Virus record (IMG/VR): IMGVR_UViG_3300009506_000005
Location: 49,770 to 113,769 of that record
DNA: 64,000 nt
Reading direction: 5' to 3' (one strand)
Source: a virus
Part shown: positions 1-64,000 of the stretch, piece after piece
Layout of the letters: each line of letters opens with the position of its first letter
How positions within the stretch are numbered: position 1 is the first letter of the stretch
Made by a program: the position numbers and the translations under genes
Notes under the pieces: model-generated
Told to the model about the DNA's origin: nothing
Database searches by the model: none
The model's input: the letters and a program-made list of their open reading frames with translations, nothing else

Positions 1-174
1 GCTTCTGCGGGACGATGAAGGCGGTGCCCGGCGTGGAGGTTCCGAGGCTGGAGACGAGGACGGCCTTCGACAAGATAGTCCGCCAGGAGCGCGATAGCTA
101 CGCGGTGAGGAAGGCGCACATGCGCTCGATGAACACCCTGGCCGACGCCCTGAGGAACCCGAGGTGATGGAGCG

Positions 175-465
175 ATGGAGGAGAGTCAGGCAGCGGTTCG
201 AGAAGGTGGTGAGGGCGATGCTCTCCGTGGCCCTTGGCCATGTCCGAATTGTGGTGACGAACTGGGCATCTCGACTGTGGAAAAACGCGCGAAGGTGCTT
301 CGCCCTGGGGACAAGGACTTCGTCACTGTCGTTTATGCTTTCGCCCGGTGCACCGCGTGCAGGACGCGGATTGACGCAGCGGGAATCGGCCGCGAGGATG
401 CGGCGCAAGACCTCGCGCGAATCATACGTGCGAGGGGAGAGGTAAGGAACGATGGCAAAGGATAA
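175..465 (+). CDS. Zn-finger hypothetical protein (Lar-like CxxC..CxxC)
   Basis: PCPNCG...RCTAC motifs; overlaps next gene. Confidence 0.5.
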   Translation: MEESQAAVREGGEGDALRGPWPCPNCGDELGISTVEKRAKVLRPGDKDFVTVVYAFARCTACRTRIDAAGIGREDAAQDLARIIRARGEVRNDGKG

Positions 466-679
466 GAAGAAGACCGCGAAGGGAAAGACCGTTGAGACGC
501 CGAAGACTCCGGCGCGCTGGTTCAACGCCATGCAGCGAGACAAGGCGCTCGCGCACGGGAAGGACAACTCGCTCGACGTCTACGAGGTCACGCACGGGAA
601 GCACAAGGCCGGCTTCTTCGTTGGCGACAAGCTCCCGAAGACGGCTACGGGTTCCACTGTCAAGAAGATCACCGAGTAA
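452..679 (+). CDS. basic hypothetical protein
   Basis: ORF with SD and strong GC3 codon bias. Confidence 0.6.
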   Translation: MAKDKKKTAKGKTVETPKTPARWFNAMQRDKALAHGKDNSLDVYEVTHGKHKAGFFVGDKLPKTATGSTVKKITE

Positions 680-713
680 GGTGCTCGGCAAAGGTAAAGA
701 AAAGAGGTAAAGG

Positions 714-1145
714 ATGAGACTCGAATTCACGGGACACAGTGACGACGCCGTCCAGATCGAGCGCTACCGCTCGGGGAATGTGGACGAGGAGCCGGAGACG
801 GACGAGGCTTCGGCAATGGGCGAGGGCGCGTTCCAAGCGTCCTTCAACGTGCTCGGTCCGGGGAAGGTGTGCGGCGAGTGCGGACACGAGAGCGACGCGG
901 AGACGCTCGCGATCGTCTTCGCCCACTTCCTCCCGACCGGGTGTTGGTCTTTCTCGATCTCGCCCGTCGAGGAAGACAAGGCGCTTCCCGCGGACTGGAA
1001 GGTCACGACGATCCAGGGTCACGGCTACTCGACCGCGCTTGTGATCAACTCGGAGCACGCGCTCGGAGTGAGCAGCGGCAAGGGAGGGAAGAAGATCTTC
1101 TCGGTGCCGACCCCGAAAAGCGAGGCCGAAGAGGTGACCGAATGA
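714..1145 (+). CDS. hypothetical protein
   Basis: ORF with purine-rich leader; ATGA-coupled to next gene. Confidence 0.6.
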   Translation: MRLEFTGHSDDAVQIERYRSGNVDEEPETDEASAMGEGAFQASFNVLGPGKVCGECGHESDAETLAIVFAHFLPTGCWSFSISPVEEDKALPADWKVTTIQGHGYSTALVINSEHALGVSSGKGGKKIFSVPTPKSEAEEVTE

Positions 1146-1594
1146 AGGCCGCCGAATTCCTCCGCTCGTTCAAGTTCCGCGTGACCATTGACGGGCGCTT
1201 CGTCGGGATCTCTCGCGTCTCCGAAATCGAATATCTGATCGCGCGCAGCGGGAACGGCTACTGCAAACCGATCACGATCGAGTCCGCGCCGAAGGCGGGG
1301 ACGGGTGGACTCGCGGAGGCGCTCGGCTCTCGGCCGTGGGCGCGGCGTGACGTGACGCTCACCGAGAGCACGCGAGAGGGCGAGACCGGCCGCGTGATCC
1401 GTCTCCGCTCTTGCAAGCTCAAGGGCTACACGATCGCGGAGCATGACGCGATGGCGGACGGCGTGGTGATCGATCGCGTGAAGCTCCACCCGAAGCGGAT
1501 CGATATCGTGGCGGGGCCGGCGAAGTCCTACGTGAAGCCGCGGCCCGTCGCGAAGATCGAGCCGGGCCTCCCGCCTTCGGAGGTGTCGCCATGA
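1142..1594 (+). CDS. orphan T4 gp19-like tail tube paralogue
   Basis: FKFRVTIDG, PITIE, RRDVTL..REGE, C...HDAMADGVVID align by eye with the tube at 55022-55483. Confidence 0.6.
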   Translation: MKAAEFLRSFKFRVTIDGRFVGISRVSEIEYLIARSGNGYCKPITIESAPKAGTGGLAEALGSRPWARRDVTLTESTREGETGRVIRLRSCKLKGYTIAEHDAMADGVVIDRVKLHPKRIDIVAGPAKSYVKPRPVAKIEPGLPPSEVSP

Positions 1595-1887
1595 ACCCGG
1601 AGACCAATCGGTTCGAGCAGCTCCGCGAGTCAACCGAGGAAGAGACGGCGGAGATCAACAAGCGCATGGTGGAGAGCCTCAAGAACTTGGCGAAGGTTGC
1701 GTCCGGCTCCTTCCTCTTGCGCCCGGACGGCTCGCCCGTCCCCGGCCACTGGCCGATCCTTTCGGTGGGAACGAAGGTTGAGATCGAGGGGTACACGTTC
1801 CGGGTCGGCTACATCGGGGAGAGCGTGGTTCTCTTGGAGCCGATCGGGATCGTGGAGATCGGGAAGGGCGAAGAGGTGACGCCGTGA
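1591..1887 (+). CDS. hypothetical protein
   Basis: GGAGGTG SD, ATGA overlap. Confidence 0.6.
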   Translation: MNPETNRFEQLRESTEEETAEINKRMVESLKNLAKVASGSFLLRPDGSPVPGHWPILSVGTKVEIEGYTFRVGYIGESVVLLEPIGIVEIGKGEEVTP

Positions 1888-2089
1888 TCGATCACGATTG
1901 CAGCGGAGAGGGTTGTCTCGTGTGCGCGTGGGTCGAAATGTTCAAGTGCATCCGAGACTCCGTCTTCGATTTCGTGGACTGGTTTTTCGAGGCGCTCGGA
2001 GGCTCGAACGGTTGCCGGTGTCTCTATGCCGCGGCGATGGACGAGCGCGCGGAGGGCGTGGACGTGCGGCCGATCGTGGAGGTGCGCGA

Positions 2090-2461
2090 GTGAGCGGCGT
2101 TCACATCGAAGAGGCGCGCCCGGTGCGCTCGTGGGGATCGCGCATGGTCTACCGCGTCTCGTGGTCTTGCTCTTGGTGCGAGAGGCCGGTTGAGATCGAA
2201 CTCGACACGGAGATCGGATCGCGCGAAGCCTACCGCCGGGCGGAGGCCGTCAAGGATCTCCCGTGCCTCTTCTGTCTCGTTGGCGTTCCCCATCGGACCT
2301 ACTCGGAGACCGAGGGAGGCGAGACGGTTTGCACGGAGCACCGCGCCGCGCCGCTCGTGACCGTCGAGGAGTCCTACCTCGAAGCGCTCGAAGAGTACCA
2401 GCGGAGCAAGGGAGAGAGCGGCGGCGTGCTCACCTTGCGAGACGAAGGGGGGATCGAGTGA
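2090..2461 (+). CDS. Zn-binding hypothetical protein
   Basis: CSWC...CLFC; GTGA overlap. Confidence 0.5.
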   Translation: MSGVHIEEARPVRSWGSRMVYRVSWSCSWCERPVEIELDTEIGSREAYRRAEAVKDLPCLFCLVGVPHRTYSETEGGETVCTEHRAAPLVTVEESYLEALEEYQRSKGESGGVLTLRDEGGIE

Positions 2462-3576
2462 GCGCACGCGAGCCGGCCTTTGACGCGGGAGCAACCGCGG
2501 CCGATTACGCGCGAGCTGCTCACGCTTTGATCCGTGGTCACTTCACGACGCGCGAGGCTTGGGTCGAGATGCTGGACAAGGTGAGCGGCCCGGAGATTTC
2601 CGCGGACGTGGACGCCATGCTTCGCGAGTGCCTCGATCGGTTCGGCTACGTTCCCACGCTGGCGGCCCTCGTTCGCGAGAGCGCGAAGAGGGAGGCGGCG
2701 AGGAACCATCCGACCGTCAAGGACTTCGCCCCCTCGGATCTCAAGGCCCTCTACCCCGCGAAGGTGATCGAGGTGGAAGCCTACGAGATCGGAGCGGCGC
2801 AGATCAACGCACCGCGGATCGCCTACGAGATCCCGTCCAGCATTGCGGATCGCGTCTCCGGCCCGTTGACGGGATGGGCCGACCCGCTCTACCAGTGTTA
2901 CGCGCCGGACGTCCAGATCCCGATGGCGGGGGACGCGGTGTTGATCTCGTTCGTTGAGGGCCTCTCATACGGACGCGCGATCTGGCACCTCGGGCTGCCG
3001 GTCTCCGTATCGAGCGCGCTCACGAAGGACATGATCGAGCAAGCGATCGAGGACTTCCAACAAGTCCCCCCGCCGGCCGGTGGCGATCGCTACTCCGAGG
3101 CCATGCTCCGAAGAGAGGCGAAGCGGTTCTCCGATCGCGCGCTCAAGGACTACACGGACGATATCGCGAGCATGACGATCGCGGTCAACGGCGTTCCGCA
3201 TCCAGCTCTCGCCGGCTCCGGCTCGGACGCCAACTACGCGACGGCGAAGGCGCAGCTCGATCAGTTCGAGAACAATTTCTACGAGTGGGCAATGGGGAGA
3301 GAGACCTCCGCTATCGCGAAACAAGTGGACGCGGAGATCATGGCGCACTATGAGGGCGACGCCTCGCGCGTGACCGCGCAAGAGGTCGCGGACTCGATCT
3401 CAAAGGTTCCCGGGGTTGCGGCTGTGGTGACGCCGGATGGCGGCGAGGTGAGGGTGAGCAGCTCGAAGGAAGAGGCGAGGACGGAGATCGAGATCATGGC
3501 GCGCGCGGTGTGCGAGGACATCGATTCCTCGGAGGTTGGCCGCGAGTGGGACGCGGCGAAGAAAGGGGGCGCATGA
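2458..3576 (+). CDS. hypothetical protein with short motifs resembling virion proteins
   Basis: long ORF with GC3 bias, GTG start coupled to upstream stop. Confidence 0.6.
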   Translation: MSAREPAFDAGATAADYARAAHALIRGHFTTREAWVEMLDKVSGPEISADVDAMLRECLDRFGYVPTLAALVRESAKREAARNHPTVKDFAPSDLKALYPAKVIEVEAYEIGAAQINAPRIAYEIPSSIADRVSGPLTGWADPLYQCYAPDVQIPMAGDAVLISFVEGLSYGRAIWHLGLPVSVSSALTKDMIEQAIEDFQQVPPPAGGDRYSEAMLRREAKRFSDRALKDYTDDIASMTIAVNGVPHPALAGSGSDANYATAKAQLDQFENNFYEWAMGRETSAIAKQVDAEIMAHYEGDASRVTAQEVADSISKVPGVAAVVTPDGGEVRVSSSKEEARTEIEIMARAVCEDIDSSEVGREWDAAKKGGA

Positions 3577-3791
3577 TGGCGAAGCTCGACTTCTCGCTAC
3601 CGATCGAGATCGTCGTCTCCGCGGAGGTTCCCGAGGACGGGATCTATCTCGCGAGCGGGTTGAAGTTCGAGCCGAACCCGGAGGGGCCGGACACTCCGCC
3701 AGCGTTCGAGGTGCGGACCGAGGGCGAGCGCGTCGAGCTGATCAGCCGTGGCCGCGTGCGCTTCACTGGCGCGGCGAAGGTGAAGCTATGA
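3573..3791 (+). CDS. hypothetical protein
   Basis: ATGA-coupled on both sides. Confidence 0.5.
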   Translation: MMAKLDFSLPIEIVVSAEVPEDGIYLASGLKFEPNPEGPDTPPAFEVRTEGERVELISRGRVRFTGAAKVKL

Positions 3792-4339
3792 AGATGGCGA
3801 TCCCCGAGCCGGGCCACTTCACGGCCAAGCAACGCGAGCGCCGCCTCGACGGTTGCCGCCGGTGCGGGTTGTGTTGTGTCCTCTTCGCGATCTCGAAGTG
3901 CTCACGCGCCGACCGGGATCGACTCGGCCCGGAGTTCTTCGTCGAGCGCGAGGACGGCGGGATCGAGTTGCGGAGCGCGCCGCGTTCGTTCGTCCCGTCC
4001 GAGGTAGGCGGGACCGCTTGCGTCTTCTTGGAGTTCGACGGGGAGCGCGCGCGCTGCGCGGTCAACGAAGAGAAGCCGGGACTCTGCGCGCGTTGGAGTT
4101 GCGGCAAGCCGCAAGCCGCGGCGCTGATCGATTGGGCGCTCGCGAACCGTCTCGGCCGCCTCTCCGCGGAGGCCGAGCGCACGCACGATCTAACGTGCCG
4201 ATGGATCGACGCATGGGAAGAAGACCGGCGGAGCCGGACGCCAGCTCGACACGAGCGAGAGCGCCAGCTATGCGCGGATCTTTGGGAGAGCTATCGCGCG
4301 TTGCCGGGACATCCCGAGCACGCGGAAGGGAGAGCATGA
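3788..4339 (+). CDS. YkgJ-family cysteine cluster (Zn/Fe-chelating) protein
   Basis: CRRCGLCC ... CVFL ... CAVNEEKPGLC..WSC. Confidence 0.8.
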   Translation: MKMAIPEPGHFTAKQRERRLDGCRRCGLCCVLFAISKCSRADRDRLGPEFFVEREDGGIELRSAPRSFVPSEVGGTACVFLEFDGERARCAVNEEKPGLCARWSCGKPQAAALIDWALANRLGRLSAEAERTHDLTCRWIDAWEEDRRSRTPARHERERQLCADLWESYRALPGHPEHAEGRA

Positions 4340-4755
4340 TGGGCGAGTCAAGTTTCTCGGTTGAGATTTTCGACAAGGACGGGAACTACCGGAGGACGCT
4401 CCGGGTCGTCATGGCCGGCGCGGTGATCTACGTCTTCGCGGACGGGGACAACGATCGCGAGCTGGCGCGCGGAGAGTTGAAGGCCGCCGGGTTCGTGAAG
4501 TGGGAGCACCAAAACGGGATCTACAATTCCGAGGTTCAGACGATCGAAGAGGCGGCCCTCGCGTTCGATCCCGAGGCGGAGCCGGAGGTCACCGAGGAAG
4601 AGCCGAAGCCTTCGACGATCCGCGAGACCGGCTACACGCTCGAAGACATGGCCGCCGCGTGGAGCGCTGGCCGCGCGAACTTCAAGAGCTACGGCGAGGC
4701 GACGGGAGACGCGCCGGACTTCCTATCGTGGATCAAGGAGCGCAACGACGGATGA
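4336..4755 (+). CDS. hypothetical protein
   Basis: coupled ORF. Confidence 0.55.
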   Translation: MMGESSFSVEIFDKDGNYRRTLRVVMAGAVIYVFADGDNDRELARGELKAAGFVKWEHQNGIYNSEVQTIEEAALAFDPEAEPEVTEEEPKPSTIRETGYTLEDMAAAWSAGRANFKSYGEATGDAPDFLSWIKERNDG

Positions 4756-4960
4756 GCCGCGCTCGTGATCACCTCGCCGGTCCCTTCGTTGTGGACCGTG
4801 CCGCGCTCGACTTCTTGACGCCGGAGAGCGTCCGGTCTATTATGGCCGTCCGGGGGAAAAGGCCCCCGCAAGGTGAAGAACAAGAGGAGCCGCGCAAGGC
4901 TCCAACGCTGCGAGCTTCGATCGCTGATCAGCTCGCGGCCAAGGTAAAGAGAGGGGAACC

Positions 4961-5392
4961 ATGAACGAGTCGAGAGTGGAGGACGCGGCGCAAGTGATCC
5001 GCGATTTGCGCCGCGAGTTGAGGGAGGCGAGGAAGGTGATCAAGCTACAGGGCGAGATCACGGATAACCTCCGATCTTCCTCGATTGTGCGCGCGGAGTG
5101 TGAACTCTTCCGCGAGCTGCTACGCGCGCTCGTGGATGAGTGCTCGCCAAAGAGGATACCGGGGGACAAGAAGTTCCACGGGACCAAGGCACCGTCGAAG
5201 CACTTGCTCGAACTAGCGCGCAAGCAGATCGGCCAGCCGCTAGAGAAAGTAGACGCGGGAATCCCGGTCCAGTGTTCCGATTGTGGGCGCGAGGGGTTCG
5301 TCCGCTTCCGTCCCGACTTGCTACAGATCCCACAACTTGCGGAGGGGCCGTTCGTCACCATCGAAGAGCTGGATCGAGAGGTGACGCCGTGA
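4961..5392 (+). CDS. hypothetical protein (coiled coil + CxxC)
   Basis: ORF with SD. Confidence 0.55.
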   Translation: MNESRVEDAAQVIRDLRRELREARKVIKLQGEITDNLRSSSIVRAECELFRELLRALVDECSPKRIPGDKKFHGTKAPSKHLLELARKQIGQPLEKVDAGIPVQCSDCGREGFVRFRPDLLQIPQLAEGPFVTIEELDREVTP

Positions 5393-5796
5393 GCGCGCGC
5401 GTAGAGATCACCGAGAGACTCGGGGCGCTGCGCGCGGTGGCGCTCGACGCGACGCCCGGACCGTGGACGATTTCCTCGGACGGGAACGGGAATGTCTCCG
5501 GCGTGATGCCGGAGCCGGAGGTTCTACACGACGGGGAGATCTTCTTCGCGCACAACCGAGAGCGCGAGAACTTCGAGGCGGACGCGGAGTTCATCGCGGC
5601 GCTCGATCCGCCAACGGTGATCGGCTTACTCGACGCGCTCGACGAAGTGATCGCAGCGCTTCACCCGGAAGAGGGATCGAAGTCAGTGGGTCACGCTTCG
5701 TTGATCTCGGTCGGCAAGGCGCGCCACGCTCTCGCGATTCACGGGATCGCCTTCATGGACGGTCTACCGCCGGATCCGGAAGAGGTGACGCCATGA
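5389..5796 (+). CDS. Ead/Ea22-like protein
   Basis: LRAVALDATPGPW ... DAEFIAALDPPTVIGLLD signature. Confidence 0.75.
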   Translation: MSARVEITERLGALRAVALDATPGPWTISSDGNGNVSGVMPEPEVLHDGEIFFAHNRERENFEADAEFIAALDPPTVIGLLDALDEVIAALHPEEGSKSVGHASLISVGKARHALAIHGIAFMDGLPPDPEEVTP

Positions 5797-8252
5797 GCGA
5801 GCGAATTCCTATCACCGAGAGGCTCCACGCCTTGCGCGCCGTCGCCATCGGCGCGAACGCCGGCATAGTGTGGGAAACATTCCTCGCGGACAAGGAAGTC
5901 TTCCGCGTCGTGACGGAAGAGATCTCCCACCATCCGAGCGTGACTGTCGCGGAGTGCAAATGGGGCAGTTCACCGAAGGAGAATGCGCGGCACATTGCCA
6001 CGTTCGATCCCCCCACCTGCATCGAACTGCTCGACCTGATCATATCGTTGCAGCGGCGCATAGAGGATCCGGACACGGAGCTTTGTGACAAGAAGGCGCC
6101 TGAGTACGAGGTGGTCACTCTCGATGATCGTCTTGAATCCGCCATCGGGCATCTCTCGTCGCATCTCGGGGTCATCAACGTAGACCTCGCCGCGCTGATC
6201 GATGCGGCAATCGCCGAGCTCGTTCGCCAGCGTGAGCGCGGTGATGCCCTCGTCCTCACCGTGGAGATCCTGTCCAAGGCCGTCGAGTCCGCGCGATCGG
6301 AGTTTGTGAAGAGCGCCTCCGAGGGTGCTGCGATTCGTAAGCTCATGGACAAGGTCGGCGAGCTGGAGTCCGAACTGGATTCCGCCAAGGATCCCATCCC
6401 AATGGACAACGCCGAGCGCGAGATCAGGCGAGCGCGCGAGCAGCGGGACAGCATCTCCGATCAGTACGCACGCCTCTTGGCCGAGCTCAACCCGGGGCGC
6501 GAGGACCCGATCCTGGTTGTGAAGAAGCTCAAGGAGGCGTCCTCCGGTCCGGGCGAGAAGCAGCTTGAGCACATGAAGGACAAGGCGCGCATTCAGGCGA
6601 GTTCCCTCCAGCGCTTCAAGCGGGACGTCACTGCCGAGCTCGGGCTTGGGGAGGACGCCAGCGTGCCCGTCATCCTCTCCGCGATCGGCCGACTCGATGG
6701 AGATGGTGGTGCCGCGGCAAAGCTCTACTCCGAGCTGTGCGAGCGCATCAAGCGGTCCCACAAGGAGAACGGCGGCCGCGAGGACGAGGGCTTCTTCTCG
6801 TTCGTCGACCGCATCTGTGGCGAACTCACACTCACAAACGAGACCCTGGGGCGTGTGCGGCGGGAGAGGGACACAGCCCGGGCGAGGCGAGACGAGCTGC
6901 GCTCTCAGCTCATCAACTCCAAGGCCGAGCGAGGCGCCGAGGCCGAGGCTCTCCGGGTCGCGTTTGAGCAGATGTCCGAGCGCAGCGACCTGGACAACAT
7001 CTCCGTCTGCGATGAGATCGTGGCCGTCCTGGAGCGCGTGGACGCCGAGGAGTCCCTGGCCTACATGGAGAGGCTCAAGTCGATGGGAGCGCAGCGGGAC
7101 AGTGCCATGTCAGCTCTGGAGGAGTTGGAAGCCACGGTCAGTCTCATCGGGGACATGATCCAGCGGTATCAGGAGCACGGCATCCCCTCGCCGGCGAAGC
7201 TCGTCTCGCAGCTGGCCGAGGTCATGGAGAACCCCGAGGAGGGCCCGCCTCTGGACCACGACGCGATGAAGCCAGAGAAGATGCTGGCTGCGGACCTCAA
7301 CGAGGAGATCGCCGTCGCGGACTTCCTGCGCCGGAAGGTGGACGCCTTCGGCCGCTGGTTCAAGGCGAACTGCGTGATGACAAAGACAGACGAGAACGGC
7401 ACGCTGGAGCTGGACGGCATCGCCCCGGGTGCGGAGCCGGCCGAGGAGTTCGAGCGCCTGCTCTCGGACAACGAGTACTTCGGAGAGGAGCCGCGCAGTG
7501 GATACTGGAAGTGCAACAACTGCGGCGACATCCAGGACAAGGAAGAGGAGGTCAAGTGCTGGGCCTGCGGCAAGGGAGAGATGATCTATCACGAGGGCGT
7601 ACCAGGCCACACCGAGAATCCCGATGTCCTGTACGACAAGTGGATCAAGGACATCATGTCCCAGACCGCAGAGCCCACACCCCATGATGTCTTTGCCTAC
7701 GCCTTGGGCGCGAACGGATGGGTCGCTGTTGAGGAGGAGGATGGGAAGTGGTTCTGGGTTCTCGATGAGACCGGGTTCCCAGGGTTCAAGGGGCGTGTGC
7801 AAGCCTCGGACGCGGATGTCTTGGACGCCCTGGACAGGGACGACTACGAACACATGGTCAAGCTCCTCGGCGGAGGATGGAGCGAGGAGGCGCGCCAGTC
7901 GATTACCAAGAACATCATCGATCCCGCCAGTGATGTCTGGGAGCAGTTCGAGAAGTGGGCAGATCCCACCCGCGCCGGCGTCCGTCCCCAGCTCATCGGC
8001 GAGCCCAAGGAATGGGAGTGCGTGTACTGCTCAACCATCAACCAAGGGCGCTTCTCTTGCCGAGTGTGCGGCTCAGGCATGGGCTTCGAGGCGGCCGTTG
8101 CCACCAAGGCGAACCGCTGCGGTGACTGTGCCCTCTTCGATGGCGGTGGTCCGGATGACCGCTACGAGGAGTGTGTGGAGGGCCACGCCGAGGACATCAC
8201 CGCGGACTCGCCGGCCTGCGATGAGTTCGAGGAGAGGGAGGTGGAGGAGTGA
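5793..8252 (+). CDS. Ea22-like N-terminal domain + long coiled coil + multiple Zn fingers
   Basis: NARHIATFDPPTCIELLD; heptad-rich middle; WKCNNC/CWAC, WECVYC/CRVC, CGDC. Confidence 0.65.
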   Translation: MSERIPITERLHALRAVAIGANAGIVWETFLADKEVFRVVTEEISHHPSVTVAECKWGSSPKENARHIATFDPPTCIELLDLIISLQRRIEDPDTELCDKKAPEYEVVTLDDRLESAIGHLSSHLGVINVDLAALIDAAIAELVRQRERGDALVLTVEILSKAVESARSEFVKSASEGAAIRKLMDKVGELESELDSAKDPIPMDNAEREIRRAREQRDSISDQYARLLAELNPGREDPILVVKKLKEASSGPGEKQLEHMKDKARIQASSLQRFKRDVTAELGLGEDASVPVILSAIGRLDGDGGAAAKLYSELCERIKRSHKENGGREDEGFFSFVDRICGELTLTNETLGRVRRERDTARARRDELRSQLINSKAERGAEAEALRVAFEQMSERSDLDNISVCDEIVAVLERVDAEESLAYMERLKSMGAQRDSAMSALEELEATVSLIGDMIQRYQEHGIPSPAKLVSQLAEVMENPEEGPPLDHDAMKPEKMLAADLNEEIAVADFLRRKVDAFGRWFKANCVMTKTDENGTLELDGIAPGAEPAEEFERLLSDNEYFGEEPRSGYWKCNNCGDIQDKEEEVKCWACGKGEMIYHEGVPGHTENPDVLYDKWIKDIMSQTAEPTPHDVFAYALGANGWVAVEEEDGKWFWVLDETGFPGFKGRVQASDADVLDALDRDDYEHMVKLLGGGWSEEARQSITKNIIDPASDVWEQFEKWADPTRAGVRPQLIGEPKEWECVYCSTINQGRFSCRVCGSGMGFEAAVATKANRCGDCALFDGGGPDDRYEECVEGHAEDITADSPACDEFEEREVEE

Positions 8253-9463
8253 CTGATTCCAAATGCGTCACCCATCACCACGCTTGCGATTGCCGAGAGG
8301 CAAAGTTCGCGGAGCAGGAGTCCAGGTTGCGATCGATTCAGAACGCCATCCGCGCATTCGACCGCATCGGAGAGCCTGCCGGCGAGCAGGTGGCGTCACT
8401 TCTTTCCTCCATCCGAGATCTCTCCGGTGCAAGACCGCCCGGGCCAGTACTGTCTGAGGTGGAGAATCTCCAGGCTCGTTCCCGCACACTGGAGGTAATC
8501 GAGACCACGATGCGCATGTCCAGGTCCTGGCCGGACGGTCTATCGCTATCGGAGGCTATCGCCCAGGGACTGGATGAGCGGGATCGCGCGATCGCAAAAC
8601 TGGAGAGAGAACGGGAGAGACTGCGCAAGCTGCTCAGGGACAAGGCCGAGGGAGACCCCACCAACTACGCGGCCAAGGAGGCGGTAGTCCTCGCCGATCC
8701 AGACGCCGCCCACGCCGCGGTGATCAACGACCTCAGGCGGGAACTGGCCCGGGCCAACGAGGCGAACCGTGAGCTCGTTCAGGCCGCGGTGGACAACGAG
8801 ACGCTGATCCAGGGGATGAAGGCCGACCTCAAGCGCCAGGGTGAGTGCATCTCCGAGGTGGTGAAGTGGGGGAGGGGCGTGGATCTCTGGGGCAAGTCCC
8901 CGGACGTGCCTGCGGCCGAGGGTCTCAAGGACGCTCTTGCCATCGCCCTGACCCTGGACGGTGACCCTGTGGTCATGGCTGCTCTGAGTCCGGCCCGGTC
9001 CCTGGTCAATGACATCCTCCTGAGCGAGCGCAACCACTGGAAGGACCAGGCCGAGGCTCACAAGGACGGCGTGGACATCGAGCTGGATGCGCTCAACGAG
9101 CTCGGGCTGCGGACGCGGACCCACCACGTGGACGAGAGCGGCGGGTTCGTCTCCATCCTCCTGGACAACGCTGAGGTGGAGATCCGGACGGTGGACGAGA
9201 GGGACGCGGACCGGACGCGCTACAACGGGAAGCGTGAGGTGCTTATCACATGGTGGAACGAAGCGATCGGATCGAACGATGATCCCGAGCAGACCTACTG
9301 GTTCGGCGGCGACCCGAGCAACCCGAAGGATCACGAGTACAGGAGGGTGCCGCGTGCCGATGGAGACAAGTGCGATCGCTTCGTCTGCATCCACTGCGGG
9401 GCCGTGGCCTGGCACCATACCGCGGCGAGGCCATGTACGCGCCAGATGGAGGCAACACAATAA
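8249..9463 (+). CDS. coiled-coil hypothetical protein
   Basis: CVTHHHACDCRE N-terminus, C-terminal CxxC. Confidence 0.6.
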   Translation: MTDSKCVTHHHACDCREAKFAEQESRLRSIQNAIRAFDRIGEPAGEQVASLLSSIRDLSGARPPGPVLSEVENLQARSRTLEVIETTMRMSRSWPDGLSLSEAIAQGLDERDRAIAKLERERERLRKLLRDKAEGDPTNYAAKEAVVLADPDAAHAAVINDLRRELARANEANRELVQAAVDNETLIQGMKADLKRQGECISEVVKWGRGVDLWGKSPDVPAAEGLKDALAIALTLDGDPVVMAALSPARSLVNDILLSERNHWKDQAEAHKDGVDIELDALNELGLRTRTHHVDESGGFVSILLDNAEVEIRTVDERDADRTRYNGKREVLITWWNEAIGSNDDPEQTYWFGGDPSNPKDHEYRRVPRADGDKCDRFVCIHCGAVAWHHTAARPCTRQMEATQ

Positions 9464-9735
9464 TCACGGGTATCATCGTCATCGGAATTCTCTCCGGCGC
9501 CATGCTCTTCCTCGTGGCCGAGAGCGAGCTCAGTATCGGGATGCGCCTCTTTGCCCTTGTCCTCATCGCCTGCTTCGCCTTGGCTGGGTCGTGGCTATCC
9601 TGGCGCTTCCTCCGCCCGGGCGCCGCCACCTACTCCTCAGCGACCCCCGATACCCCTCCCAGAGTCCCCCCTCCCTCCCAGTGCTGCCCATGCCCTGTCA
9701 CTGACACTCGCCCGCAGGGCGGGGGTTCCCCGTGA
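9433..9735 (+). CDS. small membrane protein
   Basis: two hydrophobic segments, Pro-rich tail. Confidence 0.45.
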   Translation: MYAPDGGNTIITGIIVIGILSGAMLFLVAESELSIGMRLFALVLIACFALAGSWLSWRFLRPGAATYSSATPDTPPRVPPPSQCCPCPVTDTRPQGGGSP

Positions 9736-9917
9736 CGCCTTCCCTCATCGCCGCGGTGGTCTTCTGGACCTGCGCCGTCTTCTGTGGCTCGATGGCCCTG
9801 GTACGCGGTGGAGAGAAGCTCGCCCCGTTCGATCGCGCCCTGATCCCCACGTCCCTCGCCATCCTCAGCGCCGTCCTCTGGTATGTCATCGGGACGAAGG
9901 GCATCCCCCTGGAGTAG
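9732..9917 (+). CDS. small membrane protein
   Basis: two hydrophobic segments; GTGA overlap. Confidence 0.45.
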   Translation: MTPSLIAAVVFWTCAVFCGSMALVRGGEKLAPFDRALIPTSLAILSAVLWYVIGTKGIPLE

Positions 9918-10066
9918 CACGTACCGAATCAGATTGACGTCCCTACGCTCCCTCACCTTCCCCTCCAATCCCACTCCAACCAACGAACCTGTCGATATTC
10001 CTAGCCTTGTCATCCTGTCACCATGTCTTGCCATCTTGTCGCAGGTGTCTTGCCACTCTGGCGTCC

Positions 10067-10095
10067 TTGACACGACAGCCCCACATCGCTACCAT
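10067..10095 (+). promoter_or_regulatory. sigma70-like promoter, probably giving a leaderless transcript
   Basis: TTGACA-N17-TACCAT ending 7 nt before ATG 10103; no SD. Confidence 0.6.
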
Positions 10096-10102
10096 CCTTC
10101 CC

Positions 10103-10909
10103 ATGGCAGGCAAGCGCAAACCACTGAAAACTCAACGCCGTAAGTGCGGACCCAAACCACCCGGCGAGGAGATCAACTACAAGTACATCGACCGACTCAT
10201 CGTCCATGGCGAAACCAGAGTAGACCCAACTACCAAAGAAAAAATGGTCACTTACCCCACATACAGGGAACTCGCCGCACGATTCGGAGTCTCGCATACC
10301 ACCATCTCCAACTACGCCAGACGACATAACTGTATAGAAAGACGCAAGAAAGCCATCCAGCGGGAGCACGAGAAGATTGACCAGACACTCGCTGAACTGA
10401 GGTCGGATGCCCGCGCCCTCTCGATCGAGGATGAGCTTCGCATGGTTGACAGTGCCCTCCTCGATGCCTGGACCCGGATCAAGGAGGGGGGGCTGAGAGT
10501 CGACTCCATCTCTGACCTCAACGTTGCGATAAGACTCAAGAAGTTCCTCATGGGTGACGTGGAGAGCCGCGTCGCCGTCCAGCATGGGATCGCCATCGAG
10601 GACATCCAGAAGCGGCACCAAGCTGCGGTGAAGCTGGCGAACACGGTCGCGGACGAGGCCGAGCAGGAGCGGGCCCGCCTCCTGGCTGGCGAGGTGGATG
10701 ACGCCCCCATCGACGTGGAGTTCACCGCAGAGGACAAGAAGCCCGAGGAGAGCTCGCCGGCCGAGGAGCCCGCAGGACCCCAGGAGAGCCACGAGGATGC
10801 GCCTGAGGAGCCGAATGAGGACGATCCCTTGGCCACCATCATGCGGCTGGAGAACGAGAGCACAGAGCAAGAGAGCGGCCCGAGGCCTCCTCTGGTAGCT
10901 GGGGCCTGA
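10103..10909 (+). CDS. HTH protein, probable terminase small subunit
   Basis: basic N-terminus, HTH (TYRELAARFGVSHTTISNYARRHNC), helical middle, acidic tail; no other TerS candidate seen. Confidence 0.55.
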   Translation: MAGKRKPLKTQRRKCGPKPPGEEINYKYIDRLIVHGETRVDPTTKEKMVTYPTYRELAARFGVSHTTISNYARRHNCIERRKKAIQREHEKIDQTLAELRSDARALSIEDELRMVDSALLDAWTRIKEGGLRVDSISDLNVAIRLKKFLMGDVESRVAVQHGIAIEDIQKRHQAAVKLANTVADEAEQERARLLAGEVDDAPIDVEFTAEDKKPEESSPAEEPAGPQESHEDAPEEPNEDDPLATIMRLENESTEQESGPRPPLVAGA

Positions 10910-11573
10910 ATTATATTAGGGCTCCTTAGGCCCTCACACCATCCGGTCATCGCATCAATCTGCCGAACGCTGAACAAGCTGGTCTCATCAAACCGCCGGC
11001 TGAGACCTGACCCGCCTGTGGATCGTTCGGCTGACCCCCCTCGCCAGCCTGGCCGATTGCCTACTTCACGTAATAGTGGCAATGGTTTCGGGGTGTGCTC
11101 GTATGATTCCGCGTAGTTACGAGAGAGCGTGGCCCCTGGATGCCAGGTACCCGTTGCCACTTTCGCTAGCTGGACCAGGGGCCGACGCCTACCGCAGAGG
11201 GCGACGACCCGTAAGATCCTGTAACCATTAATAAAACCCAAAATTTCAAAAATACTGTAATTCAGGGTAGGCGCATCCCCCTCCACACACTGGGTGGGAT
11301 CTGGTTCCTTTCCAGGGAAAGGCTAATGATAGTGGGTAGTTAGTGGGTTTACAGGGGGAGTGGGCGGTTTCTGGAACCTTTCCACGTTAGTCTAATGAAA
11401 ACGTGGAGTTATGAGAATTCGCAAGGTTTCCAGTGGATTGTTGTTGGATGTGGGAGATGGTAGCGGAGAGTATCGATGTAAAGGAATGGGGCCGATGGAG
11501 GCTGTATTGTCAATCGAGGATGGTGTGTGATGGCGGTTTGTTGCTCACGTATGAGCGGCGAGGGCGGTTGTTG

Positions 11574-11670
11574 TTCATGGATCGGGGTTTGATTTCACGA
11601 AAGGGCCTTTCTGTTTCACGGATCGGGGTTTCGTTTCAGGAATGGGGCTAGAATTTCACGGATCGAGGAT
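11574..11670 (+). repeat. five phased ~20-bp repeats (iteron-like)
   Basis: TTCA units at 11574, 11594, 11615, 11635, 11655, alternating TTCAyGGATCGrGG and TTCAsGAAwGGG. Confidence 0.75.
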
Positions 11671-12254
11671 TCTGAAAATCCGGGATCTTGGGGGTGGTGG
11701 GGATTTGAAGCTTGACGGAAAGAAAGTGGTGTGGATAGTGTCGGGGGTGAGCCGGTCTCCGGCGGGGTGCTTGGTCTTGGAGCTGCGATGCCCCCCCCCA
11801 CATCCACGCGAGACCATGTGCTGGAGGCCGGCGTTTTTTCTTGGTCCTGTTCCTCCTTCATTCAGTGGACTAGATCGCGGGATTCTTGGGTGGAGTAGTC
11901 CAGGGGCTTCGTGAGGCTGCGGAGAATGGGCGTGAGGGGGCGTTTGGGAGTGGACTAGTTGATGGGTAGGTAGTGCGTAGGTAGTCCACTGAATGCGATT
12001 GTGGGGAGGCTGGGAGGGGAACGGGGGCCCCGCCCGCGGGGCGGGCTCCTGGGGCTGGGAGCAGAGGGCTTGGTGGCCGGGCCCGGGGGGAGTGGATCCG
12101 CTTGGTGGCGGCGCCCGGAGCATGGGAGATCATCTGCTTCCGCTGGTCTTCGATCGCGCGCACGCGACTTGACCCCGCCCAGCTGTCGTGCGAGGATGGA
12201 TCCAGATGCCGGGATTGAGCATCGAGACAACCGAAAGGAGAAGGAGATGAAACG

Positions 12255-12635
12255 ATGAGAATCACTGCAAGGGCCCTCGCTGTGGTTGTGCTCCTGGCCG
12301 CGCTCGCGTTCTGCGTCGTGGCCTCCGCCGACCAGATCGAGATCACCAACCACGAGACGGAGATCGCCGCGGTGGACACCGACAACGTCAGCACCGCCCC
12401 GATCGAGGTCTTCAACGGAGGACATCCCCTCGTCTCCCACGTGGACGACGCCGGGCTGAGCGTGATCGTCTGCCATACGGACGGCCGAGCCGTGGCCACG
12501 GCACACGTAAGCGCGACCACTGAGGATGACTACTTGAAGGAACAAACATCAACACGGAAGTGGGTGAACGCTTGCTCTGGCGCTACTCTGCCACCGCGGC
12601 GTATCCCATTCATCGCTGGATTCGTGGGTGAGTGA
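12255..12635 (+). CDS. secreted hypothetical protein
   Basis: signal peptide (MRITAR-hydrophobic-ASA); AAGGAG SD. Confidence 0.6.
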   Translation: MRITARALAVVVLLAALAFCVVASADQIEITNHETEIAAVDTDNVSTAPIEVFNGGHPLVSHVDDAGLSVIVCHTDGRAVATAHVSATTEDDYLKEQTSTRKWVNACSGATLPPRRIPFIAGFVGE

Positions 12636-12682
12636 ACTCGTTCTTTCCTAGATTGATGCCCTGACCAGTCAGTACGATCCGA

Positions 12683-13249
12683 TCAATCCGAAAGACGTTT
12701 TTCAATGGCAAGGTCCAAAGTGGACAGGGCCCGGATCCGGTTGCGGAGAGACCGTTTCTTCTCGCGATCGTCCGTGGCCTCCAGCTCGGTGGAGAGATCG
12801 CTGATCACCGCGTTGAGCCAAGTGCACGCCCGCTCCCACTCCAGGCGGGGCATGGCGACGGAGATCAGCTGGGTGCGGCGCTCCTCGTCGTACACATCAT
12901 CCGCGCGATCCTTACCAATGTCCTGGCGCATGGCGAGTACCTCGCGGCCGAGGTCGGTGATCGCGTAGCCGTCTCCAGCCTGTGGAACGTGAACCAGGTT
13001 CCTCGTGATGAGCAGCGTCGAAACAGATGGCAGCTTGTTCCCCTCGGACATGGTGAGGAGATCCCCAATCATCTTGGCGTTGATCGTCTCGGCGAGCATG
13101 GCCACCTCCTGAGCGTGCTCCCCGTAGGCGGTCAGATTCCCGTCTCTCTTCGCCAGGCCGCGTCGCACGAGCTGAGACACTGCATCCGGGCTCGGCTTGA
13201 TGGTGGGATCCGTGAGACACTCGCGCTCCTCCTTCGTGAGCTTGATCAT
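12683..13249 (-). CDS. tandem winged-helix-like protein
   Basis: repeated L..RGL...LT..G / L..RNLV..YAITDLG. Confidence 0.5.
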   Translation of the reverse strand: MIKLTKEERECLTDPTIKPSPDAVSQLVRRGLAKRDGNLTAYGEHAQEVAMLAETINAKMIGDLLTMSEGNKLPSVSTLLITRNLVHVPQAGDGYAITDLGREVLAMRQDIGKDRADDVYDEERRTQLISVAMPRLEWERACTWLNAVISDLSTELEATDDREKKRSLRNRIRALSTLDLAIEKRLSD

Positions 13250-13905
13250 CGCCCCACCTTCTCGCGGAAGACGGCGACCTTCTTCCTGAGCTTGGCCTCG
13301 TACCGCGAAAGCTGCTCGATGGCCTTGCGAATTGGAGCGCGCTCCTCCCGCGGAACCAGCACGAGCTTCTCGGAGAAGAGGACCACGGCGCCGGCAAGCG
13401 CATCGGCCAGGGCACCCGCATCATCGATCCTCGGAGGTTCGAGGAGCTGGACGCGGCCGCGTTCCTCCATCTTTGGAACCTCTCCTGGTTCGTCGACAAG
13501 CAGCCCACGATCCACGGCCTCCCAGTACGTGACCAGGCCACGATCGCTGATCACGTTGCGCTTCTGGTTCCTGTCATACTTGATCAGCCGGTAGCCGCGG
13601 AGGATCATCCAGATGTCCGTCTTGACGAAACGCCTGGCCCATGTTTTCTCATCATCTGCGAGTATCTTGATAGCCTCGACAATCTTCTCACGGTTCTTCT
13701 TTTTTTCGAGCTCGTCCATGGCGCGGATCGCCTCGGTGCGCAGTTGCCCGGCAGATGTCCGATTCCATGATCGTCCATCTCCTTCCGGAGCCGATTCGAG
13801 CAGACCGAGATCGCGCAATTCGATCGCCGTATCCGCGCTTCCGGTGATGTCCCCGCGCAGCATGTCCCGCTGCTCGTCCGTGAGCTTGAGGGGCAGGCCG
13901 GTCAT
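13246..13905 (-). CDS. tandem winged-helix-like protein
   Basis: LRDLGLL...RTSAG and YRLI...ISDRG repeats; N-terminus resembles neighbour. Confidence 0.5.
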   Translation of the reverse strand: MTGLPLKLTDEQRDMLRGDITGSADTAIELRDLGLLESAPEGDGRSWNRTSAGQLRTEAIRAMDELEKKKNREKIVEAIKILADDEKTWARRFVKTDIWMILRGYRLIKYDRNQKRNVISDRGLVTYWEAVDRGLLVDEPGEVPKMEERGRVQLLEPPRIDDAGALADALAGAVVLFSEKLVLVPREERAPIRKAIEQLSRYEAKLRKKVAVFREKVGR

Positions 13906-14144
13906 CTGGCCTTCCTCTTGGCCAGGGCCGCGGAAACTGTCTCCGCGATCCCCAGCGCCGTGAGCAGACGGTAGAGCCGCGGACGGTGGATGCCGAGCTC
14001 CTGGGCCAAGGCAACCAAGGTCGGCTGCTCGATGGACTCCACGGCTGCGAGAACCTCTTCCAGGGCCCGGGCCGCTACCCGGCGATCGAACTTGCTGCGG
14101 TTGTCCGTGAAGACGGAGATGGAGTTGGAGTTGGGGCCGGTCAT
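13902..14144 (-). CDS. small HTH protein
   Basis: TLVALAQELGIHRPRLYRLL. Confidence 0.65.
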   Translation of the reverse strand: MTGPNSNSISVFTDNRSKFDRRVAARALEEVLAAVESIEQPTLVALAQELGIHRPRLYRLLTALGIAETVSAALAKRKAR

Positions 14145-14512
14145 GATGTGCCCTCCTTGTCCAGGTGCTCGCGGAGGAGCTTGTTGATGCGGCGGGCCAT
14201 CCTGATCTTCCCCGTCTCGTAGGGATCCCGAGAGGTCCGCCCTTCGAGTGGCTCGGTCTCGGCCATCACCGCCTTGAGCGCAGCCCCGGTTCTTTCGAGC
14301 TCCTCGATGGCCGCCGGCACGCCCTCGGCGATCTTGTGCTTGCAGAAGCGCTGCGACAGCGTGTTGCACTGCTCCTCGTACTCGCGCAGGCGCATGATCT
14401 CCTTTCCCATGTCCTCGAACACGACGAGAACATGGTTGCAGGCCTTGTGGCCGCACTCCGAGCATTCGACAACCCACTCTCCTCCGACCTTCCTCGTTAT
14501 GATCTCAGGCAT
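14141..14512 (-). CDS. hypothetical protein
   Basis: coupled ORF, GAAAGGAGG SD. Confidence 0.5.
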   Translation of the reverse strand: MPEIITRKVGGEWVVECSECGHKACNHVLVVFEDMGKEIMRLREYEEQCNTLSQRFCKHKIAEGVPAAIEELERTGAALKAVMAETEPLEGRTSRDPYETGKIRMARRINKLLREHLDKEGTS

Positions 14513-14957
14513 GCGATTCCTCCTTTCTCGGCCCACGCATGACGGCCTTCTCCAGCTGTCTCATGAGGTCTTTCCCGCGCTCCCGCAGGTGCTGGTACCG
14601 GTGTTGATGTTTCTTGGCCTCCTCACAGACCTCACAGAGCTCCTCCGCCTCCATGTCAACCAGGCACGGGTCACGGCCACTATCCAAGCGGCACTCGTTG
14701 AGCAGCTCGTTCCGCTTGTTCTTCGACACGATCTTCTGGCGCCGGACCTGGACGAGTTCGATGGCGATCTCCTCGATCGTCTTGCCTCGCCTCGGTTCTG
14801 GCACCTTGGGCTCAAGCCAGTAGTGCCCTTCGTGAAAAGGGCACCGGATCGGATTCCTGTTCTCGGCCGCGATCTCTTTCCGCGTGATCGGCTCCTCGTA
14901 GACCTCTACGTCCAGCCAGATCTCACGCCCGCACTTCTGACAGATGAACGCTCTCAC
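14505..14957 (-). CDS. Cys-rich hypothetical protein
   Basis: CQKC, CPFH, CEVC. Confidence 0.5.
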   Translation of the reverse strand: MRAFICQKCGREIWLDVEVYEEPITRKEIAAENRNPIRCPFHEGHYWLEPKVPEPRRGKTIEEIAIELVQVRRQKIVSKNKRNELLNECRLDSGRDPCLVDMEAEELCEVCEEAKKHQHRYQHLRERGKDLMRQLEKAVMRGPRKEESHA

Positions 14958-14960
14958 CCA

Positions 14961-15299
14961 TCACCTTCCTTTCTTCCTTCTCGTGAACCCCGCAGTCTGT
15001 GAGTCCTCGCACATGAGCTCGCCAGCGGCGCAGCTAGCTGAGAAGCAGGCATCACAGACGAGCTCGCCTTCCTCCTCCCCATCTCCCTCGCACTCCGAGA
15101 TGAGACGGAGCAGGTCGTTGTAGCGGAACTCCACGCGCTCGGCGTGCTCCTTGCAGTTGCTCAGCCATTCCCTGGCCTTGATCGGATCCGGGTTGTCTCC
15201 GCGCAGGTGCACCTTCGCTGCGGAAGCCATCCTCGTCACGAGGTCCGCGTCAGACTGCAACTGGAACGCAGCCTCGGCCGCCAGCTCAAGCTTGGTCAT
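14961..15299 (-). CDS. hypothetical protein
   Basis: ORF with SD; C-terminal Cys cluster. Confidence 0.5.
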   Translation of the reverse strand: MTKLELAAEAAFQLQSDADLVTRMASAAKVHLRGDNPDPIKAREWLSNCKEHAERVEFRYNDLLRLISECEGDGEEEGELVCDACFSASCAAGELMCEDSQTAGFTRRKKGR

Positions 15300-15474
15300 C
15301 GTCTCCCTCCTCGATGGTGTAGACAGCGAAACTCGTGGGCGCCGCGTTGCCCATCTTCATACCCTCGATCGCGAGATCCACATCCACGTAGTTCCCCTCC
15401 AGCTTGGAGCGGAGCTCTTCCATGGTGATCTCCTCGCGGTCTCCGTTGTCTTTCCACGTGCGGATGATCTTCAT
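15286..15474 (-). CDS. hypothetical protein
   Basis: AAAGGAG SD; coupled. Confidence 0.5.
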   Translation of the reverse strand: MKIIRTWKDNGDREEITMEELRSKLEGNYVDVDLAIEGMKMGNAAPTSFAVYTIEEGDDDQA

Positions 15475-15815
15475 CTCATCTCCTTTCTTGATCGCTCCCG
15501 GCAATCCGGGCAGCGGTTCAGTAGTTCGGTCAGAGCTGCGCATCGATCGACACGGAACTCCAGATGCTCATTCGGAAGGTAGGAGAAATCAGGCTGGCTC
15601 AGAGGGCTCTCGTGGCGATGTCCACGGCGCAGCATCTCTGCGGCAAGCTCATCATGGCGCAGCTTGTACGATCCGGGCTCGATCTGGTTTCCCGCAACGC
15701 GGCCGGCGATGGAGTGGCGCTTGGCCCAGCTCGGCATGAACTTGTGGAGTTCGCCGTGCTCGCCGAGTAGGTGACGCTGGCAGAGGATACAGGGATCTGC
15801 CATCCACATTCTCAC
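15471..15815 (-). CDS. denV: pyrimidine dimer DNA glycosylase (T4 endonuclease V-like)
   Basis: (M)RMW..DP..LCQRHLLGEHGELH ... RHDELAAEMLRRG matches the DenV pattern. Confidence 0.75.
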   Translation of the reverse strand: MRMWMADPCILCQRHLLGEHGELHKFMPSWAKRHSIAGRVAGNQIEPGSYKLRHDELAAEMLRRGHRHESPLSQPDFSYLPNEHLEFRVDRCAALTELLNRCPDCRERSRKEMR

Positions 15816-16081
15816 GGGAGCACCTCGCAGTACTTGGGATCGATGGTAAACACGAAGTGCCGCCGCTCGTAGTCCGTGTCGCCCAAGTAATAGGACCAGC
15901 GGTTTTTCAGGTGGCGCGGGTTGTCGGCACACCGCGCACGGATGCGCAGCTTGCCGGACAGGGTGCATACGCTGAGCACCTCGCCGCGGGCCACGTTGTA
16001 GCCGGTGTTGGGGCAATCGACGCGCACCCAGTCACCGCGCTGCGGGATAGGTGATTCGAACAGTGGGAGGGTCTGGGTCAT
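15812..16081 (-). CDS. hypothetical protein
   Basis: AGGAG SD; coupled to denV. Confidence 0.5.
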   Translation of the reverse strand: MTQTLPLFESPIPQRGDWVRVDCPNTGYNVARGEVLSVCTLSGKLRIRARCADNPRHLKNRWSYYLGDTDYERRHFVFTIDPKYCEVLP

Positions 16082-16088
16082 TTCTCTC

Positions 16089-16561
16089 CTAGAGCACGGC
16101 GAACGGGTTGAACGAGTCCCCGATGTTGAAGCGGCCGTGGCGGGTGTCCACCGCGTAGCCGAACTTGTTCCAGATTGCCTTGGCAACCGCGGCGCGATCG
16201 CGGCCGGCGGCGAGCCACTTCTGAGCGTAGGCAACGGCCTCGACCATAGCCAGGCCGATCCGAGTCATTCTCGTAATCGGCCCGGTCTGGGCAGTCCCTC
16301 TGTCAAAAGAGAACAGCGCTGGCCACGCAGACGGCCACACCTCGCCGCCATAGGATGAAACGTGGCCGTCTTCCGTGTTGACGGATATTTCGCACCACGC
16401 CACGCGCCCGTTTCGAGGCGACCATCCGTCGGCAAGTTCGCCACCTCAAGCCGAACACGCACATAACCAGGAATGCCAGCCTTGTGACCAAAAACTTTGA
16501 TCATTGGATTTCTCATGTTCCCCTCCAGATTGGCGCAGAGATCATTCATGGTGATCTTCAT
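16089..16561 (-). pseudogene. hypothetical gene frameshifted by a 5-bp tandem duplication
   Basis: GCGTG x2 at 16396-16405; removing one copy fuses two frames into one 155-aa ORF. Confidence 0.6.
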
Positions 16562-16950
16562 CACGCCGCCATCTCGCGCGCGGCCTCGATCTCGCGCTGG
16601 CACTGCTCGGCGTAGGCCTTGTTTCCCCACTTCTCGGCGCGCTTGATCCGGCGAGCTTGCTGCTTCTCGAACGCCGCCAGGACCGCGGTGAAGAGATCGT
16701 GCCCGGGGTGCACGCGGATGCGGTCCTTCTCGAAGTAGTCCTGGTTGTAGTCCGTGTTGTTCTCCACCTCGAACATCTCGTGGATCTCGGCCGGGAACCC
16801 GGAGTACTCGCTCGCGTAGATGACCAGCTGGTCCTTGATCTCGCGCTCGCCGCTGACCCAGTTCTGGATGACCGAGTAGTGCGCCTTCACAAGCTTCTTC
16901 TCGCCGTTGATCTTGAGACCGTTGTAGAAAAATTTGATCGTGGTTGCCAT
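16561..16950 (-). CDS. hypothetical phage protein
   Basis: strong codon bias, SD; NNTDYNQDYFEKD motif. Confidence 0.7.
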   Translation of the reverse strand: MATTIKFFYNGLKINGEKKLVKAHYSVIQNWVSGEREIKDQLVIYASEYSGFPAEIHEMFEVENNTDYNQDYFEKDRIRVHPGHDLFTAVLAAFEKQQARRIKRAEKWGNKAYAEQCQREIEAAREMAA

Positions 16951-16965
16951 GTTCGTTCTCCCTTC

Positions 16966-17172
16966 CTAGAGCACTTCGATGGAGGTGACGCGCTCGGAGC
17001 CGCGGTAGTTGACCAGGAACCAGACCGAGGCGTTGTGGATGTTCTGGATAATGGACATCCGTCCGCCGCGGGGGCCCACGAGGTCCATGCTGAACCCGCC
17101 GATCTTCGTGACCGTGAACTTCTTGGTGCCGTTGATGACGATGTTCGCGCCCTTCGCGATTCCCTGTGTCAT
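16966..17172 (-). CDS. hypothetical protein, first gene of leftward operon
   Basis: AAGGAGG SD. Confidence 0.6.
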   Translation of the reverse strand: MTQGIAKGANIVINGTKKFTVTKIGGFSMDLVGPRGGRMSIIQNIHNASVWFLVNYRGSERVTSIEVL

Positions 17173-17208
17173 GCTGTCCTCCTTGTGTGTCCCCGTTGCC
17201 ATGTTCTA

Positions 17209-17237
17209 AGTATGGACACATTGGCCGAGTGTGTCAA
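17209..17237 (-). promoter_or_regulatory. sigma70-like promoter of leftward operon
   Basis: TTGACA-N17-CATACT with A/T tracts upstream. Confidence 0.7.
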
Positions 17238-17374
17238 CCTAAAACAGCAAAAAAATCGAAAAAAGTTACAAGCTGGCGGAATCATGTGAGTTTTAACGCT
17301 TAAATAAACGGCGAATTCTGCGACAGGCATGGACGTCGAGACCCGTACTTGACGGGTACTTGATCGGAAACGGG

Positions 17375-17499
17375 TTGACCGCCGGCGCCGTCTCGCGGTA
17401 GCCTATGGGCCTGGGACCTCCTTTCAGAAGGCTGTCGCACGGGCCACATACCCGGGCGTCAGTCTGCCCCTTGACCGCCCGGCCATTTCCGGCTATCGT
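17375..17499 (+). promoter_or_regulatory. two tandem promoters
   Basis: TTGACC-N18-TAGCCT (17375) and TTGACC-N17-TATCGT (17471). Confidence 0.5.
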
Positions 17500-17549
17500 C
17501 GGGGTCAGGTAGTTCTAGAAGGCAGACAACTAGAAAGGGAGGTGGTCAG

Positions 17550-17864
17550 ATGATCATCAAAGTGCAGGCTTCCAAGGACAGGAACAAGTGGTGGTTGATG
17601 GACAACCTGGCGAAGGTCAGGTTCCAGGATCGCGCGGACGTGCTCGAAGATGGAGAGGGGTTCAAGGAGGGTGCCTTCGACATCGATCTGCGCGGGATGC
17701 TGAACGAATACGACAACAGGCGGACCGAGTACTCCGTGATGGTGGTCCGGGATCGCGACGGCAAGGAGACCTCGGTGCTCTTCGATGGCGTGGCCTACAT
17801 CATGAACGACCAGGGCGAAACCGTGGAGAAGGTGGTTGGGAACCTGGAGAAGGAAGGGATGTAG
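17550..17864 (+). CDS. hypothetical protein
   Basis: GGGAGGT SD; AYIMNDQGETVEK C-terminus. Confidence 0.65.
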   Translation: MIIKVQASKDRNKWWLMDNLAKVRFQDRADVLEDGEGFKEGAFDIDLRGMLNEYDNRRTEYSVMVVRDRDGKETSVLFDGVAYIMNDQGETVEKVVGNLEKEGM

Positions 17865-17870
17865 ATTCAA

Positions 17871-17942
17871 TGCGGGGTGACGCAGTGGCAGCGTGTCGGG
17901 CTCATAACCCGAAAGTCGGCGGTTCAATTCCGCCCCCCGCTA
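17871..17942 (+). tRNA. tRNA-Met(CAT), initiator type; CCA not encoded
   Basis: cloverleaf; three G-C pairs closing the anticodon stem, CTCATAA loop, TTCAATT T-loop, unpaired 1:72 (T:T). Confidence 0.92.
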
Positions 17943-18142
17943 CAAAGGCCCGTTCGATTCGGGCTCGTTCGCCGAGGGCGTGGTCGCGAAGGGAGCTGGG
18001 TTTGACTCCCAGTGATATGTCCGGCGTCACAGAGGCGCCGGTAACTCCGCAGAGACATATGGCGCGGGCTGCCTCGCTCGTGAGGGACACGGCGGAATCC
18101 GAGGTCCTGGAGGCGCTATTTTTTCGATGAAAGGAGGCTGGC

Positions 18143-18613
18143 ATGAAGTGGGAGGAGACGGAGGCGGACAAGTGCCGCTACGGTGAGATCGCATCGCGCA
18201 TTTTCGGCGAGGCGGAAATCATCTGGGAGCGCTCGGAGGCAGGCTACCAGGGATCGGCGAACGTACTGGCGGCGATGCCGGACGGCACCTTCGTTCACTA
18301 CGAGTGGACCTACGGGTCGTGCTCCGGCTGTGACGAGTGGGAGGCGCGCGGTCTGTCCGACGATGAGGTCGAGCAGGAGATGCGCAGCGCCATGGCCGTG
18401 CTCAAGGACGTGGAGACGCTTCGGAAGTACCTGCACCTGACCGAGGGATTCGAGGACGCGGAGGCGCCCTCGGCGAACACGCCCACGAACGGCGGAATCG
18501 TTGGTCCGCTGCGCGCGCTCTGCGGCACGGACGGAACTGAGTTCCAGGCGATGGCCTGCGCCGCGCAAGAGTGGCTGGCGAAGCGGGAGGTGGGCGATGC
18601 AGCGCAAGGTTGA
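18143..18613 (+). CDS. hypothetical phage protein (YGSCSGCD motif)
   Basis: GAAAGGAGG SD; GYQG...YGSCSGCDEWE. Confidence 0.7.
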   Translation: MKWEETEADKCRYGEIASRIFGEAEIIWERSEAGYQGSANVLAAMPDGTFVHYEWTYGSCSGCDEWEARGLSDDEVEQEMRSAMAVLKDVETLRKYLHLTEGFEDAEAPSANTPTNGGIVGPLRALCGTDGTEFQAMACAAQEWLAKREVGDAAQG

Positions 18614-18887
18614 GACGTTCGATCTGGAGCAGGCCTACGATGAGAAGATCACCCCGCTCATGGATCAGATCATCGAGATCTGCCAGGAGCACAAGATGCC
18701 GATGATCGCGGACTTCATCTACTGCGTCAATGATCAAGGGCTCCTGAGCGGTTGCGAGACGCTGCTCAACGGCTTCGAGAACAGACGCATCGACACGATG
18801 GACGGCGCGCACAACGCGCTGCGGGCACCCGCTCGTCTCACGGCGTGGATGGATCCTCCGAGGAATTCTGGAGACGGCCGTGGCTGA
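18597..18887 (+). CDS. hypothetical protein
   Basis: YDEKITPLMDQIIEICQEHKMPM; resembles the N-terminus of 24699-25187. Confidence 0.6.
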   Translation: MQRKVETFDLEQAYDEKITPLMDQIIEICQEHKMPMIADFIYCVNDQGLLSGCETLLNGFENRRIDTMDGAHNALRAPARLTAWMDPPRNSGDGRG

Positions 18888-19734
18888 TCACGACGAAAAC
18901 GGCGAGGGCTGCCTCCAGGAGAAGTGCCCCTACTGCGCTGAGGAGTACTGCCCGATCTGCCAGCCGTGCTTCGCCGCAGCCATCGCGGAGATCGCCGCCA
19001 AGGACGAGGTGATCGAGCACGCGCGCCAGGCCATCGAGGAGGCTGGCTTCCAGAGCATTCACGGCCTGGTCAAGGAGCTCAGCGTCAGGACCAAGGAGCG
19101 GGACGAGCTGAGCAAGCGCAACGAGTGGCTAGAGGAGCGCGTTCCGCATCCAGGGGCTCGGATCGCGTTGAAGGACATGGAGAAGGTGAAGGCCGAACTG
19201 GACGACCTGCGCAAGAGGAACGAGATCCTTCGCAAGGATAATCTTGAGGTCTCGATCGAGCGCTCGGAGAGTGACGAAGTCCGTCGCCGGCAGAAGATAG
19301 AGCTGGACCACGCGAAGCGGATGGCCGAGCGCCTACGCCGTGAGCGGAACGCGCGAGTCAACACGTCGGTCCTGGGCGCACTTTCCGAGGAACTGGAGCA
19401 GGACAACCGAGCGAGCGAGGCCAGCGAGGTCCGGAGCTTGATGCATGAGATCATCGCGGTCCGCGGTGCGAACTCCGGAGACCTGACCTTGCAGAACTCG
19501 ACGGTGGTTCGCGTTGGCGCTGTCCTTGTTGGTGATTCCGGAGGCATGCAGTGGGCTGTCCGCGCCACGGCCGTCGGACGCCAGTCGTTCCTTGGAATCA
19601 CGGTAGACTCCATGTGCGGCCTGAAACTTTCTGGAAGGGAGGAGCACTACACCATGACGCAGCCGATCACGTGGAGGCCATGGGAAGAGGTGTTCCCGGA
19701 TCGTTCAGAGCCCGAGGTCGCCGATGGGGAGTAA
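18880..19734 (+). CDS. Zn-finger + coiled-coil hypothetical protein
   Basis: CPYC..CPICQPC then heptads. Confidence 0.55.
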   Translation: MADHDENGEGCLQEKCPYCAEEYCPICQPCFAAAIAEIAAKDEVIEHARQAIEEAGFQSIHGLVKELSVRTKERDELSKRNEWLEERVPHPGARIALKDMEKVKAELDDLRKRNEILRKDNLEVSIERSESDEVRRRQKIELDHAKRMAERLRRERNARVNTSVLGALSEELEQDNRASEASEVRSLMHEIIAVRGANSGDLTLQNSTVVRVGAVLVGDSGGMQWAVRATAVGRQSFLGITVDSMCGLKLSGREEHYTMTQPITWRPWEEVFPDRSEPEVADGE

Positions 19735-19993
19735 GCCGACGCTCAGCTGCGAGCCCCCTGACCACGAAGCGTTTCACGAGGGGATGATCGCGAGCAAACA
19801 GAGCGATGGAGACCCTGGGGTTGTTTCGAACCCATACCCGAAAGGGACCGACAAGTGGTTCTCCTGGAACAGGGGCTGGAACACTCACTACGACAAGAAG
19901 TGGAAGGAGCCATCCTTCGAAGGCCTGCACCGCCAGGCCACGCCGGAGGAGATCGCGGAAGTGGAATCTCAATCTGGTTCAGCCGAGGGTTGA
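19724..19993 (+). CDS. Rmf-like motif protein
   Basis: AFHEG..A......NPY......W..GW. Confidence 0.5.
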   Translation: MGSKPTLSCEPPDHEAFHEGMIASKQSDGDPGVVSNPYPKGTDKWFSWNRGWNTHYDKKWKEPSFEGLHRQATPEEIAEVESQSGSAEG

Positions 19994-20018
19994 CCGCTCC
20001 ACGCTTCCCGGGTACTAT
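19990..20018 (+). promoter_or_regulatory. sigma70-like promoter
   Basis: TTGACC-N17-TACTAT. Confidence 0.55.
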
Positions 20019-20057
20019 CTGATCGCGTCGCTTGCCACGACGTCTCCTTTCATCGGG

Positions 20058-20100
20058 GGCGCCCCGGGTTTTCAGCCATTGCTCGGGGCGCCGTTTTTTT
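20058..20100 (+). terminator. intrinsic terminator
   Basis: GGCGCCCCGGG/CTCGGGGCGCC stem followed by T7. Confidence 0.75.
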
Positions 20101-20199
20101 GTATCCTGAAAGAAGAAGGGCCGGCCCTAATCGGTCGAGGTGAGATTGCTCTGGGAGAGCGGACCGAAGAGGGCCGGCCCGGCAGGGCTCTTCGAACTT

Positions 20200-20403
20200 C
20201 TAGCAGGCCACCGGGATGTCGAGCGGGCGCTTCTTGCAGTGCTTGCCGTTCCGCTCGCTGATCCCGTCCCTGTATCCACGCCTGTAGGCCCGGGCATACG
20301 CCCTCAGGGCTCGATCATTGAGGCGCCCCGTCTCCAGTGCGGGATCCATCGGCGCGCAGCTCAGCGCGTCTTCACGGCCTTTCTCATACGCTCTGCGGTT
20401 CAT
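20200..20403 (-). CDS. small protein with AYxxG repeats
   Basis: RAYEKGREDA ... AYRRGYRDG; GAAAGGAG SD. Confidence 0.5.
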   Translation of the reverse strand: MNRRAYEKGREDALSCAPMDPALETGRLNDRALRAYARAYRRGYRDGISERNGKHCKKRPLDIPVAC

Positions 20404-20666
20404 GACTTGGTCTCCTTTCCGAGAATCCAATCCAGGCCACGATCTATGTTGAGGTCGATCCTGGTCAGTGTTGAGAGTGATCTGCGGATCTTCGTCCGCT
20501 GCTCGCTGTCCACGGCGTTGGCGAGCTTATCTCCGAGCGCCTCCATGGCTACATCCAGGGCCTCGCGCACTTCTTCGAGCGGCAAGAGCCCATCTTCCTC
20601 CGGCTCTCCACCGTTCTCCCGCGCCTCCTCGATGCCCTGCATGTGGATCTCAGCTTCGATCTTCAT
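20400..20666 (-). CDS. hypothetical protein
   Basis: coupled ORF. Confidence 0.5.
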   Translation of the reverse strand: MKIEAEIHMQGIEEARENGGEPEEDGLLPLEEVREALDVAMEALGDKLANAVDSEQRTKIRRSLSTLTRIDLNIDRGLDWILGKETKS

Positions 20667-21042
20667 CTTTCAACTCCTTCATCGCTTGTTTCACAGCGGC
20701 CCACGCCTCTTCCTCTGTTCCGTATCCCTTACCGCTCAGGCCGTACTCCGTGTCGTATCCGGTGTGCCTGTGGAACGCCCAGTAGCGCCAGCCCACAGCC
20801 AGGTGGAGCAGGCGCACGGCGAAGACCGGCTCACAGCCGGCCGCCACGTTCTCGCACGCTGCGATCACCGATGGCAGGTCGCCGCCGTGGATCTTTTTGA
20901 GATCGTGGCCCTTGGCGATCCACTCCTCGCCCTGGCCGCTTCCGATCCAGATATCGTTCTCACGAACGATCTCGAACATGAATCCGGCGCTCTCGCCGGT
21001 TGCGCGAGCCTTGTTGTGGTATGTCCAGTTGATGAGGTCCAT
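20650..21042 (-). CDS. hypothetical protein
   Basis: coupled ORF with SD. Confidence 0.55.
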   Translation of the reverse strand: MDLINWTYHNKARATGESAGFMFEIVRENDIWIGSGQGEEWIAKGHDLKKIHGGDLPSVIAACENVAAGCEPVFAVRLLHLAVGWRYWAFHRHTGYDTEYGLSGKGYGTEEEAWAAVKQAMKELKDEDRS

Positions 21043-21045
21043 CGT

Positions 21046-21912
21046 TCACTCCCCGTTCCCACACACACGGAGATGGGATCCCATGGACCCCTGGTACTTC
21101 TTCCAGTCGCCCTCAGCCACGCGAGAATAGCCACGGACGCGATCCCGATGCAGGGTGTAGGTCTCCACCACCTCGCCGCCCTCCAGCTCAATCTCGCGCC
21201 TCTGATAGAACGCGGGGTGCCCTTCAAGTCGATCAAGCATCTGGAGAACCTCGGCGTTCACCTCGTAGAGCTCGCCCACCACCGATTCGTCTTCGAGGTC
21301 CTCGCGCTCCACCATGCCGGGGTAGGCGCCGAGATCGTAGAGTGCGAAGCCACCACGAGTCCGTGCCCGGCCAACGAACTTGGCGCCCGGTCCGGCGAGC
21401 AGGGGATGGTTATGAAGTCCCCTGAGGAGCGAGCCGTAGACGAAGACCACGCGCGGCGCGAACGCCCGGCCAACGGCATCGCGAAGCGCGGAGACGCCGA
21501 TCCCATGGTCTCGGCAGCCGCGCTTGATTATCGCTACATACGATGAGGAAGGCGGGGACTCCGTCTCGCCATCGTCGCGCACGTAGGTGATCGCCTTGTG
21601 CTCTCGTCCCTGATCGTCATGAACGATGATCGCCGTCTGAGCGTAGCAACCGGAGTTCGCTCCCTCGTATCTGTCCAGCGTCTTCACCTGGTCCGGAGTC
21701 AGGCGGTAGAGAACTCCGGGCACGCTGTTCCCTTCCTCGGGACGAATCGTCGCCGGCGCGCCTCCCCACGTTCCAGCATAACCAGCGAAGGCCAGGCGAT
21801 GATCGCGGAGATGGGCAACGGGCCCTTGGAGCACATCTCCCAGGCGTCTCCGGATCTGCTTCGTGGAGAGATTCGAGCCATACGCGAAGTAGTTGGTCAG
21901 CTTTCCCTTCAT
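21046..21912 (-). CDS. tandem gamma-glutamylcyclotransferase (GGCT/AIG2-like) double-domain protein
   Basis: YFAYGSNL...LDRYEG and VFVYGSLL...LDRLEG. Confidence 0.88.
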   Translation of the reverse strand: MKGKLTNYFAYGSNLSTKQIRRRLGDVLQGPVAHLRDHRLAFAGYAGTWGGAPATIRPEEGNSVPGVLYRLTPDQVKTLDRYEGANSGCYAQTAIIVHDDQGREHKAITYVRDDGETESPPSSSYVAIIKRGCRDHGIGVSALRDAVGRAFAPRVVFVYGSLLRGLHNHPLLAGPGAKFVGRARTRGGFALYDLGAYPGMVEREDLEDESVVGELYEVNAEVLQMLDRLEGHPAFYQRREIELEGGEVVETYTLHRDRVRGYSRVAEGDWKKYQGSMGSHLRVCGNGE

Positions 21913-21949
21913 CGGTCTACCTTTCTGGCCGCTTGCCCGGCCGTCGTTC

Positions 21950-22897
21950 CTATTCGGTTCGGAATGGACGCTCGGAGAGCAGTTCCCGTGCCGTGGCGAA
22001 TGCTGCCCCAACCATCCCGGAGTGGACCATCATGAGCCTGGCGCTCTCCCTCGTCACCTTCTCGTTCTGAGCGCAGCGGGCGCGCTTGTTGTTGATGGCG
22101 CGCGCCGAGAGAGCCGTCACGAGCTGGACCCAGCTCTTCACGTAGCCAGCGTGAAGGGTGCGGCTCTTGAAGTTGAAGCAGCGGAACTCCACCGTGCGGC
22201 CACCGGTGTTGAAGAAGGCGTGGAGATTCAGAGAGCGATACCGGGAGCTGTCATAGTGGCGAACGTCACGAGCGCCCTCGAACGAGTAGCAGCGGTAGTG
22301 GTTCTCCCAGTCACGGCCGTACCATTCGCGGCAGAGCTTGTCGAGGGTGATGCCGCGCATGCCCTTCACCTTCGAGATGAAGTCTGCGGGAGAAGTCTGG
22401 CACCACCTGCGGATGCGGTCCTGGCGAGCGCCGATCATCCGAAGAGCCAGCCTCTCGTTGGAGTACCAGATCTTGACGAGGCGCCCGAGAGCCGAAGGAT
22501 CCTGCTTGAATTTCTCGCCGCCCACGTGGATGTGGACTCCGCAGCTGTTGTCGTTGCGCGCGCCAGCCTCGCGAAGAGCCCTGACGATCTTCTGGAGCAT
22601 CTCCATGTCATCGTCCTCTCCTGTGATTCCCTTGAGGACCGGGGAGACAACCTCGCCGCCCATCGGAGAGCCGTCAGCCACGCTGCCATCGTACATGACG
22701 ATCCAGTCGCGCCCGTCTGCCATCCGCACACCGTACTTGTCATAGAACCCTCCGATGTGGTGAACCGTGCCATTCACCGTCTCGGCGATGACGCTGGCCG
22801 CGCGGGACTTGGTGAGGCCCACATATTCGATCTCAACGCCGTAGGTCAGCTCGTTCATCGTCTCGAAGTTGGCAGCGTTATTGTGAGTGCTGGTCAT
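21950..22897 (-). CDS. putative amidoligase (COOH-NH2 ligase, Amidoligase_2-type)
   Basis: TYGVEIE, DGS, EVVSPVL, SCGVHIHVG, RYRSLNL, TVEFR. Confidence 0.9.
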   Translation of the reverse strand: MTSTHNNAANFETMNELTYGVEIEYVGLTKSRAASVIAETVNGTVHHIGGFYDKYGVRMADGRDWIVMYDGSVADGSPMGGEVVSPVLKGITGEDDDMEMLQKIVRALREAGARNDNSCGVHIHVGGEKFKQDPSALGRLVKIWYSNERLALRMIGARQDRIRRWCQTSPADFISKVKGMRGITLDKLCREWYGRDWENHYRCYSFEGARDVRHYDSSRYRSLNLHAFFNTGGRTVEFRCFNFKSRTLHAGYVKSWVQLVTALSARAINNKRARCAQNEKVTRESARLMMVHSGMVGAAFATARELLSERPFRTE

Positions 22898-22959
22898 CGT
22901 GGCCTCCGTGTTCCCGTTGCGCGTCATGCCCTAAGATTATGCATGGTTCATGCCATGTT

Positions 22960-23133
22960 TGCACAACGCTTGAACACTCGAAAAGTTCAATAATTTCGAG
23001 AAAAGGATCAGGGATCGATCACGTCTCGTTGCACGGCTGTGTGGTGATTCTGCGACGGTGAGACATGTGGTTTTGTGTAGTATGATTGCTAAATGTTCAA
23101 GCATTGTGCATTGTTGATGTACAACACTTGAAC
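22960..23133. promoter_or_regulatory. three 16-bp operator-like repeats
   Basis: TGyACAAyrCTTGAAC at 22960(+), 23095-23110(-), 23118(+). Confidence 0.6.
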
Positions 23134-23169
23134 CAAGACAATTTTGTCAGCTGCTATGAAAAGATTGCA

Positions 23170-23439
23170 CTACGCTTGTGCACGGTCACTTGAGAGCTTG
23201 TTCGCGGTGAATATCGCGTTGATTTCCTTGCGGATTTTTAGAGTAGAGCAGAGTCTTGCTGCTCTGTTCCTCGGGATTTCGAGCTTCTCGGCGAGGCCGC
23301 CGATCGTCGTCACGTCCGGGTCCCTTGCAGCCTTGATGATGACCTCGATCGCCGTTCCTTCCATGGTCCTGTCGAAGTAACTGTCCGAACCAGCTGCGAA
23401 TTTCAGTGCTCTTCCAAGGTTCCTGTCGCTCTTCTTCAT
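23170..23439 (-). CDS. small HTH protein, paralogue of 13902-14144
   Basis: TIGGLAEKLEIPRNRAARL; GGAGGTG SD. Confidence 0.6.
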   Translation of the reverse strand: MKKSDRNLGRALKFAAGSDSYFDRTMEGTAIEVIIKAARDPDVTTIGGLAEKLEIPRNRAARLCSTLKIRKEINAIFTANKLSSDRAQA

Positions 23440-23587
23440 CCACTCACCTCCGCATCGGGTAATGCAGACAGCGTGCCAGGATGTCTCTGGCACGACGATT
23501 GCACAGCAATTGTGCATTGAGAGGCGAGTGAAAAGGCTTGCTTTTCGTGTTTCACTGTGAAACACTATCGAGCGCGAAGGAGGGCGG

Positions 23588-23845
23588 ATGATCGGACTCT
23601 GGATCTACCTTGGGATCGGCGTGCTTTGCGGGATTGCGTGCTTGGTTCTCCACGCCTACGTCAGCTTTCAGGCATGGAAGCTGAGCCGCACAACCGAGGC
23701 GAAGCTGGGGAAGCATGTCGATGTCCACCTCATGGATCAGTTCTCCATCCTGGAGCTCACCGTGGTCATCTTGCTTTGGCCGGCTGTAGCCGGCGGTGTC
23801 GTTGCGAGGATCGCGATGATGAGGATCAAGAAACGTGGCGGATGA
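23588..23845 (+). CDS. membrane protein
   Basis: two hydrophobic segments, LLWP motif. Confidence 0.55.
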   Translation: MIGLWIYLGIGVLCGIACLVLHAYVSFQAWKLSRTTEAKLGKHVDVHLMDQFSILELTVVILLWPAVAGGVVARIAMMRIKKRGG

Positions 23846-24095
23846 ACTGCATAAGCCGGACCGGTGCGGATGGTGCGGCAGTGTGACCGGACGCCTGCAC
23901 TGGTTCGGGAGAGCGTTGGCCTGGGTCTGCTACCGCTGCTTTCATGGTAGTGAGTACGACAGGCGCAAGGAGGCGGGTGAGTTTGATGACTGAGTTCCTG
24001 AGAACGGCGTCCCTCTGCATCCTGATCCCCATCGGTGTCGTTCTCTTGTTCGGCATCGTGTCCGAGATCGTCCAGGCGATCTGGAGGAGGCTGCG

Positions 24096-24419
24096 ATGAG
24101 CGATCTCTCAGAGAACCTGGCCCGGATTGTCGGGCTCAAGAATGGGAGGATCGAGGAGCTGGAGAAGGCGATCGGAGCGATCGCCGGCGCCATGAAGGCG
24201 GATGAGGAGAGCGGGATCGCCGTCGTGGGCGCCGCCCCGAAAACGTGGGAGGCGATCCTGGACGCGGTGGAGGCCCTGAACTTCACCCAGATGGACGCCG
24301 GAAGGTGGGGAAGGGAGCGGGCCGAGCTCGAAGCGAGGATTGCCGAACTGGAGACGCAGCTCCAGCAACTCAAGGCAGATGCAGTCCAGGCCATCGCGCC
24401 CAGCGCGGGAGACGCATGA
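24096..24419 (+). CDS. hypothetical protein
   Basis: GGAGGAGG SD. Confidence 0.5.
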   Translation: MSDLSENLARIVGLKNGRIEELEKAIGAIAGAMKADEESGIAVVGAAPKTWEAILDAVEALNFTQMDAGRWGRERAELEARIAELETQLQQLKADAVQAIAPSAGDA

Positions 24420-24451
24420 AACAGCGGGTGAGAACCCGGGAAGGAGACGCA

Positions 24452-24697
24452 ATGGAGAACTCGAAGAGGCAGACGAGGCGTGGCAACCTCATCCGCATCG
24501 AGGAGAAGGAGGGCGGCCAGTACGTGAAGGCGGAAATACTGGACAAGGTGGCCCGGGAGGTGCGCGGCCTCATAGATGCGTGGGACGGATGCGGTGGCTG
24601 CGCCAACGAGAAGATGACGGTTGAGATGAGCGCAGCTATCGCGAACGCGCGGGCCATGGTCAAGGCGATCGACGACGCCTTCGCCGCGGAGGGGTGA
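24452..24697 (+). CDS. hypothetical protein
   Basis: AAGGAG SD. Confidence 0.45.
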   Translation: MENSKRQTRRGNLIRIEEKEGGQYVKAEILDKVAREVRGLIDAWDGCGGCANEKMTVEMSAAIANARAMVKAIDDAFAAEG

Positions 24698-24698
24698 C

Positions 24699-25187
24699 AT
24701 GAGCGAGAAGAAGCAGGAGAAGCGGATTGAGGAACGGCACTGCACGGAGCTCGATCTGGAAGCCGAAGACGTTGGGCCGATCGCCGCAGCTTTCACGAAG
24801 GAGATCAAGCCGATCGTCGATCAAATGCGCGAGAAATGCGTGGAGCTGAACATCCCGTTCTTCACCTCGTTCGTGCTCGACAGAAGGGATGATCTCGGTG
24901 GCGTCGCCTCAGCGAACCTCATCTACTACGGGGCCGTTGGAGAGGACGACAAGCCAAGGGATGAGGATCGCGCTCTTCCCATGAGCAAGCTTGCCCGCGT
25001 CGTCATCGATGGCTGGCAGCCGCTTCCGCCGCAGATGGCGGCGAACGCCGTGCGGGCAGAGGCCGCGAAGAAAGCCCTGGAGCCGGTGCTGCGCGAGGTG
25101 CTGTCGAGGCACACGGACTGCGACTGCGAGATGTGCCAGGCGGCGCGCGGGGCACAGGATGCCAGGGACAAGGATCTGATCAACTAG
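24699..25187 (+). CDS. hypothetical protein
   Basis: EIKPIVDQMREKCVELNIPF. Confidence 0.55.
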   Translation: MSEKKQEKRIEERHCTELDLEAEDVGPIAAAFTKEIKPIVDQMREKCVELNIPFFTSFVLDRRDDLGGVASANLIYYGAVGEDDKPRDEDRALPMSKLARVVIDGWQPLPPQMAANAVRAEAAKKALEPVLREVLSRHTDCDCEMCQAARGAQDARDKDLIN

Positions 25188-25196
25188 GGAGGTGGG

Positions 25197-25586
25197 ATGA
25201 GCAGGAGGAAGACGCGGCGCCGGCGCCTTGCTGAGATCGAGGGCAGGCGAGAACAGCGCGCCGAGGAGAAGAAGCGCGAGCAGAAGCTGGCCTACCAGAA
25301 GTGGAAGTCAGCGACGAAGATCGTGAAGCTCTCCATTCGTGGCCGGGTCCCGGAGGATATCCCGTCGAAGCTCCGTGCGAAGGTTCCAGGGCTCTTCATG
25401 ACTAGGCAGCACACGATCACAGAGAAGCTCGGCGAGTGGAACGAGGCCGCACGGGAGAAGGGTGAGGAGGAGCACTCGCTGGAAGATGCCATGGCTCAAT
25501 ACGTGATGGAGTGCGTGGGCAATGGAGACCTCAGCCCCCTCGAAGGAGAACCCGAGAAGGGCGACCTGATCGTTGTCCTGAGGTAG
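25197..25586 (+). CDS. basic hypothetical protein
   Basis: GGAGGT SD. Confidence 0.55.
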   Translation: MSRRKTRRRRLAEIEGRREQRAEEKKREQKLAYQKWKSATKIVKLSIRGRVPEDIPSKLRAKVPGLFMTRQHTITEKLGEWNEAAREKGEEEHSLEDAMAQYVMECVGNGDLSPLEGEPEKGDLIVVLR

Positions 25587-25589
25587 GTG

Positions 25590-25826
25590 ATGGGGCTGGA
25601 GACCGTCCAGGCGAAGCCAGGGGATCGGGTGGACGTAGAGCGCTTTGAGCGCCTGCGAGAGGAGCGGGGATTCAGCTACTCGCAGGTGGCCGGATCCCTT
25701 GGTATTTCACGGGCCACGCTCTGGCGGCGCCTCAACGGGACCCATCCATTCCGGCGCCTGGAGATACAGCGCCTCGCCGAGGTGTTCGACGCCAACGTAG
25801 CTTGGCTTGTGGGCCGCGATGGTTAG
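25590..25826 (+). CDS. XRE/Cro-family HTH regulator
   Basis: LREERGFSYSQVAGSLGISRATLWRRLNG...LAEVF...WL. Confidence 0.85.
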   Translation: MGLETVQAKPGDRVDVERFERLREERGFSYSQVAGSLGISRATLWRRLNGTHPFRRLEIQRLAEVFDANVAWLVGRDG

Positions 25827-25878
25827 AGTATGGTATGATCATACCGTGCGCTGCTCGATGCGGCGAAGGAGGATCGTC

Positions 25879-26331
25879 ATGGACCTGGAGATGAAGGAGA
25901 TCCGCGCGTGCCCCGCGTGCCGAGGCAACTCCTTGACCGCGGCCCGGGTATTCAGTGACGGAGTGAACTGGAGAGCTGTCGTGATCTGCAAAAACTGTGG
26001 GATCCTCAGAGATGGATCCGAGCAGTACGATGACGAAGCAGAGGCTCGCCTTGTGCTAGCCTCCGTGCCACTGCCTCCGATTCAAGGCGGCGTCCGAGTG
26101 AGATGGCAGACGCCTGGGTGCGGGCCGCGCAGGTGCCAGCGAGAGGGTACTATTGTTGCCTGGGTTCCGGCTTTCAAGGATGCTGGGTCGTTCCTTCCGG
26201 ATGACGGCGACAGGAGGATGCTGCGTTCCAGGGCCCTCGCCAGCCAGCCGCGATACCTGATCGCCGTGGACAGGGGTGGCGTGACGGAGTACATGACCGC
26301 GCCAGCAAACTGGGTCGAGGTCAACCGTTGA
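25879..26331 (+). CDS. Lar-like Zn finger fused to unknown domain
   Basis: ACPAC...VICKNCG. Confidence 0.5.
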   Translation: MDLEMKEIRACPACRGNSLTAARVFSDGVNWRAVVICKNCGILRDGSEQYDDEAEARLVLASVPLPPIQGGVRVRWQTPGCGPRRCQREGTIVAWVPAFKDAGSFLPDDGDRRMLRSRALASQPRYLIAVDRGGVTEYMTAPANWVEVNR

Positions 26332-26456
26332 TCGGCTACCTCATCGCGTTCGCCGCGATCATCTTCCTCACAATCGGAGGTCTTGCGGCAGAGGATGTCA
26401 TGGAGTCACGGAAGCGCCGGCGCGACGACGCGCGACTAGGTAAAGGGAGGTGAAGT

Positions 26457-27137
26457 GTGAAGAATGATCGAGTGGCAGCCGATAACTACCCCACTCCAGA
26501 GGGGCTCGCTGCGTGGATTGCGGACCATGCGCTGACCGAGTTCGAACGCTGGAAGCAGGCGAAGAGAGACGTGATCGAGTTTCTGGAGCCTGGGTGCGGG
26601 GAGACGGCACCGTTCGCGAGACACGCAAACGAACGCGATGACGTGCACGCAACGGCCATCGAGTTGCGGCCGATCGACGTCGAGGCCATCTGTCAGTTAC
26701 CAGGTGGGAGCGGGCTGAGCGTGGCGCATGACCAGGACTTTCTCGATCGGGCGTCTTCGTTCTTCGAGAAGCGGCGTGGGATCGTTGACGTGATCGCAGG
26801 GAACCCTCCGTATGCCTACGCCATGCAGTTCGTCAAGGCGAGCCTGGAGCTCCTCGCCCCGGATGGCGTGGCGTCCTTTCTCCTGCGTCTCGGGTTCCTG
26901 TCCTCGAAGGCGAGGCGCGAGTTCTTCGCCGAGATGCCACCTACCATCGTGACGGTTCTCCAGCGCCGGCCATCCTTCGTTCATGGCAAGACGGACTCCC
27001 AGGAGTACGCGGTGATGACCTGGTTCGGGAACGCGACCCAGGGACTACGCGATCCTCATGAGATGAGATCGTCACCCCTGCTCAAGTGGCTGGACAACTC
27101 GCAGATCCCCAACGGAGCGAAGCACCCCAAATATTAG
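26457..27137 (+). CDS. SAM-dependent DNA amino-methyltransferase
   Basis: DNYPTP, FLEPGCG, NPPY. Confidence 0.85.
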   Translation: MKNDRVAADNYPTPEGLAAWIADHALTEFERWKQAKRDVIEFLEPGCGETAPFARHANERDDVHATAIELRPIDVEAICQLPGGSGLSVAHDQDFLDRASSFFEKRRGIVDVIAGNPPYAYAMQFVKASLELLAPDGVASFLLRLGFLSSKARREFFAEMPPTIVTVLQRRPSFVHGKTDSQEYAVMTWFGNATQGLRDPHEMRSSPLLKWLDNSQIPNGAKHPKY

Positions 27138-27772
27138 CAGGGCAAGTTGTCGATAGCTGATCGGACACGGTCATCGCTCGGAGCTGCGTAGATGGTTGTC
27201 GTGTGGATGTCCGCATGCCTGGCAAACCGCTGGGTGAGCCTCAGGTCACCCGCCTGTTCGTAGACATTCTGGATCGCCGTGTGGCGCAGGGCGTGGAAGG
27301 TGAAGAGCGGGTCGGAGAATCCAGCGCGCCGTTGCATCTTGCGCCAATTGTGACGCAGGGTGCGAGTGCTGATCGGAGTCCCCCTAGACGTTGTGAAGAG
27401 TGGGGAATCGCTCCTCGTTGGCTCAAGCATTCTCTTCTTCCAGGAGATGAACTTCGAGAGCTTCGTCCTGAGCTTCTCCGGGACGAACACCTCCTGGACG
27501 TTCGGCGAGCTCTCCCTGCTCTTTCCCTTGAACGTGCGCAGACGAATGCGGTCCCGGACTCCGCGATCTGCGCGGTAGACGTCTCCGATGGAGAGGGCGG
27601 CGATCTCATGCTCGCGGAGGGCCGTGCCGAGGGCGATGGAGACTACCATGTGGTCCCGGTACCAGAGATCCACGGTTCCCTCGTTCGTCCCCATGATCAT
27701 GGGGCTGAGGACCCTCTTTTGCTCCTCGGCCGTGAGAGTGCGTGGAGCCCGCTGTCGTGCTCGCTCGATCAT
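27134..27772 (-). CDS. tyrosine recombinase (catalytic domain only)
   Basis: GTALR, K, HALRH, RH...TTTIY. Confidence 0.9.
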   Translation of the reverse strand: MIERARQRAPRTLTAEEQKRVLSPMIMGTNEGTVDLWYRDHMVVSIALGTALREHEIAALSIGDVYRADRGVRDRIRLRTFKGKSRESSPNVQEVFVPEKLRTKLSKFISWKKRMLEPTRSDSPLFTTSRGTPISTRTLRHNWRKMQRRAGFSDPLFTFHALRHTAIQNVYEQAGDLRLTQRFARHADIHTTTIYAAPSDDRVRSAIDNLPC

Positions 27773-28137
27773 GACCTACCTCCTCTTCCGGGGATGCGGT
27801 CCGCGCGGACGACAGAGACGTTCTCGTGACTCACGAGCAGACACGAGCCGTTGACGTTGACGGTGAGCGCTGTGAGCTGTGCCAGATACTCCGGCGAGCC
27901 ATAGCACCACCCCTTGCTTCCAGCGAACGGTCCGCCGGTGATGAGGACAGTCGTCCTCCACGGGGGCAGCATCCTGAGGCAGTTGGCCCGTGGCCACGCA
28001 ACCCCGCCTCCTTCGAGTTTCACGCCGACGCGCTGGGCTAGCCTGGCCCGGCGCTCGATCTCCATGGGGGCGAGCTGGACGATACCTGATCGCCCCGCGT
28101 GCTCCCCGTTCTCGATCCTGACTTGCGTCTGTTCCAT
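27769..28137 (-). CDS. protein with two KOW-like motifs
   Basis: VRIENGEHAGRSG and VLITGGPFAGSKG. Confidence 0.5.
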   Translation of the reverse strand: MEQTQVRIENGEHAGRSGIVQLAPMEIERRARLAQRVGVKLEGGGVAWPRANCLRMLPPWRTTVLITGGPFAGSKGWCYGSPEYLAQLTALTVNVNGSCLLVSHENVSVVRADRIPGRGGRS

Positions 28138-28149
28138 CGGAATCTCCTT

Positions 28150-28602
28150 TCAGAGCGGCCTGACGACCGCCTTGTTCAAGATGAGAACGCACTCCACGTC
28201 CCAGCCATACATGCTGGGATTCGTCAGCCGTGTGCGCCACTGTCCGGCCTCCGTGAGGTAGATGACGTCCAGCTGCTTGGCCATCGCCTCGAAGTCCATG
28301 ACAGTGAGGTGCCGGAACGATCCACTGCGCCCGTAGGCACGGATGAGCGCCCGGAGATCGCACATGCCGTCCACGGTGAAGATCCTGGCGAAGGGGCAGA
28401 GCGTGAACTCAAAGAAGACCGCGAGGTCATCGGTGTTGAAGCCTTCGTCCTCGCACCACTCTCTCCACGGATCTTTGCCCGGCCCCACTGGACACGCCCA
28501 GAGGCCACCCCTCGGCTTCACGAAGTCCGGGATGTTGGTGATCACCTCGAAGAGAGCTGGGTCAAAGCGCTCGTGGCCGTAGTGCCTGTAGACTGTCTCC
28601 AT
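28150..28602 (-). CDS. hypothetical phage protein (KPxGGLW motif)
   Basis: GAAAGGAGG SD; KPRGGLW..WREWC..YGWDVE. Confidence 0.65.
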   Translation of the reverse strand: METVYRHYGHERFDPALFEVITNIPDFVKPRGGLWACPVGPGKDPWREWCEDEGFNTDDLAVFFEFTLCPFARIFTVDGMCDLRALIRAYGRSGSFRHLTVMDFEAMAKQLDVIYLTEAGQWRTRLTNPSMYGWDVECVLILNKAVVRPL

Positions 28603-28632
28603 CGCTTGCCTCCTTTCAGCCTGTCGCAATCC

Positions 28633-28661
28633 AGTATGGTCGCGAAAGTGGCAATTGTCAA
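28633..28661 (-). promoter_or_regulatory. sigma70-like promoter
   Basis: TTGACA-N17-CATACT, same hexamers as 17209-17237. Confidence 0.7.
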
Positions 28662-28727
28662 ACTTGGCCGAGTGGAAAAAGCAAGAAAGTTCGAAACGAG
28701 CGGATCGTACAGTCGAGGAGCGCGGTG

Positions 28728-28755
28728 TTCACTTCTGGCCGAGCGTTGATATAAT
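28728..28755 (+). promoter_or_regulatory. extended -10 promoter upstream of terL
   Basis: TTCACT-N16-TATAAT with TG extension. Confidence 0.65.
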
Positions 28756-28810
28756 GGAAGCCACGATCGCCGGAAGACGTTGAACGCGGTGCGATCGGAT
28801 CGGTGTTTAG

Positions 28811-30256
28811 ATGGTTCTCGCCATAACGAAGAAAACGGAATCAGATCTCACCGACTGGCTTGCCACGGAGGCCGGGTTCCTCCAGGGGCTGTGCCGGTAT
28901 GACGAGGAGCCGATCAAGCTCGACGCCTACCAGGCGGCGTTCCTGTCCCAGGACAACAAGTACCGCTGTGTGGAGAAGGCCAGGCAGGTTGGATTCTCGT
29001 TTCTCTTCGCCCTGGAGGCCGTGGCCAGATGCCACCTGCGGCCAGCTCAGACCTCGGTCTTCGTGTCCTACAATCTGAGCGACTCCAAGGAGAAGATCGG
29101 GTACGCGCGCCAGCTCTACGAGGAGATGCCCGCCGCGTATCAGAAGAAGCTGATCGTTGACTCCAAGCTGGAGCTCGCCTTCGAGAGCAACGGCTCCAAG
29201 AAGGTGAGCAGGATCATCTCCAACCCCAGCCGCGCGCCCCGCGGGAAGAAAGGGGACATCTACCTGGACGAGCTCGCGCACTATGTGGACGACAGGAGCG
29301 TCTACAAGGGATCCACCGCGCTCATCCTCCGCTCCCGCGGCCAACTGTCCATCTGCTCCACGCCCCTCGGGCGCCGCGGGGTCTTCTGGGAGATCGCGCG
29401 CCAGGAGCTCAAGCCGTACCGAGCCTACAAGAGACAGCGCGTGCCGTGGTGGCTCTGCCGGTTCTTCTGCGTGGACGTGGAGAAGGCAGCCGTGGATGCG
29501 CCGCACATGCCAACGGAGGATCGCGTCAAGCGTTTCGGTTCGGAGGGCATCGTCGATCAGTTTGATTCCCTCCTCCTCGAAGACTTCCAGCAAGAGTTCG
29601 AGCACGAGTACATCGATGAGAGCTACTCGTTCTTCCCCTACGACCTGATCATGCCCTGCACGGACGACCCCAGGGAGGGCGAGCTGGGGGGCTTGGACTT
29701 CTGGCGTGACGTGACCGATGCCGGCAGGGTAAGAGGGCGCCTCATTGCGGGGTTCGATGTCGGGCGTCACCGGGACTTGTCCGAGCTCGCCATCTTCGAG
29801 GAGATAGGAGAGCACAAGTTCTGCCGCATGCTCCAGCGCTTCGATCGCGTGCCGTTCGCCGTCCAGGAGGAGGAGTGCCGGCGCGTTCTCAACACCCTAC
29901 CGATCGCGCGTTTCTGTATCGACTCCACCGGGATCGGGATGCACCTGGCAGAGAACCTCTCCGTGGACTTCCCGCAGATCCAAGAGGTCACGTTCAGCAA
30001 CGAGGTGAAGGAGACCCTCTGCAACGATTTCAAGATCCTGCTCCAGCAACGCAGGATGACGCTCCCGAGCGATCGCGAGCTCGTGGCGCAGATTCACTCC
30101 ATCAAGCGCCGTGTCACCTCCACGGGGAAGGCCAAGTTCGAATCGGAGTCCACAGGGAAGGGGCATGCCGATCGATTCTGGGCGTGTGCCCTCGCTGTGC
30201 AGAAGGAGCGTGTCCCCATAGGCAAGCCCAGCGTGGGCTTCCGGGTAGTTGGATGA
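28811..30256 (+). CDS. terL: terminase large subunit
   Basis: KARQVGFS Walker A, IYLDE Walker [17 protein letters not shown]. Confidence 0.95.
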
Positions 30257-30301
30257 GACGGCGGCACCCGTGATAGGATTGCCGAAACGAAAGGATCAGA
30301 G

Positions 30302-30598
30302 ATGAGACCTCAGCAAAAAGCACTTGATATCCCGGCCGCCATCGGCCAGGGGGCGCCCATCGATGTTTTCAACTTCCGGGATTCCTCGGTTCAGATCGGC
30401 GGCACGTTCGTGGCCACCATCCAGATCGAGGGGCGCCTGGACGATTCGATGCCGTGGAGCGCGATCGGTTCTCCCGTGACGGCTCCCGGGTTCGTGGACC
30501 TCCCCCACATCGTGAAGGACATCCGTGCGAATGTGACCGGATACACGTCCGGCACCCCCGAGGGCTTCTTCGCTGGGTTCAACGCGAGGACCGAGTAA
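30302..30598 (+). CDS. small beta-rich virion-associated protein
   Basis: between terL and portal; VQIGGTFVATIQIEG. Confidence 0.55.
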   Translation: MRPQQKALDIPAAIGQGAPIDVFNFRDSSVQIGGTFVATIQIEGRLDDSMPWSAIGSPVTAPGFVDLPHIVKDIRANVTGYTSGTPEGFFAGFNARTE

Positions 30599-32418
30599 TG
30601 AGCGATGCGCCTGACAGCGTGAAGCTCAAGGTCGTCGAGAGTGCTGCGGACGGCACGGAGAAGAACAGGGAGATCATCTTCAAGGTAGCTGGAGAGGGTG
30701 CCGGCCTGGAGAGCAACGCGGTGGTCTCCACTCAGGAGACGGAGAATGGGTTCCTCGCGCTCGGAGCAATCGACCCTCCATACCCGCCAGATTCTCTCTG
30801 CCGCATCTTCGAGCACTCAAATTCGCTGAGGCAGTGCGTGGACGCATACGTCACGAACATTGAGAGCTTTGGCTTCCGGCTCGATCCGTTGATCGACTTC
30901 GAGAGCAGTGAGGCCGATGAGCAGATCGCCGATGCGATCTGGTTGTCTCGCGGAGGTGGCAGCGATCGGCCGTCCGATCAGGAGGTTGCCGAGAAGAAGA
31001 AGGAGATGGTGGCCGAGGCCGTCATGGAGAAGGCCAGCCTTCTCCGCTTCTTCGGTCAGGTGGGACTCGACCTCAACCTCACGTCCCTGCGCAAGAGAAA
31101 GCGCGGAGACCAGGAGGTGCAGGGGAACGCGTACTGGGAGATCCTCAGGAGCAAGAGCGGGGAGCCGGCACGGTTCGTCCACGTTCCGGCGCAGACCGTC
31201 CGCTTGATGCCGCTCGATCCTCGCATAGTGACCGTCAGGGAGAAGGTGAGGTCCTCGGTCTTTGCCTACACGGAGAAGCCGGCGAGGAAGCGCTTCCGCA
31301 AGTACGTCCAGATGATCAACGGGATGCCCACCGTCTACTTCAAGCAGTTCGGCGATCCGCGCACCTACTCGAAGAAGACAGGGGATGAGATCAGAGATCC
31401 CGAGTCTCATCAATGGGACTCAGGAGATGGTCCGGCGACGGAGATCATCCACTTCGAGATCTACTCGCCGAGGAGCGCCTACGGCGTGCCGCGGTGGATC
31501 GGTGCTCTGCTTTCCGTCCTCGGTTCTCGCAGTGCCGAGGAGGTCAACTACTACTACTTCGAGAACAAGGCCGTTCCCCCTCTTGCCATCCTCGTGAGCG
31601 GGGGACGTCTGGCTGAGGAGGCGATCCCTCGTCTGGAAACGTTCATCAAGGAGAACCTCCAGGGCTCCACGAAATCATTCCACAAGATCATGATCCTGGA
31701 GGCTGAGGGGGAGAAGGGTGGCGGAACAGCCGGGAACGTGAAGATCGAGATCAAGCCCCTGACCGAGGCCATGATACAGGAGGAGCTGTTCTCGAAGTAC
31801 GATGAGCGGAACATCGACAAGGTGGGGGAGGCGTTCCGTCTTCCGCGCATTCTCCGCGGGCAGTCCAAGGACTTCAACCGCGCTACTAGCCTGAGCGCCT
31901 TGCGGTTCGGCGAGGAGCAGGTCTTCCAGCCGGAGCGTGACGAGTTCGATGCGTGGATCAACCGCGAGATCTTCCCCCTGCTCAACTCGCGCTACTGGAT
32001 TTTCCGGACGAACGCACCGCTCACCCGCGATCCAGAACGCATGACGGAAATGGTCGTGAAGCTCGTGGAGGTGGGTGTTCTGACTCCGAACGAGGGGCGC
32101 CTGCTCGCGGGAGACATCTTCAACAGGGACTTCCGGGAGATCCGCGAGGACTGGGGACGCCAGCCGTTGAAGATGACTCTTGCGGGGATCAAGGGAGGGA
32201 ACGGCCAGAAGGGTGCCGATGGCATGGCCCTCGACGTTGTTGGTGGAAACGATCTGGACAAGATGCGCGATGGAGATGGGCGGGAGACGGTCATGTTCAA
32301 GGTAGCGAATCTTCAGGCGCTCCGGGACCTCTGCGATCAGCGTCTATCGGACATCGACGATCATCTGCTTGCCCAGGATCTTGAGGCGTTCCCCGAGATG
32401 GACGAGCTGGAGGAGTAG
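30598..32418 (+). CDS. portal protein
   Basis: GNAYWEI, YGVPRW, YFEN.AVP, AFRLP..L, LTPNEGR. Confidence 0.92.
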   Translation: MSDAPDSVKLKVVESAADGTEKNREIIFKVAGEGAGLESNAVVSTQETENGFLALGAIDPPYPPDSLCRIFEHSNSLRQCVDAYVTNIESFGFRLDPLIDFESSEADEQIADAIWLSRGGGSDRPSDQEVAEKKKEMVAEAVMEKASLLRFFGQVGLDLNLTSLRKRKRGDQEVQGNAYWEILRSKSGEPARFVHVPAQTVRLMPLDPRIVTVREKVRSSVFAYTEKPARKRFRKYVQMINGMPTVYFKQFGDPRTYSKKTGDEIRDPESHQWDSGDGPATEIIHFEIYSPRSAYGVPRWIGALLSVLGSRSAEEVNYYYFENKAVPPLAILVSGGRLAEEAIPRLETFIKENLQGSTKSFHKIMILEAEGEKGGGTAGNVKIEIKPLTEAMIQEELFSKYDERNIDKVGEAFRLPRILRGQSKDFNRATSLSALRFGEEQVFQPERDEFDAWINREIFPLLNSRYWIFRTNAPLTRDPERMTEMVVKLVEVGVLTPNEGRLLAGDIFNRDFREIREDWGRQPLKMTLAGIKGGNGQKGADGMALDVVGGNDLDKMRDGDGRETVMFKVANLQALRDLCDQRLSDIDDHLLAQDLEAFPEMDELEE

Positions 32419-32427
32419 AGCACGCGG

Positions 32428-34527
32428 ATGTGCGGAAATTGCCACGCGGTCACGTCAGAGCCCGCAGAGGGGTTTGCTACACTCTGGCCACCGGCCTTTC
32501 TTGGGAACGATCAGGGTTCAGCCTTTAAGCTCGCCGGCATCTCCGGTGACACTCCGCGCGCTGCGAATGGATACGGATTGATCGGACCGAGCGGCGAGGC
32601 CATCCGCGTGAACGCCAGGACGATCGAGGAGGCCCGGGCCATCGCCTTCCTCGGAACAGCCGCTGGCCCGATCGACATCCTGGAGGCCGTGGCCATCGGC
32701 AAGGATGATCGGGTGGTGTTCCAGAAGCGCGAGCGCTTGCAGGTCGCCAAGGGCCGGGATGTCCACCGCGGAGTCATCGTGAGCTCGAACGGCTCGGTCA
32801 CGAAGGCCAAGCTCCCACGCAACCCGCGCAACCCTGAGAACTTCGACGAAGAGGTGGAGAAGCTCTCGAAGAAGACGAGCGCGATCGACAGGAAGTACCT
32901 GCTCCCGGCTGTGGCCTCCTATGTGGCGATGCTCAACCGGCAGAAGTGGGACGAGATGACGAAGGCGCAGATCAACAGCGCCTTCAAGAAAGCGGACGCA
33001 GTCTTCACCAAGAGCGTGGCAACGCAGGCGACGAAGGCCATGCCGCCGTGGGCCAAGGCAACCGGTGACAGCGGAGTTGTTGTGGGCAAGGGCGCCTTCT
33101 ACTCCGTGCACAAGGAGTATTTCGATCACATCTCGATTTCCTGGGACCAGCCGAACACTGTGGCCATCAAGCAGATAGGCGTGCAGGGCGGATGGTGGTA
33201 CAGGAACTCGGCTGGCGTCCGCTCCACGGCTCTCACAGCCGAGGCCCGCAAGATCGTCGAGCGCGGTATGCAGCAAGGGTTCGGCCGGGACCAGATCGCC
33301 AAGGACCTGCGCGCGCAGCTCGGCCGCAGCTGGAGGGCTGCGGGTTTCAACTACGCAAGGGTGAATGCGGCCGTGGCCCTGGGCCGTTCGCGTTCCTATT
33401 CAGAGCTAAAGAGTTACTTGAGCGCTGGCATCGAATGGCTTGAAATTAAAGCAGTTCAAGACGAGAGGACCACAGACATCTGCAAAGCTCTTGATGGGCA
33501 GGTTGTGAGCGCGTCGGCTGTGGACTCGGTGAATGAGGCTGCGGCGAATGTCAGGCGCCCAGAGGACATCAAGGTCGTCAATCCATTTCTGCGAGAGATG
33601 AGGAATCCACAGACTGGATTGAAGGAGATTCGGACGCGCACTGGCGTGAAGTTCGCAACGATCCTCTCTCCCGGAGCTGGGCTTCGCGACCAGAAGGGCG
33701 TCTACGCCTTCTCGAAGATGGGAACGCAGATGGCAGCGGAGGGCGTCGGAACTCCACCGTATCACGAATTATGTCGTTCGTGGACCGAACCAAGAGGGGA
33801 TATCTTCCAGGTTCCACGCGGGATGCAGCTCCGCTCGCCTCTCCAGCGCACCATTCCGCCGCCCAAGGTTCCGCGCGAGGTGAAGAGGCCGCACGAGCCG
33901 CTCAGGGTAGTGAAGAGCCCCACGCCGGGCAACCCCACGGTGATGGGCGTCCCGAGTGATCTGGACCGCCTGGACCCCACGGGACGCTTGCTGGAGATGG
34001 ATCCAGGGCGTCCCTTCGCCCTGCGCCCTGGGAAGCACGCCTCTTTCGCGACATTTCGCCCGAACGCAGCGGGCAATGCGTTCGTGACCGGATCACGCTG
34101 GCAGTCCCTCGAACTCGATCCGCGTCTCGCCCGCATGCCTCGATACGCTGATTGGGATCAGACGGACGCGCTCCGCAACTTCAAGGCCGATGCCAGAGAT
34201 CGCGTGGTCAACCTGTGGTCGAGGGCCATGAACCAGATTGAGGATGTGAAGGCGATCATCTTGTCGGAGTCCACGGGCGCTCGCCGGGTGAGCCGCGTGT
34301 GGCAGGTTTTCGATGCGCGGACGGGGAAGAAGACGTTCTACAGGTTCGATCAAGCGAAGCGCCCCACGCGCAAGTTCCTGATCGAGCTATCGAACGCGGA
34401 TGGCCAGAAGGCCGCGAAGCTGATACGCAAGCTCCAGGATACCGGATACATCACGAGAGCGTCGAATCCTGACAAGGTGTTTGGCAAGCTCGCGAAGGAA
34501 GTGGACGAGATAGGCAGGCCGCTCTAG
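32428..34527 (+). CDS. head morphogenesis protein (SPP1 gp7/MuF-like) with extensions
   Basis: AVQDERTTDIC..LDG ... PPYHELCRS; follows portal. Confidence 0.85.
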   Translation: MCGNCHAVTSEPAEGFATLWPPAFLGNDQGSAFKLAGISGDTPRAANGYGLIGPSGEAIRVNARTIEEARAIAFLGTAAGPIDILEAVAIGKDDRVVFQKRERLQVAKGRDVHRGVIVSSNGSVTKAKLPRNPRNPENFDEEVEKLSKKTSAIDRKYLLPAVASYVAMLNRQKWDEMTKAQINSAFKKADAVFTKSVATQATKAMPPWAKATGDSGVVVGKGAFYSVHKEYFDHISISWDQPNTVAIKQIGVQGGWWYRNSAGVRSTALTAEARKIVERGMQQGFGRDQIAKDLRAQLGRSWRAAGFNYARVNAAVALGRSRSYSELKSYLSAGIEWLEIKAVQDERTTDICKALDGQVVSASAVDSVNEAAANVRRPEDIKVVNPFLREMRNPQTGLKEIRTRTGVKFATILSPGAGLRDQKGVYAFSKMGTQMAAEGVGTPPYHELCRSWTEPRGDIFQVPRGMQLRSPLQRTIPPPKVPREVKRPHEPLRVVKSPTPGNPTVMGVPSDLDRLDPTGRLLEMDPGRPFALRPGKHASFATFRPNAAGNAFVTGSRWQSLELDPRLARMPRYADWDQTDALRNFKADARDRVVNLWSRAMNQIEDVKAIILSESTGARRVSRVWQVFDARTGKKTFYRFDQAKRPTRKFLIELSNADGQKAAKLIRKLQDTGYITRASNPDKVFGKLAKEVDEIGRPL

Positions 34528-34568
34528 TTGCGGCGAGAACAGGTCAAGAACCAACGGAGGTAAAGAAA

Positions 34569-35003
34569 ATGACCGAGGAAGAGAAGAAAGACGGGAAGGG
34601 GAAAGAGGGCGAGAAGGACGGGAAGGACGAGAAGAAGGGTGACGAGGAGAAGAAGCCCGAGGAGGGAAAAGGGGGCGAGGGTGCCGCTGGCGACAAGGGC
34701 GGTGATGACAAGGAGAAGGATGGGGACGACGCCAAGGGCAAGGATGGCGGCGGTGATGACAAGGGGGACAAGGGTGGCGACGATGGAGGCGAGAAGCCGG
34801 TCAAGGACAAGCCCGAGTCCGGCGGTGAGGGTGGCGGCGGTAGTGACAAGGAAGACGGGAAAGGCGGGGACAGCGGGGGTGACGAGAAGGACTCCGGTGG
34901 TGATGGAGACGGCGACAAGGACTTCGCGTGGCCCGCTGATATGAACGCCAAGGAAGAGGACGAGAAGGACAAGATCAGCTTCGGAGACGACCCCGTCTTC
35001 TAG
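34569..35003 (+). CDS. low-complexity G/D/K/E protein with scaffold-like C-terminal motif
   Basis: composition; WPADMN...ISFGD. Confidence 0.65.
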   Translation: MTEEEKKDGKGKEGEKDGKDEKKGDEEKKPEEGKGGEGAAGDKGGDDKEKDGDDAKGKDGGGDDKGDKGGDDGGEKPVKDKPESGGEGGGGSDKEDGKGGDSGGDEKDSGGDGDGDKDFAWPADMNAKEEDEKDKISFGDDPVF

Positions 35004-35012
35004 GAGGTCCCC

Positions 35013-38000
35013 GTGGGCAAGAGAGAAGGGAACTATCGAGCGCCGACCGGGAAGGTCTCGGGTGGCAGGAAGCCGGCGGCGAAGCGCGAGGACGTCGAGG
35101 CGACGATCGAGCTTGGCGAGGAGTCCGCTACCGCAGTGCTATCAGCGCGTTCGCTCGCGCAGAAGTTCGCCGAGGTGGCCGCTGGGTTCGATGACGATGT
35201 GATCGATCCACTTCGCGAGTGCGAGGTGGGAGAGAACGCGGTGGAGATCCTGGAGATCCTTCCGCTCGTCTCGAAGAATCTGGCAGCCGAGTTCTCACGC
35301 CTCCAGGATGAAGGTGGCGATGGGGAAGTCCCGCAGGTGGATACGGGCGATCCGCTGGAGATCGGCGCCGCCCTTCTCTCTTGCTCAGCGAACGTCAGGA
35401 AGTCCCTGGAGGACGCCCCGCGGGACATCGTAGAGGCCGTGGACCAGGGCATCGATTCCCTGCGGGCCTTTCTCTCGTTGCCGGATCAGCTCGATGGAGA
35501 GGACCATGCGGCTGAGTTCTTCACGAAGGCTGACCGCATTCCGAAGCCGTTCCGCTCGCCGGGTGGAAAGGCGCAGCTCGTCAACGTTCTTCTGTCCAGG
35601 GTTCCCGAGCACAAGGTCTACGTGGAGCCCTACGCTGGCTCGGCCACGCTGTTCTGGGCGAAGAAGAAGGTGGAGAAGGAGGTGCTTTCTGACCTGAACG
35701 AGGGCGTCGTGGGGCTGTTCAAGTTCTTGCAGGAGGCCGGAGAGGCGGACTTCGAGTGGATGCGGAAGCAGATCTGGGGCTACGACGCGGTCAACTTCAA
35801 TAAGCTCAAGGAGAAGGAGAGCGGCTCCGCACGCTACAAGGCATATCGCTTCAAGTACCTGAACCTCTACTCCATGCGCGGGCGTGGCGAGACCATCGAT
35901 GATTCCCCGCGCTCTCGCGGTCAGACGGGTGCCCTGTTCCTGCGGAACCTGGAGCGCTACAAGGAGCGCCTCGAAAACGTTCGTGTCATCCACGGTGACG
36001 CCCTGGAGGTGATGAAGAAGTACGATCGCTCTGGCGTCTTCATGTACATCGATCCTCCCTGGCGTCCAGAGCAGGGTTCTCCCGAGTGGAAGGCCTACGA
36101 CCACGAGGCGTTCGAGAAGGCGGTCAGTGGACTGAAAGCGAACGCCTTGGTCTCCTACCAGGGGAAGCTCGTACTGGGAGATGGATGGCGGAAGCACAAG
36201 CACACGAGCGTGCTGGGTGGCATCTCTAAGGAGACCACGCAATCCCTCTACTGGAACTACAACTTCCGTGGCGTTGAAGCCAAGCGCGAAGGGACGTCCG
36301 GATGCGAATTCTGCGATGCTCTCGCGGCCGAAGCCTTCGTCTGGGATGGCGGCATCATCAAGTCGTGTCACGAGCACGAGAGCCAGGCGCGCGAGCTGAT
36401 CGAGAACGTGAACAAGTCCGAGGTCCTGGCCGTCCGGGATTGCGAGCTACCCGAGCAGGAGGAGGTGGCGAAGCTCTCCATCGATGAGATGAACCCGCGC
36501 AGCCTGCGAGAGGTCAGCGACAGGGAGCTGCTATCCCTCAACCGGCGCCTGCATCAACTGTATGGCAAGAACTTCGAGGGCAACGACAAGATCACGTCTG
36601 GAGACCTGAACCGAGAGGATCTGGTCAACGCCTACATCTTCGTCTCGAACGAGATGAAGACGCGGGAGATGGAGCTGAACGATACTTCCTTGGCGATCGA
36701 GGCGCGGACGCTCGCCAAGGAAGAGGGGAAGAAGGAGCTTGCTCCGGTACTCCCGGGATCATCCGGCGCGCATCCGCTGATCAAGATCGAGGAGGTGCTC
36801 CCGCACTTCAAGTCCTTCAAGATCCGCATGCCGTTCCTTTGGCTCGTTGGCTCGCTTGCGAACATGGGCAAGACGGAGAACGACATCGACCTCCTCGTGA
36901 AGGGGCCCTGCTCCGAGGAGCTGCTCCAGGTGCTCAAGTTCCGTCTCGGGCGCATGTTGCCGCCGGAGCTGAGCAAGCGCCTGTCGGTGATGGAAGACGA
37001 GCTGGGTGGCCCGTTCACCTCGCATGTGGAGCTCGCCGACCTCGTGGTGGAGATGAGGCCGGCGTTTGCGGTCAAGGAGATGGCGCTCGCCAAGCAGGAC
37101 GACCCGCTCCTGGACTTGCCGAAGGAGGCCGGGAAGAAGAAGGCCGTCTTCCAGTACCACGCACGTGGGTCAAGCTTGCATCTGGATCTCAGGATGGAGC
37201 TCGCCGACTTCCTCGTGGGCTGGACCATGGCCAACCAGCGCTCTGGTAAGGTGCCAGTGATTGAGACGATGGACGAGTTGAAGAGGATCGGCTCCTCGTT
37301 CTCGCCGGACGGTGACCAGTACACGAAGCCCTTCCGCTCGCCAGCGAGACTGGCTGCGTTCCCGAAGAGCAGGCAGCCGGAAGTCTGGCTGGGGATATCA
37401 GCCAGGCGGTTCGAGCCCGGCGAGGTAGGCGCCTCGCGGAACGAGTACGGCGTGATCGTGGCCGTGGATCGGCCCTCTGTCGAGTACGGTACCCAATCAA
37501 GCCGCTTCCACGAATACTTCTTCACTGGGAAGGACGCCGCCGTGCAGGGCATTCTCGCCTTCCGCCAGCTCGTGGGGAGGGGAAAGGCCATCAAGCTGGA
37601 GGGCGAGGGGGGCGATCCATTCGAGGAGGGGCGCCGCACGCCGGCTGGCCGCACCTTCTGGACCTCGATGCTCACCTCCTCGGCGCTACCCTCCGTCCTC
37701 AAGCGGCGCGCAGTGCACGAGGGCCGAATGCCGCCCGATGGGAAGAGCGCGATCCCCATCTCGCTGGAGAGGGTCACGCCCAAGGAGTTCCGCTACTGGG
37801 AGGCCAAGGGTAAGGAGGCACGCGAGATCCGCGATGCGCTGGTCTCCTCCCGCTTCTTCACCGAGCAGAACGTAGGCATCGTGGACGGCGAGTTCCGGCG
37901 CCTCGTCCAGAAGACCTACCTCTACACCGGCGACGGCTCTGATTTCACGTTCAAGGCCGAGTCCGAGCCATTCGCCTTGTCTTGGCAGAGGTGGAAGGGT

Positions 38001-39902
38001 CAGAGCGTTGTGAGGACCGGGCCCAGCCGCCAGGTGTGGCACCTGACAGTCGGTGGTCTCCCTGGCTGGAAGCTCCAGCGTGATCCCCTCGCGGGTGACG
38101 AGGTGACGGCCGTCGAGAAGCCGAAGGCCAACTCCGCGCTCTTCGAGCTCGAAGGTGATGTCGAGCCTGGAAAGGAGCTTGGCGGCGAGGTCCTGAACGA
38201 TACCAAGGCCACGCCCTCGGAGATCTCCATCGTCGATGAGGGCCGGGCGGAGATCATCGACAGGAAGCCCGGGCTCATCCGCCTGCGGTTCAGGGGCAAG
38301 AAGCTCCAGGGGATCTACACGCTGGAGGCCGAGGAGAAGGGATCGGAGATCTGGACGTTCGCCAAGGATGCCGAGGCAGAGAAGAGAGAGGAGGACGACC
38401 CCTGGAAGACGGGTGATGTGGAGTTGGCGGACATCGAGGACACGGAGAAGGCGATCCCCGTCCGTGGAGGGGTGCAGATCTGGGACCCTGAGAAAAAGGA
38501 CCCGAACGTTGACCGCGAGCAGCTGGAGCCACTGGCCATCTTTTCTCCGATGAAGCCGGCGAAGCGGTTCGATGACACGGCTGCGGCCGTCAAGGAGTGG
38601 GGCCATGGCGCCGCCATCGAGCACGGCGTGTTCGTGGAGCCCAAGGAGAACGGTTTTAGATTCAGCGTCCAGAAGAAGGGCGATCAGGTCTTCTCGTTCA
38701 CCGAGGACGAGAAGCGGGACTTGCTTCCGCTGCTTCCAACGGTGCGCGAGGCTCTGGAGAGAATCCCCGGGGAATGGATCCTGGACACCGAGTTCATGGA
38801 GGAGGAAGAGGGCGGTGGGTTTGTTCCGCGTCGTGACTTGGCGAGGTTCAGGGGGAAGGAGCCGCAGGACGACAAGCGCGTGCGCTTGAAGGTGGTTGAC
38901 CTGCTCTACCACAACGGCCGCAACTTGCTCGGACGCCCGTACCACGAGCGCCGCTCTGCCCTGCGTCGGTTCTTCGATGGGAAGAAGACGCTGGGACCGC
39001 TGGTCATCACGCCCACGAAGCTGGCGAAGAGCGCTGAGCAGCTGCAACGAGCGATCGCCTGGGCTCGCAAGGTTCCTGGGTCCGAGGGCGCCATGCTCAA
39101 GCTGTACGGATCCACTTACTCCCTCGGTGGCGAGAACTCGGCGTGGGCGAAGATCAAGGACTCGCGAGAGATTCGCGCCATCGTCTACGAGAGACATCCT
39201 GTCAAGGATTCGCCCGGGGTCTACAACTTCTTCGGCGCCGTGGGGCCCGTGCGCGAGGATGAGTGGAATGAGACTGTGGAGGTCGGAGGAAAGACCTACA
39301 CGCCGGTGGGGCGCACCTTCAACTCGAAGGAGGAGGCCGAGGTCGGAGATGTCATCCGCGTGGAGGCCACGGAGATCCTCGTTGACGCGAGTGGCGACAA
39401 GAAGTCACTGCGCTGGTTCACGCCCACGGTGATCGAACGGGTGGACACGAGACCAATGACGGCGGCCGATGTCGTAAGGCTGGCGAAGCCCGAGGAGATC
39501 AAGAAGATCGCGGACGCCATCCTCCAGCGCGAGATCCCCATCTTCAAGGCTGACGAAGAGCGGCTCGTCTACGGCGAGGTCCTCATCCCCGAGGAGGTGG
39601 ACGCGCAGAAAGAGATCTACAGCGAGGAGGAGGTGCGCCAGGCGGCCCACGGGTTCATGGAGAACTTCCAGAACCTCGGTGTCATGCACAAGGAGCTCGC
39701 GAACGGGCGCCTCAAGATCCTGGAGAGCTTCATCGCCCCGGTGGAGATGGAGATCGCTGGGAAGAAGATCAAGAAGGGCACATGGCTCCTCGCCGTCCGC
39801 GTGATTTCGGACAAGCTGTGGAAGCAGGTGAAGGACGGAAAATGGACCGGATTTTCTATCGGCGGATCGGCCGTTCGCGTGGCGGAAACCTCGGCAACTT
39901 GA
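35013..39902 (+). CDS. polyprotein: Dam/D12-type methylase - Zn finger - nucleotidyltransferase - LigD phosphoesterase-like x2 - ATP-dependent ligase - XkdF prohead protease
   Basis: PGGK/VEPYAGS/SDLN/DPPW; GS..DID; QYH..HLDLR; KENGFR/DTE/DLL/EGAMLK/WAKIK; ERLVYGEVLIP/MH/GFSIGG. Confidence 0.85.
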   Translation: MGKREGNYRAPTGKVSGGRKPAAKREDVEATIELGEESATAVLSARSLAQKFAEVAAGFDDDVIDPLRECEVGENAVEILEILPLVSKNLAAEFSRLQDEGGDGEVPQVDTGDPLEIGAALLSCSANVRKSLEDAPRDIVEAVDQGIDSLRAFLSLPDQLDGEDHAAEFFTKADRIPKPFRSPGGKAQLVNVLLSRVPEHKVYVEPYAGSATLFWAKKKVEKEVLSDLNEGVVGLFKFLQEAGEADFEWMRKQIWGYDAVNFNKLKEKESGSARYKAYRFKYLNLYSMRGRGETIDDSPRSRGQTGALFLRNLERYKERLENVRVIHGDALEVMKKYDRSGVFMYIDPPWRPEQGSPEWKAYDHEAFEKAVSGLKANALVSYQGKLVLGDGWRKHKHTSVLGGISKETTQSLYWNYNFRGVEAKREGTSGCEFCDALAAEAFVWDGGIIKSCHEHESQARELIENVNKSEVLAVRDCELPEQEEVAKLSIDEMNPRSLREVSDRELLSLNRRLHQLYGKNFEGNDKITSGDLNREDLVNAYIFVSNEMKTREMELNDTSLAIEARTLAKEEGKKELAPVLPGSSGAHPLIKIEEVLPHFKSFKIRMPFLWLVGSLANMGKTENDIDLLVKGPCSEELLQVLKFRLGRMLPPELSKRLSVMEDELGGPFTSHVELADLVVEMRPAFAVKEMALAKQDDPLLDLPKEAGKKKAVFQYHARGSSLHLDLRMELADFLVGWTMANQRSGKVPVIETMDELKRIGSSFSPDGDQYTKPFRSPARLAAFPKSRQPEVWLGISARRFEPGEVGASRNEYGVIVAVDRPSVEYGTQSSRFHEYFFTGKDAAVQGILAFRQLVGRGKAIKLEGEGGDPFEEGRRTPAGRTFWTSMLTSSALPSVLKRRAVHEGRMPPDGKSAIPISLERVTPKEFRYWEAKGKEAREIRDALVSSRFFTEQNVGIVDGEFRRLVQKTYLYTGDGSDFTFKAESEPFALSWQRWKGQSVVRTGPSRQVWHLTVGGLPGWKLQRDPLAGDEVTAVEKPKANSALFELEGDVEPGKELGGEVLNDTKATPSEISIVDEGRAEIIDRKPGLIRLRFRGKKLQGIYTLEAEEKGSEIWTFAKDAEAEKREEDDPWKTGDVELADIEDTEKAIPVRGGVQIWDPEKKDPNVDREQLEPLAIFSPMKPAKRFDDTAAAVKEWGHGAAIEHGVFVEPKENGFRFSVQKKGDQVFSFTEDEKRDLLPLLPTVREALERIPGEWILDTEFMEEEEGGGFVPRRDLARFRGKEPQDDKRVRLKVVDLLYHNGRNLLGRPYHERRSALRRFFDGKKTLGPLVITPTKLAKSAEQLQRAIAWARKVPGSEGAMLKLYGSTYSLGGENSAWAKIKDSREIRAIVYERHPVKDSPGVYNFFGAVGPVREDEWNETVEVGGKTYTPVGRTFNSKEEAEVGDVIRVEATEILVDASGDKKSLRWFTPTVIERVDTRPMTAADVVRLAKPEEIKKIADAILQREIPIFKADEERLVYGEVLIPEEVDAQKEIYSEEEVRQAAHGFMENFQNLGVMHKELANGRLKILESFIAPVEMEIAGKKIKKGTWLLAVRVISDKLWKQVKDGKWTGFSIGGSAVRVAETSAT

Positions 39903-39936
39903 CAAGCCCTACATTCAGGCGGCAAAATATCACCAA

Positions 39937-39966
39937 TTGACACGGGTATTTCGGAGCGGGTAGGAT
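39937..39966 (+). promoter_or_regulatory. promoter for scaffold-capsid genes
   Basis: TTGACA-N18-TAGGAT in a 200-bp intergenic gap. Confidence 0.55.
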
Positions 39967-40102
39967 CTAGGAAATCGCGCGACTTGGAAGGGGAACCCAA
40001 CGTGGCGCGGAAGTGAACAAGATGACTGCATCCTTGCAAAGTTCCCCATCCCAATCACACGGTCGGATCGGAGCGTTGCTACCTACCCACGGGGAGAGGT
40101 AA

Positions 40103-41212
40103 GTGGATTTTCTGGACCACTTGGCGAGCATCGAGAAGCAGGTCACGCGCCTGTTGGACATCGAGGTCAAGGAGGTCTCTGTTGTGGACCGTGCGGCCAA
40201 CAAGCGCCGCTTTCTCATCGTCAAAAGGGAGGACGACATGCCGGATCCCATCGGTAAAGAAGTGAAAGAAGACGGGCAGGGTAACCTCTCGACCGAGGAG
40301 GACAAGATGGAGGAGGAGGACGAGAAGAAGGCAGACGCCCCTCTTCACGCCAAGCTCGCCGGCGAGGCGATCGACTCCCTCATCATGAAGGTGACCGGCC
40401 TGCGGGAGAAGCTCACGAGCGGCATGGCCACTCTGGAGGAGATCAACGACCTGAGCAGCGCCTTCTGGCCGCTCATGGACTCCCTGCGCTCGGCTGCGGT
40501 GGTGATCGCCAAGGCCGACGTGGAGAAGGCCGACATGGAGATCCCGAAGCCCGTCAAGGAGGCTGTCCTGCGGACGGCCACCGAGGCGATGGAGCGCCTG
40601 CTCTCGGCTGTCAACGGTCTCAAGGAGGCCCAGACGAACGATGAGCAGTCCGACGCCCCGCTGCCCGAGGAGTACACCAAGGAGTTCAGCGCGATCGCCG
40701 GGCTGCTCTCCGGAATCTCCGAGAAGTACCCGTCGCCGAAGTCCGCCGCCTGCGGGGACAAGGAGAAGGCGAAGAAGGGCGACGCGGAGAAGTCCGATGC
40801 CATGGAGAAGGTCATCGACAAGCTCGATGCCATCTCCAAGAAGGTGGACAGCGCCCTCTCCAGCGTGAAGAAGGTGGACGAGGAGGAGGAGAAGAAGGGC
40901 GACTCCAAGGAGGAGAAGGGCGGCGAGGGCGAGGAGGAAGAGAAGCCGAAGGCAGAGGAAGGCAAGAAGCCCGAAGGCGACGGCGAGGCCAAGGAGGTGG
41001 AGAAGGCCCTGGCCAAGCGCGACAAGGAGATCACCGATCTTCGCGAGCAGGTCGCGAAGCAGGCGGAGAAGATCACCGCACTCGAAGAGGCGGATATCGC
41101 CCCCAACTCGTCAGCCCCCGAGGGCGTGGCGAAGATGGAGGAAGAGGATCCGTGCTGGCGAAGTGACATGGCGGACGAGTCCGAGGTGGACGCGGACGTT
41201 TCCTTCGATTAG
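40103..41212 (+). CDS. capsid scaffold protein with N-terminal protease segment
   Basis: EVSVVDRAAN; acidic helical body; internal SD + ATG at 40238; precedes MCP. Confidence 0.75.
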   Translation: MDFLDHLASIEKQVTRLLDIEVKEVSVVDRAANKRRFLIVKREDDMPDPIGKEVKEDGQGNLSTEEDKMEEEDEKKADAPLHAKLAGEAIDSLIMKVTGLREKLTSGMATLEEINDLSSAFWPLMDSLRSAAVVIAKADVEKADMEIPKPVKEAVLRTATEAMERLLSAVNGLKEAQTNDEQSDAPLPEEYTKEFSAIAGLLSGISEKYPSPKSAACGDKEKAKKGDAEKSDAMEKVIDKLDAISKKVDSALSSVKKVDEEEEKKGDSKEEKGGEGEEEEKPKAEEGKKPEGDGEAKEVEKALAKRDKEITDLREQVAKQAEKITALEEADIAPNSSAPEGVAKMEEEDPCWRSDMADESEVDADVSFD

Positions 41213-41281
41213 CGAGCGGACGAGGTAAAGGTCAAGAGAGACGATCAACAGAGCGAACAACTAGAAAGACGGAGGAAACAA

Positions 41282-42217
41282 ATGAACGACAACCGCTCGA
41301 TCATCGAAAAAGCGGACCTCGCCGTAAGCGATCTGATCTCGGGAGGGGGCTATCTCCAACCGGCACAGGCGGCGAAGTTCATTCGGCTCTTGATCAAGGA
41401 GAGCTCGGTCATGAACATGGCGTCGGTCAAGCCGATGAAGGCCCCGAAGGAGCTGATCGAGAAGATCCGCTTCGGTTCCCGGGTCCTGCGCGCTGGCACC
41501 GAGGCCGTGGCGCTTCCGGTGGCGGACCGGGTGAAGCCGGACCTCACCAAGACGGAGCTGGACGCCAAGCTGTTCAAGGCGGAGACGCGGATCAGCTACG
41601 AGGCGCTGGAGGACTCCATCGAGAGGGGCCAGCTCAAGAACACGATCATGCAGGAGCTCGGCAAGGCCGTCGCCCGGGACATGGACGAGGTGATCGTGAA
41701 CGGCGACACCGCGAGCGCCGACACCTTCCTCGCGCAGCTCGACGGCCTGCTCAAGCAGACCACGAGCAACGTGACGGACGCCCTGATCGCCCCGCTGGAC
41801 AAGGACATCCTGCGGGACATGCTCAAGGCGATGCCGAGCGAGTGGCTCCGCGACAAGAAGGCGATGCGGTTCATCACCTCCGTGGACGCCCTGCTCGACT
41901 ACCGCAACACGCTCGCGGACCGCGAGACCGTGGCCGGGGACCGGTGGCTCACCGAGGACGTGCCGATCATGTACTCCGGTGTGCCGCTCGTGGACGCGCC
42001 GCTCTTCCCGGAGAACCTCGGCGCGGGGAGCAACGAGACGAACGTCCTGCTCTCCGACCCGAAGAACATCCAGGTCGGCATCTGGCGGCAGATCCGCCTG
42101 GAGACGCAGAAGGACGCCCCGGCCGGCGTGCTCATCATCGTGGCGACCCTCCGCTTCGACGTGAAGTGGGTCGAGGAGACCGCCGCGGTGAAGTGCATCA
42201 AGGTCAAGGTGGCCTAG
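41282..42217 (+). CDS. major capsid protein (HK97 fold)
   Basis: [28 protein letters not shown]; position. Confidence 0.92.
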
Positions 42218-42302
42218 AGCGCTTCTTCCCCGGGGAGAAGGTAACCAAGAACGAACGGGGAGCGCGTCGGTTGGCGTGCTACCCGAAGAAGGAGAGTGAA
42301 AG

Positions 42303-42632
42303 ATGGCCCTCACCAACGTAGCATCGCAGACCCCCTCCGGCGGCCAGCCGTCCGCACCCCTGCGCGCGGACCGCGTGACGTTCAGCGGAGACAACGCCTA
42401 CCCCGCCGGCGGGACGCCGGACATGCCGACCGAGCTCAAGGCCGCGTTCCCCAAGATCCTGCCCACGATCGTGGACATCACGGGGCGGGACTCCACGGGG
42501 CAGTACGCCCTGTCGTGGGACTCGGCGAACCAGAAGCTCCAGATCCTGGACATGAGCGCCACTCCCCCGGCGGAGGTGGCTCCGGGCGATCAGTCCGCCC
42601 TCACGTTCCAGGCGACCGTCCTGAGCAAGTAG
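42303..42632 (+). CDS. probable head decoration protein
   Basis: follows MCP; YPAGG motif; followed by terminator. Confidence 0.55.
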   Translation: MALTNVASQTPSGGQPSAPLRADRVTFSGDNAYPAGGTPDMPTELKAAFPKILPTIVDITGRDSTGQYALSWDSANQKLQILDMSATPPAEVAPGDQSALTFQATVLSK

Positions 42633-42655
42633 CTCCGGCTGGTTGAGAGCACAAC

Positions 42656-42688
42656 AAGAGGGGGCGGCGTGAGCCGCCCGCCTCTTTT
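42656..42688 (+). terminator. intrinsic terminator
   Basis: AAGAGGGGGCGGC-GTGA-GCCGCCCGCCTCTT-TT. Confidence 0.65.
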
Positions 42689-42729
42689 CCCGCCTTCATG
42701 GCGGCCAGGTAAAGAAGAAAGGACCGATC

Positions 42730-43203
42730 ATGGCCAAGACTGAGAAGGTTTTAGCGCGTCTCAAGCCCTACAACCCGAAGCGTGGACACGTGATGCAGCG
42801 CTACGTGGCGAAGGGCGCCCGCTTCCTCGCCGGAGTGTGGTACGAGGTTCCGAAGTCCCTCGGGGACTACCTCGCCGAGGTGACTGAGCAGGACCAGGAC
42901 CCCGATTCCCCCCTCGCGTTCGACGTGGGCGATCTGGAGCATGCCCGCGATGTGATGCGGCGCGAGAAGGAGGAGGAGGAGCGGCGCCGGCGCAGGGTCA
43001 CTGGGACCAAGGTGCGGCAGACGGGCAAGGACGGCGTCGTCCGGGAGATCAACCTGGACGAAGAGGACGAGTTCGAGGAGGAGGATGAGCACGCAGCTGC
43101 TCTCACCACGGCCGACCTCGAACCCAAGAAGCCCAAGGCGAAGAAGAAGCCGGCGCCGCGGAAGAAGACCACGAAGAAGGGCGGACGCTCCTCGCGTAGG
43201 TAG
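42730..43203 (+). CDS. hypothetical protein
   Basis: strong codon bias; acidic then basic tail. Confidence 0.65.
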   Translation: MAKTEKVLARLKPYNPKRGHVMQRYVAKGARFLAGVWYEVPKSLGDYLAEVTEQDQDPDSPLAFDVGDLEHARDVMRREKEEEERRRRRVTGTKVRQTGKDGVVREINLDEEDEFEEEDEHAAALTTADLEPKKPKAKKKPAPRKKTTKKGGRSSRR

Positions 43204-43214
43204 GGGAGGTTCCT

Positions 43215-43643
43215 ATGCCTCCTGTCTCTTCGGTACTGGATCTCCGTAATCTGGCGGGCTCCATGCTCGCCACGGTCGCTCCCCTGGCAGTGTTCATCGA
43301 CGATCCCTGGAGCGCAGCTGTCGGGCTCTCTATCCAGCTTCCTGGCGGAGCGGTTGTTAGGGTCGGGGAGAGGGCCCTGGAGCAGGCCCTCGAAGGTCAG
43401 GAGGATGAGGCATCTCCAGCGGGGATGTTGGTCCCGGCCGTGATCGATACGGTGGACTTCCCGCCGGCGCCGATCTTGATCCCTCTCTACGACTTGGAGC
43501 ACTCGTTCAACGTGATCGAGCGGAAGCCCGAAAGAACCCCTGCTTCCTGCCAGCATGGAGAGATCGATCTGTCTTGCCGTGCCTGCTACGCGAGGTGGTG
43601 GAAGCAGCGCGCCAGGGAGGAGGGGCTGATCGATGGGTCATAA
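43215..43643 (+). CDS. hypothetical protein
   Basis: GGGGAGG SD. Confidence 0.45.
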   Translation: MPPVSSVLDLRNLAGSMLATVAPLAVFIDDPWSAAVGLSIQLPGGAVVRVGERALEQALEGQEDEASPAGMLVPAVIDTVDFPPAPILIPLYDLEHSFNVIERKPERTPASCQHGEIDLSCRACYARWWKQRAREEGLIDGS

Positions 43644-44022
43644 AGCGCGGAGAATGGCCCGTAAGCGGCGGAAGGCCGAGGCCAAGGCGAAGGTCGCCAG
43701 GGAGATGGAAGAGCTGGCAGGAGGCAACCTGAGCGATCCTGGGGCGGCTCTGGGCACACCGAGGATGGAGTTGAGCGAGAACGTCGACCTGACCAAGGCG
43801 AGCCCATCTTGCATCCGCTGTCATGGGACGGGAATCAGGGGTGCTCAGCACGTGCAGACGGTGGAGGGTGTCGAGAGGATACCGATCATCTGCCGATGCG
43901 TGACGAGAAACGGTGGCGTGAAGCTGCGTGGGGCCGAGAGGATCAGCGCGGAGATCGCGAAGAAGAACGCCGATGCCGCGACGGAGATCGCCTCGCAGAT
44001 GGACCCGGAGATAGAGGCATGA
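43633..44022 (+). CDS. Zn-finger hypothetical protein
   Basis: CIRCHGTG...CRC. Confidence 0.55.
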   Translation: MGHKARRMARKRRKAEAKAKVAREMEELAGGNLSDPGAALGTPRMELSENVDLTKASPSCIRCHGTGIRGAQHVQTVEGVERIPIICRCVTRNGGVKLRGAERISAEIAKKNADAATEIASQMDPEIEA

Positions 44023-44285
44023 GCGACTGGGAGGGCAAGGAGTACCATTTCAATGCCGAGGCCGATTCTGTGGCCGCGGCCGGGCTCCTTAGCTCTGGGG
44101 AGATCATCAAGCATCGTGGAGGTGCCCTTGTTCTTCGTTGCCCGTCCTGCAACTCGATGCAGTTCGCCGTGGCGGAAATAGACGGTTCGGATGAAACACC
44201 GACGATCAAGACGCCTATCTCCTGTGCCTGTACTCGCTGTTCTGTGGAGTTCAGGATCAGGCATGGGAAGGCTGTCCGGGAGTAG
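44019..44285 (+). CDS. Zn-finger hypothetical protein
   Basis: CPSC...CTRC. Confidence 0.5.
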   Translation: MSDWEGKEYHFNAEADSVAAAGLLSSGEIIKHRGGALVLRCPSCNSMQFAVAEIDGSDETPTIKTPISCACTRCSVEFRIRHGKAVRE

Positions 44286-44342
44286 CCACCCCAGATCGTC
44301 AGGTGATGAGATCGCATGGCTCACTAGGTAAAGGGGTGACAG

Positions 44343-44714
44343 ATGGTGGACGGAACGGCGAGAGCGCCGGTTGTGAAAACCACGAGGGATTTGGCCATTG
44401 CCGGGTTTCTGTACATGCATGGGCTTCCACTTCGGAAGGCGGCGAGACAGGACAGGGAGTTCCTGTTCCAGTTCGACGACCCGCCTGACGAGGCGCATCC
44501 AGATGGGCGCTGGGAAGAGCTCCACATGGCGTTCGCGAACTCGGAGTGCGCACGGTACGATGCGTCCATACGCGGGTTAAAGAAGATGGTGAACCGCGAG
44601 GGGGCAGAGGCGGTGGAGGATGCGAGAGGGTTTTCTAACGGCCATCGGAGCAAGCGCAGGAGAAGGCGGTACAACTCTCAGGCGCGGAACGCCAATGGAA
44701 ACGGGAATCAGTAG
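44343..44714 (+). CDS. DUF5659-like protein
   Basis: TRDLAIAGFL...FLFQF. Confidence 0.55.
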   Translation: MVDGTARAPVVKTTRDLAIAGFLYMHGLPLRKAARQDREFLFQFDDPPDEAHPDGRWEELHMAFANSECARYDASIRGLKKMVNREGAEAVEDARGFSNGHRSKRRRRRYNSQARNANGNGNQ

Positions 44715-44769
44715 CGCGATATCGCCATGGAGGCGCAATGGATCGCGAGGCATAAGGCTGGAACTGTGA

Positions 44770-45120
44770 ATGTGGCCAAGGAACCCATTCTTTCGACCCG
44801 TTCTCCGCAGGGACTTGCTGGACAACAGCACGGACTTCATCGTCGTGGGGGACAAGACGAAAGAGCGGAAGGTGGTCCTGGACTACTCCTACGAGCTGCC
44901 CATCGCGGGCAAGGCCATCACCGGGACGTTTGTCTTCAACCACGACGGAACCAGCGTGGACCTCGACAACTGGTACAGCTTCCTAGACAAGTCGATCACG
45001 AAATCCGTGACGTTTGGCGCGGTCCTCTCGGGATCGGAAATACGCTTGACCATCGTGACAAACAGCGTTGGGGAAAACCCTACAATAAGATACCGCCGCA
45101 GTAGCATCGGCGTTGCATAG
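44770..45120 (+). CDS. beta-rich virion protein
   Basis: position and composition. Confidence 0.5.
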   Translation: MWPRNPFFRPVLRRDLLDNSTDFIVVGDKTKERKVVLDYSYELPIAGKAITGTFVFNHDGTSVDLDNWYSFLDKSITKSVTFGAVLSGSEIRLTIVTNSVGENPTIRYRRSSIGVA

Positions 45121-45129
45121 GAGGAATCG

Positions 45130-45954
45130 ATGACGAGTCACAACCACGGGCTGATTGGGATCAATGGGAATGTCGAGTTCGGACAGGATGGGCCGAGAGT
45201 CAAGGACGATGCTTCTGGGGCGGCGATGGGCATCCGCAACTCTGCGGATGACGCCTACATCCCGCTGCGCGTCGGTTCCCCTCTGAGCGAGGACGATGCC
45301 GTCTCCAAGAAGTATCTGGAGACGAGAGCCAATGCGATCGTCACCGGGCAGATCGATGGCACGTCACCTCCATCTCCCGGGACTCCAGGGAGGCTGTGGA
45401 TCTGCACGACGGCCGGCGGATCGTTCACGCTGAAATACCTCTACTACGATACCGGCAGCGCCTGGGATGAGATCGCCCCACAAGAGGGTCTCACGATGCG
45501 CGTCACGGATGCCTTGACTGGCGGCACGGACGAGTATCTCGCAGATCATATCTACGTCTGGGACGAGGATGGCAGCGTGTGGAAGGACATGGGGCCGAAC
45601 CCCGCCGAGTCCAACACGCTCAAGGGGTACCCTGTCGTACTGGATTACACGGACGTGGGCGCGAACCTCATCGTGAAGGTTCCCTCCGGTGCGCGCGTCC
45701 TGCGGTGGAAGGTGTACGTCAGCCAGGTGTTCGATGGCGTCACACCGCAGGCGGAGATCGGCGATGCCACCGACCCGGATCGCCACGCGCCGGCGAACGA
45801 GATAAACCTCAAGAAGGTGGGTCTCTACTATGGTGAGCTCCTGTATCTGTATGGTGCGGCGACAAACGTCAACCTGACGCTGACCATCGGTGGAACCCCG
45901 AGCCAGGGTCAGCTCACGGCGTACCTGGAGTTCGTCAAGCCAGTGGGGATCTAG
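45130..45954 (+). CDS. putative head fibre/decoration protein
   Basis: GAGG SD; DAVSKKY motif, Trp/Thr/Gly-rich. Confidence 0.55.
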   Translation: MTSHNHGLIGINGNVEFGQDGPRVKDDASGAAMGIRNSADDAYIPLRVGSPLSEDDAVSKKYLETRANAIVTGQIDGTSPPSPGTPGRLWICTTAGGSFTLKYLYYDTGSAWDEIAPQEGLTMRVTDALTGGTDEYLADHIYVWDEDGSVWKDMGPNPAESNTLKGYPVVLDYTDVGANLIVKVPSGARVLRWKVYVSQVFDGVTPQAEIGDATDPDRHAPANEINLKKVGLYYGELLYLYGAATNVNLTLTIGGTPSQGQLTAYLEFVKPVGI

Positions 45955-46781
45955 TGACGGATCCGAAGGCCACCTCTGCGAACGGAACGAGCCAGACCAA
46001 CTGGGAGGTGGGTCCTGACGCAACGCATGGCGTGAAGAGAGAGAACGGGGAGCTGGCCCTGTACGATCCGGTCAGCGGAACCAGGAAGATGACGGAGCTC
46101 GGTGCCAACTCACCTCTCGTGTTGACCTTTCAAGCATTCCCAACGGCCAACGGTATCATCAACCTCGTTGGTGGTTACGAGCAGACGGATGCTGCGGCGG
46201 TCGTGACGAGTGCAGCGCCGTACACATCGGCGCACCCCTACTTCAACTCGAGGCTGTATGCTGACATCACTGCGATCACCGGGGAACCTTTCACTTTGAG
46301 AATCACAGGTACCTCTGTGAGTCAGGTCGACGCGTCGTTGACTCCAGCCGACACAGAGGACATTAATGTCACTGGTATCGGAAAGTACGCGTCGACGAAG
46401 TACTGGATCACAGCACCACAAGTCAGCATCGTAGAGGCGTCCAAGTCAGCCACGATGGATTTGTCCAAGGCGTTTGCCTATGCGCTTGGTGGAAAGAAGC
46501 TGACCGTGAAAGGTCTTATACTTCTCTGGACCCCTGACGGCACGACCTGGGACCTCGAGGTCAGGATGGTGCGAGTGGCCAACGACGGAACGCTGTCGGA
46601 CGTCTTCAATGTCGTCTTGCATTCCACAGACACGCCTCCGTGGGCTGCCAACTTGGAGCTTGGGAGATATAAGCTGTCCAGTCTAAGCGAGGTTGTCGAT
46701 GGAACAGCCGGGGAAGGGGTCTATTTGTACGCTGATCAGCAAAAGATTGCGGATCTTCTAGTAGGGATAGAGTATGAGTAA
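45954..46781 (+). CDS. putative virion structural protein
   Basis: Thr/Ala-rich beta protein. Confidence 0.5.
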   Translation: MTDPKATSANGTSQTNWEVGPDATHGVKRENGELALYDPVSGTRKMTELGANSPLVLTFQAFPTANGIINLVGGYEQTDAAAVVTSAAPYTSAHPYFNSRLYADITAITGEPFTLRITGTSVSQVDASLTPADTEDINVTGIGKYASTKYWITAPQVSIVEASKSATMDLSKAFAYALGGKKLTVKGLILLWTPDGTTWDLEVRMVRVANDGTLSDVFNVVLHSTDTPPWAANLELGRYKLSSLSEVVDGTAGEGVYLYADQQKIADLLVGIEYE

Positions 46782-48057
46782 TACACAGAAATATTTTCGG
46801 CTGGACGAGCCTTCGCTTTGTGATTGCTCACAAAAGAATGTTGTTGATTCTGAAGACTGCGTCCTGATAAACGATTGCTGCAATGATGGCGCTCCAAGAA
46901 CGGTAAAGGCACATTCTGTGGCAAGGGTCCCGGAAGTATTTAATGTGCAGACGGATGACTATACGCTTGAGCAAGACGATGCGATCAAGACGATTCAAAT
47001 TTCCATGGAGACAACCGCGTTTGTGACGGTGCCAAAGAATCAGACTATCTCTATTGGAATTGGATCTGTTTTCAATATCGATAATATCTGCGATGAGAAT
47101 GTGATAGTGATGCTGGACTCTGGAGTGGTCCTGCGCTCTAGAGACGGTGCAAATATCATCCCTCCATATTCGTCAGCCCGTCTCAAGAAGATAGGCGAAG
47201 ACGAGTGGTTGCTTACTGGGGATCTCTCTGGAAGCACTCCGAAATTTACATGCACAAGCACTGGGGTCCTGAGCATTATCACGAGAGGACCAGCCGATAC
47301 TGGAATGTGGGTGAATTGGGGAGATGGTTCAGATCTTGAATGGATAGCTCACGTTGGGATATCGACGGATGTAACAACAAACCACGATTACGACGGATCG
47401 CCAGGAACAAAGGAGATCGCCTTCACGGGTCTTCTTGAGCAGATTACCAAGTTCAGGGTGACGGATCCTGAATTTGGCGGGTCCATGCAGGCAGTGGCAG
47501 CGTTTGCAGGTCTCACATATTTGAATCTGGCATTCACAGCTATTGAGGGATCTCTTGAAGACATCTCAGGTTTGACGTCATTGGAGGTAGTGTATCTATA
47601 CAACATAGATGGTCTTGTTGGAGATCTTGAGGCACTCGTTCCGCTCACAAATATCACCCATCTTTACCTGTATAGCACCGGAATACAGGGAGACGTTTCA
47701 GAGCTGTATTGCCTGTCATCAATGAGAGATTTTCGTGTCAACAGTCTTGGCGCTTCAATAGTGGGAAACGTGGGATCACTTTCAGCATGGGAAGAGTTGA
47801 CTTGCCTGTACGTTCAGTACACGTCTGCTAGCTACGTGACCGCAGTTCTCCCCGTGTGGGATGGGATATTGTGGAGATTCCAAGGATGTGCACTGACTGA
47901 ATTGGAAGTAGACAGCGTTTTGATAGATCTTGCTTCCAGTGGTTCCGTGAATGGGAACTTGAATATCTCCGGAGACAACGCTGCGAGATCCTCGGCGAGT
48001 GATTCCGCATTGGCTACACTGTTGGCAAATGGATGGACGGTAACGGTTAATGAGTGA
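46774..48057 (+). CDS. leucine-rich-repeat protein with PKD-like motif
   Basis: NWGDGS; repeats G(S/D)L..L..LT.L..L.L..T.I; lower GC. Confidence 0.7.
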   Translation: MSNTQKYFRLDEPSLCDCSQKNVVDSEDCVLINDCCNDGAPRTVKAHSVARVPEVFNVQTDDYTLEQDDAIKTIQISMETTAFVTVPKNQTISIGIGSVFNIDNICDENVIVMLDSGVVLRSRDGANIIPPYSSARLKKIGEDEWLLTGDLSGSTPKFTCTSTGVLSIITRGPADTGMWVNWGDGSDLEWIAHVGISTDVTTNHDYDGSPGTKEIAFTGLLEQITKFRVTDPEFGGSMQAVAAFAGLTYLNLAFTAIEGSLEDISGLTSLEVVYLYNIDGLVGDLEALVPLTNITHLYLYSTGIQGDVSELYCLSSMRDFRVNSLGASIVGNVGSLSAWEELTCLYVQYTSASYVTAVLPVWDGILWRFQGCALTELEVDSVLIDLASSGSVNGNLNISGDNAARSSASDSALATLLANGWTVTVNE

Positions 48058-48286
48058 AATCAGAGACAAGAGGTTCCATTTGATATGGAACAATGCTTCT
48101 CGGGAGATCATTCTTGAATATGAGGCTGAGAATCCGAGAACGGTGACCTATTGGTCTCGTCTGGATCTATCCGGTTCTGGGTATGATTTAGAACTAGATA
48201 AGGATGCGAAGATAGAGTCAGACAGACTCATCCGGACACCAAGCGCAGTTACCGATCCTGGCGTGCTTGAGAGCAGGGTTCGATGA
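48050..48286 (+). CDS. hypothetical protein
   Basis: overlaps both neighbours; lower GC. Confidence 0.45.
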   Translation: MSEIRDKRFHLIWNNASREIILEYEAENPRTVTYWSRLDLSGSGYDLELDKDAKIESDRLIRTPSAVTDPGVLESRVR

Positions 48287-48867
48287 GCAGGGAGATCAAG
48301 CTTGGTGACGAGGTCATCGATCAGTTCCCGATCTGGATGGATGACGGGTACTCCAAGAAGTCTGGGGAGTCTTCTTTCTCCGTCAACCTGTGGCATGGGG
48401 GAGTTCCGAGTGCTGTACCCGTGACGATCACCGAGATAGGATCATCCGGGGAATACAGGGTGAGATTCACGCCGGACGCACTTGGCTTCTGGCTTCTTGA
48501 GGTCGTTCCGGATTATGATCACCAACCATGGCAGGGTGAGTACGACGTTGACTACGGAGGAGAGACGGACATCCAGGTCAACGGGGCGATCTCGGACGAC
48601 ACGGCTACGGTCAAGGCGGCGCTGTGGCTGGAGATAGATGGCGAGCCGGTCACGGATGTTGATTCGATGTCTGCGAAGGTGAAGGAACCGGATGGGACGG
48701 AGGTTGTCGATCTCGGGACGTCCGTCACACCGAGCGCCGATGGCGTGTTCGAGTTCAGCTTCTCCACCTCTCTGCTCGCCTCGCACACGCCATACCTCAT
48801 CGCTGCGACGGTGGCGAAGGGGAGCAGGATGTGGAACGGGAACTTCGGGTTCGTGAAGGTGGGATAG
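48283..48867 (+). CDS. Ig-like structural protein
   Basis: VTITEIGSSGEYRVRFTP..G.W. Confidence 0.55.
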   Translation: MSREIKLGDEVIDQFPIWMDDGYSKKSGESSFSVNLWHGGVPSAVPVTITEIGSSGEYRVRFTPDALGFWLLEVVPDYDHQPWQGEYDVDYGGETDIQVNGAISDDTATVKAALWLEIDGEPVTDVDSMSAKVKEPDGTEVVDLGTSVTPSADGVFEFSFSTSLLASHTPYLIAATVAKGSRMWNGNFGFVKVG

Positions 48868-49152
48868 ATGCCGGCTGGAGTGATCATATCTGACAAGTTC
48901 TGGATCATCGGCCCGAAGTTCGCCATCTACGGTACGACGACCCTGCGTCCCACATCCACGAAGGCGATCGATCTCAAGCCGGATCCCACGATGGCGCTGG
49001 AGCTGAGGCCGCACTCCGTGTCAGCCGTTGACGAGAGCGTAACGCCAGCCGCGGATCTCAGGCCACTGTCAACAAGCGTGGCCGATCTCCGTCCTGAGCC
49101 GCGCAGTGCTCAAGATCTCCGTCCAACGCCTGTATCGGCGAGCGAGGAGTAG
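48868..49152 (+). CDS. small protein with ~10-aa DLRP repeats
   Basis: TLRP/DLKP/ELRP/DLRP x3. Confidence 0.55.
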   Translation: MPAGVIISDKFWIIGPKFAIYGTTTLRPTSTKAIDLKPDPTMALELRPHSVSAVDESVTPAADLRPLSTSVADLRPEPRSAQDLRPTPVSASEE

Positions 49153-49156
49153 CGAT

Positions 49157-50182
49157 ATGGCAGCGATCAAGTTCAGGTGGACGGTCAACGAGCTCGCGAA
49201 CGTCCTGACGAAATTCGATGTCCAGAAGGTCTACCGCAGCACGGCGGGACCCACGGGACCTTGGAACGAGATCACGACACCGGCAACACGGGTTCCGCTC
49301 GTGGCCGGCGTGGAGAGCTACCTCTACGACGACATGGCCGGGGACGCGTCCTACTACTATGCGAGCGCGTACTTCAACACGTCCACCCTGGAGGAGTCCA
49401 ACCTCTCCGATCCGATCCGCGGGGATCTGGTCGGCTACATCACCATCGAGGACGTGCGGGCGCAGGGCTTCACCGATCCTCCCTACTCGGATGCCCAGGT
49501 CATCGATGCCATCGAGACGGCGACGGCCATCATCGATACCGTGACGGGGAAGTGGTTTGAGCCACGGACGCGGACGTTCAAGCTCGATGGGAGGATAGAC
49601 GTGAGGGGCGTGGACCTCCTGCTCAAGATCCCGATCATCGCCGCGACGAAGCTGACCATCGATGACGAGGAGCAGAACCTGGAGGACTTCATCGTCTACA
49701 ACCGCCACCTGACGCAGGGGCTCTCCAACCCGGATGACAGGTACAACCCACATATCGCGTGGGATGATCACTACGCTCTGCTCCCCCCGTATCCCGTGCG
49801 CATCGGCTTCGGTGAGCCGTTCTTGACCGGGAGGCAGCTGATCGAGCTGGAAGGCATCTTCGGCTGGACCGAGCTCGGTGCCTCGGATCCCGTGGGAGAG
49901 ACAACGCCCGGCTCTCAGGTGCCTCTCTCGTATGGTGACACCCCGAAGTTGATCAAGCGCGCGGCGTTGATGCTGGTTGCCGACAACATCGAGCCCATCG
50001 CCGATGGTGGGACCATCGGGCCAAGCGGCCCGGTGACGAAGGAGAAGACGAGGGATCAAGAGGTGACTTTCGCGTCCGGGTCGAAGACAGCCACGGCGGC
50101 TGCCTACAGCCTGACTGGGAACGTCCGCGTTGACGCCATGCTCATGGCCTTCCAAGCGCCGCTTGGACTGGGGGCGGTATGA
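49157..50182 (+). CDS. head-tail adaptor with N-terminal FN3-like domain
   Basis: YITIEDVRAQG, ID..TG.WFEPR, TP.LIKRA. Confidence 0.7.
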   Translation: MAAIKFRWTVNELANVLTKFDVQKVYRSTAGPTGPWNEITTPATRVPLVAGVESYLYDDMAGDASYYYASAYFNTSTLEESNLSDPIRGDLVGYITIEDVRAQGFTDPPYSDAQVIDAIETATAIIDTVTGKWFEPRTRTFKLDGRIDVRGVDLLLKIPIIAATKLTIDDEEQNLEDFIVYNRHLTQGLSNPDDRYNPHIAWDDHYALLPPYPVRIGFGEPFLTGRQLIELEGIFGWTELGASDPVGETTPGSQVPLSYGDTPKLIKRAALMLVADNIEPIADGGTIGPSGPVTKEKTRDQEVTFASGSKTATAAAYSLTGNVRVDAMLMAFQAPLGLGAV

Positions 50183-50691
50183 CCTATAGGGGTAGGCTCA
50201 TCCAGGTATTCATGCTCATCGTGGAGCGCCTGGACACGGATGCGACGGGGACCAACCCTGGCCTGGGGTACGATGATGTCTTCGGAGCACCGAAGCTGGA
50301 GGATGACGGCAGCCAGCTCGGGGCGCCCTCGGAGAAGTTCCATCCCCAGGATAGCATCCCCTGCCAGGTCGACAGGAACGTGTGGGGCCAGGAGGAGATG
50401 AGCGGTGGTGGAGGTGAGCAGGCCACCGAGGCGGTCTTCACCCTGCACTTCAAGGACCTGGAGCGGCTCGGGCTCGTGCGCGCCGATGGTTCTCCGAGGT
50501 TCAGCATCGGAGACAAGATTGTGGAGCTGCGGCGGAAGTCCGGGGCGCTCGTGCGGTCTTGGGCAGACAAGCCGCTCTACGTGACGCAGGTTGAGGATGC
50601 AGGCATGGGCATCGACATCGGGGCACCGACCAGGAACCTGCTCTACCTCCATGCTCAGTTCCGGCGGAAGGGTGAGGCAGCCAGGCGATGA
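50179..50691 (+). CDS. head closure/stopper protein
   Basis: position; IPCQVD, HFKDLE. Confidence 0.55.
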   Translation: MTYRGRLIQVFMLIVERLDTDATGTNPGLGYDDVFGAPKLEDDGSQLGAPSEKFHPQDSIPCQVDRNVWGQEEMSGGGGEQATEAVFTLHFKDLERLGLVRADGSPRFSIGDKIVELRRKSGALVRSWADKPLYVTQVEDAGMGIDIGAPTRNLLYLHAQFRRKGEAARR

Positions 50692-51323
50692 TGAAGGCCA
50701 TCCCATTCGGGTTCGTGGAGAACGGCGTGCGCATGACGAGCGCGGCGGCTGTCCTCGCGGCCGAGGCCAACATCGTCCTCGCGCAGGAGGCCGAGTTCCT
50801 CAAGGCCGGGATCCGCTCGGGTCTCCGTAGCCAGTCCCCAGGAGGCAGGAGGTTGACGCCGTTGGCGCAGGTCACCCTGGATTTGCGGACGGTTGGCGCC
50901 AGCGGGCGCTCCGGGAAGAAGAGGAAAAAGGCCGGGACGAAGGCCTTGATCTACAACGCGGACATGCTGAACTCCGTGAACGTCACGAAGGTGAAGAAGA
51001 GCGAGTTCTTCGTCGGCATCCATCGCAAGGAGCGGTCCACGTTCGGCGAGCGCCTGTACAACATCGCCATGATCCAGGAGGAGGGGAGCAAGCCCTACTC
51101 GATTCCAGTGACGGAGAGCCTGCACAGGTTTTTCATCTTCCTCAAGATCGAGGGGATCGTGTCCGGGATCCCGAGAGTGGGGAGCACGATCAAGCACCCG
51201 GGTCTCAAGGCGCGGCCGTTCCTCGTGCCGGCGTTCAACGAGTGGCAGAAGAAGTCCGAGAAGCGTTACGCGAATCGGATGCTGTCGAAGATGGGGCCCT
51301 ACGGCTTCCGGATGAGGGGTTAG
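50688..51323 (+). CDS. neck / virion morphogenesis protein
   Basis: KALI..ADM.NS, IA.IQEEG, ARPFL.PAF. Confidence 0.7.
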   Translation: MMKAIPFGFVENGVRMTSAAAVLAAEANIVLAQEAEFLKAGIRSGLRSQSPGGRRLTPLAQVTLDLRTVGASGRSGKKRKKAGTKALIYNADMLNSVNVTKVKKSEFFVGIHRKERSTFGERLYNIAMIQEEGSKPYSIPVTESLHRFFIFLKIEGIVSGIPRVGSTIKHPGLKARPFLVPAFNEWQKKSEKRYANRMLSKMGPYGFRMRG

Positions 51324-51326
51324 GCC

Positions 51327-52298
51327 ATGGCCGTTCCAACGATTTCAGGTGTCGATCCAACGAGCGGGCCCACGAAGGGCACGAACGTGGTGAAGATCTC
51401 CGGCACGGGCTTCCGGCTTCCTCCCACGCCGCCACCTGGCCCGGTTGGTGGTGCAGCCCAGAGAACGGTCAGCGTCCAGTTTGATGGCCGGGAGTCCGAT
51501 TGGGCGCACGCCATCACCGACTCGCTGATCTACGCCCGTGTCCCGGAATGGAGGGGGCCTGCCGATGCGACGATGCCGGTCGCGCTCGATGTCCGCGTGG
51601 CGAACCTCGATGACTCCGGCGTGGAGATCCCTGGAGAGAACGTCACGGCGGCAGGCGCATACTCCGTGGACAGGCCGAAGCTCTCGGTGCAGACGGACTT
51701 CCAGAACGTGATCAGGGAGTTGATCGATCTCATCCGGCGGCATGTTGTCCCGAACGTTTGGCTCACTATCTCGGCGGAGTACGATGATACCTATGCCGAT
51801 GGCCTGGACATCCCGAAGCAGGCCGATCTTCCGGTAATCCACCTCGCAGGGCCAGCGACGCCAGAGAACCGCTTCTACTCCCTGAATCGCTTGGATCCGG
51901 AGGAAGACCCGGCGGATGCGGATGCGTGGATCCAGAAGAAAGAGCCCGTGACGGTGGACCTGGACTTCGAGATCATCGGGTGGGCGGACCATCCAGATCA
52001 CCTGTACGGCATGGGCCAGGCGCTCTCCCTGCTCTTCCGTGATCACAAGTGGCTCTACGTTCCGATAGACCCCAATGATCCGGCGCAGGGCGAGAAGCGA
52101 TATGAACTCGATCAGGGGAAGGACTTCGGGGGCCAGCCGGAGTACGACACCCCTCCAGCCGTTGACAACTTGCGGAACTTCCGCGCGTCTTGTACGATCC
52201 GGGGTGTAGATATAGACGAGCGGGACGGAATTATCATCCGGCGCGGTTGGAACGCATACGTCGATTCTGGCTACGTGCTCGACATTCAGTCGATTTAG
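51327..52298 (+). CDS. IPT/TIG domain + probable tail terminator
   Basis: PTISGVDPTSGPTKG..VKISGTGF; precedes sheath. Confidence 0.65.
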   Translation: MAVPTISGVDPTSGPTKGTNVVKISGTGFRLPPTPPPGPVGGAAQRTVSVQFDGRESDWAHAITDSLIYARVPEWRGPADATMPVALDVRVANLDDSGVEIPGENVTAAGAYSVDRPKLSVQTDFQNVIRELIDLIRRHVVPNVWLTISAEYDDTYADGLDIPKQADLPVIHLAGPATPENRFYSLNRLDPEEDPADADAWIQKKEPVTVDLDFEIIGWADHPDHLYGMGQALSLLFRDHKWLYVPIDPNDPAQGEKRYELDQGKDFGGQPEYDTPPAVDNLRNFRASCTIRGVDIDERDGIIIRRGWNAYVDSGYVLDIQSI

Positions 52299-52316
52299 GC
52301 CGCAACGGAGGACTCG

Positions 52317-52733
52317 ATGAGCAAGGCAAAAGAACCCACCGTCAAGATCACCAACAAGACCAGGATGCCCCTTCCGCTTTCGTTCACGCACGCAGAGGTG
52401 TGCGGACCGATCGGACGGTGTATCTGCGACAGGATAGGGAAAGGCGGTACAATCCACCTCGCCGCCATGGAGAAGGGCAGAGAGGTCCATCCACGTCTTT
52501 TGTTCGCTCGCCAGTTCAAGGCAGCGGAGAAAAGCGGAGCGATCAGCGTGAATCGGGTGATGCCGAAGGCGACAGACAAGGACGCCAAGGCTGAGGAGCC
52601 CGACAAGGTGAAGCCAAGCGATAGCGAGGACGCGAGTGCCGAGGAGGCCGAAGAGGTGACCGAGGAGGTGACCGAGGAAGAGCCACAGGCCAGCGAGCCC
52701 GCAAAGAAGACCAAGGGCAAGAAGAAGAAGTAG
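52317..52733 (+). CDS. hypothetical protein
   Basis: GGAGG SD; HxxxC..CxC. Confidence 0.55.
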   Translation: MSKAKEPTVKITNKTRMPLPLSFTHAEVCGPIGRCICDRIGKGGTIHLAAMEKGREVHPRLLFARQFKAAEKSGAISVNRVMPKATDKDAKAEEPDKVKPSDSEDASAEEAEEVTEEVTEEEPQASEPAKKTKGKKKK

Positions 52734-52754
52734 TAAGTCCAAGGGAGGAAAACG

Positions 52755-54995
52755 ATGGCTTCAACCGAATTGCTGGCTTCCAAGATCGTCATTCTCGAAG
52801 AGGCGCCGCGCATCCCGGCGATCGCCCCGCAGCCCACCGCCGTCACCGGCGTCGTTGGGATCTGCGAGCGCGGACCCATCGGCGTCCCCACTCTCGTGAC
52901 CTCCCAGGAGGAGTACACGGAGATCTTCGGCGGGTACACGCTCAACAGCGGGCCCGCCATCGCCGCGCAGGGGTTCTTCCAGAACGGAGGCTCGTTCCTC
53001 TGGGTGGTGAGAACCTGTCACTACACGGATATCCTGGACCCGGACGCCTTCACCGCGACGAAGGGCGAGCGGATGCTCCAGACCGTTGGTGGCGCTGACT
53101 CCCCGGCGCAGGTGACGAGCACTCTGGCCGAGACCTATCAGCTCGCGCACAACGACACGCTCGATATCAGCGTGGACGGCGGGGGCCCGGCCACGGCGCA
53201 GTTCCAGGCGACGGCCGCACAGGCGATCTGCAACGGGCCGTTCCCGATCGCCCCTCTTCCCGCCGGCGTGAACATGACGCTCACGATCGGTGGCGTGGCG
53301 CACGTCGTCAACTCGGGGATCGGCGGCCAGACCACGGCCCTCGACATCTCGGATCTGATCAACCAACAGATCACCGGAGCATACGCCTTCGCGCTCGGTG
53401 CCCAGGTCTACATCATGACCGACAAGAAGGGCACTGGGCAGAGCATCACGGTGGCGGCCGGCGCCCCGGACATGGCGGCCCTCATCGCCCTCCCCACGGG
53501 AACCACGAGCGGCGGCGGGAACGTGGCCGACATCGATGCGGTGACGGGTGCGGAGGTCAAGACCAGGGTTGAGGCAGCGGTGGCCGGAACCGCGGTCACG
53601 GTCAACGGCAACGGGACGATCACGATCGCCACGGTGGCGGTTGGTCCCACGCACGACATCCAGGTGCAGGCGAGTTCCACGGCCGACACGAAGATCGGCC
53701 TGGACAACCTGCTCCACACGGGTGGAACGGCCACGCCGCAGGACACGCTCAAAGTGGAGGGCAAGACGGAGGGGTCGTACACCGACAACATCACGATCCT
53801 CATCGCCGATGCCACGAACGGCGAGGCGGACTCCTTCAACCTGTCCGTGATCGTCTCCGGGGTCGTGACCGAGGTCTACCCGAACATCACGATGGACAGC
53901 ACGAGCGCGTCCTACGCGGAGACGGTCATCAACCACGCGAGCCTGGGCAGCAACCTGATCAGCGTGGAGGACCAGAGCGCCACGGGGACGCTGGAGGAGC
54001 GGAAGCCGGCCAACGGGACGTCGGCGGCCCTGGCCGGTGGCGGTGATGGCCTGGCGGGCATCGTGGACATCGACTTCCTCGGGAGCGAGGCGGCGAAGAA
54101 CGGGATGTACGCGCTGGACCTGGTTCAGCAACTCGGCCTCCTGATCATCCCCGGGAAGACGGGGAACTCGATCGCGAACGGGATGCTGGACTACTGCGAG
54201 GGCCACAGGAACGGCGGGACGTTCGCCATACTCGACCCGCCTCCGCTGGCCACGGTGCCGACGGCGCAGGACATGGTGACCTACGTGGAGCTCACCACGG
54301 CGATCCTGGGCAAGTCCGAGTTCGGTGCCATCTACTGGCCGCAGATCCTGATCACCAACCCGAGCACCACGGTGTTCGGGGACGGAGAGACGATCCCCGT
54401 GCCGCCCTCGGGCCACATCGCGGGTGTCTACGCCCGGAACGACGCGAGGATCGGCGGGGTCTACGAGAACCCGGCAGGTGTCGAGCAGAACGCCGGCACC
54501 GTGCTCGGGTGCGTGGGCTTCGAGACGGACGAGGTCCTGGACGAGCGGAAGCGGGACCTCATCTACCCGAAGCGCATCAACCCCATCACCCAGCTCCCCG
54601 GGACGCCGCGCCACATCGACGGGTCGCGGACGCTCAAGTCCACGGGCAACTTCCCGTACATCGGCGAGCGCCGGGGCGTGATCTTCATCGAGCAGTCCTT
54701 GAAGAACGGGCTGGTCTGGGTGAAGCACCGCCCGAACAATAGGGTGCTCCGACAGCGGGTGCGGAGGTCGGTCACGGCCTTCCTCCTGCGACAGCTGGAC
54801 GTGGGGGCCTTCCGGTCCACGGTCCCGAGCGAGGCGTTCAGAGTGGACGTGAGCGATGCCCTGAACCCGCCTGCGGTGGAGTTCGCCGGGCAGCTCAAGA
54901 TCAGGATCGGCCTCGCCACGAACAAGCCGGCCGAGTTCGTGATCCTGCTCGTGACGCAGGACACGCGGGCCTTCGAGGAGAGCCTCGCCGCCTAG
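52755..54995 (+). CDS. tail sheath protein
   Basis: RGPIG.P.LV, FFQNGG, AIYWP, PPSGHIAG, INPI, PAEFV. Confidence 0.95.
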   Translation: MASTELLASKIVILEEAPRIPAIAPQPTAVTGVVGICERGPIGVPTLVTSQEEYTEIFGGYTLNSGPAIAAQGFFQNGGSFLWVVRTCHYTDILDPDAFTATKGERMLQTVGGADSPAQVTSTLAETYQLAHNDTLDISVDGGGPATAQFQATAAQAICNGPFPIAPLPAGVNMTLTIGGVAHVVNSGIGGQTTALDISDLINQQITGAYAFALGAQVYIMTDKKGTGQSITVAAGAPDMAALIALPTGTTSGGGNVADIDAVTGAEVKTRVEAAVAGTAVTVNGNGTITIATVAVGPTHDIQVQASSTADTKIGLDNLLHTGGTATPQDTLKVEGKTEGSYTDNITILIADATNGEADSFNLSVIVSGVVTEVYPNITMDSTSASYAETVINHASLGSNLISVEDQSATGTLEERKPANGTSAALAGGGDGLAGIVDIDFLGSEAAKNGMYALDLVQQLGLLIIPGKTGNSIANGMLDYCEGHRNGGTFAILDPPPLATVPTAQDMVTYVELTTAILGKSEFGAIYWPQILITNPSTTVFGDGETIPVPPSGHIAGVYARNDARIGGVYENPAGVEQNAGTVLGCVGFETDEVLDERKRDLIYPKRINPITQLPGTPRHIDGSRTLKSTGNFPYIGERRGVIFIEQSLKNGLVWVKHRPNNRVLRQRVRRSVTAFLLRQLDVGAFRSTVPSEAFRVDVSDALNPPAVEFAGQLKIRIGLATNKPAEFVILLVTQDTRAFEESLAA

Positions 54996-55021
54996 AGCGG
55001 TTGACGAAAAGGAGAAGAGGG

Positions 55022-55483
55022 ATGGTTACTCCCAGGACTTGGTGGAAGAAGTTCAAGTTCGTCGTGGAAATCGACGGCGTGGCGCGCGCGGCGTTCAACA
55101 AGTGCAGCGCGATCGAGCCGGAGGTGGCGGACGTGGCCTACTCCGAGGGTGGGGACATCCGTCCCTACCACTCCCCGGGCAACATGACGCAGCCCGAGGT
55201 GACGATGGAGCGCGGGGCCACGGACGATTTCGACCTCTACAACCTGTGGAAGAACACGATCGATGTGGCCACGGGCGAGGGGCTGAACGAGCCGGACCTG
55301 TACTTCGAGTGCGAGATCGTGCAGCTCGACAGGAACGGGGACGAGGTGGAGCGCTACCACCTGTACGACTGCTACGTCCGGAAGTTCTCCTCGGGGGACT
55401 GGGACAACGCGGCGGACGAGGTGAGGCTGGAGGTGGTGACCATCCAGCCGCGCTACGCGGAGCGCATCCCCACGGCCGCCTAG
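55022..55483 (+). CDS. tail tube protein (T4 gp19-like)
   Basis: FKFVVEIDG, EGG, VTMERG; follows sheath. Confidence 0.92.
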   Translation: MVTPRTWWKKFKFVVEIDGVARAAFNKCSAIEPEVADVAYSEGGDIRPYHSPGNMTQPEVTMERGATDDFDLYNLWKNTIDVATGEGLNEPDLYFECEIVQLDRNGDEVERYHLYDCYVRKFSSGDWDNAADEVRLEVVTIQPRYAERIPTAA

Positions 55484-55592
55484 AGGCCGCGTAGACTCTC
55501 TTCGTGAGGGTCCGAGGTAAAGGTTCAACGAGGGCGGCCACAGGATGGCCGCTCTCGTTCGTCGAGGTAAAGGTAACAGAAAGGTCAAGATC

Positions 55593-56393
55593 ATGAGGCG
55601 TGAGATTTTCACATTGCCGTCCGGCGCGCAGCTCGAATTCCGAGGCACGACAGTAGCGGAAGAGGACGCGATGACCGCGCAGAAGAAGCGGGAGTTCCAG
55701 CACGTGAACGACCTGCTCTCCGCGTGTTGTCTCGGGGTCGTGGATCCTGGTCCGTACCCGAACCTACAGGCTGGAGACAAGCCGGACTGGGACAAGATGC
55801 TTGGCGGAGACAGGGGTGCGGCGTTCATTTACCTGCGCACCATCTCCTTCCGCGATGGCAAGGACTACGACTTCGACTGGAGCTGCCCCGCGTGCAAGAA
55901 GAGGCGCGAGTATCGGGTGGACCTGCTCTCGGAGTTCCCGGTGCAGCCACTCAGCGAGGAGAGCGCCGAGGCCTTCCGCGAGGGCCGCGGGTTCGAGATC
56001 GTCGTCGATGGGAAGAAGGTCACATACCGGCATGCCATCGGCAGCGATGCCGAGCGGTTCGAGCTCCTTTCCGAGCAGCACGAAGACCAGGCCTCTTCCG
56101 TCTCGCTCTACTGTCGGATCAAGAGTGTGGAGGGTTTGAAGCAGGGGGAGATCTTACCTTGGCTCCAGGGACTTTCCTCGGACGATGCAGAGGACCTGCG
56201 GGACGCCGTGGACGAGATGGACTGCGGGTTTGACCTGGACACGGAGATGAACTGCCGGTGTGGGTTCAACACCATGATCCAGCTCCCTTTTGTGATCGCC
56301 TTTTTCTTACCGGGTCGCAAGCGAAACAAGCGCAAAAAATCTCGCCGCTTAAAGCACTTGGCTTCGGCTCACTCGGAGAGGATGGAATCGTGA
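55593..56393 (+). CDS. tail assembly chaperone / hub-assembly protein
   Basis: TLPSG, GDR, CPAC, CRCG, LP...FF.P; between tube and TMP. Confidence 0.7.
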   Translation: MRREIFTLPSGAQLEFRGTTVAEEDAMTAQKKREFQHVNDLLSACCLGVVDPGPYPNLQAGDKPDWDKMLGGDRGAAFIYLRTISFRDGKDYDFDWSCPACKKRREYRVDLLSEFPVQPLSEESAEAFREGRGFEIVVDGKKVTYRHAIGSDAERFELLSEQHEDQASSVSLYCRIKSVEGLKQGEILPWLQGLSSDDAEDLRDAVDEMDCGFDLDTEMNCRCGFNTMIQLPFVIAFFLPGRKRNKRKKSRRLKHLASAHSERMES

Positions 56394-56554
56394 AGCTGAT
56401 CCACGAGCTGAACTGGATCCCCACCTTCGGAAGCGGCTGCATCTATCAGCCCTCCGAGGTCATGGCGATGCCAGTAGCTCGGTTGGAGCGGTTGATCGAC
56501 CTCATAATCGAGCAGCGCGAGGACGAGGCGCGGCAGCTGGCGAAGAAGAGGTAG
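56390..56554 (+). CDS. small tail chaperone partner (or -1 frameshift extension)
   Basis: [10 protein letters not shown]; lies in the -1 frame of the upstream gene. Confidence 0.55.
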
Positions 56555-56557
56555 CTC

Positions 56558-59191
56558 ATGGCACTCGCCAACATGGGGGCTGGGTTCACGCTTGTTGCGA
56601 AGGATCTGGCGTCCCCCGTGTTGGGGCGCGTGGGCAACAACTTCATGCGCATGGGCAGCCGGGTGGAGAAGACCTCGGCTGGCATGGCGGCGGGGTTCCA
56701 GGCGATGGCCGTCGGGATGGGGGCGCTCAAGATCGGGACGGGGATCACGGGTGCTGTCGGTGCGGCGGCTGAGGCCGCAGGTGGATTCCAGCAAGGGATC
56801 GCGGCGATCGGTGTCATCTCCGGGGCCACCTCAGACGAGCTCAACCAGCTGCACGACGCGGCGATCAACGCGGCGCTTGGGACGAAGTTCTCGCCGGACG
56901 AGGCGGTGGAGGGCCTGACGAACCTGGCCACGGCCGGGCAGACGGCGCAGGAGCAGATGAGCACCCTCATCCCCGTGCTCGACCTGGCCACCGGGTCGCT
57001 GGGGCAGCTCGGACTTGGCGAGGCGTCAGCGGCCGTTGTCGGTACGCTCAAGGCGTTTGGCGAGGGCGCGGACCAGGCTGCGGTCACGACGGACAAGCTC
57101 CTCAAGATCACGCAGATGACCAACTTCCAGGCGCGCGACTTTGGTGTGGGGCTTTCTCGGGCAGCTACGTCAGCGGCCCTCTACAAGCAGAGCTTGGACG
57201 ATACCCTGATCGCCATGGGTCTGTTGCGGAACATGAACATCGAGGCGAGCGTGGCGTCCACCGGGCTGCGGGAATCATTCGCGCGCCTGGCGACGGACGA
57301 ACGCACCCAGCAACTCCTGGCGAAGAAGGGGGTCAAGGTCTTTGACGAGAGGACGAAGGCCGTGCGGCCCTTCCTCGATGTGATGGGGGACCTGGCGGTG
57401 AAGCTCAAGGACGCGAAGGATGCGGAGGCGTTCCTGACGACAACCCTTGGCTTCGGGCGCCGCGGCATGGCGGCGTTCAACGCCGTGGCCAACGCTCAGA
57501 AGACGATCATGGTCAACGGCCGCGAGGTGTCCCTCAAGGGTGCCCAGGCGATCGAGGCCATGCGGTTCGAGATCGCGAAATACGATACAGATCAGCAACG
57601 CGCGGAGGCGGCAACGAAACTCAGCACGGCCACGCTCCGTGAGTGGGGGAAGACGGCGAAGGGATCCAAGGGCGCCGCACTCGAATTCAGGGAGGCCCTA
57701 CTCGACACGGCGCAGGGGCAGAAGGAGCTGCTCCAGGGGTCGATAGAGACGCTCAAGACCGTGGTAGGCGAGGGAGCTCTGCCAATCATGAAGGTGATTC
57801 GCATGGCGCTGTTCAACGTGACGAGCGCGATCACCAATCTGCTCAACGCCATGCCCCCGTCCGTCCGCACCGCGATCCTCGGCGTGTTCGGGGCCATCGG
57901 AGGCATCGTCGCATCGGCCGGGGCCTTCCTCGTGTTGAAGGGCATCTTCGTGGTGCTCGGCCTGTCGATCACTGGCCTGGCGCTTTCGTTCTTGAAGCTG
58001 GCGCTTGTCATGGCGCCGATCACACTGCTCTTCGCCGGTCTTGCCGTCTCCGCTTTCGCCGCGTTCAAGGCGATCACCAAGGGCACCGGTCTCGCCGCTG
58101 ACTCCTGGTCAAACTTCGTGGACAAGGTGAAGCTCGGCTTCACGGCCATTACCGAGCTCTGGACCAGCGGCGCACTGTCATCGGAAACTACCAAGGAGCT
58201 GGAGAAGGTCGAGAACCAGGGTCTCATGCCGATCTTGGAGAGCTTCAATCGGTTCCTGAACAGGGCAGAGGCCTTCTGGGAGGGGTTGAAGGCTGGGTTC
58301 GACGTCGGCGTGGAGGGACTGACGGAACCCATGCGGGAACTGCGCCAGGCGGTGGCCGAGCTCTTCGGAAGAGATGGCGAGACGCTCACCGGACCCATCG
58401 GCGAGTGGAAGACGGCCGGCCAGGAGGTTGGTGCAACCCTCGGCGGCCTGGGGGAGATCATGCTTCGTGTCTTCACCGGGGCGATCAAGTTGATGACAGA
58501 GCTCAAGGGGCAGATGAAGGGGGTCTCTGCGGGTGATGTGGTGAGCGGGATTTTGAAGGTGGTCTCCGTCTTCACCACGCTCTGGAACGTGATCAAGTTC
58601 ATCAAGAACGCCGTGATGACAGTGATCGATCTAGTGGTCCTGAGCACGAACATCTGGGTGGAGATGTTCGGTTCCATCGTCCAGGGGGCAATGACAGCCT
58701 TCGGCGTGATCAAGAAGCTGGCCACGCTCGATTTCAGCGGTGCCATGGAGACGGCGAAGTCAGGCTTCCGCGGAATCGTCGAGTCCTTCAAGGGAGGCGG
58801 GATCCTGTCATCCGTCGAGCGTATCTCCACGCGCTTCGGTGGCCCGGACCTCGATGCGGTGCGTGGCGGCCTGGAGGGCGTCCAGGACTTCGCCGGGCCG
58901 ACGAAGTCCTCTGAGGAGATCCTGGGTGATACGGTGGCGAAGCTAGGGCGCCTCCGCAGGGAGCGCGAGGGAGTTCTGGAGGCGGCCGCAGCTCGTGGTG
59001 GGAGTGGCATGGACCCGGAGCTCATGCTGTCTGCTCTGGAGCGCATCGACAAGGGAATCGCCACGCTCTCCAAGAAGCGCGATGAGATCAAGGTGGAGGT
59101 CGATGGCGAGACGCTGTTCAACATCATGCAACAGCGAGATCGCGAGGGCCTGGAGCGGAGTATGGGGTCCGAGGCCCTGGAGGAGGTGTGA
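56558..59191 (+). CDS. tape measure protein (TP901-type domain)
   Basis: GAT.DEL, TKFSP.EA.EGL..LA.AG; hydrophobic middle. Confidence 0.92.
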
Positions 59192-59823
59192 TGGCGGTAC
59201 AGAGACCAGATTCCCCCTCGCGCAAGCCCTCTGGCGATCGGAACCTATCGGACATCTTCGGCGCCGGGCGCCAGCTCGTCAGGGGCACGATCACCAACGA
59301 GTACAGCAACGAGACCTGGATCTTCTTCTTCAACCCGAATCAGGTGCAGGAGGAGTACGCGGCGAACTACAACACGCAGTCTCCGATGGGCATGAGCCAC
59401 GGCTACCACCAATACCAGTCGGGAAAGAACACGGGCATCGCCTTCGACATCTACTTCAACCGCATGCTGGTCATGCGCGAGCTGTCTGGCCATCCGCTTG
59501 TCGACGCGCAGGCGAGGTTCGATCTCGCTGTAGAGCTTGGCGAAGAGGGGAAGAAGTTCTTGCAGTCGCTCCTCTATCCTCCTGAGCCGGAGCCGCAGCT
59601 GTCTCCGAGTGAGGGCATCATCGGTGCGGCACCGCCAGCATGCCGCGTGGAACTCGTGAACGTGTTCTCCATGCGCCTGAGGCTGCTCACCCTGTCGTTC
59701 AACATGCAGCGGTTCGACAAGAGGAACAGGGTGATGATCTGGACTGCGAGCACGCGCTGGGAAGAGGCGCCAATCTCCAGGATCACGATGGAGGACGTCC
59801 GCAAGCTCGGGAGCTTTAGGTGA
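59191..59823 (+). CDS. tube initiator / CIS tube-like baseplate protein
   Basis: FFFNP.QV.E, APP, F; follows TMP. Confidence 0.7.
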   Translation: MAVQRPDSPSRKPSGDRNLSDIFGAGRQLVRGTITNEYSNETWIFFFNPNQVQEEYAANYNTQSPMGMSHGYHQYQSGKNTGIAFDIYFNRMLVMRELSGHPLVDAQARFDLAVELGEEGKKFLQSLLYPPEPEPQLSPSEGIIGAAPPACRVELVNVFSMRLRLLTLSFNMQRFDKRNRVMIWTASTRWEEAPISRITMEDVRKLGSFR

Positions 59824-60161
59824 TGGCACTCTATCCGTTGAGCAGATATAGGTACGTGTTCGCCGTCACTGACGATGATGGCAAGGACTACCTCGTGGAG
59901 CGCCAGGCGTTCGGGTATCGCGAGGAGCCGGACAACAGGCGTCACCTCGTGCAGGAGGGTGATACCCTCTTCAACCTAGCCGGCCGCTACTTCCGGTCCA
60001 TCGATTCCGAGCGAGCCTGCGGTCTGTGGTGGATCATCGCGGATTTCAACGGAGTGCATGACCCCACGCTCCAGATCACCCCGGGAACAGAGCTTGTCAT
60101 CCCATCGGCGCGTCTCGTGCAGACGGAGATCTTCGACTCGAACAGGCGGCGGGAGGTCTAG
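59823..60161 (+). CDS. LysM/tail-X-like baseplate protein
   Basis: SRY, HLVQEGDTL..LA, LWWIIADFN, G..L.IP. Confidence 0.8.
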   Translation: MALYPLSRYRYVFAVTDDDGKDYLVERQAFGYREEPDNRRHLVQEGDTLFNLAGRYFRSIDSERACGLWWIIADFNGVHDPTLQITPGTELVIPSARLVQTEIFDSNRRREV

Positions 60162-60164
60162 TCC

Positions 60165-61499
60165 ATGCCCTTCGCTGACGTCCGTCTCTTCGTCAAGCTG
60201 ATCCACGCGGACGAGGGAGAGAAGCTGCTCGGCTTCCTCCAGGACCGCCTGCTCTCCTTCACGTTCGATGACTCGGACAACAAGGTGGACCAGGCAGAGT
60301 TCAGGCTGCGGAACACGGACTTCAAGCTGTTCGATGAGCCAGCTTTCGTGAAGGGGCAGCGTCTCCGGATTCGATGGGGATACCCAGGAGACATGAGCGC
60401 ACCGCGCGACGTCATCATCCAGAAGATCAGCGGATCGGATCCCATCACCATCAAGGGGCGTTCTCCCGTGGTCCTGCTCGACAGGAAGCGGCGCCAGAGG
60501 TTGTGGAAGAACACCACGCACTCTGACATCGCGGTCCAGATCGCCGGCGAGTATGGCTACGAAGGTGAGCTGCTATCCGTCGAGGAGACAGACCAGATCT
60601 ATGGTGAAGTTCAGCAACGTATCTCTGACATGCGCTTTCTGGCGAAGCTCGCGAAGCGGAACGGCTTTGTCTTCTACATCGATCACCTCGGCTTTCACTG
60701 GCACAAGCGTCCTTTCGAGCTGACGCCATCTCACATCTACATCTACTCCACGGACCCGGGACAGGGGGATATCCTGTCGCTGCCGAAGGTGACTGCGAAC
60801 CTGACGAAGGGCGTGACCCGCGTGCGGTCCCTTGCGCGCGATCCGGTGACGAAGGAGTGGGTCGAGGCCTACGGGTCGTCGAAGGACACGGAGTTCGTGT
60901 CCCTGGGCAAGGAGGAGGAGGACGGGGACCCGGACAACTATGAGGGCGAGCGTCAACAGCGTGTGACCAGGCAGGTTGATAGACCCATCTTCCTCATGCC
61001 CACGGCAGAGGCGAAGCTCAGGGCGGACGCGCGCTGGCGCCTGACGGCCGAAGGCCGCTACAAGGTCGAGTTCAACGCATTGGGGCGCCCGCAGATCGGC
61101 GCGAAGCAAGTGGTCGAGGTGCTCAACATCTCCGATACGTGGAGCGGGAACTACTACCTGAACAACGTCCGCACCCAGATCCAGCCCGGGAGCTTCATCC
61201 AGACCATAAAAGGCACGAAGAACGCCCTGGACAAGGTGCCGTCCCTCCTCAAGAAGACGCTGGACCAGAACATCAACGACAGCAAGGGCGGTGGTGGCGG
61301 GCTCACGAAGCACGCTGTCTTGATGCGTGGGCCCGGGGACGAGTTCATCCTGGGTTGGGTGTGGGAGGACTCCAAGGGAAACAGGAAGGGCGATGCGAAG
61401 CCACTCACCGCAGAGGAGTTCGCGGCATTGCCAGAGCAGAAGCGCAAGACGTGGGAGCGGAACGGCGTGGTAGTACCGCGCACGGCGGGACCAGGTTGA
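60165..61499 (+). CDS. baseplate hub (late control D-like)
   Basis: WGY, SD.A..IA.EYG, SD..FL..LA.R.GF, G.P, SG.YY. Confidence 0.85.
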   Translation: MPFADVRLFVKLIHADEGEKLLGFLQDRLLSFTFDDSDNKVDQAEFRLRNTDFKLFDEPAFVKGQRLRIRWGYPGDMSAPRDVIIQKISGSDPITIKGRSPVVLLDRKRRQRLWKNTTHSDIAVQIAGEYGYEGELLSVEETDQIYGEVQQRISDMRFLAKLAKRNGFVFYIDHLGFHWHKRPFELTPSHIYIYSTDPGQGDILSLPKVTANLTKGVTRVRSLARDPVTKEWVEAYGSSKDTEFVSLGKEEEDGDPDNYEGERQQRVTRQVDRPIFLMPTAEAKLRADARWRLTAEGRYKVEFNALGRPQIGAKQVVEVLNISDTWSGNYYLNNVRTQIQPGSFIQTIKGTKNALDKVPSLLKKTLDQNINDSKGGGGGLTKHAVLMRGPGDEFILGWVWEDSKGNRKGDAKPLTAEEFAALPEQKRKTWERNGVVVPRTAGPG

Positions 61500-61500
61500 T

Positions 61501-62397
61501 ATGGGATACGACGACGACGGATACAGCCGGGATCCAGACCGCCTAGACGGCCTCTACGTGGGGACGGTGGTACGCGTGGAGAACGATCCAGACGACCCGA
61601 ACGCCGAGACTCTCCCGCGCATGGGGCGCCTCAAGTTCGTGATCCCAGGGCTGATCGAGCCAGAGAGCGTCTGGGCTCTTCCATTCGGCGCCGGTGGCTC
61701 TCCGGCATGGGGTAGGAACGTCATCCCGCCGAAGGGCGCGGATGTCTACGTGATGTTCATCAACGGGGACCCGGACCAGCCGGTGTGGGCTCCTGGATGG
61801 CATGCAGACGGCGAGGCGTTCCCCGAGTTCGTGGACCCGAGGATGCAAGTGTTCGGCTTCGGACCCTTCCGTGTCGTCCTCGACAACCGCGCCGATCCCG
61901 CCAGGGTACAGGGGACTGTGTCCGAACCGTTCTCCGGGGTTGATGGCCTGACGCTTACGGTTGCGGTGAACCTGGCGACGGCCGAGTCCGTCACGCTCCA
62001 GGACGCGGAGACCGCGGCGGAAATCGCCTCGCGGATCTCCGCGGGGATGACACGGGCCCGGGCATACGCCCTGAACGGCGCGGTGGTGGTGGAATCCAAC
62101 TTCACTGGCGCGTCAACATCCATGCAGGTGGGCGGATCGGCGGCGAGCGTGCTGGGTCTGTCCACGTCGCAGGTGCGAGGTTCCGGGGCGAGGCAGGCGA
62201 CGATCAAGACGGTGAGAGACGTGATGGGGACGGCCGAGGACCTGTGCGAGATCGTGATGGACGCGGACCTGAACGGCGTGCGTATCTTCGGCACGACGAC
62301 GGTGGCCATCGAGTCCAACGGGCTCGTGAGCATCAAAGGTGAGCAGGTACAGATCAAGGAGCGGATCGTGATGCCGAGCACGAAGCCGATCAACTGA
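61501..62397 (+). CDS. baseplate spike (gpV/gp5 OB) with inserted domain
   Basis: Y.G.VV...DP, WA.P, P..G..V.V.F..GDPD.P.W. Confidence 0.85.
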   Translation: MGYDDDGYSRDPDRLDGLYVGTVVRVENDPDDPNAETLPRMGRLKFVIPGLIEPESVWALPFGAGGSPAWGRNVIPPKGADVYVMFINGDPDQPVWAPGWHADGEAFPEFVDPRMQVFGFGPFRVVLDNRADPARVQGTVSEPFSGVDGLTLTVAVNLATAESVTLQDAETAAEIASRISAGMTRARAYALNGAVVVESNFTGASTSMQVGGSAASVLGLSTSQVRGSGARQATIKTVRDVMGTAEDLCEIVMDADLNGVRIFGTTTVAIESNGLVSIKGEQVQIKERIVMPSTKPIN

Positions 62398-62399
62398 AC

Positions 62400-63179
62400 A
62401 TGGCGTGGTCACCTACAGACGAGATTTGCCTGGAGCTCCCACCCATCCCGAGCATTGATGACATCTGCTTGCCGGGTGGCTTCTGCCTATCCCACGTCTG
62501 GAACGGGATCGATCAGATCCCGCATCTCGCCGATGTCCCGCTCCAGTTCTTCGGGCAGATCGGACCAGCTCTCGCACCGCTGGCGCCTGTCTTTGATATC
62601 ATCGATTTCGCGCTGGCCATCTTCAAGTGCGTGCAGGGCACGATCGACGCCATCACAGAGCTCAACCCGGTGAAGATCATCGAGTGCATCCCTGACCTGG
62701 CGAAGTATATCGACAAGCTTCTCGCTCTGATCCCACAGCTCTCGGTGCCGCGGATGGTGAAGAAGGCGATCGAGGCCATGGCTCTCTTGCTGCGGGCCCT
62801 GGCCTCTGATTTTGAGTACGTGAAGACCACGATCCAGCGCATCATCGACCTCATCGACAGGGCGGCGGATCTCAATGACGTGAACCTGAACTCCATCCTT
62901 GCATGTGCGCAGAAGACCGTGACTGACCAGAGCCTGTCCACGGCCGAGGCGCTCAAGGGGATCGGCCGGATCATCCTCCTGCTCAACATCTTCATCGGGC
63001 TCATCGGCGGGGAGCCCATCCCCTGCTTCGGGACCCTGATCGAGGACAACATCACCGATGGCCTGGACGTGATCATCGCGACGCTCACGGCTCTGGCCGA
63101 GGTACTGGAGACGCTGGCTGCGCTGATACCGGACCCGATACTGGAGCTCACGCTGGCGCTTGGCGCGGAGAGGTGCTAG
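62400..63179 (+). CDS. helical hydrophobic baseplate-region protein
   Basis: Ile/Leu-rich ORF between spike and gp25. Confidence 0.6.
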   Translation: MAWSPTDEICLELPPIPSIDDICLPGGFCLSHVWNGIDQIPHLADVPLQFFGQIGPALAPLAPVFDIIDFALAIFKCVQGTIDAITELNPVKIIECIPDLAKYIDKLLALIPQLSVPRMVKKAIEAMALLLRALASDFEYVKTTIQRIIDLIDRAADLNDVNLNSILACAQKTVTDQSLSTAEALKGIGRIILLLNIFIGLIGGEPIPCFGTLIEDNITDGLDVIIATLTALAEVLETLAALIPDPILELTLALGAERC

Positions 63180-63578
63180 ATGCCTGACTTCGGAAGAGGA
63201 ATCATCACCCCGTTCCAGAGAGATGGGAAGGGTGACTTCGCGAACGATACGGGAAACCGGTTGCTGCAATCGGACATCTCCGAGCTCCTCGGCATCATCG
63301 GTCCGACGAACACCGATCGCGGCGAGCTGCCCTGGCGAGACGAGGTGGGGGCCCGTTTCATCAATTTGAAGCACCGTGCCATTGATTCTCTCAGCATCCA
63401 GGGGCAGGCCCAGAGCATGTCCGCTGGACAGATCAGGCGCTTCGAGACACGCGTGCGGGTGACCGGAGCCAGGGTCGAGGTGCAAGAAACGAAACTTCGG
63501 ATCTTCGTTTCCTACCTGCCTTTGGGGTACAATACGAATCGAACCGAAGAGGCGACCATCGAAGTGCGGAGGCGATAG
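63180..63578 (+). CDS. gp25/GPW baseplate wedge protein
   Basis: GELPWR..G, I.RFE.RV. Confidence 0.85.
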   Translation: MPDFGRGIITPFQRDGKGDFANDTGNRLLQSDISELLGIIGPTNTDRGELPWRDEVGARFINLKHRAIDSLSIQGQAQSMSAGQIRRFETRVRVTGARVEVQETKLRIFVSYLPLGYNTNRTEEATIEVRRR

Positions 63579-63579
63579 C

Positions 63580-64000
63580 ATGGCACTCCTACCAACGAGC
63601 TACGACTATACAGACCGTGATTTCGATGCCTTACGCGAGCGCCTCATCGATCTCGCCACCTCGGTGTTTCCCGATTGGACGGACTTCGAGATCGCCAACT
63701 TTGGCAACATCATGATGGAGATGTTCTGCTTCGTTGGAGACGTTGTCACGTTCTATGAGGACAAGCAGGCACCCGAGGGGCGCTGGCTGTTCGTGCAGCT
63801 GCGCAAGAACGCGATCGCCCTGGCGAAGCTGATTGGCTACGAGCTGAGCGGCGCCACGGCAGCTACGGCAGACACGGTGATCAGCCTGGTCAACGGTCCG
63901 CTGCCAGGGGACGTGAACATCCCCATCTTCTCTGAGATTCGTACCGAGGAGGTGACGGACCCGATCAGGGGGCAGATCCAGGAGGCCGCCACCATCCCAG
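63580..64000 (+). CDS. baseplate J/gp6-like wedge protein (truncated by window edge)
   Basis: DYTDRDFDALR, FPDWTD, N.G, LAKLIGY. Confidence 0.85.
   Translation, partial: MALLPTSYDYTDRDFDALRERLIDLATSVFPDWTDFEIANFGNIMMEMFCFVGDVVTFYEDKQAPEGRWLFVQLRKNAIALAKLIGYELSGATAATADTVISLVNGPLPGDVNIPIFSEIRTEEVTDPIRGQIQEAATIP

Follow-up and report, generated by a model that had tools for sequence, protein, structure and literature searches.

An orphan myophage gene encodes a predicted tail tube-fold protein lacking both ring-stacking loops

Results

An intact orphan gene lies apart from the tail module

The window analysed here is a stretch of 64,000 nucleotides, bases 49770-113769 of a 113,769-bp IMG/VR virus record (G000), read 5' to 3' on one strand. 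The record has direct terminal repeats, and its completeness is rated 100%. The myophage that it represents belongs to an unsampled lineage, with a sheath protein that shares at most 29% identity with that of any isolated phage, the best matches being Bacillus phage BCD7 and Streptomyces phage BRock. The features discussed below are listed in Table 1.

Table 1. Features of the window and of two further phage contigs (window positions unless a record is named)
Feature	Position	Strand	Remarks
Upstream ORF, 143 aa	714..1145	+	No family match; translationally coupled to P0001
Upstream junction	1128..1145	+	Shine-Dalgarno-like GAGGTGA, then ATGA stop/start overlap with the preceding ORF; variant of GAGGTGWCNCCATGA
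Orphan tube-fold gene P0001, 150 aa	1142..1594	+	ORF, coding signal, predicted fold, profile homology
Downstream junction GAGGTGTCGCCATGA	1580..1594	+	One of four motif copies in window 1-6000
Copies of the 15-nt junction GAGGTGWCNCCATGA	1580-1594, 1873-1887, 5378-5392, 5782-5796		Shine-Dalgarno plus stop/start overlap
Tail sheath gene	52755..54995	+	Marks the true tail module
True tail tube gene P0002	55022..55483	+	PF06841, E = 2e-22
CIS_tube-like gene, likely tube initiator	59188..59823	+	3' of the tape measure gene; PF19266, E = 8e-6, 26.1 bits against a cut-off of 27
Deoxyribosyltransferase-like gene, G000	genome 48650-48964		1.9 kb upstream of P0001; the sole DUF1937 gene in G000
Deoxyribosyltransferase-like gene, G001	L002 10498-12057		57 nt downstream of P0003, directly adjacent
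Deoxyribosyltransferase-like gene, G002	L006 9438-10001		Upstream of P0041, overlapping (TGATG)

P0001 is a genuine, intact gene. The difference between GC3 and GC2 turns positive exactly at its ATG, and GC3 of its frame reaches 0.87. Stop/start overlaps tie it to both neighbours (its ATG to the stop before it, its stop to the ATG after it), with a Shine-Dalgarno-like GAGGTG at both junctions. The coupled upstream ORF has no usable match in the ESM Atlas; a homologue of it also precedes the homologue of P0001 in a related phage fragment (G001). Within the protein, residues 1-124 form the core, and residues 125-150 form a Pro/Lys-rich C-terminal tail of low model confidence.

The four copies of the junction GAGGTGWCNCCATGA in window 1-6000 compare with 0.07 expected. 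The motif joins unrelated small ORFs, so that these end in ...EVTP, ...EVSP or ...EVTE, and may be a recombination or cassette joint. Window 1001-6000, which holds P0001, is also the sole 5-kb block of the 113.8-kb genome that is poor in CCTG/CAGG words (2, where the rest of the genome predicts 61.8). The G001 fragment is poor in these words throughout, and the gap suggests restriction-site avoidance or a mosaic origin of the block.

The tail module of G000 comprises, in order, a head-tail adaptor, a Neck1/tail completion protein, a TIG-domain protein, the sheath, the tube, a T4_baseplate-like protein, the tape measure, the CIS_tube-like protein, a LysM protein, a GPD hub and a V-type spike. 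The resident tube protein (P0002) is acidic; its β2-β3 loop and its helix are both long, and a loop comes after the helix. The CIS_tube-like gene likely encodes the tube initiator and fills the second tube-fold slot of the module. The canonical tube and initiator slots are both occupied without P0001. No T6SS genes were seen in the annotated parts of this complete phage genome.

The sequence-only reading had placed the orphan among accessory genes, 54 kb from the tail module. Its surroundings agree with this: small ORFs without family match, a CxxCxxCC protein and two Ead/Ea22-like genes lie around it. P0001 is indeed outside the tail module, 53 kb from the sheath and tube genes within the window, but this is the distance one way round only in a genome with terminal repeats, and the genes are probably separated by less than 53 kb along the shorter path. 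Behind the tail and baseplate genes comes the last ORF of the window (63580-63999), whose frame stays open to the end of the record; because of this open frame and the direct terminal repeats, the tail module probably runs on at genome position 1. No later-baseplate or fibre genes were found between the tail module and the window end. Upstream of the module, a low-GC patch (window 46001-48000, 0.51 against about 0.62) contains an ORF of 427 aa (46774-48057) whose C-terminal half looks leucine-rich-repeat-like by eye. Lying among probable fibre genes, this patch may be a host-recognition cassette that has been swapped.

P0001 is distantly related to the resident tube protein

The proposal that P0001 is a tail-tube paralogue had rested on three pairs of short motifs, and these withstood comparison. 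BLASTP aligned P0001 with P0002 at 21% identity (E = 0.003), and the pairs FKFRVTIDG/FKFVVEIDG, TREGE/DRNGD and HDAMADGV/WDNAADEV were aligned both there and in the profile-profile comparison, in which a profile of 17 orphan-family members (A1) matched the profile of the resident tube family (A3) with 97.5% probability (hhalign, E = 7e-12, 121 columns). Run on its own genome, the orphan-family profile picked the C-terminal half of the true tube (E = 4.5e-7). Against PDB sequences its best match was Afp1 (E = 0.017), and the top five were all CIS tube proteins.

The Pfam family of the tube, PF06841, scored only 11.9 bits on P0001 (E = 0.21; gathering threshold 28.2 bits) and matched six of the 17 family members at E ≤ 1 (best, 0.0021). 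PHROGs gave no match for P0001, Pfam and PHROGs gave none to initiator or terminator families (PF19266 CIS_tube; gp48, gp54 and gp3 types), and PADLOC gave none for P0001 or its near neighbours. From these sequence and profile comparisons, we conclude that P0001 and the tube protein of this phage are distantly homologous. The P0001 family appears to have split long ago from the gp19/Afp1/Hcp tube superfamily.

The predicted fold is that of a tube subunit without its stacking elements

AF2 modelling on the 17-sequence family alignment gave a confident model (pLDDT 83.8, pTM 0.74). In a Foldseek search of the PDB, the tubes of PVC, AFP, Anabaena CIS, AlgoCIS and cyanophage A-1(L) headed the matches of this model (E from 2e-8 to 2e-6), ahead of Hcp proteins, and VIA-align superposed it on Pvc1 and Afp1 with a Z of 13.5 (2.5 Å over 124 residues). 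Further, PF06841 was present in 24 of the 30 ESM Atlas clusters nearest to P0001. P0001 is thus predicted to have the tube β-sandwich fold, in line with the gp19-type fold claimed from the letters. The fold alone does not tell which kind of tube-fold protein P0001 is, because the BFVD matches of the model span tubes, terminators of the gp3 type and tube proteins of the baseplate.

P0001 retains the β-sandwich core together with the N-terminal strand, and the N-terminal segment is the best-conserved stretch between the orphan and tube families. With the tubes of contractile injection systems and myophages (Pvc1, Afp1, T4 gp19 and the cyanophage A-1(L) tube, PF06841), P0001 shares the β-sandwich, an FxFxVxIDG N-terminal strand, a conserved Cys on the long strand and, close to the C-terminus, the motifs (W/H)D and xP. 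Two elements set it apart from them. The β2-β3 hairpin (tube residues about 37-52), from which the sequence-only reading had roughly a dozen residues missing, is 14 residues shorter in P0001 according to both BLASTP and the profile alignment; the connection is about 5 residues long in the P0001 model, against a 14-residue low-confidence loop in the tube model. A second deletion, which had escaped that reading, removes about 11 residues of helix and loop right after the α-helix, itself reduced to 6 residues in the P0001 model against 15 in the tube model, and with it the post-helix α-loop of contractile, non-T6SS tubes. Both deletions are common to 17/17 aligned family members.

According to two reviews, the long β2-β3 loop is the main ring-to-ring contact of tail tubes and in T4-type tubes acts together with the loop after the helix (PMC9022992); it folds onto the subjacent ring (PMC8718954). 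The λ ring has a negative, distal face on the side of the loop and a positive, proximal face on that of the N-loop (PMC8718954). Deletion of the β2-β3 loop abolished tube formation in T5 and SPP1 and left mostly free hexameric rings in YSD1 (PMC8718954). These mutants (YSD1_22 Δβ2-β3, SPP1 gp17.1 Δloop and T5 pb6 Δloop) keep their fold, cannot polymerise and miss the same element as P0001 (PMC8718954). They are laboratory constructs of siphophage proteins, whereas the P0001 family is natural, conserved and related to contractile tubes. P0001 would probably fold as a tube subunit and form free rings unable to polymerise, which matches the engineered deletions in YSD1, SPP1 and T5. A four-copy complex prediction on the family alignment scored 0.36, against a mark of 0.42, and is counted neither for nor against ring formation.

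The sequence-only reading had further proposed a decoy that terminates the tube chain. Tubes grow from the baseplate upward, and the loops of each incoming ring would therefore dock on the N-terminal side of the ring below. Since the β2-β3 loop folds onto the subjacent ring (PMC8718954, PMC9022992), the element missing from P0001 would be the very part that docks an incoming ring on the growing end. P0001 would therefore add poorly to such an end, which makes the chain-terminating mechanism doubtful. It retains the N-terminal, accepting side and could still take up the hairpins of genuine tube subunits.

Short Hcp proteins of Bacteroidota T6SS-iii have a similar minimal core of about 120 aa, and nearly their whole chain aligns with P0001 (VIA-align Z of 11.4 for the 123-aa F. 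johnsoniae Hcp1, 6bdc, and 10.8 for B. fragilis Hcp5, 7yw0); across Hcp matches Z runs from 10 to 11.4. In contrast to these proteins, P0001 is phage-encoded and has no T6SS context, and the short T6SS-iii Hcp proteins are absent from the six PDB matches of the orphan-family profile at E ≤ 10. As Hcp proteins of a T6SS, the short T6SS-iii ones would be expected to form tubes, and a short loop by itself therefore leaves room for a role as a tube.

Charge inversion across the orphan family

The resident tube protein and P0001 also differ in charge, a feature likewise beyond the sequence-only reading. The whole-protein pI is 9.84 for P0001 and 4.48 for the tube; it lies between 9.0 and 10.5 in 15 of 18 orphan-family members and between 4.5 and 5.0 in all 14 true tubes of the resident family. 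Net charge is about -10 in the true tubes and about +5 to +9 in the orphan family, and the change is spread across many aligned positions. A complementarity of charge between the orphan and the tube hairpin was considered and dropped, the hairpin not being consistently acidic across the tube family.

True tube lumens are negative for DNA passage (PMC9022992, PMC8718954). P0001 is therefore unlikely to be a DNA conduit, as far as its basic whole-protein charge can be applied to a lumen. The same contrast, since acidic lumens let DNA slide through (PMC9022992, PMC8718954), and the family-wide inversion would suit a tube ring reused, with a basic surface, to encircle or bind DNA or RNA. Such a ring may work, for example, with a neighbouring nucleoside-2-deoxyribosyltransferase-like enzyme in DNA modification or in nucleotide-based conflict. 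P0001 follows genes of replication (DnaB, DUF5131, RlaP), and a deoxyribosyltransferase-like gene (DUF1937/DUF4406 or Nuc_deoxyri_tr2) lies near the family member in 3/3 contexts (Table 1); G000 and G001 are related, however, which leaves just two independent contexts. The charge, moreover, is that of the whole protein and does not separate lumen from outside, and our searches found no longer, fused forms of the family, which is weak evidence against this reading. We know of no DNA-binding ring with a tube fold, which also counts against it, and we regard a nucleic-acid-binding ring as rather unlikely.

The orphan family is rare and conserved

An exhaustive HMMER search of 1.84 billion representatives gave 22 matches, mostly of 125-160 aa. 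One of these (P0019), a repetitive zinc-ribbon protein, was discarded as a false positive, leaving 21 relatives at 22-53% identity and of matching length. F12, C91, D102 and P117 are invariant or near-invariant in the family. A tblastn search of isolated phages with P0001 gave no match, and a word-indexed protein search returned the query itself only. Searches for related loci in viral, metagenome and genome collections gave nothing for P0001, P0005, P0006, P0007, P0010 or P0016; L002 and L006 were the two loci recovered. As far as these sequence searches reach, the P0001 family is rare and conserved; its existence extends the sequence-only reading.

Between P0001 and its G001 homologue, the NG86 dN/dS ratio is 0.58, while syntenic neighbours mostly lie at 0.14-0.33 and two accessory neighbours at 0.52 and 0.85; these comparisons are at saturating divergence and GC3-biased. 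The comparison of dN/dS among homologues, suggested along with the sequence-only reading, thus yields a ratio below 1 and shows just that P0001 is not free of constraint.

The alternative offered with the decoy proposal was a decaying duplicate of the tube gene. The Pfam score of only 11.9 bits and a dN/dS above that of most neighbours would fit decay or neutral drift. The ORF is intact, however, its coding signal is strong and its AF2 model confident, and about 20 family clusters share its features, with both deletions and the basic charge family-wide; at 21% identity to the resident tube, P0001 is too far removed to be a recent copy. An intact, length-conserved family with F12, C91, D102 and P117 maintained argues against decay more strongly than does dN/dS. 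We therefore reject a decaying or drifting duplicate as very improbable.

Three family members lie in non-structural gene blocks

Three genomic contexts, from two lineages, were read. In G000, DnaB, DUF5131, RlaP and DUF1937 genes precede P0001, and the terminase, portal and capsid genes begin about 28 kb downstream of it. Two genes in between, 5389-5796 and 5793-8252, are tandem paralogues with a shared Ead/Ea22-like N-terminus (39% identity over 84 aa, E = 2e-10); the product of the second is extended to 819 aa, with zinc-ribbon-like CxxC pairs.

The G001 fragment (L002, 29 kb) has 13 genes syntenic with G000, at 30-67% identity. Its homologue of P0001 (P0003) shares 51-53% identity with P0001 and occupies the same place, after the same upstream ORF. 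Weak PADLOC similarity to LmuB (SMC/ABC ATPase) was seen at window 8249-9460 (E = 0.01) and in the L002 10498-12054 protein (E = 4e-4), where the LmuB-like region is fused to an N-terminal DUF1937 domain.

The third context belongs to a distant phage (G002; L006, a 104.8-kb contig rated 57% complete). Its family member (P0041) is the last gene of a non-structural island of roughly 7 kb (L006 3293-10441), which sits between two gp19-type tube genes on one side and the T4_baseplate-like and tape-measure genes on the other, so that P0041 is about 7 kb from the tube genes. The island contains a caspase-like peptidase (Peptidase_C14, E = 2e-24; also PADLOC 'caspase'), a Nuc_deoxyri_tr2 protein and genes without assignment. 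This position fits a moron island and is compatible with a tail role too.

A tail role would make P0001 a minor tail part or assembly factor encoded off the module, either a basal ring under the first tube ring, for which an acceptor-only shape is needed, or a chaperone that stays on acidic tube subunits until the baseplate can receive them. Large phages often scatter their tail genes, P0041 is closely followed by the T4_baseplate-like and tape-measure genes, and the structural matches of the P0001 model include initiators and terminators (Pvc5, Z of 13.0, and gp3-type proteins). These tube-fold proteins (Afp5/Pvc5, T4 gp48, gp54 and gp3, PF19266 CIS_tube) are not self-polymerising, and their structural scores are nearly as high as those of the tubes; unlike P0001, they are tail-module genes of normal tube length, and G000 already has its CIS_tube-like gene. 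The tube gene is already accompanied by another gene of tube fold in the tail modules of both G000 and G002. In G000 and G001 the orphan belongs to a block of small non-structural genes after replication-type genes and is coupled to small unassigned ORFs, and the island around P0041 is non-structural as well. On balance, a minor tail part or assembly factor has only a modest chance of being correct.

Discussion

The tube fold is familiar from proteins that build tails, tailocins, eCIS and T6SS. P0001 combines the predicted tube fold with the loss of both ring-stacking loops and the opposite charge, and is probably not a working tube. Besides the two loops and the charge, its distance from a sheath gene and its score below the Pfam threshold distinguish it from the tubes of contractile injection systems and myophages. 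We tentatively propose that P0001 may be an acceptor-only mimic of the tube that does not polymerise and that, off the virion, serves as a binder of tube-type proteins or as their decoy. The predicted fold, the homology, the family-wide deletions, the charge, the full tail module and the accessory-gene context are all consistent with this proposal.

As an acceptor-only mimic, P0001 would keep the face that accepts the hairpins of genuine tube subunits and could, off the virion, bind tube-type subunits or rings. Two outcomes can be envisaged. The assembly of a rival tail or tailocin might be derailed, P0001 acting as a false platform rather than as a chain terminator, or the hairpin of the phage's own tube protein might be covered. 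That the mimic misdirects rival tails or tailocins, or conceals the tube hairpin of its own phage from immune receptors that sense it, is a doubtful extension of the proposal.

Some of the evidence speaks against an off-virion mimic. P0041, placed between tube and tape-measure genes, could also be a tail component, a basic charge is just as suitable for binding nucleic acid, the contexts are only three and from two lineages, and the dN/dS of 0.58, at saturating divergence, is above that of most neighbours.

Another alternative is that P0001 acts as a shield or decoy against host immune sensors of tube proteins, for example DSR2 or those of the Avs16 type. Tail tube proteins trigger DSR2 (PMC10981675, PMC11087589), Avs16 is reported, on the basis of AlphaFold models, to contact the tube β-hairpin (PMC12803255), and a hairpin-accepting face could cover that hairpin. 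P0001 has no hairpin of its own, however, and would be no direct decoy for a hairpin-binding sensor; neither PADLOC nor another family search gave a match, and this role is one that we infer throughout. We consider it improbable.

A conserved family that keeps the tube fold, loses both stacking elements, reverses its charge and is encoded among accessory genes would show off-virion reuse of the tube fold. If P0001 binds tube subunits, it would offer a natural means to block or control the assembly of contractile machines and a candidate player in phage-phage or phage-immunity conflict. Should it instead be a hidden tail part, it would add one more component to the parts list of contractile injection systems; should the acceptor-only mimic hold true, the family would represent a new class of structural-mimic weapon or counter-defence.

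Follow-up and report, generated by a model that had tools for sequence, protein, structure and literature searches.

A head-module polyprotein of an uncultured phage joins an XkdF-type protease domain to a DNA methylase and a LigD-like repair block

Why a phage would place a series of DNA-processing enzymes in one chain with a prohead protease, and where such enzymes might act, is a question raised by a single ORF of an uncultured phage with a complete viral genome of 113.8 kb. The ORF lies in a stretch of 64,000 nucleotides (IMG/VR record IMGVR_UViG_3300009506_000005, positions 49,770 to 113,769; here "the window") and encodes 1629 amino acids (product P0001, about 179 kDa). The answer we favor, with a chance that we put slightly above even, is that the product is a polyvalent protein of the head module: its C-terminal XkdF domain would be the prohead protease, and the enzymes in front of it would enter the capsid as cargo and be delivered with the DNA.

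Gene position and domain composition

The genes for the large terminase, the portal and the MuF-like protein are followed by a 144-aa ORF, the 1629-aa ORF, a scaffold-like ORF and the major capsid gene (Table 1). With portal and MuF on one side and scaffold and capsid on the other, the long ORF occupies the slot of the prohead protease, as a sequence-only reading of the window had proposed. It starts with GTG behind a perfect AGGAGG ribosome-binding site, and the 200-nt gap at its 3' side shows no unusual RNA fold (z 0.36). The genome scan found no XkdF domain besides that of the polyprotein and no HK97-type S78 protease (two families searched), no further ATP- or NAD-dependent ligase, no further D12 methylase, and no Ku. 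PADLOC matched the methylase only, and BFVD returned one weak viral match. Ten further large proteins encoded in the genome were compared with PHROGs: eight had no match, and two matched families of unknown function only.

Table 1. Features of the head module and of the polyprotein, with positions in the window
Feature	Residues	Position	Strand	Remark
Large terminase, Terminase_6 type		28811..30256	+	
Portal protein		30454..32418	+	
MuF-like minor head protein		32428..34527	+	699 aa
Shine-Dalgarno sequence		35002..35007	+	AGGAGG, 5 nt 5' of the GTG start
Polyprotein gene (P0001)	1-1629	35013..39902	+	1629 aa
N-terminal region	1-172	35013..35528	+	without family; common only to the closest homologue, P0003
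D12-class N6-adenine DNA methyltransferase	173-425	35529..36287	+	DPPW 347-350
CxxC...CxxH zinc-finger-like element	431-455	36303..36377	+	sequence only
Minimal Pol-beta-fold nucleotidyltransferase	591-690	36783..37082	+	G613, S614, D624, D626
PE1, LigD 3'-phosphoesterase fold with insertions	708-888	37134..37676	+	predicted fold
Conserved helical/small-strand domain	889-975	37677..37937	+	always 3' of PE1
PE2, canonical LigD-PE fold	984-1121	37962..38375	+	predicted fold; without HxDxR catalytic motif
ATP-dependent DNA ligase nucleotidyltransferase domain	1185-1382	38565..39158	+	K1211 in KENGFR; motifs III/IV/V present
Ligase OB-fold domain	1383-1495	39159..39497	+	NHEJ_ligase_lig model to residue 1492
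XkdF-type (Peptidase_S78_2, PF14550) prohead protease domain	1512-1623	39546..39881	+	
Two sigma-70-like promoters		39899..39966	+	perfect TTGACA; 200-nt gap 5' of the scaffold gene
Scaffold-like protein		40103..41212	+	acidic, 369 aa
Major capsid protein		41282..42217	+	HK97 fold family

The sequence-only reading had divided the chain into a Dam/D12-type methylase, a CxxC..CxxH finger, a Pol-beta-fold nucleotidyltransferase (NTase) motif, a LigD 3'-phosphoesterase-like motif, a second, degenerate segment of that kind, an ATP-dependent ligase with OB fold, and a C-terminal XkdF domain. Checked segment by segment with profiles, AlphaFold models and PDB fold searches, every one of these domain calls holds, and all the residue positions given for them (DPPW, CxxC/CxxH, GS/DxD, Q/H/H/D/R, K1211) are correct. 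The methylase exceeds the gathering cut-off of Pfam MethyltransfD12 clearly (residues 183-383, 69.4 bits vs 22); it carries the catalytic DPPW motif and a SAM-binding EPYAGS motif (205-210), and it matches Dam structures. The Cys/His pattern behind it (CxxC 431-434, CxxH 452-455) is present in the sequence and common only to the nearest homologues. The G[SG]...DxD residues of the NTase are nearly invariant (G613 in 54, D624 in 55 and D626 in 56 of 58 members), although the fold match itself, to MNT antitoxins, is weak (best Z 5.9, 8xeo_B, 72 residues, rmsd 3.3). Pfam NTP_transf_2 gave no match to this domain at E <= 1, and its language-model neighbours, NTP_transf_2/Polbeta clusters at 0.86-0.88, provide only a lead.

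The two phosphoesterase domains were assigned by predicted structure: both are predicted to adopt the LigD 3'-phosphoesterase fold, an eight-stranded beta-barrel. The PE1 model matches 3p4h_A with Z 13.8 (rmsd 2.1, 117 of 118 residues), the next unrelated match having Z 3.6, and the PE2 model matches 3p43 with Z 15.0 (rmsd 2.3, 117 residues); the Foldseek probability is 1.00 for all seven phosphoesterase entries. Sequence profiles stay below threshold (LigD_N, PF13298, 15.5 bits vs 31.1; TIGR02777, 16.7 vs 144), and phmmer with PE1 alone against the PDB sequences found nothing; a family profile reaches 3p43 at E 6e-5. An hhalign comparison of the PE1 and PE2 profiles is weak (probability 10.8%, E 0.0028) with a consistent register, and it was the fold searches that settled the question. 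The helical domain between PE1 and PE2 had no fold match, which is no evidence of a new fold, because the phosphoesterase domain filled the match lists.

Six residues are essential in LigD-PE: His42, His48, Asp50, Arg52, His84 and Tyr88 (PMC3300020). Four have equivalents in PE1, namely H716, H723, D725 and R727, each conserved in 58 of 58 members, and Q714, the equivalent of Gln40, is conserved as well. PE1 departs at the two others: position 788 (His84) is Q, E or M, and position 792 (Tyr88) is an invariant Trp, the correspondence having been set by secondary structure and motif rather than by superposition. K785, W792 and E834 are invariant in the family. The metal-binding residues are kept in PE1, whereas PE2 is degenerate and lacks the HxDxR motif. 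The ligase is supported by sequence, with Pfam DNA_ligase_A_M (PF01068) at 69.6 bits vs a cut-off of 26.2 over residues 1185-1382, and 4eq5 matched at E 3e-10 by the single sequence and 1e-15 by the profile. The NCBIfam model NHEJ_ligase_lig aligns over positions 19-287 of 302 up to residue 1492 and therefore takes in the OB domain. Conserved residues include K1211, D1258/E1260, E1358-G-x3-K1363 and K1380/K1382; motif I reads KxNG, as opposed to the usual KxDG, in 45 of 51 aligned members. Since PE1 lacks two essential equivalents and the ligase has KxNG, their activities may differ from those of LigD. Neither an AEP primase-polymerase family, among the Pfam and NCBIfam matches to the polyprotein, nor a 5'-kinase domain was detected.

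The protease domain and the scaffold motif

The C-terminal domain matches Pfam PF14550 at 102.3 bits (cut-off 24) over profile positions 7-125 of 126, and reached 107.6 bits in the genome scan. D1530, H1559 and S1615 are present in all 55 XkdF-bearing members and invariant relative to the stand-alone XkdF proteins in the protease slot of the cultured phages PAK_P3 and RHph_TM16, and may be the catalytic residues. A literature search found no biochemical paper on XkdF.

The downstream scaffold-like protein has a conserved N-terminal motif (residues 13-38, window positions 40139-40216). In RHph_TM16, the gene that follows the stand-alone XkdF begins with this motif too, and gp4 of PAK_P3 begins with a looser form of it. 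When residues 1495-1629 of the polyprotein were modelled together with scaffold residues 1-70, the predicted complex scored 0.84 and the best control 0.01; the mark set for such scores was reached by 58 of 80 solved complexes and 2 of 110 mismatched pairs, counts that hold only roughly because the analysis's own alignments were used. The runs have at least 68% of their contacts in common, and the pLDDT of the partner is at least 51. The predicted interface covers residues 1554-1559 and 1610-1625, and thus H1559 and S1615. However, in the phrog_3017 profile the motif (4-33) precedes the protease (35-157) in cis, and the prediction may partly echo this learned arrangement, so that it speaks for likeness rather than binding. 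Docking of the scaffold motif on the Ser/His face of the protease is a plausible route of entry into the procapsid, as far as the model goes. A BLASTP comparison of the polyprotein with scaffold and MuF proteins revealed no significant shared targeting peptide, which counts against loading. At five interdomain junctions, homologues conserve a Lys that has A, T or Q as the next residue; the corresponding motif, [hydrophobic/E/T/A]-K-[A/T]-x, was defined after the sequence had been inspected and is not enriched (4 observed vs 2.8 expected), its placement and conservation in homologues alone being suggestive.

Relatives and related systems

The family built around the conserved NTase-PE-PE-ligase block comprises more than 1000 clusters: this core is common to at least 1043 metagenome sequence clusters (50% identity) at E <= 1e-3, and to 243 at E <= 1e-30. 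Hardly any cultured phage has a member of the family. The gene neighbourhoods are those of 96 IMG/VR loci, about 50 of which have the order portal, MuF, XkdF-ended polyprotein, scaffold, capsid. In these roughly 50 viral contigs, XkdF is strictly C-terminal and followed by the scaffold and capsid genes, and the cargo in front of it is shuffled and exchanged. Some relatives have as many as three methylases in tandem, joined to XkdF, and BLASTP detected no repair block in them; in some the ligase is missing or positioned ahead of PE1. Further cargo comprises a C5 methylase, a 2H phosphoesterase, an MBL-fold domain, an inorganic pyrophosphatase and a segment like Tad3, a published Thoeris inhibitor. 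Homologues have inteins inserted in PE1, at residues 720 and 827, and in the NTase, at residue 668; these sites adjoin invariant residues and are therefore under strong constraint.

The general idea is already in print: for "polyvalent proteins," Iyer, Burroughs, Anand, de Souza and Aravind (2017; PMC5512222) predicted packaging in the head and injection with the DNA. Adenine methylases and MNT-type NTases belong to their model, as do assemblin-like peptidases at the C-terminus, and it counts P1 DarB as a virion methylase. Like the proteins described there, which combine several unrelated enzymatic domains per chain and are encoded near portal and MuF genes, P0001 unites a methylase, an NTase, two phosphoesterase domains, a ligase and a protease in a portal-terminase/MuF neighbourhood. 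The adenine methylase and the MNT-type NTase, both common in that set, are shared parts, and any chain of the set with an assemblin-like peptidase has it at the C-terminus (PMC5512222). The anchors at the center of that paper, in contrast, are MuF, the portal and the zincin peptidase, and the assemblin-like peptidase is called rare, whereas the anchor here is XkdF. The passages searched mention neither a LigD-type phosphoesterase nor an ATP-dependent DNA ligase, and state that the 2H domains of the set were never seen with RNA ligases (PMC5512222). No description of the XkdF anchor, of the LigD-like repair core or of the family of more than 1000 clusters as such was found in print.

Bacterial LigD, which has the composition POL-PE-LIG and acts in NHEJ with Ku (PMC3300020; PMC8656161), likewise joins a Mn-type 3'-phosphoesterase fold, an ATP ligase with OB domain and a nucleotide-adding domain in one chain, and PE1 retains the equivalents of its Gln40, His42, His48, Asp50 and Arg52. 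P0001 differs in having a Pol-beta-type NTase of roughly 100 residues instead of a primase-polymerase, two phosphoesterase domains (one degenerate), the changes His84 to Q/E/M and Tyr88 to Trp, the KxNG ligase motif, a genome without Ku, and the fusion of the block to a viral capsid protease. A further relative is the 866-aa "ATP-dependent DNA ligase" of the archaeal virus ANMV-1 (KP703175, AJP62006.1), which matches residues 575-1474 with about 30% identity and is the only one of 50,697 GenBank phage and virus records with the PE1-plus-helical unit. Unlike P0001, it has neither XkdF nor a methylase and lies outside a recognizable head module; its domain order may be permuted, as tblastn coordinates suggest a PE1 unit in the C-terminal half (about 480-722 of 866).

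In phage T4, the internal proteins and Alt bear a capsid-targeting peptide that is removed by the gp21 protease; they are loaded into the prohead and injected to act against host restriction. The Dar system of phage P1 places the methylase-helicase DarB in the head, and DarB and DdrB are summarized in the polyvalent-protein paper (PMC5512222). In T4 and P1, a short targeting peptide or dedicated loaders serve a set of separate cargo proteins, whereas in P0001 the role of covalent handle would fall to the protease itself.

Possible routes and roles of the cargo

Most likely, the fusion to the protease would serve to build the enzymes into the capsid. Loading through XkdF has indirect support from the C-terminal position of this domain behind swapped cargo, the counter-defence-like nature of that cargo, the Lys junctions and the predicted docking. 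As a possible sequence of events, the protease domain would bind the N-terminal motif of the scaffold, as predicted, and bring the 179-kDa chain into the procapsid; it would then cut the scaffold and its own interdomain junctions, probably beside the conserved Lys. The folded enzymes would remain in the head as internal proteins and exit together with the DNA when the next cell is infected; there the adenine methylase might modify the incoming genome, and the NTase/PE1-PE2/ligase block might mend the cuts of host nucleases by cleaning 3' ends and resealing the breaks. This block would be functionally LigD-like, with the Pol-beta-type NTase replacing the primase-polymerase domain. We infer that the enzymes could methylate, heal and religate the genome as an anti-restriction kit, as the sequence-only reading had it. 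In its fullest form the proposal is tentative and, to our judgment, rather doubtful: that the capsid delivers a LigD-like heal-and-seal machine plus a methylase, loaded by a protease that docks as a covalent handle on the scaffold motif, perhaps with the ligase packaged in its adenylated form, for repair of restriction or CRISPR cuts and methylation of the incoming genome in the opening minutes of infection, and that this is widespread in uncultured phages. Two further observations speak against the favored reading: with 114 kb to hold, the head would be burdened by a bulky 179-kDa cargo on each copy of the protease, and the ligase of the polyprotein is the phage's only one, for which an ordinary role in replication also fits.

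The same facts must be weighed under other readings. The cargo might be loaded or tethered at the procapsid and work in the producing cell, by methylation, nick sealing and end cleaning at packaging or in the filled head, and never be delivered; we regard this as unlikely. The position in the head module and the predicted docking are equally compatible with it, the large terminase is of the T4-like headful type, a head-associated ligase could remove nicks, and small cofactors could reach the interior of the procapsid. Methylases and Tad3-like, 2H and MBL-fold cargo, however, are easiest to explain as acting early in the following infection, and published head-packaged effectors act after injection. 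An improbable reading takes the fusion for mere co-expression of late enzymes: the chain would be cut in the cytoplasm and the XkdF piece alone enter the procapsid, the methylase being an ordinary late orphan and the ligase block serving replication or recombination. The sole ligase and the sole D12 methylase of the genome do reside in this ORF, and in ANMV-1 and some metagenomic relatives the NTase-ligase-PE block occurs without XkdF, so that it can work unfused. Yet many relatives lack the ligase or have only methylases on XkdF, which always comes last and is followed by the scaffold gene despite the shuffled order of the cargo, and a replication enzyme would be mistimed in a late head operon behind portal and MuF.

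It is decidedly improbable, in our estimate, that the core acts on RNA or nucleotide signals instead, with PE1 healing 2',3'-cyclic-phosphate or 3'-phosphate RNA ends or opening cyclic oligonucleotides, the NTase neutralizing HEPN-type RNases by nucleotidylation, and the ligase resealing RNA. What points this way is that the nearest folds of the NTase are MNT antitoxins of HEPN toxins, that the NTases of polyvalent proteins are predicted in the literature to nucleotidylate proteins, that relatives bear 2H and MBL-fold domains of the phosphodiesterase type, and that the active site of PE1 differs from that of LigD; but the ligase finds its profile and structure matches among DNA ligases and carries an OB domain, DNA methylases accompany the module, and a 5'-kinase is missing from the detected domains. 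There is next to no chance that the long ORF is an assembly chimera, which the sequence-only reading had named as a way in which it might fail, or a chance frame in high-GC DNA. The window does have about 62% G+C and many long spurious antisense ORFs, but the ORF has a perfect Shine-Dalgarno sequence, three Pfam domains that exceed their thresholds and two folds assigned with confidence, and the recurrence of the architecture in dozens of independent contigs with 40-73% identity led us to reject this explanation.

If the cargo is packaged and delivered with the DNA, phages would counter host defence by repairing and re-marking their own DNA on arrival, not by blocking nucleases. The XkdF domain and the scaffold motif would then represent a natural modular handle that might serve to load chosen proteins into capsids, and the KxNG ligase and the phosphoesterase variants provide new material for enzymology. 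Finally, the fusion bears on existing annotation. Stand-alone XkdF proteins (PAK_P3 gp3, 138 aa; RHph_TM16 gp142, 210 aa) share with P0001 the same domain, the invariant Asp, His and Ser, the slot behind the portal, and a scaffold-like next gene that opens with a related motif; unlike P0001, with its about 1500 enzyme residues N-terminal to XkdF, they consist of the bare domain. The label "DNA methyltransferase" that several bare XkdF proteins bear in GenBank looks like a carry-over from such fusions, and in many phage records it is open to correction.

Domain composition of the polyprotein

In the polyprotein gene (window 35013-39902, +), 1629 codons run uninterrupted from a GTG start. A perfect AGGAGG, which overlaps the preceding gene's stop codon, lies 5 nt upstream of this GTG. 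Three domains of its product exceed the curated Pfam cut-offs (see table), and all residue positions given in the sequence-only reading proved correct when checked on the protein. The NHEJ-ligase model of NCBIfam reaches residue 1492, so that the OB domain is covered as well, and PDB sequence searches retrieved archaeal and eukaryotic DNA ligases, the ligase domain of M. tuberculosis LigD, and Dam. The Lys and motifs III-V of the ligase are kept, and motif I is KxNG in most aligned members (45 of 51). The putative Pol-beta-fold nucleotidyltransferase (NTase) segment resembles MNT antitoxins in fold, though modestly (Z 5.9).

Features of the polyprotein and of the neighboring head genes
Feature	Polyprotein residues	Window position	Strand	Remarks
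D12 adenine methyltransferase	183-383			Pfam above cut-off
NTase segment	591-690			nearly invariant G613, D624, D626
PE1	708-888			first LigD 3'-phosphoesterase-like segment
Conserved domain	889-975			87 residues; always after PE1
PE2	984-1121			second LigD 3'-phosphoesterase-like segment
ATP-dependent DNA ligase adenylation domain	1185-1382			Pfam above cut-off
XkdF/Peptidase_S78_2	1512-1623			Pfam above cut-off
MuF-like protein		32428-34527	+	699 aa; of these, only residues 274-362 assigned
144-aa ORF		34569-35003	+	between MuF-like gene and polyprotein
Two sigma-70-like promoters		39899-39966	+	perfect TTGACA -35 hexamers; in the 200-nt gap between polyprotein and scaffold gene
Scaffold N-terminal motif EVSVVDRAANKRRFLIVKR		40139-40216	+	nearly invariant in 30 otherwise divergent scaffolds

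By sequence, the match to LigD phosphoesterases (PE) is weak, with E-values of 0.02 (Pfam) and 0.005 (NCBIfam). Residues 560-1185 (pLDDT 83) and 690-985 (pLDDT 90.7, pTM 0.87) were folded with family alignments, and the seven PDB LigD-PE entries top the Foldseek list for both models at probability 1.00. When aligned with VIA-align, PE1 matches 3p4h_A (Z 13.8, rmsd 2.1, 117/118 residues) and 3n9b_A (Z 11.6) in an unbiased search of 48,161 chains, where the next match after the LigD-PE entries scores 3.6; PE2 matches 3p43 (Z 15.0, rmsd 2.3, 117 residues). These placements imply that both phosphoesterase-like segments proposed from the sequence adopt the PE fold in the predicted models. No fold match was found for the 87-residue domain that follows PE1.

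PE1 holds the most conserved residues of the family: H716, H723, D725, R727, K785, W792, and E834 are invariant in 58/58 sequences. When the essential residues described for the Pseudomonas LigD PE (PMC3300020) are placed on PE1 by secondary structure and motifs rather than by superposition, the equivalents of Gln40, His42, His48, Asp50, and Arg52 are kept, but Q/E/M stands in place of His84 and an invariant Trp in place of Tyr88. PE2 is devoid of the HxDxR motif. The polyprotein appears to resemble LigD in the outline of its working but is not a LigD: its PE active site is altered, its second PE is predicted to be dead, it lacks the AEP polymerase, and the genome lacks Ku.

Otherwise variable linkers in the family alignment contain a conserved Lys with A, T or Q after it, at about residues 172, 692, 981, 1146, and 1508, and K-A-D sites resembling these junctions occur in the capsid protein (residue 10) and the scaffold. 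Since the pattern is not enriched in count and was chosen after the fact, it is no more than a lead to possible processing sites.

A family with variable cargo

The core of the polyprotein is shared by about 60 proteins of 985-2373 aa in a word-indexed search, while an exhaustive HMMER search with residues 600-1130 returned 1043 representatives at E ≤ 1e-3, of which 243 pass E ≤ 1e-30. IMG/VR contains at least 96 loci of the family, about 50 of which encode, in this order, portal, MuF, a polyprotein ending in XkdF, scaffold, and capsid (tblastn). Among 50,697 GenBank phage records, the PE1 unit was found only in the uncultured archaeal virus ANMV-1, where it is part of a stand-alone 866-aa “ligase.”

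The cargo is arranged like beads on a string: the ligase is absent in many members or placed before PE1, and methylase copies range from none to three, at differing junctions. Relatives additionally carry a C5 methylase, a 2H phosphoesterase, an MBL-fold domain, an inorganic pyrophosphatase, and a short Tad3-like segment (31 bits vs a cut-off of 27); Tad3 has been published as an inhibitor of ThsB, the Thoeris sensor. Inteins (Hint + LAGLIDADG) interrupt four homologues (P0016, P0040, P0026, and P0059), adjoining invariant residues in the active-site strands of PE1 (inserted after positions equivalent to 720 and 827) and in the NTase (after 668). In a second large group, three tandem methylases are fused to XkdF, and BLASTP did not find the repair block there.

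The general concept of polyvalent proteins packaged in phage heads is already published: according to Iyer et al. (2017), adenine methylases and MNT-type NTases are common parts of such proteins, and an assemblin-like peptidase, if present, is always C-terminal, probably for virion processing. In the passages searched, neither a LigD-type phosphoesterase nor an ATP-dependent DNA ligase is mentioned in this setting, and searches returned no paper on XkdF fusions and no XkdF biochemistry. The observation of a protease-linked methylase and repair chain is confirmed, and its interpretation, i.e., loading of the enzymes into the head and action on the genome, is partly supported. Packaging of the cargo in the head is the best reading, which we favor by a modest degree; that the cargo reaches the host and repairs DNA there is less certain. 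Competing readings are chiefly that the cargo acts during packaging, that the fusion merely co-expresses late enzymes, or that the substrate is RNA or a signal nucleotide.

Head module and predicted docking of the scaffold

The polyprotein is embedded in the order large terminase, portal, MuF-like protein, 144-aa low-complexity ORF, polyprotein, acidic 369-aa scaffold-like protein, and HK97-fold capsid protein. Searches of the genome revealed neither another XkdF nor an HK97-type S78 protease, and the ligase (ATP- or NAD-dependent types searched) and D12 methylase of the polyprotein were likewise the only ones detected. The product of the 144-aa ORF, built of little but K, D, E, and G and ending in a short hydrophobic tail, matches no family and may be an internal head protein or DNA mimic, and the long unassigned N- and C-terminal parts of the MuF-like protein could make it a second cargo-carrying head protein.

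In cultured phages, a bare XkdF of 138-210 aa occupies the same slot (PAK_P3 gp3, L090:2919-3335, 138 aa; RHph_TM16, L089:6992-7624, 210 aa), and D1530, H1559, and S1615 are invariant in both forms. Many GenBank records of Pseudomonas, Escherichia, and Lactococcus phages label the bare domain “DNA methyltransferase,” probably carried over from methylase-XkdF fusions.

No peptide was found in common between the polyprotein and the scaffold or MuF proteins. The scaffolds of 30 relatives are only 18-44% identical to the one here, yet all open with a nearly invariant motif (consensus EVSLVDRAANKRRFLIVKR; residues 24-42 here). In RHph_TM16, the gene downstream of the bare XkdF begins with a related motif (L089:7596-7775), and in PAK_P3 with a looser version (L090:3328-3507); the motif may mark XkdF-type head modules in general, as a tag for docking or cleavage. 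For polyprotein residues 1495-1629 and scaffold residues 1-70, the predicted complex scores 0.84 (best control 0.01), above a mark reached by 58/80 solved complexes and 2/110 mismatched pairs, rates that are only rough because own alignments were used. At least 68% of contacts agree between runs, partner pLDDT is at least 51, and scaffold residues 13-38 contact 1554-1559 and 1610-1625, on the side that bears H1559 and S1615. The model supports a putative XkdF-scaffold binding. However, some XkdF proteins (phrog_3017) bear the motif in cis, just before the domain, so that the pass may reflect this arrangement as learned. Should the contact prove real, the N-terminus of the scaffold would serve as docking site or first substrate of the protease, and the whole polyprotein chain would be drawn into the procapsid.

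Unlike in relatives, whose scaffold ORF starts right at the polyprotein stop or overlaps it, a 200-nt gap with two predicted promoters (0.1 in shuffles) precedes the scaffold gene, and scaffold and capsid could therefore be made in excess over the polyprotein.

Genome record

The 113,769-bp IMG/VR record, of which the window is the right-hand 64 kb, is rated 100% complete. With a T4-type terminase, the genome may be circularly permuted, and the exact 144-bp “direct terminal repeat” (genome 1-144 and window 63857-64000) may reflect overlap in the assembly rather than physical ends. The phage is very distant from cultured phages: of ten other large ORFs (up to 1109 aa), eight have no PHROG family match and two match families of unknown function only, and the tail region yielded just two recognizable products, a tape-measure-like protein (56558-59191) and a GPD hub (60165-61499). 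G+C falls to 0.507 in window 46001-48000, compared to about 0.62 elsewhere, and a 427-aa ORF in this stretch (46774-48057), with a leucine-rich-repeat match, may have been acquired recently, as a host-recognition or moron gene.

Follow-up and report, generated by a model that had tools for sequence, protein, structure and literature searches.

A candidate lysine-directed maturation signal in the head proteins of an uncultured phage with an XkdF-type protease

Comparison with described head-maturation systems

T4, phiKZ-like phages and HK97 are established examples of one protease that uses a single motif in capsid, scaffold and internal proteins. In HK97 the serine protease gp4 (MEROPS S78) is encoded between the portal and capsid genes, and the capsid protein gp5, a member of PF05065, loses its delta domain after F-N-K103/S104 (here and below the slash marks a cut or candidate cut); the cleaved scaffold domain comprises 102 residues (PMC12749128). 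T4 gp21 (L/I-x-E; IPI-III and Alt) and the proteases gp175 of phiKZ and gp245 of SPN3US (S/A/G-x-E) likewise act on capsid, scaffold and internal 'ejection' proteins through one short consensus. Cutting takes place inside the prohead, and the fragments stay in the head and then enter the host. Processing in SPN3US has been described (PMC10052503).

A different precedent is given by the phage polyvalent proteins (Iyer, Burroughs, Anand, de Souza, Aravind 2017; PMC5512222), in which methylase, ligase and repair modules are joined in one virion-associated protein encoded among head genes. Release of the units by an embedded peptidase has been proposed, the processing being assigned to zincin-like MPTase domains; that study does not mention XkdF and proposes no cleavage motif (PMC5512222). 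Capsids homologous to the one described below, at 24-39% identity, include protein E of the Natrialba virus PhiCh1 and XkdG of PBSX, which are accompanied by an XkdF protease and carry an N-terminal ..I-x-E/R-K/.. sequence. Klein and co-workers reportedly found in 2000 that PhiCh1 protein E is processed during maturation. A mapped cleavage site or described specificity was not found in the literature searched for the XkdF/XkdG family.

The window analysed here is a stretch of 64,000 nucleotides from an uncultured phage of 114 kb, known solely as a metagenome contig. As in HK97, the serine protease gene lies between those of the portal and the capsid, the capsid protein falls in PF05065, and a cut is predicted at a similar offset to the capsid domain start, with Lys at P1, a hydrophobic residue at P3 and a small one at P1'. 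Whereas HK97 has its scaffold domain fused to the capsid protein, this locus has a separate scaffold protein and a capsid leader of 10 residues; its protease is of the XkdF subfamily (PF14550), with 1500 residues of cargo N-terminal to it, and lacks the EVS.V strand, which lies on the scaffold instead. In contrast to T4, phiKZ and SPN3US, P1 is Lys instead of Glu, the cargo is fused to the protease instead of bearing a removable targeting peptide, and the sites are predicted from sequence where those of the other phages are proven by mass spectrometry; the proposed fate of the fragments is the same. The cargo resembles the polyvalent proteins, except that the peptidase is the prohead protease itself, XkdF and not MPTase. 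Since XkdF is the sole peptidase in the giant protein, in which neither Pfam nor PHROGs matched any metallopeptidase family, we regard the protein as a variant of the polyvalent theme. In PhiCh1 and PBSX, the protease lacks a large cargo.

The best explanation as a whole, which we consider somewhat probable, is that the XkdF protease cuts after Lys in the head proteins; each cut, the enzyme's specificity, its activation in trans and fragment delivery are all inferences. The enzyme, of putative assemblin fold, would favour Lys at P1 with an aliphatic or aromatic P3 residue; P1' would preferably be small (Ala, also Ser, Thr or Gly) and P2' often acidic (Asp or Glu). Because the idea of one protease with one motif is familiar, the advance would remain incremental until cleavage has been measured. 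Should the code be real, it would provide a testable substrate rule for XkdF-type proteases, and would make the mature virion proteome and the delivered enzymes readable from sequence for a very large set of uncultured phages, and for archaeal viruses that share this capsid and protease. It would also mean that polyvalent cargo can be loaded by fusion to a protease and released by that same protease.

Table 1. Head proteins, protease domain and lysine motifs in the window (motif residues numbered within each protein; L003, closest homologue of the giant protein)
Feature	Position	Strand	Remarks
Polyvalent head protein, 1629 aa	35013..39902	+	Pfam and PHROG matches; AF2 model with Foldseek
K172/A173 (FFTK/AD), strict motif	35526..35531	+	6-10 residues ahead of methylase module
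K424 (VEAK/RE)	36282..36284	+	downstream of methylase end (416); P3 = E, off rule
K487 (EVAK/LS), candidate site	36471..36473	+	kept in L003; low-confidence AF2 coil
K569 (TLAK/EE), candidate site	36717..36719	+	end of predicted helix, then ~20 residues of coil; not kept in L003
K694 (ALAK/QD)	37092..37094	+	start of phosphoesterase-like module
K981/A982 (FTFK/AE)	37953..37958	+	between two confidently folded modules; P3 = T
K1146/A1147 (DTEK/AI)	38448..38453	+	acidic low-confidence linker ahead of ligase; P3 = T
K1512/A1513 (PIFK/AD), strict motif	39546..39551	+	directly ahead of protease fold; candidate cut
XkdF-type serine protease domain (His1559, Ser1615)	39546..39881	+	PF14550 Peptidase_S78_2, residues 1512-1623
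Scaffold-like protein, 369 aa	40103..41212	+	
Scaffold K41 (FLIVK/RE), Lys closing motif A	40223..40225	+	invariant in 49 sequences and all 60 aligned scaffolds
Scaffold K137/A (VIAK/AD) and K142/A (DVEK/AD), both strict	40511..40531	+	
Scaffold K301/A (EVEK/AL)	41003..41008	+	ahead of conserved C-terminal helix
Major capsid protein, XkdG-like PF05065 member	41282..42217	+	
Capsid K10/A11 (IIEK/AD)	41309..41314	+	best-supported predicted maturation cut

The giant cargo protein and its protease domain

The giant protein, encoded among virion genes, joins several unrelated enzymatic domains in a single chain. An N-terminal region is followed by a D12 N6-adenine DNA methylase (residues 183-383), modules without assignment (425-694), one or more LigD 3'-phosphoesterase-like folds (~699-1119), an ATP-dependent DNA ligase (1185-1382) with its C-terminal part and, last, the XkdF protease. 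Module edges were defined by the AF2 model and by BLAST alignments with relatives whose architectures differ. The initial annotation had placed its lysines between recognisable domains. Pfam finds none within residues 425-1146, and the isolated segments 1-175, 425-490, 488-570, 570-695, 695-985 and 985-1150 matched zero families; the LigD-phosphoesterase-like modules are nevertheless recognised by fold search, Foldseek with the AF2 model matching LigD phosphoesterases. Model confidence is low for residues 400-692, which include K424, K487 and K569.

A prohead protease, in line with the protease postulated in the initial annotation, is present as the C-terminal domain. It matches PF14550 at 102.3 bits (cut-off 24), and its His (..MH..) and Ser (G-F-S-I-G-G) are invariant in 50 aligned relatives. 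The AF2 model of the domain has a pLDDT of 76.6, with weak active-site loops. In a VIA-align search of 48,161 chains, the best fold match was T4 gp21 (rmsd 3.7 Å over 98 residues; Z 6.7, which is below 8 and not decisive), followed by the VZV protease (Z 4.2). Foldseek with the same model returned nothing at E <= 0.001, T4 gp21 being weakly present, and no relatives came up when PDB sequences were searched with the capsid, its profile and the protease domain. The protease gene lies between the portal/MuF and scaffold/capsid genes, an order that is identical in all 70+ related loci.

Cutting by a host or other trypsin-like protease, or cutting only after injection, instead of by the XkdF domain in the procapsid, seems to us very improbable. 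It has a precedent in the staphylococcal phage 80alpha, whose capsid and scaffold leaders are trimmed by a host protease, and no computed result ties the motif directly to the XkdF active site. Against it, the protease shares a chain with the cargo and has the scaffold as its predicted binding partner; moreover, the motif co-occurs with XkdF proteases in viruses whose bacterial and archaeal hosts differ widely, which points to an enzyme encoded by the virus.

Enrichment of lysine motifs in head proteins

Two forms of the motif were counted: a loose form, hydrophobic-x-K, taken as [ILVFM]xK, and a strict form, [ILVFM]-x-K/A-[DE]. All the motifs listed in the initial annotation occur at the residues named, eight in the giant protein, three in the scaffold and one in the capsid, but its hydrophobic-x-K rule proved too loose a description, and K424, K981 and K1146 (P3 = E, T and T), three of the eight sites in the giant protein, fall outside it. 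The enrichment in head over tail proteins that it named as a check holds for the strict form and fails for the loose form in the giant protein. The latter has 38 loose sites against 32.5 expected, a chance level. The giant protein, scaffold and capsid together contain six strict sites against 0.88-0.97 in shuffles, a number reached in 0 of 300 (P about 0.0015 or less); the strict form was defined after inspection of these same proteins, so that P-values within the window are optimistic. One further strict site occurs in the portal/MuF/144-aa group, in the MuF-like head protein. The 22 connector and tail proteins encoded downstream contain no strict site, and the remaining genome has four against 4.1 expected. 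An R-D-x-x-G-[KR]-F junction tag is absent from this genome.

Similar trends are seen in 80 related viral loci, whose counts are not independent, the loci being of common ancestry. Observed-to-expected ratios for the strict motif are 3.8 in XkdF-cargo proteins, 2.0 in scaffolds, 2.1 in upstream head genes and 0.7 in downstream (tail) genes; patterns in which R or E replaces K are depleted everywhere. In an unbiased scan of every Lys, I/L/V at P3 is enriched 1.7-1.8-fold in cargo and scaffold proteins and shows no enrichment in tail proteins (0.88). Around E, D and Q the corresponding values are 1.0-1.27, and around R enrichment is confined to scaffolds (1.44). The P3 preference persists in representatives of the cargo clusters (55 against 31.9), of which single-linkage clustering gave four; loose-motif enrichment in scaffolds is weak at the cluster level (1.22), as it is in head-internal proteins overall.

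These counts bear on the possibility that the motif is structural and is not cut, the capsid ..I-x-K-A-D.., the hydrophobic-x-hydrophobic-K ahead of XkdF and the scaffold FLIVK being strands or contacts in the assembly of capsid, scaffold and protease, and the enrichment stemming from common ancestry and from internal proteins being amphipathic and Lys-rich. Head proteins are indeed rich in Lys (8.4% against 4.7%). However, the six-fold excess of the strict motif in the three head proteins persists in shuffles that keep composition, and the P3 enrichment is strongest around Lys, weaker for R, absent for E, D and Q and limited to one position. A prohead protease must also have substrates. We judge a purely structural role improbable. 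Hydrophobic-x-K, usually followed by Ala and an acidic residue, is probably a signal for the head-maturation protease in the capsid, scaffold and giant protein, with only some of the listed sites standing above chance; a Lys-specific prohead-protease code is plausible and partly supported.

Candidate sites in capsid, scaffold and cargo

The most likely real sites are capsid K10/A11, scaffold K142 and K137, and K1512 of the giant protein. In 48 relatives of the capsid protein, K10 and A11 are invariant and Asp12 is present in 90% or more, within a near-invariant consensus NR[TS]-[ILV]-[LI]-x-K-A-D, and the leader ahead of it is variable in length and sequence. A basic residue at this position recurs in capsids of 24-39% identity from Vibrio, Bacillus, Clostridium, Streptomyces, Rhizobium, Pseudomonas, Methanobacterium and Natrialba viruses. 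From Pfam coordinates, K10/A11 lies 11 residues upstream of the first aligned PF05065 position, compared with nine for F-N-K103/S104 of HK97; hhalign of the low-diversity capsid alignment with HK97 gp5 gave no useful match (probability 0.4). A cut here would remove the 10-residue leader as HK97 loses its delta domain. Support for a structural role comes from the N-arm downstream of K10, which is conserved as strongly as the residues upstream, so that the scissile bond cannot be picked out by conservation. A further strict site, K99 (LFK/AE), is invariant and lies inside the fold, where a cut is unlikely, and sequence alone therefore cannot decide cutting. On the other side, the homologous HK97 position is a proven cut after Lys, and the leader varies freely in length, as a propeptide would.

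In the scaffold, K142 lies just ahead of the conserved core (IPKPVK..), and hydrophobic-x-K is kept there in relatives that share the start of the core. The evidence for K41 and K301 makes these possibly real sites: K41, which closes the N-terminal motif A (..RLLDIEVKEVSVVDRAANKRRFLIVK41), has R or S at P1' and not Ala, and about one in three of 60 related scaffolds has [VIL]-x-K at the position of K301. Cuts at K142 and K137, and possibly at K41 and K301, would dismantle the scaffold.

The N-terminal motif of the scaffold contains the EVS.V strand that is found in HK97-type enzymes and is missing from the XkdF domain. In the predicted complex, scaffold residues 13-30 lie on the protease around the Ser and His loops, with an ipSAE of 0.83 compared with 0.00 for the best of three controls; 58 of 80 solved complexes and two of 110 mismatched pairs reached the mark applied to this score, counts that hold only roughly here because the present prediction used our own alignments. 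Contact agreement between runs was at least 63%, and partner pLDDT at least 48. Likeness to one-chain HK97-type folds may account for this result. Residues 13-30 and not K41 are placed at the protease, as an element of the fold and not as a substrate, which again suits a structural role, and no Lys site was seen bound as substrate. The model predicts that the XkdF protease is completed by the N-terminal strand of the scaffold. With the completing strand on the scaffold, the enzyme would be both tethered to and completed by it, and we propose that it would be active only inside the procapsid.

For the giant protein, the initial annotation was right that many of its lysines sit at domain borders: K172, K694, K981, K1146 and K1512 coincide with independently defined module edges, FFTK172-AD preceding the methylase and EAK424 following its end as described. 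Conservation gave a divided answer, K10/A11 being invariant in the capsid relatives and the eight sites of the giant protein remaining at background in L003 (62% identity), in which about half are kept, no more than this identity predicts. K1512, where a cut would free the protease from the cargo, is the first residue matched by the XkdF Pfam profile and lies in coil in the AF2 model. Of 68 related XkdF proteins, ~90% have a hydrophobic-(x)-hydrophobic-K, whose distance from the ER.V.G strand varies. The motif is also found ahead of the fold in cargo-less XkdF proteins (SIO-2, L338C, Drs3) and forms part of the family profile; its conservation thus needs no cleavage, a further point for a structural role.

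The remaining lysines differ in strength. K172 and K981 are probable sites. The methylase module begins at 178-182 by BLAST in 40 relatives; in relatives, [VI]-x-K/T immediately precedes methylase modules, and L003 has R/A at K172. K981 sits in a pLDDT dip (978-980), between module ends at 964-972 and the next start at 987, and L003 has TPTK/AL one residue off. K694 and K1146 are possible sites: around the former, BLAST module starts fall at 691-699, the confident AF2 fold begins at ~699 and L003 reads RLQK/AD, and at the latter the ligase alignment of one relative begins exactly, the site not being kept in L003. K424, K487 and K569 are indistinguishable from background lysines; L003 lacks K424 at the same column, and relatives have V/T-x-K/A-[DEL] a few residues past the C-terminal '..NY' motif of the methylase.

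Processing may have been minimal, with only the capsid leader trimmed and the scaffold degraded, the 1629-aa protein being packaged whole or minus its protease domain and the internal border lysines being ordinary linker residues picked by eye. We think this unlikely, although several results speak for it. Besides the chance-level loose count, the three off-rule sites and the background conservation in L003, a Lys lies within 15 residues upstream of 73% of positions in the giant protein, and the loose motif is no denser at module junctions in relatives (1.03-fold). The virion RNA polymerase of phage N4 and some plasmid polyvalent proteins are moreover delivered unprocessed (PMC5512222). On the other hand, a K-A dipeptide precedes four of the ~7 module starts, compared with 11% of positions having one within 15 residues upstream, and the strict motif, besides its 3.8-fold excess in cargo of relatives with unrelated architectures, is 2.15-fold denser just upstream of their module starts. 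The position of K981 matches exactly the dip that separates two confident folds, and in relatives [VI]-x-K/[TA] stands on either side of methylase modules.

Under the preferred reading, that XkdF cuts after Lys in head proteins, the methylase, the phosphoesterase-like modules and the ligase would stay in the head as domain-sized fragments and enter the host with the DNA. The most extended form of this reading is a split Lys-specific protease, whose His and Ser belong to the cargo protein and whose completing strand belongs to the scaffold; it would load a DNA methylation and end-repair polyprotein into the procapsid and then cut coded linkers to give separate injected enzymes, the hydrophobic-x-K code being common to bacterial and archaeal viruses of XkdG/XkdF type; we put this forward as a tentative and rather doubtful proposal. 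The cargo is variable in size among relatives, ranging from 171 to 1758 aa.

Head genes and the cargo protein

The window makes up the right-hand 64 kb of one contig of 113,769 bp; uncultured viral contigs of ~100 kb match it best. Read from its first start, the portal ORF carries an odd Arg/His-rich extension of 48 residues; the protein probably begins at an ATG near residue 49 (MSDAPDSVK..). The 144-aa ORF is composed almost wholly of Lys, Glu, Asp and Gly; a family match was sought for it and none was found, and its product may be an internal head protein.

Head module of the window and parts of the giant (cargo) protein; arrows in the text mark predicted cuts and, in HK97, a proven one
Feature	Window position	Giant protein residues	Strand	Family or remark
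Portal	30454-32418		+	PF04860
Portal N-terminal extension	30454-30600			
MuF-like protein, 699 aa	32428-34527		+	
Lys/Glu/Asp/Gly-rich ORF, 144 aa	34569-35003		+	between MuF-like and giant genes
Giant protein, 1629 aa	35013-39902		+	
Conserved N-terminus	35013-35080	1-22		
D12-class N6-adenine methylase		183-383		
Two confidently modelled modules	37107-38369	~699-1119		
ATP-dependent DNA ligase domain		1185-1382		
Stretch missing in L003-L005	38499-39149	~1163-1379		
XkdF/Peptidase_S78_2 domain		1512-1623		very end of protein; 102 bits against a cut-off of 24
XkdF end and scaffold start	39546-40240			
Tandem promoters	39899-39966			
Scaffold-like protein, 369 aa	40103-41212		+	
Capsid protein, XkdG-like, 311 aa	41282-42217		+	PF05065

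The two modules preceding the ligase are not recognised by Pfam. In an AlphaFold model of giant residues 400–1200, a confident fold extends from ~699 to 1119, with Foldseek matches to LigD 3'-phosphoesterase domains (E 1e-6 to 1e-4; target TM 0.74–0.78), a modelled likeness which, together with the ligase, is suggestive of a DNA end-repair kit. A stretch with most of the ligase nucleotidyl-transferase domain is missing in the closest relatives (L003–L005, 1428 aa), where the downstream part is kept; by sequence comparison we regard this as a recent module gain or loss inside the polyprotein. Many relatives (L010, L013–L018, L025 and other loci, the 727-aa family) have two tandem methylase modules before the protease, with ..NY-x(3-4)-K↓A-[DEL] after each. 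At its N-terminus the giant protein has a segment (..R-E-x-x-x-R-A-x-T-G-x-V-x-G-G-R-K-P-A..) that is strongly conserved with the closest homologue, L003, although its flanks diverge; this segment may serve as a leader or in targeting. This genome has no R-D-x-x-G-[KR]-F tag.

Lysine motifs and module borders

The initial annotation proposed that a protease cutting after hydrophobic-x-K processes the giant protein, scaffold and capsid and frees individual enzymes. The motifs that it listed are all at the residues it gave, and their relation to domain borders was examined in two independent ways. Comparing the giant protein by BLAST with cargo proteins from 70 relatives of different architecture gave module starts at 178–182 (40 relatives), 691–699 and 987, the start of one relative's ligase part at exactly 1146, and module ends at 416, 964–972 and 1114–1118. 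In the AlphaFold2 model of residues 400–1200, confident folds begin at ~699, pLDDT dips at 978–980, directly before K981, and confidence drops after ~1126. We therefore conclude that K172, K694, K981, K1146 and K1512 are at real module edges. K424 is just past the methylase end, and K487 and K569 are in predicted coil where the model is not good enough for a judgement.

The hydrophobic-x-K rule as written does not rise above chance in the giant protein, where [ILVFM]-x-K occurs 38 times against 32.5 expected, and K424, K981 and K1146 do not obey it, having E, T and T respectively two residues before the Lys (P3). The protein contains 123 lysines, and 73% of its positions have a Lys no more than 15 residues upstream. 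About half of the eight giant-protein sites are kept in the closest homologue, as 62% identity predicts.

A strict form, [ILVFM]-x-K-A-[DE], does rise above chance. It is found six times in the giant protein, scaffold and capsid (giant K172 and K1512, scaffold K137 and K142, capsid K10 and K99) against 0.9–1.0 in composition-keeping shuffles, not at all in 22 downstream connector and tail proteins (0.96 expected) and four times in the rest of the genome (4.1 expected); the portal, MuF-like and 144-aa group has one further site, in the MuF-like head protein. Because the strict motif was defined after these proteins had been seen, it was retested on 80 related viral loci, whose counts are not independent events because the loci share ancestry. 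Observed/expected ratios there are 3.8 for XkdF-cargo proteins, 2.0 for scaffolds, 2.1 for head genes upstream of the protease and 0.7 for downstream genes. Several of the upstream matches are in genes immediately before the protease gene, and the pattern is depleted in every class when Arg or Glu replaces Lys.

When no motif is assumed, I/L/V at P3 of Lys is the sole position that stands out, enriched 1.7–1.8-fold in cargo and scaffold proteins and not in tail proteins (0.88); around E, D and Q there is no enrichment (1.0–1.27), and around R it is seen only in scaffolds (1.44). With one representative per cluster the cargo signal stays, at 55 against 31.9, and that of the scaffolds weakens to 1.22. 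The density of the strict motif near BLAST-defined module starts in relatives is raised 2.15-fold, against 1.03 for the loose motif. Methylase modules of relatives have [VI]-x-K↓T-I-W-G-S-P.. before them and V/T-x-K↓A-[DEL] a few residues past their '..NY' end.

We lean towards a reading in which the XkdF protease cuts after Lys with a hydrophobic P3 and a small following residue (P1'): in this way it would take the leader off the capsid protein, break down the scaffold and sever the cargo protein at some linkers. The best candidate sites in the cargo protein are K1512, K172 and K981, with K694 and K1146 possible; K424, K487 and K569 are indistinguishable from background lysines. The main rival, that only capsid and scaffold are processed and the cargo protein stays whole, is appreciably less probable. 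A purely structural role for the motif, which the pattern at K1512 would suit, is unlikely and ranks below the main rival; a non-viral protease acting at these sites is very improbable. At K1512 a phi-x-phi-K before the XkdF fold, coil in the model, is kept in ~90% of relatives; it belongs to the Pfam profile and also occurs in XkdF proteins with only 6–13 preceding residues, so that its conservation needs no cleavage.

The predicted capsid site and known processing systems

Among 120 capsid homologues (63–83% identity), the leader before 'NR' varies in length and sequence and is followed by an almost fixed NR[TS]-[ILV]-[LI]-x-K-A-D-[LM]-A-L; K10 and A11 do not vary across a 48-sequence alignment, and N-arm conservation extends to both sides of K10, so that it does not pick out the bond to be cut. 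In distant XkdG-like capsids the corresponding residue is still basic: IIQK↓ADL in Vibrio SIO-2, LIRK↓AEM in Bacillus PBP180, KINK↓AVF in Clostridium CPD4, LIEK↓VIR in Streptomyces Coruscant, VANK↓ASA in Methanobacterium Drs3, ITEK↓NAL in Natrialba PhiCh1, IVQR↓ADL in Rhizobium L338C and MKKR↓ADL in Pseudomonas UF_RH6. The title of Klein et al. 2000 reports that PhiCh1 protein E is processed.

In the Pfam alignments, position 2 of the PF05065 profile corresponds to capsid residue 22 in this phage and residue 113 in HK97 gp5. The HK97 scaffold domain of 102 residues is cleaved off (PMC12749128), which therefore puts the cut after F-N-K103, before S104. K103↓S104 precedes the PF05065 start by 9 residues and the predicted K10↓A11 by 11, and this match in aligned position to a proven cut (P1 Lys, hydrophobic P3, small P1') is the strongest single argument. 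Capsid K99, also strict and invariant, is inside the fold, and accessibility must therefore matter besides sequence.

T4 gp21 cuts at L/I-x-E, and the processing logic proposed here is like that of gp21 and of HK97 gp4. It is also like that of the phiKZ/SPN3US proteases, with their S/A/G-x-E sites (PMC10052503). In the paper on polyvalent proteins, processing falls to metallopeptidase domains and XkdF goes unmentioned (PMC5512222). One-motif processing, already known from T4, phiKZ/SPN3US and HK97, would here be combined with a polyvalent cargo.

The protease domain and its predicted scaffold partner

The XkdF domain comes last in its protein (171 to 1758 residues) in every relative, and the scaffold gene and then the capsid gene follow. 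Neither His1559 nor Ser1615 varies. The modelled domain (pLDDT 76.6, weak active-site loops) has as its closest fold the T4 prohead protease gp21 (Z 6.7, rmsd 3.7 Å, 98 residues), a likeness that is suggestive, not decisive, and next the herpesvirus proteases (Z 4.2 and 3.1).

The XkdF domain stops a few residues past G-F-S-I-G-G, and the scaffold begins with an invariant ..RL.D..V.EVS.VDR.AN...FL.VK. In HK97-type proteases the EVS.V..AN strand is on the same chain, whereas here it opens the scaffold gene; in PBSX-like and Clostridium phages it precedes the XkdF domain, in PhiCh1 gpD it follows the catalytic serine, and in Vibrio SIO-2 and the window's clade the scaffold carries it. Complex prediction places scaffold residues 13–30 against residues 139–155 (serine loop) and 83–88 (histidine loop) of a 158-residue protease construct, residue 1 of which is giant residue 1472. 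The ipSAE is 0.83, against 0.00 for the best of three controls. Of 80 solved complexes 58 reach that mark, as do 2 of 110 mismatched pairs; because own alignments were used, these counts apply only approximately. Runs share at least 63% of contacts, with partner pLDDT of at least 48. The prediction supports binding of this scaffold segment to the protease and fits an enzyme tethered to, and completed by, the scaffold; its pass may rest on likeness to the one-chain HK97-type proteases. None of the Lys sites was placed in the protease active site by the complex prediction.

Within the scaffold, K41 is invariant and followed by R or S, K142 is immediately before the conserved core, and K301 is immediately before the C-terminal helix, where some of the relatives retain [VIL]-x-K. 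Two tandem sigma-70-like promoters (TTGACA-N18-CAAAAT and TTGACA-N18-TAGGAT), both conserved in L003, lie in the 200-nt gap that separates the giant gene from the scaffold gene and would permit an excess of scaffold and capsid over the cargo-protease.
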